32,000 bases of DNA from Candidatus Sulfobium sp. (GCA_037380845.1 JARRRI010000006.1:30991-62990); one strand, 5' to 3'; positions 1-32,000 are shown, counted from the stretch's first letter. The notes: generated by a model not told the origin, from the letters alone. Numbers and translations are program-made.

Positions 1-354
1 TCGGTACTTCACCCCTCGAAGAAGATACCCAAGACCTACCTGGTGAAGATCAAAGGGGTGCTGGAAGAAGAGGAGATAAACAAGCTGCAGACCGGCATCA
101 GGCTCGACAGGACCGTAACGGCTCCGGCGAAGGTCAAGAGACTGCGGAAGGCCGAACATAATTCCTGGATCGAGATGACTATCTCGGAGGGGAAAAAGAG
201 GCAGATCAGGAGGATGTTGGAAAGGGTCGGCCACCAGGTCATCAGGCTCATGAGAATACGCATAGGCGGACTCGAAATGGGGCCGCTTAAGCCGGGGACT
301 TACAGGCGCCTCAGGCCGGCAGAGATTGAGAAGGTGAGAAGGTATGCCGTGTAA
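1..354 (+). CDS. rluB: Pseudouridine synthase, RsuA/RluB family (N-terminus lies upstream of the window)
   Basis: Frame 1 is open from nt 1. The translation ...HPSKKIPKTYLVKIKGV...ISEGKKRQIRRMLERVGHQVIRLMRIRIG matches the conserved C-terminal core of RluB/RsuA-type synthases. Stop TAA at 352-354. Confidence 0.85.
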   Translation, partial: SVLHPSKKIPKTYLVKIKGVLEEEEINKLQTGIRLDRTVTAPAKVKRLRKAEHNSWIEMTISEGKKRQIRRMLERVGHQVIRLMRIRIGGLEMGPLKPGTYRRLRPAEIEKVRRYAV

Positions 355-395
355 GCAGGAAAGGAGCAAAAAAGCGTCTCATCGAAGGAGGGAGC

Positions 396-2210
396 ATGAT
401 TCGTGATAAAGGGTGTGGAGATATCAGGGAAGAAGACATAGGTTCCTCGAAGACGATTGCCGGCTGGGTCTTCAGACGGCGCGACCACGGAGGGCTTATC
501 TTTGTGGACCTGCGCGACAGAAGCGGTATATGCCAGGTGGTATTCAGTCCCGACGTCGCGGCCGGCGCCCACGCCAGTGCTCACGACATCAGGGCGGAGT
601 ATGTTATATCAATATCGGGGGAGGTGAGGAAGAGACCCGAAGGCACCGAAAACCCCGAGATCCCGACCGGGATGGTTGAAGTATACGCCGATAAACTAGA
701 AGTTCTTAATGAGGCGTCGCCTCTGCCGTTTCCCATGGAAGAGGCAGCGGATGCGGGGGAGGCGCTCAGACTCAAATACCGTTATCTTGATCTGAGAAGG
801 CCCGAGATGCAGAAGAACCTCATGCTGCGCCACCGCATCACTAAGGCGATGAGGGATTACCTTGACGATAAGGGCTTCCTCGAAATAGAGACACCTATGC
901 TTACGAAATCGACCCCGGAGGGTGCCAGGGACTATCTGGTTCCCAGCCGCCTTAATCCGGGCCATTTCTATGCACTGCCGCAGTCACCTCAGCTTTTCAA
1001 GCAGATATTGATGGTGGCCGGGCTTGAGAAGTATTTCCAGATAGTGAAGTGCTTCAGGGATGAAGACCTCAGGGCGGACCGCCAGCCGGAGTTTACCCAG
1101 CTCGACCTCGAGATGTCTTTTGTCGACCGGGAGGACCTCCTCACGCTCATGGAGGGCCTCATGAAACAACTCTTCAAGGCTGTCCTCGATGTCGACATCG
1201 ATACCCCTTTCGCGAGGCTTGCCCATCTTGAGTCCATGGAGCGTTTCGGCAACGACAAGCCGGACACGCGGTTCGGGCTCGAACTGAAGGACATGGCCGA
1301 TCTGGCGGGGAAGGGAAGCTTCAAGGTATTTCTCGACGCCCTCGGCAGCGGGGGGATGGTGAAGGCAATAAACGGCAAGGGGATGGCCGGGCTTTCGAGG
1401 AAGGAGATTGACACACTCACGGCGGAGGCCCAGTCCTTCGGCGCGAAGGGCCTGGCCTGGATAAAGGTGAGGAACGGCTTTGAGTCCCCGATAGTAAAGT
1501 TCTTTCCGGAGGATGTACTGAAAGAAATGGCCGATAGGCTGGAGGCCGAGGACGGCGACCTCATGATGTTTGTGGCAGACAAGACTTCGGTCGTCTACGA
1601 TGTCCTGAGCCGTATGAGGCTCGAACTGGGCAGGAGGCTCAATCTTATCCAGCGGGGTTACAAATTCCTCTGGATCACCGATTTCCCCCTCCTTGAATGG
1701 GACGACGATGAAGGCCGGTTCCAGGCAATGCATCATCCTTTCACGTCACCCATGGACGACGATGTCCGGAAGATGCTCGCCGGCGATGTGAGGGACAGGG
1801 ACGTGCTATCGTCGTTAAGGGCGAAGGCCTACGATATCGTGCTGAACGGCTACGAGATAGGCGGAGGGAGTATCCGTATACACAGGCAGGACGTCCAGAG
1901 GAAGATGTTCGAGGTCCTTAATATCACGGACGAAGATGCCAGGGTAAAATTCGGCTTTCTCCTCGATGCCCTGCAGTACGGCGCCCCGCCGCACGGCGGC
2001 ATCGCGCTGGGCCTCGACAGGCTGGCAATGATAATGTCCGGGACCTCATCCATAAGGGACGTTATAGCTTTCCCCAAGACCCAGAAGGCCTTCTGCATGA
2101 TGTCCGGAGCCCCTTCGACGGTCGACCCAAAACAGCTCAGAGAGCTGCACATAAAATCGGACGTGATCGTAGAGGAAGAGACGAAAGGCCCAGTCTGCGA
2201 CGGGCTGTAA
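396..2210 (+). CDS. aspS: Aspartate--tRNA ligase (bacterial type)
   Basis: 604-aa ORF with an N-terminal OB-fold (GWVFRRRDHGGLIFVDLRDRSG) and class II motifs (FYALPQSPQLFKQ, CFRDEDLRADRQPEFTQLD, GGGSIRIH, GIALGLDRL). SD GGAGGGAG lies upstream of the ATG. Confidence 0.97.
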   Translation: MIRDKGCGDIREEDIGSSKTIAGWVFRRRDHGGLIFVDLRDRSGICQVVFSPDVAAGAHASAHDIRAEYVISISGEVRKRPEGTENPEIPTGMVEVYADKLEVLNEASPLPFPMEEAADAGEALRLKYRYLDLRRPEMQKNLMLRHRITKAMRDYLDDKGFLEIETPMLTKSTPEGARDYLVPSRLNPGHFYALPQSPQLFKQILMVAGLEKYFQIVKCFRDEDLRADRQPEFTQLDLEMSFVDREDLLTLMEGLMKQLFKAVLDVDIDTPFARLAHLESMERFGNDKPDTRFGLELKDMADLAGKGSFKVFLDALGSGGMVKAINGKGMAGLSRKEIDTLTAEAQSFGAKGLAWIKVRNGFESPIVKFFPEDVLKEMADRLEAEDGDLMMFVADKTSVVYDVLSRMRLELGRRLNLIQRGYKFLWITDFPLLEWDDDEGRFQAMHHPFTSPMDDDVRKMLAGDVRDRDVLSSLRAKAYDIVLNGYEIGGGSIRIHRQDVQRKMFEVLNITDEDARVKFGFLLDALQYGAPPHGGIALGLDRLAMIMSGTSSIRDVIAFPKTQKAFCMMSGAPSTVDPKQLRELHIKSDVIVEEETKGPVCDGL

Positions 2211-2216
2211 GGCAAC

Positions 2217-2259
2217 GGACGGCGAGGTGAAGCGGGCAGAGAGGCCGACCTCGCCGTCC
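2217..2259. terminator. GC-rich perfect 12-bp stem-loop between convergent aspS and the repeat-protein gene (possible bidirectional terminator)
   Basis: GGACGGCGAGGT (2217-2228) pairs perfectly with ACCTCGCCGTCC (2248-2259) across a 19-nt loop. There is no flanking U-tract on either strand, so terminator function is uncertain. Confidence 0.4.
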
Positions 2260-2284
2260 GAGCCGTCAAGTCCTTTCCCAGCAG

Positions 2285-3907
2285 TCATTGCGAGCCGACA
2301 GTAAACTCTGTAATCCACAGATAATAATTTGTGAGGCTCTGGTCTCCCGGCGGCATCACGGCAACTCCAAGCAAATACGTCCCCGCGGGAAGATCCGAGA
2401 CCTGTATGGTTCCAAACAGGTCTGCGCCGACCTGACCTGTGGATGCCGGTATCCAGGGTACTAGCCCGGCCGAAATTGGTTGAAGCAGGCCGGTGGACGT
2501 GAATTCATAAATGTTGACCGGATCGATTGACCCGTTATAGAGGAGAAAATAGATATCGACCGGTGATTCAAACCGGCCAACGGCGATATTTATGTCCAGA
2601 GTAGTGCCGCCGGTAGAAACATCACCAACGCCCACAGGTTGCGCCTGCGAAGGGTCAGTGTTGAGAATAGCCAGGGCGGGAGCGGCGTAGGTAAAAGTCT
2701 CCTGCCCGACAGGAAGAGGAATCGCCTCGGCGTAACAAACCTGATTGTTTGCCGCAGAGGTAGCCTGTACAATCGCACTGCTTACCTGCGGTGTTACGGC
2801 TGCTGAAGCAACAACTAAGGTCGTAGTAGCAGGGGTCGAGTTCGTGTCGGCAACCATGAGATCGAGAGTTCCAATTACTGAGGAGCAGTTACTGATATTG
2901 CCGCTGCCGTCAAGCTTGAGTAGCCAGCTGTCACTATCGCCTGCGCCGAAGGAATAACTGAATCCTGCCACAATGGAGCCGCCATCCGAAGTCGGCACGA
3001 TAACATTTGCATAATCGTTGGCGACGCCCCCGTAGGTTTTCTGCCACGAGATATTGCCCGAAGGGTCGAGCTTCATAACCAGGATGTCACTACTGCCCGC
3101 GCCAAAGGATTCGACATCTCCCGCCACCAGGTAACCTCCGTCTGAGGTCTGACCGACACTGTAAGCATCGTCATAGACGGTCCCGCCGTAAGTTTTCTGC
3201 CACGAGATATCGCCCGAAGTGTCAAGCTTCAGGATCCACGCGTCACTATCACCGGCACCAAAGGATTTAGTCCGCCCCGCCACGATGTAACCGCCATCGG
3301 AGGTCTGCTGGATGGCATTAGCATCGTCATAGTCGCTGCCCCCGTAAGTCTTCTGCCATGAGACATTGCCCGAGGGATCCAGCTTCAGGATCCAGATGTC
3401 GCTGTTACCCGCACCGAAGGACTCTGTATCCCCTGCCACGATGTAGCCGCCGTCAGAGTTTTGCTGGATTGCATAGGCGTCATCGTAACTGCTCCCCCCA
3501 TAGGTTTTCTGCCAGGAGATATTGCCCGAGGGATCCAGCTTCAGGATCCACGCGTCACTATCACCGGCACCAAAGGATTTAGTCCGCCCCGCCACGATGT
3601 AACCGCCATCGGAGGTCTGCCGTACGGCATCACCCTCATCATAGTCGCTGCCCCCGTAGGTTTTCTGCCATGAGACATTGCCCGAGGGATCCAGCTTCAG
3701 GATCCAGATGTCGCTGTTACCAGCACCAAAGGACTCTGTATCCCCTGCCACGATGTAGCCGCCGTCGGAGGTCTGCCGAATGGAATAAACATCATCATAG
3801 CCGCTCCCCCCGTAAGTTTTCTGCCATGAGACATTGCCTGAGGGATCGAGCTTCAGGATCCAGATGTCGTTGTCGCCCGCACCGAAGGACACGGTATCCC
3901 CTGCCAC
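2285..3907 (-). CDS. Beta-propeller-type repeat protein (seven 52-aa blades) with a distinct C-terminal beta-rich domain; 5' end apparently truncated
   Basis: The ORF contains seven repeats of the consensus SDGGYIVAGxTxSFGAGxSDxWILKLDPSGNxSWQKTYGGSxYDD. The first in-frame start is a GTG inside blade 1. The repeat-coding frame continues upstream to 4000 and ends at an in-frame TAG (4001-4003). No signal peptide is present. Confidence 0.75.
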   Translation of the reverse strand: MAGDTVSFGAGDNDIWILKLDPSGNVSWQKTYGGSGYDDVYSIRQTSDGGYIVAGDTESFGAGNSDIWILKLDPSGNVSWQKTYGGSDYDEGDAVRQTSDGGYIVAGRTKSFGAGDSDAWILKLDPSGNISWQKTYGGSSYDDAYAIQQNSDGGYIVAGDTESFGAGNSDIWILKLDPSGNVSWQKTYGGSDYDDANAIQQTSDGGYIVAGRTKSFGAGDSDAWILKLDTSGDISWQKTYGGTVYDDAYSVGQTSDGGYLVAGDVESFGAGSSDILVMKLDPSGNISWQKTYGGVANDYANVIVPTSDGGSIVAGFSYSFGAGDSDSWLLKLDGSGNISNCSSVIGTLDLMVADTNSTPATTTLVVASAAVTPQVSSAIVQATSAANNQVCYAEAIPLPVGQETFTYAAPALAILNTDPSQAQPVGVGDVSTGGTTLDINIAVGRFESPVDIYFLLYNGSIDPVNIYEFTSTGLLQPISAGLVPWIPASTGQVGADLFGTIQVSDLPAGTYLLGVAVMPPGDQSLTNYYLWITEFTVGSQ

Positions 3908-3982
3908 GATGTAGCCGCCGTCGGAAGTCTGCCGGACGTCCCAGGCGTCGTCATAGGCGCTCCCGCCGTAAGTGCTTGCCCA
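2891..3982 (-). repeat. Seven tandem 156-bp (52-codon) coding repeats, including a near-identical 312-bp two-unit duplication (3225-3536 vs 3537-3848)
   Basis: The periodicity is visible in the protein. At the DNA level, long stretches are identical at an offset of 312 nt. For example, agcttcaggatccacgcgtcactatcaccggcaccaaaggatttagtccgccccgccacgatgtaaccgccatcggaggtctgc occurs at 3225 and again at 3537. Confidence 0.9.
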
Positions 3983-4216
3983 TTCCTGGGCATGGGCCGG
4001 CTACGGAGGATTCCGGTCTGTGGGTATTACCCCCTTTAATTAACAGGTATCACCGGAGAGGTCTTTTGTCAACAGATTGCATAAAACAGGATGAGAAATA
4101 AAGGATTATCGCGGAAATGCGGATGTCTCTCAACTCTGCAACTCGGCGGTGAAAACATTTGGTGAAGCTTTTCCGGGGCCGAAGTTTAATGCAACAGGTC
4201 CCGGACGAACAGCGGC

Positions 4217-5314
4217 TTATCCCCCAGGCAGGGTGAAATATATAGTGGCGCCTTTGCCGGGTTTCCCTTCGGCCCAGATCCTGCCGCCGTGCTTTTCTAT
4301 TATTCTTTTAGTGATCGAGAGGCCCGCGCCTGTACCCGGGAATACTCTTTCGCCGTGGAGGCGCTGGAAGATTTTGAACAGTTTTCCCGAGTAGTCCATG
4401 TCGAAGCCGACGCCGTTGTCTTTCACCGAATAGATGTTCTCCGCTTCGCCCTTTGTGCCCCTGATCTGGATCAGGGCTGTTTTCTTGGGAACTGTAAACT
4501 TGAGGGCGTTTGAAAGGAGGTTGACAAGGACGGCCCTCATCATCTGTGCATCTCCCCGCGCAGGGGGCAGTTTTCCGATATCGAGCTTCACGGACCGTTC
4601 TCCGGGGTTCGGTGAAACGTCTCCGTAAGCACTCCGGACGAGCGAAGCCATGTCCAGACCTTCCATGACGATTCTTTTCGTTCCTATCTGGGCAAACTGC
4701 ATGAGGTCGGACAGCAGCCGCTCCATCTTGCCCGCCCGGTCAATTATGGTGGAAAGGAGCTTCATGCCTTGCTCATCCAGACACTTTGAGTAATCTTCCA
4801 TCAGGATTTTCGAAAATCCCCCGATAGCGATCAGGGGGGACCGGAGTTCATGGGAGGCGGTATAGCCGAAGGATTCGAGGTCCCTTATGTATTCCTCCCG
4901 CTCCTTCTCCAGTGCCTTGATCTGTGAGATGTCAGTCGCCGTTGTAAGGCAGACGGGATCCGGCCCCTCATCCCCTTCAAACCTGGCGCTCTGAAGGCGG
5001 GCGTATAAGATGTCGCCGTCCTTCTTCTTCATCCTCACGGTGCAGACCACGCGGTCGTGCGATGCCAGGACTTTTCTCTGATGTTCAAGAAAAGTGCCTT
5101 TGCCGGAAGTATGCACGAAAATGGAGAAGGGTTTCCCGATGAGAGCCTGTTTCGTGGCCGAGAGCATTCCAATTGCGGTGTTGTTGGCCAGCTTGATGCG
5201 CCCTTCAAGGTCGAGGACGAAATAGCCTACAGGTGCACGATCGAAGAGCTCTGCATATTTACGCTGTAAATCGGCCAGGTCGATTTGGGTGTTCCGGAGG
5301 TCCTCGTTCTGCAT
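4217..5314 (-). CDS. PAS-domain sensor histidine kinase (coiled-coil linker, PAS, HisKA, HATPase_c)
   Basis: H-box SHELRSPLIAIGGFSKIL, N-box LLSNALKF, G1 VKDNGVGF and G2 GTGAGLSITKRIIEKHGG are present. The N-terminal part has PAS-like sequence (FDRAPVGYFVLDLEGRI). Confidence 0.9.
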   Translation of the reverse strand: MQNEDLRNTQIDLADLQRKYAELFDRAPVGYFVLDLEGRIKLANNTAIGMLSATKQALIGKPFSIFVHTSGKGTFLEHQRKVLASHDRVVCTVRMKKKDGDILYARLQSARFEGDEGPDPVCLTTATDISQIKALEKEREEYIRDLESFGYTASHELRSPLIAIGGFSKILMEDYSKCLDEQGMKLLSTIIDRAGKMERLLSDLMQFAQIGTKRIVMEGLDMASLVRSAYGDVSPNPGERSVKLDIGKLPPARGDAQMMRAVLVNLLSNALKFTVPKKTALIQIRGTKGEAENIYSVKDNGVGFDMDYSGKLFKIFQRLHGERVFPGTGAGLSITKRIIEKHGGRIWAEGKPGKGATIYFTLPGG

Positions 5315-5374
5315 CTCCAGTTCGATCTGGTGGACCTGGAGCTCGTGGAGGATTTTTTCTTCAGATCTTTTTCT

Positions 5375-5383
5375 ATTCTAGCA
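5375..5383 (-). promoter_or_regulatory. Candidate extended -10 element TGcTAGAAT upstream of the kinase gene
   Basis: The minus strand reads cgTGcTAGAAT, about 60 nt upstream of the ATG at 5314. The -35 region is weak (ACATCA). The TAG inside this element is the in-frame stop that ends the upstream coding-like extension. Confidence 0.3.
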
Positions 5384-5611
5384 CGATATTGCCGGTATGA
5401 TGTCGCAGCCCTTCCATTGGCACAGAAGATAAGAGGAACAAAGTTTTTATTTCCCCATAACAGAGGCGGTGCAGGAGGGTTGTGTCGTTTGTCGTTCCTT
5501 TCCACCGGCTCCTTGCATCCCCATTAATCCCTTTTTCCAAGAGGAAATACGGCAACAGCGGTTCATATAATCAGAAAAATCACCCCGTTGCCGGATACCT
5601 CAACCTCAGCC

Positions 5612-8600
5612 TTAACCTGTCTCCTTCTTTTTCTCCGTCACGTCATTTATCGTCAGGAGTATTCTCCGGCTGTCTTTTTGGTCGCCGAATATGACGTTGG
5701 CGTCCAGCATCATCTTTTTGCGGCCTATGTCCTCGAAGTCGTGCTCCACCAAGTAGTTGCAAAGTGTCTTCTTTTCCGGAAGGATCCTTTCCAGAATATC
5801 CTTCAGCGCCGGGATGTCCCACTGCCCGTTACCGAGTTCGTAAACACGCCTGTGCACGGTTTCCTGCGGCGTAGTCTCGAAAACGTTGTAAAAGGCTTCG
5901 TTCGCGAATTCCACCATGAGTTTTTTGTCAAGAAGAAGGATCGGTTCCCTGATACTTTGCACGATACTCCGGAACGTGAGGGCAAATCGCAGTTCATCCT
6001 GGGCATTCTTCTGTTCCGTAATGTCCACGAAAGTAAGCACCGCCCCGTCGATAACGTTTTCACTGGTGCGATAGGGCAGGATCTTGGCAAGATACCATCT
6101 GTTTTTTTCGTGTTTCACAGGTTTTTCCTTTTTTGACAGTTTGGTGATTACCTCTTTGACGTCGGAAACAAGGTTCTGGTACTCGATCCTTGAAGATATA
6201 TCGCGCAGCGGCCTCCCCACATCGGATTGTATGAGGTTTACGATTTCACTTGCCGCCGGAGTAAAACTCTTTATTTTGAGGGAATTGTCGAGGAAGATGG
6301 TGGCTATCTGGGTGCTCGCAAGGAGGTTGTTCATGTCGTTGTTGGCCCGGGAGAGTTCCTCGTTCTTCTCCTGGAGTTCGGAGTTCACCGTGACCAGCTC
6401 TTCGTTTATGGACTGGAGCTCCTCACGCGAGGTCTCCAGTTCCTCGTTCGTACTCTGGAGTTCCTCGTTTGATGACTGAAGTTCCTCGTTCGAAGATTTC
6501 AGCTCTTCGTTGGAGGTCTCCAGCTCCTCGATGGTTGTCTGGAGCCTCTCCTTTGTGGTCTTCAGCTCGTACTCGAGCTCCGACACATGCTTCGTCAGCC
6601 TTTCGGCCTCCCGGCTCTTCGGTGTTCCGGCCTTTTCCGTCTTAGGGGTGGGGACGGGCTTGAATACGACCATGACAAGGCCTTCGAAGTAATCGGGCCT
6701 CTTGATGTAGTGGAGGTCCAGATCTATCGTCTCGAAGCCGCCGTTCGTCTTCACCCTGATTCCTCTGGATGTGACCTTTTCCTTTCTGGAGAATACCTTG
6801 CGAAGGCCTGACATCAGTTCCAGCTTCAGGCCCTCCCGGGCCATCTCGGTGATCCTGAGCGTTGCCTTGCCCGAAGGGGGTTCGAGATACTTTCCGGTTT
6901 TCCCGTAGAAATAAACGATATCTCCTCTTTCGTTGACGATGAGGCAGCAAGGGGAGTATTCGCTCAGGAGCAGGTCTTCCGCAAGCTCGCCGAGACTGAC
7001 GTCCGTATGTAAATCCCGGGGGGAGGGTTCTTTGCTATTCGGCTGCGGTCCGGTCACCGTGCCTGCCTGAAGACCGAACTCGGCCGGAACGGCCCTTTCG
7101 CCCCTCTTGGCCCTGAACATCTTCCATCTCTTGTCCGCGACAGAGAAAAGCTCCGTGAAGTCGCCGATATTCTCCGACGGGCCGAGAAAGAGGACTCCCT
7201 CCTGGTTCAGAGTGTAACGGAGGAGAGGTATTATCTTTCTCTGGAGCTCCGTGCCCATGTAAATCAGGACATTCCGGCAGCTGACGAGGTCGAGCTTGAG
7301 AAAGGGCGGATCTTTAAGAATATTATGGACAGCGAAGACAACCATCTCCCTCAGTTCTCCCCTGACCTTGTAATTACCCCCCTGTTTTAGAAAATACCTT
7401 GCGAGCCTCTCCGGGGAAACATCCGCCGTAATGCTGTCTGTATAGACCCCGGCACGGGCGATCTCTATTGCCCCTGCGTCGATGTCAGTTGCGAATATCT
7501 GGACGGGGAACATCTTCTGGGCCTGTTCCATCGTTTCGCGCACTATGATTGCCAGGGAATACGCCTCTTCACCGGTGGAGCACCCCGGCACCCATATTCT
7601 CAAAGGGTTGTCCTCTGACTTGTTTTGGATTAGCTTCGGCATTATCTCGCTCTTGATAGCGTCGAATGCCTGTGCGTCCCGGAAGAAATTCGTTACCCGG
7701 ATAAGTATTTCCTTCAGGAGCGAGTTTACCTCGTGGGGACTGTTTCGCAGGTAGATGAGATAGTCCTCCATCGCCTGTACCTGGTGCATTGCCATCCGCT
7801 TTTCGATCCTGCGGACTATAGTGTTGGTCTTGTAAAGGGAGAAATCCACGCCTGTCTGCGCCCGTACTATTCCAAGGACCTTCTGGAGAAGGTTCTGGGG
7901 CTGCTCTTTCTCCCTTTCGGGCGGACGGACAACAACCCGGCTGGACTGCCTCACGTAATCCATGAGCTTCTTCGCCATCTTTTCCGGGGGCAGCACGTAA
8001 TCGACTATGCCGGTGCCGATTGCGCTCTCGGGCATTCCTCCGTAAGAGGCGGTGGCAGGGTCCTGGACGAGTGCGAGACCTCCTTCACCCTTGATCGAGC
8101 GCAGCCCCAGTGCCCCTTCGGTCCCTGTGCCGGAGAGGACTATGCCTATGCCGTATACTCCCCTGTCTTCTGCAAGGGAGCGGAAGAAGAAATCTATGGG
8201 GTGGCGCACCCCCCTCTCCTGTTTGAGTTCGAAAAGAAGGAGTTTTCCGTTGCGTATGGCCATCTCCCTGTTGGGAGGAATAATATAGATTGTGTCGGGC
8301 CTCACCTTCATCCCTTCTTCGGCCTGGAAGATATCCATCTTTGTGAAGCGCCTGAGGAGGTCGCCCATCATGCTCTTGTGCCCCGGGTCGAGGTGGGGCA
8401 CGAGGACGAACCCCATCCCGCTGTCGGGAGGCATATGCCGTAGTAACTTTTCCATTGCGTCGAGGCCCCCGGCAGACGCGCCTATACCGATGATATAGAA
8501 ACCGTTTGCGGGCGGGTGTGCCGTCTTCTCGGCGGAAGCGGGAGCGGTCTTCTTCGCCCGGCCTTTTACTCCTGTTGTCGATGACTTCGACGGTTTGGCC

Positions 8601-8674
8601 GGAGCCTTGACGGTCTTGCCGGGAGCCTTCTTTGCCGGCTTGGAAGATTCTTTGCTCTTTTTAGTTTTTGCCAA
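5612..8674 (-). CDS. CheB methylesterase / CheR methyltransferase fusion protein with a coiled coil and two PAS domains
   Basis: 1020-aa ORF. It has a CheB-like domain (IGIGASAGGLDA...VPHLDP), a CheR-like SAM methyltransferase domain (TNFFRD...RIWVPGCSTGEEAYSLAI) and a NEEL-heptad coiled coil, followed by PAS-like sequence. The start is TTG, preceded by GGGGGA 7 nt upstream. Confidence 0.92.
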   Translation of the reverse strand: MAKTKKSKESSKPAKKAPGKTVKAPAKPSKSSTTGVKGRAKKTAPASAEKTAHPPANGFYIIGIGASAGGLDAMEKLLRHMPPDSGMGFVLVPHLDPGHKSMMGDLLRRFTKMDIFQAEEGMKVRPDTIYIIPPNREMAIRNGKLLLFELKQERGVRHPIDFFFRSLAEDRGVYGIGIVLSGTGTEGALGLRSIKGEGGLALVQDPATASYGGMPESAIGTGIVDYVLPPEKMAKKLMDYVRQSSRVVVRPPEREKEQPQNLLQKVLGIVRAQTGVDFSLYKTNTIVRRIEKRMAMHQVQAMEDYLIYLRNSPHEVNSLLKEILIRVTNFFRDAQAFDAIKSEIMPKLIQNKSEDNPLRIWVPGCSTGEEAYSLAIIVRETMEQAQKMFPVQIFATDIDAGAIEIARAGVYTDSITADVSPERLARYFLKQGGNYKVRGELREMVVFAVHNILKDPPFLKLDLVSCRNVLIYMGTELQRKIIPLLRYTLNQEGVLFLGPSENIGDFTELFSVADKRWKMFRAKRGERAVPAEFGLQAGTVTGPQPNSKEPSPRDLHTDVSLGELAEDLLLSEYSPCCLIVNERGDIVYFYGKTGKYLEPPSGKATLRITEMAREGLKLELMSGLRKVFSRKEKVTSRGIRVKTNGGFETIDLDLHYIKRPDYFEGLVMVVFKPVPTPKTEKAGTPKSREAERLTKHVSELEYELKTTKERLQTTIEELETSNEELKSSNEELQSSNEELQSTNEELETSREELQSINEELVTVNSELQEKNEELSRANNDMNNLLASTQIATIFLDNSLKIKSFTPAASEIVNLIQSDVGRPLRDISSRIEYQNLVSDVKEVITKLSKKEKPVKHEKNRWYLAKILPYRTSENVIDGAVLTFVDITEQKNAQDELRFALTFRSIVQSIREPILLLDKKLMVEFANEAFYNVFETTPQETVHRRVYELGNGQWDIPALKDILERILPEKKTLCNYLVEHDFEDIGRKKMMLDANVIFGDQKDSRRILLTINDVTEKKKETG

Positions 8675-8702
8675 GGTTTTGTCCCCCTTAAGTTGTACTC
8701 AT

Positions 8703-8731
8703 ATTCTATGTGATTTGGCTGTATTTTAGAA
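8703..8731 (-). promoter_or_regulatory. Candidate sigma70-type promoter for the CheB/CheR gene (TTCTAA-17 nt-TAGAAT)
   Basis: On the minus strand, TTCTAA (8726-8731) and TAGAAT (8703-8708) are separated by 17 nt. The element lies about 30 nt upstream of the TTG start. This is a hexamer match only. Confidence 0.3.
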
Positions 8732-8858
8732 CGGCGGGGAGAAAATTCTGTGGTTCACTGAGGGAGCAGGAAATACTTTTTGCGTTCGCCAGGTTTTGGT
8801 GATAACGTGAAAATATAGCAGATGTATATATGAGAATGCATGTGGGAGGAAAGAGATT

Positions 8859-9158
8859 ATGGTTACAGTTGCATTATATGTCCGGCTGGAGGCCAGGCCT
8901 GGAAAAGAGGCTGAAGTTGAGAATTTCCTTAAGGGTGGATTGGCGCTTGTTCAGGAGGAACCGGACACCACTGCCTGGTTTGCGATCAGAATGGGGCAGA
9001 CCACATTCGGCATCTTCGATGCATTCCCGGGAGAAGCCGGCAGGCAGGCGCATCTTTCCGGCAGGGTTGCCGCTGCGTTGAAGGAGAAAGCGGGCGACCT
9101 CTTTGCACAGCCCCCCGTGATTGAGAAAGTGGACGTCCTTGCGGCAAAACTTCCGTGA
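8859..9158 (+). CDS. Antibiotic biosynthesis monooxygenase (ABM / ferredoxin-like fold) family protein
   Basis: 99-aa ORF with good SD GGGAGGAAA. The sequence VALYVRLEARPGKEAEVENFL...WFAIRMGQTTFGIFDAF is typical of small ABM/YgiN-like proteins. Confidence 0.8.
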   Translation: MVTVALYVRLEARPGKEAEVENFLKGGLALVQEEPDTTAWFAIRMGQTTFGIFDAFPGEAGRQAHLSGRVAAALKEKAGDLFAQPPVIEKVDVLAAKLP

Positions 9159-9235
9159 GATCGTATTCCATCTTCAAAGGTTTCATTTCGGAGTTCCTTA
9201 CCGCTTGAGGGATTAGGGTAAGGTAAGGAGGACTG

Positions 9236-10327
9236 ATGGAAGGACTGGCGCATCACCTGGGACCCCCGGTCTATACTGCGACCGTTTTAGTCGGAGCGAT
9301 AATAGCCGGTCTCATTGCCCACAAAGTATTATTCCGGGTCGCGGCCAATATATCGCGGCGAACTTCAAGTATCGTCGACGATTCCCTCGTCGGGCATCTG
9401 AGAAGGCCCGCACGGGTGATGATCCCTCTTGTAATATTTTACGTCACGCTTCAGTTCGAGCATGTCCCTTCCGATGTTCTACGGGTGATAGAAAAGATCT
9501 CGCTTGTCCTTCTGATACTGGGGGCCTCCTGGGTCCTTGTAGCGCTGACTTCGGTGCTCGAGGATTTCGTCCTGAGTAAATACAGGATTGCCGACGATGA
9601 AAATATCAGGGCGAGGAAGATTTACACCCAGTTCAAGATCATAAAAAAGATTCTCATCGTCGCCATCCTGGTGGTCGGCCTTGCCGCGGTCTTGCTGAGT
9701 TTCAAGAAATTCCGCCAGGTCGGCGCCGGCCTTCTCGCCTCGGCCGGGGTGGCGGGAATCGTTCTCGGGGTGGCGGCCCGGCCAGCCCTCTCCAACCTTC
9801 TGGCCGGAATCCAGATAGCTCTCACCGAACCGATCCGTCTGGAGGATGTTGTGGTAGTTGAAGGTGAATGGGGGAGGATCGAAGAGATAACGCTGACTTA
9901 TGTTGTCGTCAAGATATGGGACCTCCGGCGCCTGGTTGTTCCGATTGGGTATTTCCTGGATAAACCCTTTCGAAACTGGACCAGGCAGTCATCCGACCTG
10001 ATCGGATCGGTCTATCTCTACGCCGATTATACGGTCCCGGTGCCGGAGGTCCGGGAGGAACTCCACCGCATATTGCAGGAATCGTCTTACTGGAAGGGCG
10101 ACGTCTGGGCCTTGCAGGTGACGGACGCCACTGAAAAGACCATACAGTTGAGGGCAATAATGGACGCCGGGGATTCATCGAACGCCTGGTACCTCAGATG
10201 CGAAGTCAGGGAAAAACTCATTGAATTCCTTAGGGTGAAACATCCCGATGCGCTGCCGAAAGTCAGGGCGGGAATAGCGAACTTCACACAATCCCCTTCG
10301 GCTTCCGGCCGCGAACAGGGGATATGA
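9236..10327 (+). CDS. Mechanosensitive ion channel, MscS family
   Basis: Several N-terminal hydrophobic helices are followed by the MscS core LSNLLAGIQIALTEPIRLEDVVVVEGEWGRIEEITLTYVVVKIWDLRRLVVP. SD AAGGAGG precedes the ATG. Confidence 0.9.
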   Translation: MEGLAHHLGPPVYTATVLVGAIIAGLIAHKVLFRVAANISRRTSSIVDDSLVGHLRRPARVMIPLVIFYVTLQFEHVPSDVLRVIEKISLVLLILGASWVLVALTSVLEDFVLSKYRIADDENIRARKIYTQFKIIKKILIVAILVVGLAAVLLSFKKFRQVGAGLLASAGVAGIVLGVAARPALSNLLAGIQIALTEPIRLEDVVVVEGEWGRIEEITLTYVVVKIWDLRRLVVPIGYFLDKPFRNWTRQSSDLIGSVYLYADYTVPVPEVREELHRILQESSYWKGDVWALQVTDATEKTIQLRAIMDAGDSSNAWYLRCEVREKLIEFLRVKHPDALPKVRAGIANFTQSPSASGREQGI

Positions 10328-11067
10328 CCAAATTGGCAGAGGAAGGCCTCAATAATAGAAATCCGGACGGAAGCGCACCGCCGGCGGGCCGCAGGGAACA
10401 GGCGCTGGAACTTGCGGTCTTTCTTTTCCTTATCATACCCGCCATGGTGCTATCATTCTTTGTTGTGAGGGGGGCGAGCCTGAGTTTCGTTATCCTGGCA
10501 GTGGATACGGTCATGCGCGATCTCGGGCTTCTCAGTCTGGTGCTATTCTTCGTCTGGCGCAACGGGGAGCCGTTCGCCGCGGTAGGCTGCCGGCGGAAGA
10601 ACCTCCTCAAAGAGATCGGCCTGGGCATCGCACTCTTTATCCCCCTGATATATATTCTGCCGGCGCTGGAGAGCACACTGCACAAGATTGGACTAACCTC
10701 CCCCTCAAATCCGCTTTCTGCGCTCACGAGCGAAAAGGGCATTCCTGAAGTCCTGCTGGCCTCCCTGATGGTGATGGTAGTCGCAGTGGCTGAAGAGACT
10801 ATTTTCCGGGGGTATCTGATCCTCCGTCTGGAGACGGCCACGCGGAGCCGTGCGTGGGCCATAGGTCTGTCTGCCGTGATCTTTTCCCTGGGACATGGTT
10901 ACGAAGGTTCCGCGGGTATGGCGACCGTGGCTTTCCTGGGAGTAGTACTGGCGTGGGTCTACCTTTGGCGGCAGAATCTCGTCGCTGCCGTGGTAATCCA
11001 TTTTCTTCAGGATTTCAGCGGCATCGTCCTCCTCCCTCTACTGAAGCAGCTGAACCTTCTTCAATAA
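10324..11067 (+). CDS. CPBP family intramembrane glutamic endopeptidase (CAAX protease-like)
   Basis: A polytopic membrane ORF with the family motifs EETIFRG, FSLGHGY and HFLQD. Its ATG overlaps the mscS stop (ATGA). Confidence 0.85.
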   Translation: MTKLAEEGLNNRNPDGSAPPAGRREQALELAVFLFLIIPAMVLSFFVVRGASLSFVILAVDTVMRDLGLLSLVLFFVWRNGEPFAAVGCRRKNLLKEIGLGIALFIPLIYILPALESTLHKIGLTSPSNPLSALTSEKGIPEVLLASLMVMVVAVAEETIFRGYLILRLETATRSRAWAIGLSAVIFSLGHGYEGSAGMATVAFLGVVLAWVYLWRQNLVAAVVIHFLQDFSGIVLLPLLKQLNLLQ

Positions 11068-11078
11068 GGGTGCGGGGC

Positions 11079-11909
11079 ATGGTGGAACGAGCGCCAGGCG
11101 AAAAATTCCCACTGCCCTTAACCATCTTCATATCGGAACTGGCAGGCACCGGTCTCCTTGTTGCCGTGGGGATATCGATGGTCATACTGAACTTTGGCAG
11201 AGGCAGTCCGGTCGCTCTCCTGGTCCCGGGAGAAGGCTTCCGGCGCATCATCACGGGCTTTCTCTTCGGTTCTACAGGCTGCCTTATAGCTCTTTCCCCC
11301 ATCGGCAGGGAAAGCGGGGCACACATCAACCCTGTGGTAACGCTTGCTTTCTGGTCGTTGAGAAAGATTCGGGGCGTTCATGCCTTCTGGTATGTTGTTG
11401 CGCAGCTTGCCGGAGGGATACTCGGGGCGCTGCCCCTCGTTGCGTGGGGGCGGATGGGAGAGAGCATCCACTTCGGCGCAACGGTTCCCGGCTACGGTTA
11501 CGATGTATGGGCTGCCCTGGCCGGGGAAACGGCGACCACCTTCTGTCTTGTTGCAGGCCTGTTTTCCTTTATCAGGCGAAGGAGCATCCGCCGTTTTACG
11601 CCTCTGCTTTTTCCGTTCCTATACGCCCTGATGGTTTTTCTCGAAGCCCCGGTGTCGGGAACCAGTACAAATCCTGCACGGAGCCTCGGCCCTGCGGTGG
11701 TCTCGGGACAATGGCAGGCCTGGTGGGTCTACTGGATGGGACCGGTCATCGGGAGTCTCCTTGCCGTCAGCGCCTTCAGGTTCACATGGCTACGCCACAT
11801 GGAGGTCGAAATAGCCAAGCTCTACCACTTTGAACATGACCCCCACGGCGTCTTCGGCGTGAGGGCCGGATCTCATGATAAAGGCGGCCGCGACAGTTCA
11901 AAAAATTGA
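11079..11909 (+). CDS. MIP/aquaporin family channel
   Basis: Two half-site motifs are present, HINPVVTLAF (NPV) and STNPARSLGP (NPA), in a six-helix hydrophobic pattern. I chose the ATG at 11079, just after the CPBP stop, rather than the 10854 ORF start, which would overlap CPBP. Confidence 0.88.
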   Translation: MVERAPGEKFPLPLTIFISELAGTGLLVAVGISMVILNFGRGSPVALLVPGEGFRRIITGFLFGSTGCLIALSPIGRESGAHINPVVTLAFWSLRKIRGVHAFWYVVAQLAGGILGALPLVAWGRMGESIHFGATVPGYGYDVWAALAGETATTFCLVAGLFSFIRRRSIRRFTPLLFPFLYALMVFLEAPVSGTSTNPARSLGPAVVSGQWQAWWVYWMGPVIGSLLAVSAFRFTWLRHMEVEIAKLYHFEHDPHGVFGVRAGSHDKGGRDSSKN

Positions 11910-11969
11910 TATCCGAATTTTCCACAAGGCAAAGTTCCCATAACAACCGAGTCATGGGATAATTGATCT

Positions 11970-12665
11970 ATGGCGCAGTGGCTTGAAACAGTTTCCATTA
12001 TTTCACTTGCCGCCGGTTTTGCGAGCAGCCTGATAATTATTCTGGACATCGCAGCCGGGCACCGGCAGTACATGAAGATCATGAATATTGTCTGGCCGGT
12101 TACGGCCCTTTACTCCGGGCCCCTTGGGTTATGGGCTTATTACAAAATGGGCCGTCTCTCCACAAGCCGGAGGGTGCGTAAGGCAAAAGCACACGGCGAG
12201 GTCCCTCCAGGCAAGAGAAAGCCTTTCTGGCAGAGCGTTATGGCAGGCGCCACTCACTGCGGCAGCGGGTGCACACTGGGAGACATCGTCGCCGAATGGT
12301 TTGTCTTCTTCGTGCCCCTGACTTTGTTCGGAGAGAGGGTTTTTGCCGCATGGGCCATCGATTACGTTCTGGCGTTCCTGTTCGGCATAGCCTTTCAGTA
12401 TTTCACCATTAGACCTGCCCGCAAGCTATCCCCGAGAGCTGGGCTCGTGGCGGCGGTAAAGGCGGATACACTTTCGCTGACGGCGTGGCAGGTCGGCATG
12501 TACGGCTGGATGGCAGTAGCGATTTTTGTTATTTTTGGCCGCGATATCCCGAAGACGAACCCGGTATTCTGGTTTATGATGCAGCTGGCGATGCTGGCGG
12601 GGTTGCTGACGAGTTATCCGGTGAACTGGCTTCTGCTGCGAAAGGGAATCAAGGAAGCTATGTGA
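11970..12665 (+). CDS. DUF4396-like integral membrane protein
   Basis: 231-aa hydrophobic ORF with the motif ATHCGSGCTLGDI, which I recall as characteristic of DUF4396. The family assignment is from memory and has not been searched. Confidence 0.7.
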   Translation: MAQWLETVSIISLAAGFASSLIIILDIAAGHRQYMKIMNIVWPVTALYSGPLGLWAYYKMGRLSTSRRVRKAKAHGEVPPGKRKPFWQSVMAGATHCGSGCTLGDIVAEWFVFFVPLTLFGERVFAAWAIDYVLAFLFGIAFQYFTIRPARKLSPRAGLVAAVKADTLSLTAWQVGMYGWMAVAIFVIFGRDIPKTNPVFWFMMQLAMLAGLLTSYPVNWLLLRKGIKEAM

Positions 12666-12803
12666 ACCATCCTGTATTCTTTCCCTGTTCCTGTCGACAA
12701 GTCCCGTCAGAGAGTGCAATGAAAAACCGCCATTCTGTATAATAGAGAAAAGTCGAAAAAAAGAATTTACCCGGGACGCATTCTCCGGGGAAGATGGAAA
12801 GAG

Positions 12804-13586
12804 ATGATAAGAAATACGTTCTGCATACTTGACGGCATAGGAGAGAAGCTGGAAAGACGACTCTGGAGGGAGGGAATTCTCACCTGGGCGGACTTCACGG
12901 ACGCAGGTGAGGTCCTCGGCTTCAGCAGGGAGCGGAAGAAGGCCTTCGACGAGCGGCTCGGATGCGACCGGTGCGAGCTCGATGCGGGCAATGCCCGGTA
13001 CTTTTCCTCACGTATGAAGAGGAGGGAACACTGGCGTCTATTCGATACTTTCAAGGACCATGCTGTCTGCCTGGACATAGAGACGAACGGATACCAACCC
13101 GGCGCCGGAGGGTACGTCACCGTAGTGGGACTCTATGACGGTTTCGACTACAAGTGCCTCGTCAGGGGAGAGAACCTCAGTGCCGAAAACCTGAACAATG
13201 AACTGTCGAGGTACAAATGCCTCGTCACTTTTTACGGTGCGGCGTTTGATGTACCCTTTATGTTGAGGTCCTTCAACGGGCTCAAATTCGACATCCCCCA
13301 TTTCGACCTTTGCTTTGCGGCGAAGAGGCTGGGCATCAAAGGCGGGCTCAAACGGCTCGAACAGGATTTCGGGATTGAACGGGACGAGGCCGTACGCGGA
13401 CTGGACGGGTACGATGCAGTCAAGCTGTGGGAGCTTGCACGCCGTGGATCATACGAAGCCCGCGAGACACTCATAAAGTACAACCGGGAAGACACTGTAA
13501 ACCTTATGGGGATGGCGCCTGTCTTCTACGAGAAACTGAAGCAGTCGACCGGCATAGAGGAATACCTTACTTGTGGAGTCGCTTGA
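12804..13586 (+). CDS. RNase H-like / PolB-exonuclease-like domain protein (YprB, COG3359 type)
   Basis: Acidic exonuclease-like motifs are present: VCLDIETNG, LVTFYGAAFDVPFM and YNREDTVNL. The N-terminal helix-hairpin-like ILDGIGEKLERRLWREGI matches this family's layout. Confidence 0.75.
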   Translation: MIRNTFCILDGIGEKLERRLWREGILTWADFTDAGEVLGFSRERKKAFDERLGCDRCELDAGNARYFSSRMKRREHWRLFDTFKDHAVCLDIETNGYQPGAGGYVTVVGLYDGFDYKCLVRGENLSAENLNNELSRYKCLVTFYGAAFDVPFMLRSFNGLKFDIPHFDLCFAAKRLGIKGGLKRLEQDFGIERDEAVRGLDGYDAVKLWELARRGSYEARETLIKYNREDTVNLMGMAPVFYEKLKQSTGIEEYLTCGVA

Positions 13587-14445
13587 CGCCTTTCTCACAT
13601 ATCTGTCAGTAGAAAAGGGCCTCGCCGGGAATACCCTCGAGTCATACTCTTCAGACCTGAAAAAATTTAGCGGCTTCCTGAAAAAAAGGAAGCGGGGCCT
13701 TGAGTCGGCTTCCGCAACGGACATTGCGGATTTCCTCGAGACGCTGGTCGACGGGGGATATTCGATCTCCAGTATAGGCAGGTATTTGTCATCCATGAGG
13801 GCCCTTTACAGGTACATGCTCGTAGAGGACATCATTGCAGAGGACCCCTCTGAAAACATCCAGAGCCCGAGGAAATGGGAAAGACTTCCGAAGGCGCTGA
13901 GCATCTCCGATGTGATGGAGCTGCTGGCGGCCGAGCCGGAAGGCGGAACGGCGCTCAGGGATTCGGCCATGCTGGAGCTGATGTATTCTTCCGGACTGAG
14001 AGTGAGCGAGCTTACCTCCATAAAGCTGGGCGATATCCATTTCGATGCGGGGTTTATAAGAGTCATGGGTAAAGGCTCGAAAGAGCGTGTGGTCCCGGTC
14101 AATGCCAGGGCCCTTGAGAAGGTAAAAAGGTATATGAGCGGGGAGCGGCCGTCGATACTCGGCAAGAGGCGGTCGGTTTACCTCTTCGTTACGAAGAGGG
14201 GCGGACCGATGACCAGGCAGAGGTTCTGGCAGACACTCAAGTCGATAGGCAGGAAGGCAGGGATTGAGCTCTCTCCTCACACATTAAGACACTGTTTCGC
14301 TACCCATCTGCTCGAAGGCGGGGCAGACCTCAGGTCCGTACAGAAGATGCTCGGCCATTCCGACATTTCCACAACACAGGTCTACACAAAAGTCACCACC
14401 GACAGGATCAAGAAGGTTTTCAAGAAATACCATCCGAGGGCCTGA
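13573..14445 (+). CDS. xerD: Site-specific tyrosine recombinase XerD
   Basis: The N-terminal core-binding motif is FLTYLSVEKGLAGNTLESYSSDLKKF. The catalytic region is HTLRHCFATHLLEGGADLRSVQKMLGHSDISTTQVYT. The GTG start overlaps the upstream gene by 14 nt. Confidence 0.9.
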   Translation: MESLDAFLTYLSVEKGLAGNTLESYSSDLKKFSGFLKKRKRGLESASATDIADFLETLVDGGYSISSIGRYLSSMRALYRYMLVEDIIAEDPSENIQSPRKWERLPKALSISDVMELLAAEPEGGTALRDSAMLELMYSSGLRVSELTSIKLGDIHFDAGFIRVMGKGSKERVVPVNARALEKVKRYMSGERPSILGKRRSVYLFVTKRGGPMTRQRFWQTLKSIGRKAGIELSPHTLRHCFATHLLEGGADLRSVQKMLGHSDISTTQVYTKVTTDRIKKVFKKYHPRA

Positions 14446-14449
14446 AATT

Positions 14450-14530
14450 CAGTGTCAGTGAATAGTCTCAATGAAGGGATAAAAAGCTATCCGACCGCCT
14501 GACACTGATCACTGTCGCTGGCACTGACAC
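14450..14530. repeat. Short copy of a GTGTCAG/CTGACAC-heptamer inverted-repeat element
   Basis: The left arm is CAGTGTCAGTGAATAGT (14450-14466). The right arm is CTGACACTGATCACTGTCGCTGGCACTGACAC (14499-14530). The right arm matches the right arm at 16985-17010 apart from a short inserted tract of 5-6 nt (placement ambiguous) that contains TCGC. Confidence 0.6.
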
Positions 14531-14542
14531 CTTTACGGCCTG

Positions 14543-14571
14543 GTGAAAGTCGTCTTTTTCTGTGATAGAAT
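14543..14571 (+). promoter_or_regulatory. Candidate sigma70 promoter with extended -10 (GTGAAA-17 nt-TGaTAGAAT)
   Basis: GTGAAA lies at 14543-14548, TG at 14563-14564 and TAGAAT at 14566-14571. The element is about 60 nt upstream of the ATG at 14634. This is a hexamer match only. Confidence 0.35.
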
Positions 14572-14633
14572 TTGAATCAGATATGGAGAAGAGACAGTGA
14601 GAGTTGGACCAACAAGCCTTTAGGGGGACAGGC

Positions 14634-15740
14634 ATGGGCGGGATTAACGAGGAAGATAAGGGCAGGGGAAAAGGAACAAAGACCGTACCGGTCACAGATG
14701 CGGTTGGTACGGTCCTTGCTCATGATATTACCGAGATAAGGAAGGACGAGTTCAAGGGGCGGGCCTTCAGAAAGGGACATGTGGTCAGGCAAGAGGACGT
14801 CTGTCACCTCCAGAGGCTCGGCAAGGAGCATCTCTTCGTCCTGAAGATAGCAGAGGACGAGATTCATGAAGACGAGGCGGCATTTGCTCTTGCGAAGGCC
14901 CTCGCCGGAGAAGGGGTGGAGATAAGGGATAAACCAAAGGAAGGCAAGCTGACGCTACTGGCTGCCAGGGACGGGCTCCTGAGAATAAACAGGAAGGCGC
15001 TCCTCGAATTTAATCTCCTCGGCGATGTTATGTGCGCGACGGCCCACGATGCGACGATTGTCAGGAAGGGGCAGGCCGTTGCCGGAACCAGGGCCATCCC
15101 TCTGGTTGTAAAACGCGATGTGATAAGCCGGGCAACTGCTATCGGGCGTGAGGCCGGCAGGGTGATCCACGTAAAGGAAATCAGAAAGCCCCGGGCAGGC
15201 GTTGTGATCACCGGCAATGAAGTCTATTCCGGAAGAATAAGGGATTGCTTTGCGCCGGTTATCACGGAAAAGGTGGAGTCGTTCGGCGGGGAGATAGTGG
15301 GGCTCCATTATGCGCCCGATGACGAGCCGTTTATAGAAGAAAAACTCAGGGAATTGATAGAAGCGGGAGCCGACCTTCTTGTCACGACCGGTGGAATGTC
15401 GGTTGACCCCGACGATGTTACAAGATTTGCCATAAGTAGACTCGGGGCGTCGGAGATTACCTATGGCTCGGCGGTCCTGCCCGGAGCGATGGTCCTTGTG
15501 GCCTATATAGAGAGAAGGCCTTCAGTCCCGGGTATGCCGGGTCCCCGGGATATGATCCCGGTGATCGGCATTCCGGCCTGCGGAATGTACAGCAAGATGA
15601 CGGTCTTCGACCTGGTTTTTCCCAGGATACTCGCCGGCGAACGAATAGGCAGGAAGGAGCTGGCAGAACTGGGACACGGGGGGCTTTGTCTGAAGTGCGA
15701 GGTCTGCCGATATCCGGTCTGCCCATTCGGTAAATACTGA
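14634..15740 (+). CDS. Molybdopterin-binding protein (MoeA-like N-terminal region plus MoCF-biosynthesis domain) with a C-terminal CxxCxxCxxxxC motif
   Basis: The MoCF-type domain reads AGVVITGNEVYSGRIRDCFAPVI...ADLLVTTGGMSVDPDDVT. The C-terminus is GGLCLKCEVCRYPVCPFGKY. I preferred the ATG at 14634, which has GGGGGA 5 nt upstream, over the TTG at 14604. Confidence 0.7.
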   Translation: MGGINEEDKGRGKGTKTVPVTDAVGTVLAHDITEIRKDEFKGRAFRKGHVVRQEDVCHLQRLGKEHLFVLKIAEDEIHEDEAAFALAKALAGEGVEIRDKPKEGKLTLLAARDGLLRINRKALLEFNLLGDVMCATAHDATIVRKGQAVAGTRAIPLVVKRDVISRATAIGREAGRVIHVKEIRKPRAGVVITGNEVYSGRIRDCFAPVITEKVESFGGEIVGLHYAPDDEPFIEEKLRELIEAGADLLVTTGGMSVDPDDVTRFAISRLGASEITYGSAVLPGAMVLVAYIERRPSVPGMPGPRDMIPVIGIPACGMYSKMTVFDLVFPRILAGERIGRKELAELGHGGLCLKCEVCRYPVCPFGKY

Positions 15741-16015
15741 AATCAGGTGGAATGATTTTAGACTGGTGATAGCCTGAAGTCTCACTGTTCAACTCCTTTG
15801 CAGTTGGCGCAAGCCCCTTGTTCTGCTTCCGGATTTCACTGCTTTTTCGGGCCTTCCTAGCATCACTTATGCCCTTATAAATTAATACAATCGGCTAAAC
15901 CCTTTATTTTATATTGAAAATATGTTATTTTTTCTAACTTTATTTGTTTTAGCCGGAAAGCCTGCAGGAGTTTCCGCTTTCATCTAAATTTGTCATGAGA
16001 AAGGAGCCCCCGGGG

Positions 16016-16873
16016 ATGCTGATAATAGGCGAGAAATTGAGCATCATAGCGAAGAGAGTAAGAGAAGCGATGATGAAGAAGGACAAAGGACCGATCCAGG
16101 AGATAGCCACACGGCAGTGGAAAGAAGGTTCCGGCATAATCGACGCCAATATCGGACCAGCGGAAGACGGCGGAGAGGATCTGATGCAGTGGATGGTGAC
16201 GGCGATACAGGAAGTCGTCCCCCTTCCCGTCTGTCTGGACACAACGAACGCAAGCGCAATCGAGGCGGGACTTAAGGTCCATAACAACGAGTGGGGGCGG
16301 CCCTTGATAAACTCGACTTCAAACGATCCCGAGAGGTTTCCGATTCTCGAACTTGGAGCAAAATATAACGCTCAGGTTATCGGTCTCACAGTCGGGAAGG
16401 GCGGGCTTCCCGCAGATGCGGAGGAAAGGTGCGGAATAGCGGCGGAGATAATGGCCAGGGCGATGGAATACGGGGTGCCCCTGGAAGACCTTTATCTGGA
16501 TCCCCTCGTTCTGCAGATAGCAACTACACAGGACCAGGCAGCGAAGGTCATCGATGCGGTGCGGATGTTCCAGGAGATGAACGAACCGCCGATGAAGACC
16601 GTTGTCGGACTGAGCAATATTTCCAACGGCTGCCCCAAGCACGTAAGGCCTGTTCTTAACAAATATTACTTCCTGATGCTCCTGAACGCAGGCCTGACAG
16701 CGGCAATCGCCGACGCCCGGGAAATGGCGGAAGCCATGGAAGAGAAGAAGCTGTTCGACGATGTCGCGGCCGGAAAAGATATCGCAGACGCCGGGAAGAT
16801 GAAAGAAATAAGGAAGACGATAGATGTGATCATGGGCAATACGCTTTATGCCCATTCATATCTGGAAATGTGA
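16016..16873 (+). CDS. acsE: Methyltetrahydrofolate:corrinoid/iron-sulfur protein Co-methyltransferase
   Basis: The translation MLIIGEKL...DANIGPA...VPLPVCLDTTNASAIEAGLK...LINSTS...LYLDPLVLQIATTQD...VVGLSNISNG aligns colinearly, from memory, with Moorella AcsE (pterin-binding TIM barrel). GGAG lies 9 nt upstream of this ATG. Confidence 0.93.
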   Translation: MLIIGEKLSIIAKRVREAMMKKDKGPIQEIATRQWKEGSGIIDANIGPAEDGGEDLMQWMVTAIQEVVPLPVCLDTTNASAIEAGLKVHNNEWGRPLINSTSNDPERFPILELGAKYNAQVIGLTVGKGGLPADAEERCGIAAEIMARAMEYGVPLEDLYLDPLVLQIATTQDQAAKVIDAVRMFQEMNEPPMKTVVGLSNISNGCPKHVRPVLNKYYFLMLLNAGLTAAIADAREMAEAMEEKKLFDDVAAGKDIADAGKMKEIRKTIDVIMGNTLYAHSYLEM

Positions 16874-16879
16874 GAAAAA

Positions 16880-17010
16880 CAGTGTCAGTGATTAGTGTCA
16901 GTGTCAGCAACTGACATCGAACTCCAATCACTGCCGCTTTCGTCTAAATAAGACGGTGTCGGTAGTTCTTTCCAGTGTCCTTGACTGACACTGATCACTG
17001 GCACTGACAC
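16880..17010. repeat. 131-bp inverted-repeat (MITE/REP-like) element in the acsE-acsD intercistronic gap
   Basis: The left arm is CAGTGTCAGTGATTAGTGTCAGTGTCAG (16880-16907) and the right arm is CTGACACTGATCACTGGCACTGACAC (16985-17010). The arms pair as 9 bp, a 7-nt internal loop and 10 bp. Each end also forms its own small hairpin: TGTCAG-caa-CTGACA at 16902-16916 and CAGTGTC-n7-GACACTG at 16973-16993. Confidence 0.65.
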
Positions 17011-17030
17011 TTTAAGTGAGGAGGTTATAG

Positions 17031-17972
17031 ATGGCTTTTACACCGACCAAGGAGACGTATTCCGGAAAGGTATATCCGGTTTCTATCGGGACGGGCGAAA
17101 GTGAGGTCACTTTCGGCGGAGAGAACGTCCTTCCGTTCCATTCCTTCGAGGGTGAGACCCCGAACGGACCGCTGATCGCTTATGAAATACAGGATGTGCC
17201 GCCTTCCGACTGGCCGGAGAACGTCAGGAAGCCTTATGAGGCCGTATCAGACGATCCGGTAAAATGGGCCAAGCACTGCCAGGAGGGGCTCAAGGCGAAG
17301 GCGATAGCGCTGCGTCTGACAGGTACGCATCCCGACAGAGAGAACCGCTCTCCGGAAGACGCCACGAAGACCATTCAGGATGTACTCGCTGCGATAAGCG
17401 TGCCCCTTATCATCCTGGGCAGCAACCATGCCGAGAAGGACTCCGCGGTCCTGGTGGCTGCCTCTGAAGCGGCAAAGGGCAAGAATTGCATTATCGGCAA
17501 GGCGCAGGAGGCAAATTACAAGACTATTGCCGCTGCGGCCATGGCCAACAACCATAAACTCATTGCCATGTCCGAACTCGACATCAACCTCTCGAAGCAG
17601 CTGAACATTCTCATCACCCAGATGGGATTCGAAAAGGAGAGGGTCATCACAGACCCGATGTGTTCGGCCCTGGGATACGGTCTTGAATATACCTATTCGG
17701 TGATGGAGCGGATAAGGCTTGCCGCGCTGACGCAGAACGATGCGATCATGCAGCCTCCGATGATGGGAGACGTTGGCATGTATGTCTGGAAGATCAAGGA
17801 AACCCAGGCATCTGAAACGGACATGCCGGAGTGGGGCGCCGCAGAGGAGAGGGGAATCGCCTGGGAGGCGGTCACGGCAGCTTCGCTCCTGGCAGCCGGC
17901 GCAGAGCTCTTGATAATGAGACATCCGAAGGCCGTGGAAGCGGTCGGGAATTTCCTGGAAGAACTGGCGTAA
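17031..17972 (+). CDS. acsD: Corrinoid/iron-sulfur protein small subunit
   Basis: The translation FGGENVLPFHSFEGE...IQDV...WP...LNILITQMGF...ITDPMCSALGYGLEYTYSVMERIRLAAL...ERGIAWEAVTA...LLIMRHP aligns colinearly with AcsD/CdhD. SD GGAGG precedes the ATG. Confidence 0.93.
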   Translation: MAFTPTKETYSGKVYPVSIGTGESEVTFGGENVLPFHSFEGETPNGPLIAYEIQDVPPSDWPENVRKPYEAVSDDPVKWAKHCQEGLKAKAIALRLTGTHPDRENRSPEDATKTIQDVLAAISVPLIILGSNHAEKDSAVLVAASEAAKGKNCIIGKAQEANYKTIAAAAMANNHKLIAMSELDINLSKQLNILITQMGFEKERVITDPMCSALGYGLEYTYSVMERIRLAALTQNDAIMQPPMMGDVGMYVWKIKETQASETDMPEWGAAEERGIAWEAVTAASLLAAGAELLIMRHPKAVEAVGNFLEELA

Positions 17973-18030
17973 GAACCGGCACGGGCCGGTTCCCGGCCCC
18001 GCCTTGAGATAAGACTGGAGGTATAAGAAG

Positions 18031-19374
18031 ATGGCTTTATCGGGTGTTGAAATATTCAAGCTTTTACCTAAGACGAACTGCAAGAAATGCGGATTTCCGA
18101 CCTGCCTGGCTTTTGCCATGAAACTCGCTCAGAGACAGGCCTCGCTTGATGCCTGCCCGGATGTTTCCGAGGAGGCGAAGAAGGTCCTCGGAGAGGCATC
18201 CGCCCCCCCTGTACGGCCGATCACCTTCGGCACGGGTGACAAGGCAGTAAAGATGGGAGAGGAGACCGTCCTCTTCAGGCATGACAAGAAATTCGTTAAC
18301 CCCTGCGCATTTGCCGTGGAGATCCAGGATACTCTGTCCGAGGCCGACATAGCAGGCATTGCCGAACAGGTCGTGAATTCGGAGATAGACAGGGTGGGGC
18401 AGAAACTGAGGGTCGACGCTATTGCGTTGACCAACGTGTCGGGCGACGCAGGAAAGCTGGAGGCTGCTGCAAAGACAGTGGCGGCAAAGGCCCCCGGGGT
18501 GCCTGTAATCATATGCACGGAGAACGATCAGGCGGCCGATGCTGCGGTGAAGGTATTTGCAGGGCAGAAACCGGTCATTTTCGGCGCCAACGCCTCCAAC
18601 GTCGAGGCCATGGCGAACGTTGCCAAGGCGAACAAGGCTGTTCTCGGCATATCGGCCAACGGCCTCGAGGAACTCTCTGCGCTGACTGAGAAGGTGAAAT
18701 CACTCGGTGTGGAGGACATGGTGCTTGATTCAGGCGCCAGAAAGGCGAAGGACATACTTGAGCACAACACGCTGATCAGGAGGGCGGCGGTAAAGAAGAA
18801 TTTCAAGCCCCTGGGATATCCCATAATAAACTTCGTACAGCGGGAAGACGCTCTTCTGGAGACGCTGGTGGCTTCTCTGGGCGTAGCTAAATACGGATCG
18901 ATCGTCGTGATGAAGAATATCGAGAAGTGGAAGAACGTTGCTCTCTTCACCCTCAGGCAGAACATTTATACTGACCCTCAGGTGCCGATGCAGGTCGAAC
19001 AGAAGGTCTACAACATCGGCGAGCCGAAGGCGGAATCACCGCTCTTCATTACTACGAACTTCTCGCTGACATACTTCATCGTATCCGGCGAGATAGAGAA
19101 CAGCAAGGTGGCCAGCAGGCTGGCAGTGATGGACTGTGAAGGGCTTTCGGTCCTGACGGCATGGGCCGCCGGGAAGTTCACCGCTTCAAAGATAGCCCAG
19201 TTTATCACCGAAAGCGGTGTGGACAAGGAGATAGCCGGCAAGGAGCTGATCATACCCGGTTATGTCGCGATCCTCAGCGGCTCGATCGAGGACAAACTGC
19301 CGGGCTGGAAGATTACTGTAGGTCCGCGCGAGGCCAACGCCATACCGGCGTTCCTTAAGGGCCGGGCTGCTTAG
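18031..19374 (+). CDS. acsC: Corrinoid/iron-sulfur protein large subunit
   Basis: The N-terminal [4Fe-4S] motif is LPKTNCKKCGFPTCLAFAMKLA...LDACP. Further matches to AcsC/CdhE are LFRHDKKF, RQNIYTDPQVP, TTNFSLTYF and LSVLTAWAAGKF. Confidence 0.95.
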   Translation: MALSGVEIFKLLPKTNCKKCGFPTCLAFAMKLAQRQASLDACPDVSEEAKKVLGEASAPPVRPITFGTGDKAVKMGEETVLFRHDKKFVNPCAFAVEIQDTLSEADIAGIAEQVVNSEIDRVGQKLRVDAIALTNVSGDAGKLEAAAKTVAAKAPGVPVIICTENDQAADAAVKVFAGQKPVIFGANASNVEAMANVAKANKAVLGISANGLEELSALTEKVKSLGVEDMVLDSGARKAKDILEHNTLIRRAAVKKNFKPLGYPIINFVQREDALLETLVASLGVAKYGSIVVMKNIEKWKNVALFTLRQNIYTDPQVPMQVEQKVYNIGEPKAESPLFITTNFSLTYFIVSGEIENSKVASRLAVMDCEGLSVLTAWAAGKFTASKIAQFITESGVDKEIAGKELIIPGYVAILSGSIEDKLPGWKITVGPREANAIPAFLKGRAA

Positions 19375-19579
19375 CGGGAAAGAACTTGCTCTTTATTGTA
19401 AGAATTTCCTGTTAGTCATCTCCCGCAATGGCGGGAATCCAATCTTCTTTTTTTCAGGAGATAACGGATTCCCGATTACTGCCTCGGGCATGTCCAACAG
19501 AGAGATATCTGATATGGCGCAGTCTTGTGTCGGATAGATAAGGCGATAATCTAACAATTTGATTTTATACAGCAAAAAA

Positions 19580-19609
19580 TTGAAAAATAGAATATTAGTG
19601 AGTTAGGAT
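19580..19609 (+). promoter_or_regulatory. Candidate internal promoter upstream of acsB (TTGAAA-18 nt-TAGGAT) in an AT-rich stretch
   Basis: TTGAAA lies at 19580-19585 and TAGGAT at 19604-19609. A TAGAAT hexamer is also present at 19588-19593. The element sits about 50 nt upstream of the acsB ATG. This is a hexamer match only. Confidence 0.25.
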
Positions 19610-19658
19610 GGGAGATTCCAGCTTGATGAGCTCCTATCCATAATTAGAGGAGGTCAGG

Positions 19659-21857
19659 ATGTCAAAGTTAATAGCCTCGGCGGCTATACGTGGTTCCCAC
19701 AGTCTTGTAAAACGGGCAGAGGAGATGCTGGAGAAGGCGATTGCCGCGCATGGCGAGAATTATGCCTTTGAGTTTCCTGATACTGCATTCTATCTCCCGA
19801 TGATTTATGCGATCACCGGCTTCCCTGTCAAAACCATCGGGGACATGAAAACTGCGCTTGAGAGCGCCAAGGTTTACGCCCATCCGGAGCCGGATGCCGA
19901 ACTCTGGAAGCCCTATCTGGGCGAGGCGCTTGATTCGGGTATGCTCACACTCTTTGCCGAAGAGATCATATTGGCCCTGAGATACATCGAAGGCCTGGAA
20001 CCCTGCAAGGACCCGGACACCGGTTATGAATATAACGGTTTTATCACTGACACCATTCAGCGGAACCTGGGTATCCAGCTTGTTGACGGTACGATGCCCG
20101 GGTTTGCAGCGATCATCGGTGCGGCCCCGGACGAGGAAACGGCGGTGAAAATCGTCAGGGAATTACAGGAAAAGAATATCCTTACTTTTCTCTCGGGGCA
20201 CAGCAACGGAAACAGCGTCACCAAACAGCTCCTGAACAAGGGTGTCGAACTGGGATGGGAAACGAGGATTGTGCCCCTCGGTCCCGACACCGAGCACACG
20301 CTCTACGCCCTCGACTGGGCCATCAGGGCCTCCCTGATATTCGGAAGCAAGAAGCCCGGGGATTACAGGGAACACCTTAAGTACCAGAAAGACAGGGTCT
20401 TCGCTTTCGCCCTTGCCCTCGGCGGACTGGACGAGATCAAATGGTCGACCGGCGCAGGCGCAATCAACATGGGTTTCCCGGCGGTGTGCGATACTGACGT
20501 GCCCGTAATCCACCCGACCGGCGTCTGTACATATGAGGAAGTCGACAAGGAGTTCGATCACGACAAGATCGTCCAGAAGGCGATAGAGGTGAGGGGACTG
20601 AAGATCGTGGTCGAAAGACCTCCCATACCCGTTGCCTACGGACCGGCTTTCGAGGGGGAGCGGATCAGAAAAGAGGACATGTTTATCGAGTTCGGCGGGC
20701 AGAGGACGCCGGCCTTTGAATGGGTGAGGACGAAGGAACTTGAAGAGATAGAAGACAACAAGGTCGTGATCGTCGGCGAGAACTGGCAGGAGAGGTTCGA
20801 GCAGGGCGGCAAGATGCCCCTGGGCATAGTAATCGATGTTGCCGGAAGAAAGATGCAGAAGGATTTCGAGTCGGTCATCGAGAGGAAGATCCATCACAAC
20901 CTTAACGAGGCCCAGGGGTTGTGGCACATGGGCCAGCGCGACATAAACTGGGTGAGGATAAGCAATAATGCCAGGAAAGACGGTCTGAACCTGGAGCATA
21001 TCGGCGTTATACAGGCGACGATGACGCACGCCAGGTTCAAATCGATCGTCGACAAGGTCCAGGTCACCCTTTATGTTGATGAGAAGGACGTGCTCGCCAT
21101 ACAGGAAGAGGCGAGGGCGGCGTACCATGAGCGCGACCAGAGGGTGGGAAGCATGACCGACGAGGCTGTGGATACATTTTACTCCTGTCTTCTCTGCCAG
21201 TCCTTTGCGCCGAGCCACACCTGTGTGATCACGCCCGAAAGACTTGGTCTCTGCGGCGCTTACAACTGGCTTGACGGGAAGGCCGCATACGAGATCGATC
21301 CCACCGGCGGCAACCAGCCGATCGCTAAAGGAGACGTGCTCGACCCGGTGAAGGGCAGGTGGAGCGGGGTGGACGAATACCTCAAGCAGGCTTCCGGCGG
21401 CGCCATCGAAACGCTCAACGCATATACCATCATGGACAACCCGATGACCTCGTGCGGTTGCTTCGAATGCATCATCGCCATCGTACCTGAGGCAAACGGG
21501 GTGATGATCGTTCAGCGGGGTCATACCGGAATGACCCCGGCGGGAATGAAGTTCTCGACCCTCGCCGGCAGCGTCGGCGGCGGCATGCAGACGCCGGGTT
21601 TCATGGGTATCGGCAGGAACTTCATCACCAGTAAGAAGTTCCTTTACGCCGACGGCGGTCTCAAGAGGATCGTCTGGATGACAAAGAACCTGAAGGAAAG
21701 CCTGAAAGACGCCTTTAACGAGAGGGCAGCCGAGGAAGGCGTGCCCGATCTTCTGGACAAGATTGCCGACGAAACCGTCGCGGAAGACTCGGAGAAACTG
21801 CTTGAGTTTCTGACGAGCGTCGGGCATCCGGCTCTCGAGATGGACCCGATGTTCTGA
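19659..21857 (+). CDS. acsB: Acetyl-CoA synthase (A-cluster subunit of the CODH/ACS complex)
   Basis: 732-aa ORF carrying the A-cluster cysteine motifs CLLCQSFAPSHTCVITPERLGLCGA and SCGCFECI. The N-terminal domain is typical of bacterial AcsB. SD AGGAGG precedes the ATG. Confidence 0.97.
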   Translation: MSKLIASAAIRGSHSLVKRAEEMLEKAIAAHGENYAFEFPDTAFYLPMIYAITGFPVKTIGDMKTALESAKVYAHPEPDAELWKPYLGEALDSGMLTLFAEEIILALRYIEGLEPCKDPDTGYEYNGFITDTIQRNLGIQLVDGTMPGFAAIIGAAPDEETAVKIVRELQEKNILTFLSGHSNGNSVTKQLLNKGVELGWETRIVPLGPDTEHTLYALDWAIRASLIFGSKKPGDYREHLKYQKDRVFAFALALGGLDEIKWSTGAGAINMGFPAVCDTDVPVIHPTGVCTYEEVDKEFDHDKIVQKAIEVRGLKIVVERPPIPVAYGPAFEGERIRKEDMFIEFGGQRTPAFEWVRTKELEEIEDNKVVIVGENWQERFEQGGKMPLGIVIDVAGRKMQKDFESVIERKIHHNLNEAQGLWHMGQRDINWVRISNNARKDGLNLEHIGVIQATMTHARFKSIVDKVQVTLYVDEKDVLAIQEEARAAYHERDQRVGSMTDEAVDTFYSCLLCQSFAPSHTCVITPERLGLCGAYNWLDGKAAYEIDPTGGNQPIAKGDVLDPVKGRWSGVDEYLKQASGGAIETLNAYTIMDNPMTSCGCFECIIAIVPEANGVMIVQRGHTGMTPAGMKFSTLAGSVGGGMQTPGFMGIGRNFITSKKFLYADGGLKRIVWMTKNLKESLKDAFNERAAEEGVPDLLDKIADETVAEDSEKLLEFLTSVGHPALEMDPMF

Positions 21858-21975
21858 TTATTGATTAAGGATGACCGGAAATACCCGCATACAGAAATTG
21901 AAGAAAAGGGAGAGCAGAGGCCGAAACGGTTCCTTAACCTTGACCTCTGCCTTGACCTGTCAGTAAGGAGGATAT

Positions 21976-23961
21976 ATGTCAGAGAACATAAAGAGCGCTA
22001 ACAAGGCGGCGGAAGAGATCATCGAATGGGGCGAATCTCATAAAATCGAGACCTGTTTCGACAGGGCTCAGAGGCTTAAGCCGTGTCCGATCGGTGCGAC
22101 GGGTGCATGCTGCAAGGTATGTCACATGGGCCCCTGCCGGCTGGTGGGGAAGAACGCTGAAGAAGATGCGAGGGGTGTTTGCGGCGCCACGCTGCCTACG
22201 GTGGCTTCCAGAAACCTTTTGAGAATGATCGCTGCCGGGACGGCCGCCCACTCGGACCATGCCAGGGGAATGGCATTCACGCTCCTTTCGGTCGCCAACG
22301 GTGAGGCAAAGGACTTCAAGATAACAGACGTGAGAAAGCTTTACCGCGTCGCCGGCTACCTCAATGTCGAATTTGAGGGGAGGCCAGTAAACGACGTCGC
22401 GAGAGATGTTGCGACCAAGCTGATAGACGATTTCGGCAGGCAGAACGGGGAGATAAACTACCTGTCCCGCGCACCGAAGAAGACGCAGGAGAGATGGAAA
22501 AAGTGGGGTATAGTGCCCCGCGGCGTCGACAGGGAAGTGTGCGAGGCGATGCACCGGACGAACATAGGAGTGGACCATGACCCGGACCATCTCCTCCTTC
22601 ATGGGCTGAGGACGTCCCTTGCCGACGGGTGGGCCGGCAGCATGATTTCTACGGACGTCACGGACATCCTTTTCGGGACGCCGATGCCCCAGAAGTCCGA
22701 GGCGAGCTTCGGGATATTCAAGGAGGACGAGGTCAACCTCATCGTCCACGGGCATGAGCCTCTCCTTGCGGAGATCATGGTGGACGTTACGCAGGACCCG
22801 GAGATGGTGGCTTACGCCAAGTCGAAGGGCGCGAAGGGCATCAACCTTGGCGGTATGTGCTGTACGGCGAACGAGGTGCTGATGAGGCACGGCATCCCGA
22901 CTGCGGGCGGCTTTACAAACCAGGAACTCGGGATCATGACGGGCCTGGTAGACGCCATCACGGTCGATGTCCAGTGCATAATGCCGGCCATAGCCGAGCT
23001 TTCAAAAAAATTCCATACAAAGGTCATTACGACTTCTGAAAAGGCGATGATACCGGGCGCTGTCCATATTGAATTCGACGAACACAGGGCCGTCGATGTT
23101 GCCAGGGAAATTGTGAAACTCGCGATCGACAACTACGGCAACAGAAAGGCGGAAGGCAGTCATATTACGGATAAATTCCCGGTAATCGCGGGCTTCTCCC
23201 AGGAGTACATAGAGTACATGCAGGGCGGTACGTGGAGGGCGTCATTCAGGCCTCTCAACGATGCGATAATGGCAGGGAGAATCCGGGGAGTGGTCGGACT
23301 GGCGGGCTGCGACAACCCCAGGGTACCGTCGACGGGCCTCCACCGGTTTCTCGCCACGGAGCTGATAAAGAACGACGTACTTATCGTATCGACGGGATGC
23401 GGGTCGGCGGCTTGTGGAACGGCCGGCTACCTTACCCCGGAGATGGCCCTGGAAAACGCGGGCCCCGGATTAAGAGAGGTATGTGAGGCGATAGGGATAC
23501 CGCCCATCCTCCACCTGGGAGCATGCGTCGATAACTCGAGGATTCTTACCATTGCCAGTGCAATGGCTGCCGAAGGCGGCCTCTCGGACGAGATAGGGGG
23601 CATGCCTGCGGTTGGTATCGCCCCGGAGTGGATGAGCGAAAAGGCGATTGCGATCGGCTGCTATTTTGCGGCCTCCGGCGTGCCGGTGATATTCGGCGGT
23701 GAATCTCCCGTGGAGGCGAGTGAAGAGGTGACGAGAATCATGACTGAGGTCTGGTTCGAGAGGTTCATGGGGGCTCTCCACTTTGAGCCGGACCCGGAAA
23801 AGATCCTGAGCATGACCCTCGACTACATTGACCAGGCGAGGGAAAGGCTGAAACTCAGAAAGTACGAACCCGGCAAGTTCGGCGCCGAGAGGGTGCTTAT
23901 GGACATGGCGGCGCGCCGTGAGATCGAGAGGGCTGCAAAGCCTCATCTGGGAATATTTTAA
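21976..23961 (+). CDS. acsA: Anaerobic Ni-Fe carbon monoxide dehydrogenase catalytic subunit (CooS/AcsA)
   Basis: The N-terminal B/D-cluster cysteines are CPIGATGACCKVCHMGPC. HGHEP, GMCCTANE, GLAGCDNP, STGCGS and HLGACVDNSR are typical of the C-cluster region. SD AAGGAGG precedes the ATG. Confidence 0.96.
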   Translation: MSENIKSANKAAEEIIEWGESHKIETCFDRAQRLKPCPIGATGACCKVCHMGPCRLVGKNAEEDARGVCGATLPTVASRNLLRMIAAGTAAHSDHARGMAFTLLSVANGEAKDFKITDVRKLYRVAGYLNVEFEGRPVNDVARDVATKLIDDFGRQNGEINYLSRAPKKTQERWKKWGIVPRGVDREVCEAMHRTNIGVDHDPDHLLLHGLRTSLADGWAGSMISTDVTDILFGTPMPQKSEASFGIFKEDEVNLIVHGHEPLLAEIMVDVTQDPEMVAYAKSKGAKGINLGGMCCTANEVLMRHGIPTAGGFTNQELGIMTGLVDAITVDVQCIMPAIAELSKKFHTKVITTSEKAMIPGAVHIEFDEHRAVDVAREIVKLAIDNYGNRKAEGSHITDKFPVIAGFSQEYIEYMQGGTWRASFRPLNDAIMAGRIRGVVGLAGCDNPRVPSTGLHRFLATELIKNDVLIVSTGCGSAACGTAGYLTPEMALENAGPGLREVCEAIGIPPILHLGACVDNSRILTIASAMAAEGGLSDEIGGMPAVGIAPEWMSEKAIAIGCYFAASGVPVIFGGESPVEASEEVTRIMTEVWFERFMGALHFEPDPEKILSMTLDYIDQARERLKLRKYEPGKFGAERVLMDMAARREIERAAKPHLGIF

Positions 23962-24018
23962 AAAAGGATCTGAAATGGTTGGTAAGACATATATGCCCTG
24001 TATGTTTTTGGAGGTTAG

Positions 24019-24504
24019 ATGAAAGTTGAAGAAATAAATGTTGATGAGAGGATAGGAAGTGTCGGGGAGGTCCTGACAGAGGAGCAGAAGAAAAGGGGCG
24101 TGCTGATCCACGCCCTGCAGAAAATTCAGAAGGAGCATAATTATCTGCCGGAGGAGGTATTGAAGGACCTTGCAAAGAAGCTCAACTTGCCTCTCTCGGA
24201 GGTTTACAGCACGGCGTCCTTCTATAAACACTTCTACTTCAAGCCCAGAGGCAGGAATGTGGTATGTGTATGTCTCGGAACCGCGTGCCACGTCAGGGGA
24301 GCGGGCAAGGTCCTCGAAAAGATCGAAGAGAGTTTCGGGATAAGTGAGGGCGAGACGACGGAGGACATGTCGTTGACCCTGGAGACCGTGGGCTGCGTCG
24401 GATGCTGCGGCCTGGCGCCGGTCGTCACCGTGAATGATGAGGTTGAAGGCGACCTCAACCCGAAAAGGGTCACCGATTTAATAGAAACGATCAAGGGGAA
24501 ATAG
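24019..24504 (+). CDS. NuoE/HydC/HndA-like thioredoxin-fold [2Fe-2S] subunit
   Basis: The translation ALQKIQKEHNYLPEEVLKDLAKKLNLPLSEVYSTASFYKHF...VCLGTACHVRGA...VGCVGCCGLAPV gives the CX4C...CX3C ligand pattern. Confidence 0.9.
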   Translation: MKVEEINVDERIGSVGEVLTEEQKKRGVLIHALQKIQKEHNYLPEEVLKDLAKKLNLPLSEVYSTASFYKHFYFKPRGRNVVCVCLGTACHVRGAGKVLEKIEESFGISEGETTEDMSLTLETVGCVGCCGLAPVVTVNDEVEGDLNPKRVTDLIETIKGK

Positions 24505-24507
24505 AAG

Positions 24508-26847
24508 ATGGGCAAATTAAATTCGATACACGACCTGAAGAAACTCAGGGCCCTTCTTGAGGAGGAGACCTTCGCCCCTGATATACCCAGGATCAGGATG
24601 TGCAGCGGAACGGCCTGCACTGCGACGGGGACTCCCAAAGTGCTTACGGCGCTGGAAGAGGAGGCGGGCCGGAGAGGGATCAAACTTGACGTAGTGAAGA
24701 CAGGCTGTCAGGGACTCTGCCAGAAGGGCCCCGTAATGCGGGTGGAACCGCAGGGTATATTCTACCAGAAGGTAAAGCCCGAACACGCCAAATGGATAAT
24801 GACCTACACGGTTGCGGGGGGCGTGCCTTACCGCCAGAGCCTTTACCGGGAAGATATCATGAGCGAGCCCGTGCCGGAGATGGCCAATGTGCCTTTTTAC
24901 AGAAAGCAGCTCAGGATAGCCCTCAGGAACAACGGTGTGATTGACCCGCGCAATATCTATCACTATATCGCGGTGGGAGGATATAAGGCCCTCGAAAAGG
25001 CCCTCTCCTCCATGGCCCCCGAGGATGTCATGAATGAAGTCGACAATGCAATGCTACGGGGCCGCGGCGGCGCGGGATTCCCGGCGGGCAAGAAGTGGAG
25101 ACACACGAAGGGTGCGCCCGGCTCGATCAAGTTTGTCATAGCAAACGGCGACGAGGGTGACCCCGGCGCCTTCATGGACAGGTCGGTTATGGAGGGCGAC
25201 CCTCACAGTCTCTTCGAGGGGATGATCCTCTGCGCTTATGCGATAGGTGCCCGCTACGGTATGGTCTATGTAAGGCACGAATACCCGCTGGCGGTCAAGA
25301 ACCTCGGCATAGCGATAAAACAGGCGGAAGAGATCGGGCTGCTCGGGAAGAACATCCTCGGCAGCGGTCTCGATTTCACGATAGACATAAGGGAGGGAGC
25401 GGGGGCCTTCGTCTGCGGTGAATCGACCGCCCTGGTTGCATCTATAGAAGGGGAGAGGGGCTTCCCGAGGCCGAGACCGCCGAGACTGTCTGAGCCCGGC
25501 GGAGGGGCCTGGGGTTATCCCAGCAACCTCAACAACATCGAGACTTACGCCTGTGTTCCGCCGATCGTCGAAAAAGGGGCTGGCTGGTTCAGGAGCATCG
25601 GCACCGAGAGTTCTCCGGGGACGAAGGTCTTCGCTCTTACCGGAAAGGTGAAGAATACCGGGCTGGTGGAGGTACCGATGGGTATGACCATCAGGGAGAT
25701 AATCTACGATATCGGTGGCGGCATCCTCGGGAACAAGGAATTCAAGGCTGTGCAGACCGGAGGGCCGTCGGGCGGTTGCCTGCCGGCAAGCTTTCTCGAC
25801 CTGCCGGTGGATTTTGACTCTCTCACGAAGGCGGGCTCCATGATGGGCTCGGGTGGAATGGTCGTTCTGGATGAGGACACATGCATGGTGGACGTGGCAA
25901 AATACTTCCTCTCCTTTACGCAATCGGAGTCCTGCGGCAAGTGCCCGCCGTGCAGGATCGGCACTTACCAGATGCTCCAGATATTAGAGAAGATAACCTC
26001 CGGTCAGGGTGAACAGGGCGACATCGAACGCCTCATAGAACTTGGGAAATCCATTCAGCATGGATCACTCTGCGGTCTCGGACAGAGCGCGCCGAACCCG
26101 GTTTTGAGCACCATAAAGTATTTCAGACAGGAATACGAGGAGCACATCCATGACAACTATTGCAGGGCTAAGGTATGCAGCAACATGGGCGTCTTCGTCA
26201 TCAACCAGGCGGAGTGCATAAGGTGCGGTCTCTGCGAACAGGCCTGTGCTTTTGACGCTGTCACCGAGACAAGAGAGATGTACCAGATCGACCGCGCATA
26301 CTGCACAAGGTGCAAGGCTTGTTACCTTGCATGCCCTGTAGGTGCGGTCAAGATCAGGAAGCACAGCGTGGTGAAGCTGGAAGAACAGTTCAGGATACCT
26401 TCTGAGAAAATAGAAGTCCTTGAAAGGAGGGCTAGAATGACACTCAAAGACCTCATGCAGTCGAAGCCAACCAAGATGGTCACCTGCGGTAAGGATTCGA
26501 AGGTGGCGGAGGCCATCAGCATCATGGACAGCAACAATATAGGGTCTGTTCTGGTAGTCGACGAGGAGAAGAAGATCGTGGGCATATTTACCGAAAGGGA
26601 CATCATGCACTGTTTTGCCAAAAAGATCGCGGTTAACGAAACTGCCCTGGGCGACGTGATGACGCAAAAGCCCGTGACCCTGGACGGTTCCATAGATATA
26701 AGTGTTGCGGTCAAGGTGATGTCGGAGAAGAAGATCAGGCATCTGCCGGTGACCGAGGACGAAAAGGTCATCGGCATGATCTCTTACAGGGACCTTGTCT
26801 CCTACCTGCTGCCGGAGGTTATTTACATGGCAGAGGACATTTATTAA
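24508..26847 (+). CDS. NuoF/HydB-like FMN/NAD(H)-binding subunit with an N-terminal [2Fe-2S] domain, C-terminal 2x[4Fe-4S] and a fused CBS-domain pair
   Basis: The domains run in this order:
- A thioredoxin-like N-terminus (CSGTACTA...GCQGLCQKGP).
- The NuoF core (GRGGAGFPAGKKW, ANGDEGDPGAFMDR, GAGAFVCGESTALVASIEG, ESCGKCPPCRIG).
- Two ferredoxin motifs (CIRCGLCEQAC, CTRCKACYLACP).
- Roughly 135 aa typical of a CBS pair (SVLVVDEEKKIVGIFTERDI...IRHLPVTEDEKVIGMISYRDL). Confidence 0.92.
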   Translation: MGKLNSIHDLKKLRALLEEETFAPDIPRIRMCSGTACTATGTPKVLTALEEEAGRRGIKLDVVKTGCQGLCQKGPVMRVEPQGIFYQKVKPEHAKWIMTYTVAGGVPYRQSLYREDIMSEPVPEMANVPFYRKQLRIALRNNGVIDPRNIYHYIAVGGYKALEKALSSMAPEDVMNEVDNAMLRGRGGAGFPAGKKWRHTKGAPGSIKFVIANGDEGDPGAFMDRSVMEGDPHSLFEGMILCAYAIGARYGMVYVRHEYPLAVKNLGIAIKQAEEIGLLGKNILGSGLDFTIDIREGAGAFVCGESTALVASIEGERGFPRPRPPRLSEPGGGAWGYPSNLNNIETYACVPPIVEKGAGWFRSIGTESSPGTKVFALTGKVKNTGLVEVPMGMTIREIIYDIGGGILGNKEFKAVQTGGPSGGCLPASFLDLPVDFDSLTKAGSMMGSGGMVVLDEDTCMVDVAKYFLSFTQSESCGKCPPCRIGTYQMLQILEKITSGQGEQGDIERLIELGKSIQHGSLCGLGQSAPNPVLSTIKYFRQEYEEHIHDNYCRAKVCSNMGVFVINQAECIRCGLCEQACAFDAVTETREMYQIDRAYCTRCKACYLACPVGAVKIRKHSVVKLEEQFRIPSEKIEVLERRARMTLKDLMQSKPTKMVTCGKDSKVAEAISIMDSNNIGSVLVVDEEKKIVGIFTERDIMHCFAKKIAVNETALGDVMTQKPVTLDGSIDISVAVKVMSEKKIRHLPVTEDEKVIGMISYRDLVSYLLPEVIYMAEDIY
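26425..26439 (+). promoter_or_regulatory. Internal Shine-Dalgarno (AGGAGG) plus in-frame ATG exactly at the start of the CBS pair
   Basis: The sequence gaaAGGAGGgctagaATGaca has a 6-nt spacer. The ATG at 26437 is in frame with the 24508 ORF (codon 644). Confidence 0.4.
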
Positions 26848-26858
26848 GGGGAAGTATC

Positions 26859-27449
26859 ATGACAGAGCAGAAAGAACCTAAAGTAGAAGAGATAAAGAAG
26901 GCGGCGGAGGAGGAGAAGAAATGTCCGGTCCAGAGGTCTCTGTTTTACATAGAGGGCTTCCTTGACGGGCCGATGTGCGGCAGATGCTTCCCGTGTGCCT
27001 TCGGCAGTTACGAGGCGCGGGTCAGGCTGAAGAGAATCATCCAGGGACGGGGCGGTGAGGACGACATCAGGACGCTGCGGCGCATATCGGAGGAGATGCT
27101 GACCAGTTCCCGGTGCAAGAAGGGCAAAGACACGGCGGCATTCCTGACGGAGTGGCTAAACACTGACGTCTTCAGGAGACATGCGGAAGGAAGCTGCCCC
27201 GACATGGAGTGTAAATCCCTGATCGAATACCGGATCATTCCTGAGAAGTGCACCATGTGCGGCCTCTGCCTGGAGGCATGCAAATACGCCGCAATTCACG
27301 GAGAGAAGAGGAGACCGTTTGCTTCGGGGTATTCTCCCTTCGAGATCCGCCAGAAGAGGTGTGTAAAGTGTGGAGACTGTCTGCCTGTGTGCCCCTATGG
27401 CGCAATAGTGATTGTAGAAAAAGAGGTGCCGGCCCCGGTCGGCGGATAA
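26859..27449 (+). CDS. Iron-sulfur protein: stand-alone NuoF C-terminal (N3-type 4Fe-4S) domain fused to a 2x[4Fe-4S] ferredoxin domain
   Basis: PMCGRCFPCAFGSYEARVRLKRIIQGRGGEDDIRTLRRISEEMLTSSRCKKG follows the NuoF pattern ESCGKCxPCReG...(about 40 aa)...C. It is followed by CTMCGLCLEACKYAAI and CVKCGDCLPVCPYGAI. Confidence 0.8.
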   Translation: MTEQKEPKVEEIKKAAEEEKKCPVQRSLFYIEGFLDGPMCGRCFPCAFGSYEARVRLKRIIQGRGGEDDIRTLRRISEEMLTSSRCKKGKDTAAFLTEWLNTDVFRRHAEGSCPDMECKSLIEYRIIPEKCTMCGLCLEACKYAAIHGEKRRPFASGYSPFEIRQKRCVKCGDCLPVCPYGAIVIVEKEVPAPVGG

Positions 27450-27489
27450 ATGGCGGGTGTCTGAGCCTGTAATTTTATAGGAGGATTGG

Positions 27490-29511
27490 ATGGGAAAGAC
27501 GGTAAATCTTAAAATAGACGGAAAGGACGTTCAGGTTGCGGAGGGCCTCAACCTCATCGAGGCAGCGGCCGAGGCCGGGGTTCACATCCCGAACCTCTGC
27601 TATCTGAAGGGCATGAAGGGCATCGGAGCCTGCAGGCTCTGCTTGGTGGAGATCGAAGGCATGAAGTCGCCCATGATCGCCTGCACCACAAAGGCCAAGG
27701 ACGGCATGGTGGTCAATACGAAGACCGAGAAGGTCCAGGAGGTCAGGAAGTTCGTGGTAGATCTTATCCTGTCCATGCACCCCCTTGACTGTATGACCTG
27801 CACCAAGGCGGGTGTCTGCAACTTGCAGCAATATGCCTACGATTTCGAGATAAAGGAATCGAGTTTTTCGAGGAAGAAGTTCGGCTATCCGATAGACGAA
27901 GCCAATCCTTTCATAAAGAGAGATCCCGATTACTGCGTTCTCTGCGGAAGGTGCATACGTGTATGCCAGGCCCAGGACACCAACGTTCTGGAGTTCTCCG
28001 GCAGGGGTGTGGGCGCCAGGGTCGTCACTGCGGAGGACAAGCCACTGCAGGAGTCTGATTGCACCTTCTGCGGAAGCTGTGTGGACGCGTGCCCGGTAAA
28101 CGCCCTCCTTGAAGCCGACCGGTGGAGAAAGGGGCGTGAATGGGAATATGAAAAAACGGACTCCGTCTGTCTTTCGTGTGGTAACGGATGCAGCATTACG
28201 GTGAGCACAAAAGACGGAGAGGTAATAAAGATAAACTCGGGTGCTCCGGAAGGAACCGCCGAGCGGTTCATCTGTGCCAGGGGAAGGTTTGGATTCGACA
28301 GCCTCACCAGCGACCAGCGCGTGGGAACTCCGATGAAAAGGGTCGACGGTGATCTTCAGGAGACGACATGGGATGATGCCATTGAAACGGTTGCGGGGAA
28401 ACTGAAGGCGGCCGGCCAGGATGCCTCGATCGTCAGCAGCGCAAACATTCTGAATGAAGACGCACTATTACTGAAGAAACTGGCTTCCGATGTGGTGAAA
28501 ACAAGGAACGTCGACTCTTCCGTAACTCTGTATTCTGACTATGATTCACTGAAGAACGGCACGGCGGACCTGCAGAATGCCGACCTGTTCATCCTGGCAG
28601 GAACGGCACCCGACCAGTGGACAAGAGTCCTGCCGGCCCTCGACGCGGTTATCAGAAGGAAGATGAACAATGACGGCGCAAAGCTGATCGTTATCAATTC
28701 GGGTGATACCAAGATCGCGTCAAAGGCAACCGCCAACCTTAAGGGCGACGAGGTGAAAAAGCTTGAGGAGCTTGCCCAGGCCATGATCTCTAAAGGCGTA
28801 AAGGCCCCGAAAGAGATGGTGGAAGCCCTCGCATCCGTCGACCCCTCTGACGAGGCCATGAACGCCGCGGACATCCTTGTGGCCGCGAAATCACCCGTTA
28901 TCCTTGCCGCCCCCGCTCTTTACAGGGCTGCCGCCAACCTCTCGCTCATAAAGTCCGAGGCTGTGTCGGTGCCTCTTGAGGCAAACTCCAAAGGCGTGGC
29001 GCTCATGGGCCTGACGACGGAAGGGAAGAAATTCAGGGAGATAATTTCCTCTCATTCAAAAGCACTCTATGTGGTCGGAGAAGTGCCGGTGAGCGAGAGG
29101 CCGGATACTGATTTCCTCGTAGTACAGGCTTCCCACATGACAGGCCTGGCGAAGGAGGCCGATGTGGTCCTGCCGTCGGCAGCTGCACTCGAATCGGGGG
29201 GGACGATAGTGGATTATCTCGGAAGGTTGAAAGAGGTCAAAAAGGCGGTGGAGCCTGCCGGTGATGCGCTTCCGCATTCAGTGATATTCACGGCAGTTGC
29301 GAAGGCTATGGGCGCCTCTCTGAAGACTCCGAAGGACACAGAAGTCAAAAAGGCCCTGAAAGGAAAAGTGAAGGCCTCCTTCAGTCCTTTCCGGAAAGAT
29401 AAGGACCTCGACGTTGATGTGGAGAAGTTTAACGAGGATATAAATATGTCGACCATAAACGGTTCGAGGCTTCTCTGGCTGAAGGAGCTTGAGAAGGGAG
29501 TGGCTGCGTAG
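27490..29511 (+). CDS. NuoG-like Fe-S subunit ([2Fe-2S], His-ligated and 2x[4Fe-4S] motifs, degenerate molybdopterin-oxidoreductase domain)
   Basis: The N-terminus is a 2Fe-2S ferredoxin (CYLKGMKGIGACRLCLVE...IACTT), followed by HPLDCMTCTKAGVCNLQ, CVLCGRCIRVC and CTFCGSCVDACP. A MopB-type CLSCGNGC...ICARGRFGFD follows. Where FDH-type enzymes carry CARxCH, this protein reads NVDSSVTLYS. No H-cluster motifs are present. Confidence 0.9.
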   Translation: MGKTVNLKIDGKDVQVAEGLNLIEAAAEAGVHIPNLCYLKGMKGIGACRLCLVEIEGMKSPMIACTTKAKDGMVVNTKTEKVQEVRKFVVDLILSMHPLDCMTCTKAGVCNLQQYAYDFEIKESSFSRKKFGYPIDEANPFIKRDPDYCVLCGRCIRVCQAQDTNVLEFSGRGVGARVVTAEDKPLQESDCTFCGSCVDACPVNALLEADRWRKGREWEYEKTDSVCLSCGNGCSITVSTKDGEVIKINSGAPEGTAERFICARGRFGFDSLTSDQRVGTPMKRVDGDLQETTWDDAIETVAGKLKAAGQDASIVSSANILNEDALLLKKLASDVVKTRNVDSSVTLYSDYDSLKNGTADLQNADLFILAGTAPDQWTRVLPALDAVIRRKMNNDGAKLIVINSGDTKIASKATANLKGDEVKKLEELAQAMISKGVKAPKEMVEALASVDPSDEAMNAADILVAAKSPVILAAPALYRAAANLSLIKSEAVSVPLEANSKGVALMGLTTEGKKFREIISSHSKALYVVGEVPVSERPDTDFLVVQASHMTGLAKEADVVLPSAAALESGGTIVDYLGRLKEVKKAVEPAGDALPHSVIFTAVAKAMGASLKTPKDTEVKKALKGKVKASFSPFRKDKDLDVDVEKFNEDINMSTINGSRLLWLKELEKGVAA

Positions 29512-29540
29512 GATTACGGCGACTCTTCCGGAAAGACGAA

Positions 29541-29572
29541 GGGCGGACCTGCCGGGGCCGCCCTTTTTTATT
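29541..29572 (+). terminator. Rho-independent terminator closing the acs-nuo gene string
   Basis: The hairpin GGGCGGaCC-tgccg-GGgCCGCCC (6 bp, one mismatch, 2 bp) is followed directly by TTTTTTATT. It lies 30 nt after the NuoG-like stop. Confidence 0.8.
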
Positions 29573-29679
29573 AACGTTTCAATGCGCCGTCCCGGAGCTT
29601 TCGGCATCGCGGCGTCTCATGCTTCCTCCCTGGACGGCGAAGGGTGCGGCGGTTGGTTGATCGGAAAGTTATTTATGAA

Positions 29680-30354
29680 ATGGCCGCTCTAACTGGAAAT
29701 TTCCAACCCCGGGACTTTGAGGAGGCCGGGGACATACAGGAACATGTCAGAAGAGAGGTCCGCATAATCCCGTTGGAAGGGGAGCCTGTCCTTGTCGCGG
29801 CGGCGGATGCTGCGTACAGCGACGATTCAGTGGTTGCGGCGGCTTCCCTGTACTCATATGCCGGATTGGCCCATGTAGCCGATGCTTTTTTCAGGGGCCG
29901 GCCAAGCTTCCCGTACAGAAGCGGATTTTTGGCCTTCCGTGAAGGTTCAGCCATAGCCGGTGCCCTGAAAAAACTGGAACGGCCTGATGTTATCCTGATC
30001 GACGGCCAGGGCATTGCTCATCCGCGGGGAGCCGGCATTGCGTCTCACATCGGGGTTATTCTCAATAAGCCGACCATAGGATGTGCAAAAACACGGCTTA
30101 CCGGCCGCTTCGACGAGCCCGGAGCGACCAGGGGCTGTTGGACATACCTGTACGAGGAAAGGACAGGCCTTCAGCCCATCGGTGCGGTACTGAGGACGAG
30201 GAGTCATGTAAAGCCACTTTTCATATCTCCGGGACACCTCATCGATATTGAATCCAGCGTCCGCATCGTTTTGGGGTGCTTCTCCGGTTACAGGATTCCC
30301 GAGCCTCTCAGAAGAGCGGATAAACTGTCGAAAACATTAAGCAGGGATGCCTAG
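29680..30354 (+). CDS. nfi: Endonuclease V
   Basis: The translation PLEGEPVLVAAADAAY...FPYRSGFLAFREG...PDVILIDGQGIAHPRGAGIASHIGVILNKPTIGCAK matches conserved Nfi motifs. The ATG at 29680 gives an N-terminal length like Thermotoga and E. coli EndoV. A GTG at 29644 is an alternative start. Confidence 0.9.
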   Translation: MAALTGNFQPRDFEEAGDIQEHVRREVRIIPLEGEPVLVAAADAAYSDDSVVAAASLYSYAGLAHVADAFFRGRPSFPYRSGFLAFREGSAIAGALKKLERPDVILIDGQGIAHPRGAGIASHIGVILNKPTIGCAKTRLTGRFDEPGATRGCWTYLYEERTGLQPIGAVLRTRSHVKPLFISPGHLIDIESSVRIVLGCFSGYRIPEPLRRADKLSKTLSRDA

Positions 30355-31031
30355 GTTTTCGCCGATTTGCTTTTGATGAAAGAGTCTATCGAGGCCCTAT
30401 GGTGAGATTTCAGATCGAGGAAACGAACTCCATAGTGGTAAGCGTCTGTCCCGTTTGCGGCTACCCTCATCACTTCTGCGTCGGCAGTGATCCTTTCGGC
30501 CCCCGGCAGGAAAAAAGAGCAGGATATGGAATCACCTTTCTCGAGTTTCTTGTCCGTCTCGATGAGGATGCCCGATGTGCTTATATTCTGCGAAGAGCAG
30601 AAGAATGTTTCACCCGGCGATTTTCCGTTTACGCTCACTTTTAAGAGGACCCTGTAGCTCTTTCTTTCCGGGATGTCGAGAAGCTGACTGACTTTTTCAA
30701 GAAGTTGCAGCGGCCTGATCGGTTTGGTAATGTAAGCGTTGGCCTGACAGCGTTTAAACCTGTTCATATCGGAGTCACTGTTGGTTCCCACTATGATCAC
30801 GGAGACCTGTTGGAGTACCGGATCTCTTCTAATCTGGGAACAGAGTTCATCTCCGTTAAGTTCAGGCATTTCCAGGTCCATGACGATAAGGTCCATCTTC
30901 TCCGAACGGTGCAGTTCCAGGGCCTCCCGGCTTGAAGTGGTGGTGAATATTGTAAAATCCGATCTGTTGAGGATGCTTTTTTCTTTTTCTATGAAGGCAT
31001 GCACGTCATCTACGATCAATATCTTTTTCAT
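30351..31031 (-). CDS. Response regulator with receiver (REC) and PilZ (c-di-GMP-binding) domains
   Basis: The REC domain reads MKKILIVDD...DLIVMDLEMPELNG...AYITKP. The PilZ motifs are RKSYR (RxxxR) and NISTSG (D/NxSxxG). I chose the ATG at 31031 rather than the TTG at 31070, which falls inside the putative -35 hexamer. Confidence 0.88.
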   Translation of the reverse strand: MKKILIVDDVHAFIEKEKSILNRSDFTIFTTTSSREALELHRSEKMDLIVMDLEMPELNGDELCSQIRRDPVLQQVSVIIVGTNSDSDMNRFKRCQANAYITKPIRPLQLLEKVSQLLDIPERKSYRVLLKVSVNGKSPGETFFCSSQNISTSGILIETDKKLEKGDSISCSFFLPGAERITADAEVMRVAANGTDAYHYGVRFLDLKSHHRASIDSFIKSKSAKT

Positions 31032-31040
31032 GGGTTTTCT

Positions 31041-31070
31041 TTTATACCGGAAGAAAGCGGCGTTTGTCAA
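31041..31070 (-). promoter_or_regulatory. Near-consensus sigma70 promoter (TTGACA-18 nt-TATAAA) for the REC-PilZ gene
   Basis: On the minus strand, TTGACA lies at 31065-31070 and TATAAA at 31041-31046. Only 9 nt separate the -10 hexamer from the ATG, which implies a leaderless or near-leaderless mRNA. Confidence 0.5.
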
Positions 31071-31100
31071 GACAGGCGCTCCCGGGAGCAGTCCGGAGCT

Positions 31101-31886
31101 TCATGCGGCGGGGAGGGAATCTTTTCCTGCGTTTGACCGCACCGCGAAATAGACATAGGCGGTGGAAATCAGCAGACTGATGTACCACCAGTAAGGTATG
31201 TCCAGCGCGGCGACGGCAACGAATACACCCAGGATAACAGAAGGCGTGATGGCGATGACCGCCAGACGCACCAGAGTCCGGAACCGCAGTTGCGCCTGCA
31301 GGGAACGGGCAAATATAAGGCCGATTGCGGCATAAAAGATGACCTCGACAATATGGTAGAAAAAAGAAAAAACAAGCGCCAGCGGGTAAAAGACAAATAT
31401 CGACCAGTCCTCAAAGCTGTCCATCCAGTCATAAATGACCTTGTGGTTTACGGTCAGCCTCCTGATATCCGACAGATCGAAGGTCCTTGTTTCAGTCTTA
31501 TCGGTCTTTATTTCTATGCTGTTTTTCGTGAGGAGAACCACGGCTTGCGATCCTTTGAGTGAGGCGACCTTTCCTGTAGTATCTATTATCATTACCGGCT
31601 TTCCGGTTTTTTTGTCTTTGATGTAATAAGGCTGCGGCTTTTTTACCGATACCTTGCCGTCTGCAACGGTAATGGTTGGGACCTGCTGCACGAAGCCGGG
31701 GGCCTCGGTGTTAAAAAAAGTTATCAGGTCCGCCCGAACTTTCATGACTCCGGGGATAACTGACAATGCAAGCAGGGCAAGAAGATAAGTCATGCAGAGC
31801 CCCTTCCAGTTTCTCGCTACGTCCTGATAAAGAGACTTTGAAAAGAATGACAGGTACAACGGATGGACTATGTTATATCTCTGCAT
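31101..31886 (-). CDS. DUF1189-like (YvdJ-like) membrane protein
   Basis: 261-aa ORF. An N-terminal helix (LCMTYLLALLALSVIPGV) is followed by a soluble loop and then 3-4 C-terminal helices. The size and layout resemble DUF1189. The family assignment is from memory. Confidence 0.65.
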   Translation of the reverse strand: MQRYNIVHPLYLSFFSKSLYQDVARNWKGLCMTYLLALLALSVIPGVMKVRADLITFFNTEAPGFVQQVPTITVADGKVSVKKPQPYYIKDKKTGKPVMIIDTTGKVASLKGSQAVVLLTKNSIEIKTDKTETRTFDLSDIRRLTVNHKVIYDWMDSFEDWSIFVFYPLALVFSFFYHIVEVIFYAAIGLIFARSLQAQLRFRTLVRLAVIAITPSVILGVFVAVAALDIPYWWYISLLISTAYVYFAVRSNAGKDSLPAA

Positions 31887-31901
31887 AAAACCCCTTGCAC
31901 C

Positions 31902-32000
31902 TTATTCATGCCTCCGGCCCCTGCATATCTGGACCGCGGACTGCACGAGCATCAGCGCGATCCCGGCAGTAAGGGCGGCATCTGCAACGTTAAAAGCGGG
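31902..32000 (-). CDS. lspA: Lipoprotein signal peptidase (signal peptidase II), C-terminal 32 codons only
   Basis: The minus-strand translation PAFNVADAALTAGIALMLVQSAV... matches the conserved C-terminal FN(V/L)AD motif region of LspA. Stop TAA at 31902-31904. The gene continues beyond the window. Confidence 0.75.
   Translation of the reverse strand, partial: PAFNVADAALTAGIALMLVQSAVQICRGRRHE

Follow-up and report, generated by a model that had tools for sequence, protein, structure and literature searches.

The 32,000-nt stretch of DNA analysed here (the window) comes from Candidatus Sulfobium, a sulfate reducer of the Nitrospirota, and carries a string of plus-strand genes in which those for the CODH/ACS subunits are followed by four further open reading frames, designated bfuC, bfuB, X and bfuA (Table 1). 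As stated in the initial annotation, these four ORFs lie 3' of acsA, with gaps of 57 (acsA/bfuC), 3 (bfuC/bfuB), 11 (bfuB/X) and 40 nt (X/bfuA). The acsB product scores 1020 bits against the NCBIfam model NF040764 and the acsA product 574 bits against TIGR01702, the top PDB match of the latter being 6t7j_B (E = 5e-190). In searches against Rfam and for tRNA genes, no RNA elements were found in the window.

Table 1. Genes and transcription signals of the acs-bfu string, in window coordinates.
Feature	Position	Strand	Product or evidence
acsE	15995-16873	+	Methyltransferase; Pfam Pterin_bind
acsD	17031-17972	+	Corrinoid Fe-S protein subunit; Pfam CdhD
acsC	18031-19374	+	Corrinoid Fe-S protein subunit; Pfam FeS and CdhD
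acsC-acsB spacer, 285 nt	19375-19658	+	Strong hairpins, promoter-like hexamers
acsB	19659-21857	+	Acetyl-CoA synthase subunit, 732 aa; Pfam CODH_A_N, CdhC, ACS_CODH_B_C
acsA/cooS	21976-23961	+	Ni-CODH catalytic subunit, 661 aa; Pfam Prismane, 525 bits
bfuC	24019-24504	+	161 aa; Pfam 2Fe-2S_thioredx, 162 bits, full length
bfuB	24508-26847	+	HydB-type flavoprotein, 779 aa; Pfam; 7t2r_B, E = 8e-221
CBS-pair extension of bfuB	26425-26844	+	About residues 640-779; Pfam CBS, two stretches, 99 bits
X	26859-27449	+	Fe-S protein, 196 aa; Pfam NADH_4Fe-4S and Fer4_7
bfuA	27490-29511	+	NuoG/HoxU/FdhA-like, 673 aa; Pfam cluster domains and degenerate MopB-like domain
Intrinsic terminator	29538-29572	+	RNA fold

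The string is closed by a real intrinsic terminator, which folds as AAGGGCGG.CCU....GGGCCGCCCUU followed by a U-run, with a free energy of -20.6 kcal/mol (z = -2.7) and equally good folds in 1 of 200 shuffles. Folding was used in place of a pattern scan, as the matches of the latter were not above those in shuffled sequence and the terminator itself was missed because of its bulged stem and loop. The earlier view that this is the only convincing terminator of the string is, however, slightly overstated, since the acsC-acsB spacer also contains hairpins (z = -3.7), among them a CCCGC..GCGGG stem with a T-rich run 9 nt on (approximately 19420-19457). Promoter-like hexamers lie 3' of these hairpins at 19564-19609, and the spacer may be where transcription of an acsB-acsA-bfuCBXA unit begins; the corresponding point is where the bfu genes have been inserted in another genome (locus L032). 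No significant RNA structure was found at the acsA/bfuC (z = -0.6) and X/bfuA (z = 0.0) junctions when folds were compared with shuffles. Given the structure-free junction with acsA, the short gaps within the module (3-40 nt) and the terminator after bfuA, co-transcription of acsA with bfuCBXA is plausible.

BfuC is a full-length homologue of the thioredoxin-like [2Fe-2S] subunits of the NuoE/HydC type. BfuB contains, by Pfam, an N-terminal thioredoxin-like 2Fe-2S domain (residues 28-98), an FMN domain with the flavin/NADH site (178-351), an SLBB domain (374-422), an N3-type NADH_4Fe-4S domain (462-546) and a 2x[4Fe-4S] domain (562-620). The additional N-terminal [2Fe-2S] and 2x[4Fe-4S] domains of this NuoF-like protein had been recognised at the outset, but its real C-terminus, a pair of CBS domains, had been overlooked. 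The assignment of the protein to the HydB type of flavin-based bifurcating (Bfu) enzymes is borne out by the end-to-end alignment of residues 29-614 with 7t2r_B, the HydB of an enzyme whose bifurcating nature is structurally proven, which extends across all cofactor domains and matches every cluster cysteine, as well as by the further top PDB matches, HydB, NfnB and StnB. The domain layout of BfuB, the presence of BfuC next to it and the A1, A2 and A4 clusters of BfuA are among the features that define the BfuABC family. About two thirds of the BfuB family members have the CBS pair, which is likely to be a sensor of an adenosyl ligand, and the CBS-fused form constitutes a single cluster at 50% identity. 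The nearest representative without CBS domains (P0241) has a second NADH_4Fe-4S stretch, and fusions to a GltD-like NADPH/FAD domain occur among other BfuB relatives.

Also overlooked initially was the nature of X, which is a free-standing paralogue of the C-terminal part of HydB and comprises an N3-type [4Fe-4S] helix bundle and a 2x[4Fe-4S] domain. The protein aligns with residues 434-594 of 7t2r_B and 465-626 of 7p5h_B (E ~1e-23), and 15 cysteines are invariant across 19 homologues. Cys/His residues of X align with HydB positions that we take to be those of the Zn hinge.

BfuA combines the Pfam domains Fer2_4, NADH-G_4Fe-4S_3, Fer4_7, Molybdop_Fe4S4 and Molybdopterin and carries the cluster motifs A1-A5, including the A1 [2Fe-2S], the His-ligated A2 [4Fe-4S] and the A4 motif. 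The two ferredoxin-type CxxCxxCxxxC motifs and the Molybdop_Fe4S4 motif are invariant in 77 homologues, as are all 19 of the cluster cysteines. The initial annotation had held that this NuoG-like protein has neither a hydrogenase H-cluster nor the Cys/Sec-His segment of the MopB active site, and both statements hold: the Pfam search gave no [FeFe]-hydrogenase domain, the Fe-hydrogenase large-subunit domain included, and PDB matches to HydA cover residues 5-218 only, while alignment with Rhodobacter capsulatus FdsA and Sec-containing FdhA shows the segment to be deleted. A deletion of five residues takes out the Sec/Cys-His site in 77/77 homologues, so that a retained catalytic site was found in none of them. 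The Pfam search further gave no Molydop_binding domain (PF01568) and neither Fer4_20 nor Pyr_redox_2, i.e. no GltD-like NADPH domain. No catalytic site is present in any of the four proteins by Pfam and homologue alignment, in agreement with the description of the module as lacking one of its own. Since the MopB-like part of BfuA nevertheless retains a mean identity of 59% among homologues and its cluster cysteines are invariant, a maintained, non-catalytic role is indicated.

The N-terminal part of BfuA is 38-41% identical to Sec-FdhA and the MopB fold is kept, and BfuA is, to judge from these alignments, derived from FdhA. The module might then feed electrons into a catalytic subunit whose gene lies elsewhere, that of a formate dehydrogenase or of some other enzyme (Fdh-Bfu type 2/3); BfuA would have started as an FdhA, lost its active site and become the docking partner of a separate catalytic protein. 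In four of 80 genome loci (L029, L048, L051, L083), a Sec-FdhA gene together with that for formate-THF ligase (Fhs) indeed lies 3' of the module; however, the FdhA there is accompanied by its own bfuC2 and bfuB2 and therefore has no need of this module. With no fdh gene within the window, and acsA as the dominant and transferable partner, this alternative is improbable. Less probable still is the reading of the module as an N-module (NuoEFG) split off from a complex-I-like enzyme, a 'Nuo-Bfu' of the kind described for Nitrospirae (PMC9304861), to which the similarity of BfuA to NuoG could point. NuoG is the best full-length NCBIfam model for BfuA, albeit at 350 bits against a cut-off of 470 (every score against the NuoF and NuoG models is below its cut-off), and the alignments with NDUFS1 (BfuA residues 5-617) and Nqo3 span the protein as a whole. 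Yet BfuB bears the HydB-type extra domains, the window is without nuo genes, the module lies outside any nuo operon, and its conserved neighbours across genomes are acs, nfn and fdh genes rather than nuo genes. The N-module of complex I itself was rejected because Ca. Sulfobium has separate genes for it, the published genome placing nuoE, nuoF and nuoG within a nuoA-N operon (PMC5812927, Table S2).

The module is widespread, being present in at least 225 species-level genomes, that of the cultured Dissulfurispira thermophila (T55J) included. Among 80 species-level genome loci retrieved via X, the gene order bfuC-bfuB-X-bfuA is conserved, and 61 of these loci are informative for acs neighbours. 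Genes of the acs cluster stand beside the module in 51 of the 61, with acsA directly upstream in 42 and acs genes elsewhere within 10 kb in 9. Similarly, bfuC directly follows acsA in 67 of 75 metagenome loci retrieved via the Nitrospirota-type AcsA, and bfu genes are close by in 3 more, so that the operon-level linkage noted in the window is conserved in related genomes. Even where the order is permuted the linkage is kept, as in acsE-D-C-[bfuCBXA]-acsB-acsA (L032), acsA-[bfuCBXA]-acsB (L020) and X-cooS-bfuC-bfuB (L039).

Physical linkage is not obligatory, however, because 10 of the 61 informative loci (~16%) have no acs genes within 7-10 kb of the module; 7 of these 10 have nfnAB or Fdh/Fhs instead. 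Furthermore, nfnA-nfnB directly adjoin the module in 17 of the 80 loci, and also in D. thermophila. These neighbourhoods, and a CBS sensor that would suit a redox- or energy-balancing valve, would also fit a free-standing NADH/ferredoxin complex associated with the Wood-Ljungdahl pathway, co-regulated with CODH/ACS and not bound to it. The four proteins, alone or with NfnAB, would in that case form a ferredoxin:NAD+ oxidoreductase or a transhydrogenase-like hub, the electrons being carried by X or the ferredoxin pool. Such a complex would be left with no third redox partner for the Bfu core, and we know of no way in which a Bfu core can bifurcate without one. A plain ferredoxin-to-NAD+ reaction would, moreover, waste the energy conserved by Rnf, which is reported in Ca. 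Sulfobium (PMC5812927). Also left unexplained are the insertion of bfu genes between acs genes in L020 and L032, and the joint transfer of the module with its cognate acsA and replacement of the native acsA in L020. A free-standing complex is, on this balance, an unlikely explanation, though the strongest of those that do not involve a CODH-bound module.

The transfer just mentioned is seen in a Brocadiia genome (L020), where a Nitrospirota-like acsA-bfuCBXA cassette precedes a native Brocadiales acsB. The AcsB encoded here shows 73-79% identity with its Brocadiales counterparts and 53-54% with those of Nitrospirota, while for AcsA the values are 79-83% with Nitrospirota AcsA and 46-47% with Brocadiales AcsA; the usual Brocadiales operons read acsA-acsB, with no bfu genes. 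On these identities, acsA and bfuCBXA have moved jointly into a Brocadiia acs operon and the native acsA has been replaced, a rare case in which nature itself tests which subunits form a unit. Other comparisons of AcsA with the module are less informative. A mirror-tree analysis of 35 loci gave r = 0.65 for AcsA-BfuA versus 0.43 for AcsA-AcsB, a difference that is gone once L020 is removed (0.66 versus 0.64) and is consequently not counted as evidence of co-evolution. No AcsA features specific to module-linked enzymes were found; the C-terminal tail of about 35 residues past all solved CODHs, although conserved in Nitrospirota, is not discriminating because a related tail occurs in Brocadiales AcsA, without bfu genes.

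The same Brocadiia operon bears on the supply of low-potential electrons for reactivation of the corrinoid Fe-S protein (Co2+ to Co1+), which the initial annotation had offered beside a coupling of NAD(H) and ferredoxin to CO2/CO chemistry. The window has no RACo gene, and the module shares its string with acsC and acsD. In L020, however, a standard RACo (Fer2, RACo_linker, Raco_middle, RACo_C_ter) is encoded beside the module, and corrinoid activation is the weaker alternative because the normal activator thus coexists with it. It is acsA, and neither acsC nor acsD, that remains linked to the module and moves with it, and a flavin complex of 1,800 residues and approximately 13 clusters would seem disproportionate for occasional repair. 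Corrinoid reactivation is hence very improbable, and it is the other half of the original proposal, coupling of the module to CODH/ACS, that the genomic comparisons support.

Because the module adjoins acsA and was transferred together with it, the CO2/CO chemistry of the acetyl-CoA pathway is, in these organisms, probably coupled to NADH besides ferredoxin. For the catalytic site of the third substrate, the candidate that is both conserved beside the module and transferred along with it is AcsA, and a Bfu-type complex coupled to CODH(/ACS), linking CO2/CO to NAD(H) and ferredoxin, is the reading preferred here, with a probability of about one half. BfuC, BfuB, X and BfuA would form a soluble flavin-iron-sulfur complex of the HydABC/Bfu type, to which the Ni-CODH subunit AcsA would provide the 'third substrate' site in trans. 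The FMN of BfuB would be the NADH site, ferredoxin would dock at the C-terminal 2x[4Fe-4S] domain of BfuB or of its free paralogue X, and the five-cluster chain of BfuA, with X, would connect the flavin site to the B and D clusters of AcsA, the dead MopB-like domain of BfuA serving as a docking scaffold. The predicted overall reaction is 2 CO2 + NADH + 2 Fd(red) <-> 2 CO(bound) + NAD+ + 2 Fd(ox). Run reductively, for autotrophic growth like that of D. thermophila, the reaction would be a confurcation, in which NADH gives half of the carbonyl-branch electrons and costly reduced ferredoxin is spared; run oxidatively, in the acetate oxidation proposed for Ca. Sulfobium, it would pass some electrons straight to NAD+. 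The BfuB CBS pair may adjust the reaction to adenylate or cofactor status. It should be considered that the CO2/CO couple (E0' -520 mV) lies below ferredoxin, so that bifurcation is not obviously needed and is sensible only at low effective CO (PMC9304861). The full scheme, in which the carbonyl branch runs on CBS-gated, flavin-based confurcation by a BfuABC-X complex bound to AcsA, and the acsA-bfuCBXA cassette is mobile into Planctomycetota, is more tentative than the coupling as such.

The scheme matters for the energetics of the pathway. Within the Wood-Ljungdahl pathway, the most reducing step is that from CO2 to CO, which is assumed to depend on ferredoxin alone, and how energy-limited sulfate reducers and sulfur disproportionators afford that ferredoxin is a standing problem. 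If the scheme is correct, the ferredoxin cost of the pathway in Nitrospirota with these metabolisms would be halved relative to textbook accounts, and with NADH bearing half of the load, calculations of ATP yield would change for a widespread subsurface lineage.

A CODH-associated module is not a wholly new idea, since Schut et al. (2022) have already proposed, for Firmicutes, a Codh-Bfu (predicted, uncharacterised, with Type 2 BfuABC) and included CO among the third substrates (PMC9304861); it is represented by four sequences from, for example, Acetohalobium arabaticum and Clostridium cellulovorans (PMC9304861). In the openly searchable literature, no description of the Nitrospirota module was found, and a passing mention concerns nuoEF near CODH/ACS in the candidate phylum NPL-UPA2. 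[quoted passage not shown] The argument for the two is also the same, since the position of cooS between bfu genes in the former resembles the arrangements in L020, L032 and L039. However, Codh-Bfu has a monofunctional CooS with extra [4Fe-4S] subunits rather than a bifunctional CODH/ACS operon, and a Type 2 BfuA, by definition without clusters A3 and A5, rather than one with A1-A5 motifs and a degenerate MopB domain; the Nitrospirota module further has the extra subunit X and, often, a CBS pair on BfuB. It would give the predicted Codh-Bfu a large natural family beyond the Firmicutes, with one cultured member, and would extend the known range of Bfu components by two, the free paralogue of the HydB C-terminal part and the CBS sensor.

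Compared with the other relatives, the module resembles FdsABG and Type 1 Fdh-Bfu in subunit architecture, and BfuA agrees with FdsA in its MopB fold and throughout the N-terminal region that carries the clusters (6tg9_A, E = 4e-67), but the active-site segment and the C-terminal pterin-capping domain of FdsA are missing from BfuA, and BfuB is extended C-terminally by a 2x[4Fe-4S] domain. The NuoE/F/G folds are shared with complex I, whose NuoG also has a cofactor-less MopB domain, whereas the HydB-type N- and C-terminal cluster domains on the NuoF-like protein and the absence of a nuo operon set the module apart. Unlike [FeFe]-hydrogenase HydABC, BfuA lacks an H-cluster domain, and unlike the Stn/NfnABC transhydrogenases it lacks a GltD-like NADPH/FAD domain. 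The closest solved relative of BfuB is that of the Type 3 Bfu enzyme NiFe-HydABCSL from Acetomicrobium mobile (PDB 7t2r), an enzyme associated in the text of PMC9304861 with clade 49, to which the BfuB of Codh-Bfu is assigned. The HydA of this enzyme, which matches the N-terminal half of BfuA (residues 3-343, E = 3.5e-62), likewise lacks a catalytic site and serves as the docking point for separate catalytic subunits. X and the CBS pair have no counterpart in NiFe-HydABCSL, and the partner of the latter is the large/small pair of a NiFe hydrogenase, in contrast to the Sulfobium module, for which the sole candidate is the CODH.

The four genes that follow acsA, which codes for the Ni-CODH catalytic subunit, specify a full BfuBC-type core, a BfuA that has five clusters and lacks a catalytic site, and an additional subunit with three clusters, the Fe-S protein X. 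BfuC is a NuoE/HydC-type [2Fe-2S] protein over its full length, and BfuB contains, in order, a thioredoxin-like [2Fe-2S] domain, an FMN/NADH domain, an SLBB domain, an N3-type [4Fe-4S] site and a 2x[4Fe-4S] domain, which is the HydB layout. The initial annotation recognised these HydB-type domains but overlooked a CBS pair at the C-terminal end of the protein. Residues 29-614 of BfuB align to HydB from the bifurcating hydrogenase NiFe-HydABCSL of A. mobile (E = 8e-221), with other HydB, NfnB and StnB chains as the next matches, whereas plain NuoF is far weaker and matches the core residues 148-546 only. The CBS pair, found in about two thirds of the BfuB family, suggests allosteric control by an adenosyl ligand; CBS-fused BfuB forms one cluster at 50% identity, the next representative being 51% identical and without CBS. 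Some BfuB relatives (P0241 and P0274 among them) have other C-terminal additions, namely a second NADH_4Fe-4S stretch, or fused X-like part, in one, a response-regulator receiver in one and GltD-like fusions in several, and sensor or adaptor domains seem to recur on BfuB proteins.

X matches solely the last 160 residues of HydB-type subunits (E ~1e-23). It consists of an N3-type cluster bundle, conserved Cys/His residues, whose positions are probably those of a Zn hinge in HydB structures, and a 2x[4Fe-4S] domain, and 15 of its cysteines are invariant in 19 homologues. Recent work on Bfu structures (PMC12018979) ties the HydB region duplicated in X to ferredoxin binding. A role for X as a tethered adaptor to the CODH D-cluster is plausible, if speculative. 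BfuA carries the motifs of Fer2_4, the His-ligated NuoG cluster, two ferredoxin-type clusters and Molybdop_Fe4S4, as well as a MopB domain, and a Pfam search found no Molydop_binding domain in it. The absence of the Cys/Sec-His segment from this protein, already remarked on in the initial annotation, is borne out: relative to FdsA of R. capsulatus and to a Sec-containing FdhA encoded at a related locus, 77/77 homologues have a 5-residue deletion there. Because this segment is deleted while none of the 19 cluster cysteines varies and the MopB-like part retains 59% mean identity (77 homologues), the MopB domain is catalytically dead yet maintained, as in NuoG.

The order bfuC-bfuB-X-bfuA is kept across the 80 best genome loci found via X, and the proposed attachment to the CODH/ACS genes is conserved: acsA lies immediately upstream in 42 of the 61 informative loci, acs genes occur elsewhere within 10 kb in 9, and none are seen near the module in 10, roughly 16%. 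Viewed from the acsA side, bfuC is directly downstream of Nitrospirota-type acsA in 67/75 informative metagenome loci, with bfu genes nearby in 3 more. Permuted loci retain the link, with the orders acsE-D-C-[bfuCBXA]-acsB-acsA (L032), acsA-[bfuCBXA]-acsB-... (L020) and X-cooS-bfuC-bfuB (L039). The most telling case is L020, which a Brocadiia genome carries on a contig of 367 kb. Its AcsB shares 73-79% identity with AcsB of Brocadiales but only 53-54% with that of Nitrospirota, whereas its AcsA shares 79-83% with AcsA of Nitrospirota but only 46-47% with that of Brocadiales. Since the ordinary Brocadiales operon (cooC-acsA-acsB-...-acsC-RACo-...) also has no bfu genes, acsA and bfuCBXA moved into this locus as a single cassette that replaced the native acsA, as would be expected if the module depends on the cognate CODH. 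The CODH both stays and travels with the module. The L039 locus (5.5-kb contig) is a paralogous arrangement, X - cooS-like - bfuC - bfuB - polyferredoxin, with a 633-aa cooS-like product 62% identical to AcsA, a 611-aa BfuB without CBS and a 201-aa polyferredoxin; it looks like a monofunctional Codh-Bfu, and the MAG to which it and L026 belong contains, in addition, a module with no acs genes close by.

Identical module proteins are encoded on metagenome contigs from JGI and Logan as well as in an NCBI MAG labelled Candidatus Sulfobium sp., and nearly every homologue bears the name Nitrospirae, Nitrospirota or Thermodesulfovibrionales. X is represented by only 648 clusters in a database of 5.8 billion proteins, and has a relative in at least 225 of 185,579 GTDB species genomes. 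Dissulfurispira thermophila T55J, a cultured chemolithoautotroph (Umezawa et al. 2021, cited in PMC12998232), has the same string, acsE-D-C-B-A-bfuC-bfuB(CBS)-X-bfuA, then nfnAB, at 534778-555392 of AP022873.1. Two bfuB genes are adjacent in some modules (bfuC-bfuB-bfuB-X-bfuA; L014, L024, L059, L073) and flank X in L082 (bfuB-X-bfuB-bfuA), with a single bfuC and a single bfuA wherever the module is complete (L073 is cut off upstream). In L021, L045 and L074 a further X-like ORF, only distantly related (27-29% identity), lies 5' of X. In L086, genes of the Ni-insertion (PF01969) and AIR-carboxylase (PF00731) families precede an X-bfuA pair, and the 10 kb upstream contain neither bfuB nor bfuC.

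Other neighbours of the module bear on whether it serves CODH specifically. In 17/80 loci it is adjoined by nfnA-nfnB, and in four (L029, L048, L051, L083) it is directly followed by genes for a cNMP-binding protein, a second BfuC/BfuB pair, Sec-FdhA (in-frame TGA at the 'CARL-U-HAPT' site, 'CARL*HAPT') and formate-THF ligase, the L029 contig ending before FdhA; this is a methyl-branch cluster of the Fdh-Bfu type. One or other of these sets is present in 7 of the 10 loci without acs genes. The broader theme is the balancing of ferredoxin and pyridine nucleotides for the Wood-Ljungdahl pathway, which keeps alive the alternative that the module is a free-standing enzyme with that task.

The module detected in the initial annotation is real, and its interpretation as a partner of CODH/ACS is supported by comparative genomics; its function is, for now, an inference. 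The favoured reading is that the module docks on AcsA, and CO2/CO would therefore become the third substrate of a Bfu-type enzyme. Given standard potentials of -320 mV for NAD+/NADH, -520 mV for CO2/CO and -420 mV for ferredoxin (~-500 mV in cells; Table 1, PMC9304861), bifurcation would be useful only at low effective CO activity. Within CODH/ACS, CO is channelled to the A-cluster and consumed there. For acetyl-CoA synthesis as a whole, the couple has a much more positive potential than CO2/CO. At low effective CO, NADH and reduced ferredoxin could jointly drive CO2 reduction, which, if true, would halve the ferredoxin that autotrophs such as D. thermophila need. For organisms that oxidise acetate, Ca. 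Sulfobium among them (PMC5812927), some of the electrons would pass straight to NAD+.

Features of the acs/bfu region and its surroundings
Feature	Position	Strand	Remark
PAS histidine kinase	4217-5314	-	
CheB-CheR fusion with PAS domains	5612-8674	-	1020 aa; adjoins the kinase
RNase_H_2-family protein and XerC/D-type tyrosine recombinase	12804-14445	+	just 5' of acs region
MoeA-like protein	14604-15740	+	378 aa; 254 nt upstream of acsE
acsE, acsD, acsC	15995-19374	+	
acsC-acsB spacer	19375-19658		285 nt
acsB	19659-21857	+	
acsA	21976-23961	+	57-nt gap follows
bfuC	24019-24504	+	161 aa; 3-nt gap follows
bfuB	24508-26847	+	779 aa; 11-nt gap follows
X	26859-27449	+	196 aa; 40-nt gap follows
bfuA	27490-29511	+	673 aa
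GC-rich hairpin and U-run	29538-29572		-20.6 kcal/mol, z = -2.7 (RNA folding)
Response regulator-PilZ protein	30351-31070	-	3' of module
DUF1189 protein	31101-31886	-	3' of module

The hairpin 3' of bfuA, which a consensus scan did not pick up, had been regarded as the only convincing terminator of the string; the sequence-level statements of the initial annotation are otherwise all correct, but the acsC-acsB spacer also folds into strong, unusually stable hairpins (z = -3.7), one of them followed by a T-run, with promoter-like hexamers further downstream. Because of these signals, the string may comprise two transcription units, acsEDC and acsB-acsA-bfuCBXA, and the spacer, which matched no Rfam family and ranges from ~100 to 700 nt in related loci, could act as an internal terminator/promoter or serve the second as its regulatory leader. 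Folding found no structure at the acsA/bfuC junction or in the X/bfuA gap. The 378-aa protein has a MoCF_biosynth/MoeA-like domain (residues 199-315) as its only domain, its N-terminal half being unassigned, and a promoter-like site lies just 5' of its gene. No cooC or RACo gene is found in the window.

At the level of sequence the module falls within the definition of the BfuABC family and outside those of FDH, [FeFe]-hydrogenase, Stn/Nfn-Bfu and the complex I N-module. For Ca. Sulfobium, the genome paper reports acsE to cooS and, apart from these, a nuoA-N operon that includes nuoEFG of its own, and the four genes downstream of cooS, locus 170015, go unmentioned (PMC5812927); in literature outside subscription journals no other description of the Nitrospirota module was found. 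Its presence in D. thermophila T55J makes isolation of the complex feasible. Among named kinds the nearest is Codh-Bfu, a never characterised type whose prediction rests on four clusters of Firmicutes (Schut et al. 2022, PMC9304861), in a survey whose Nitrospirae entry is Nuo-Bfu only. In contrast to Codh-Bfu, the present module belongs to Nitrospirota, is partnered with a bifunctional CODH/ACS, has a BfuA with A3 and A5 and a dead MopB domain, and is further distinguished by the X subunit and the CBS pair.
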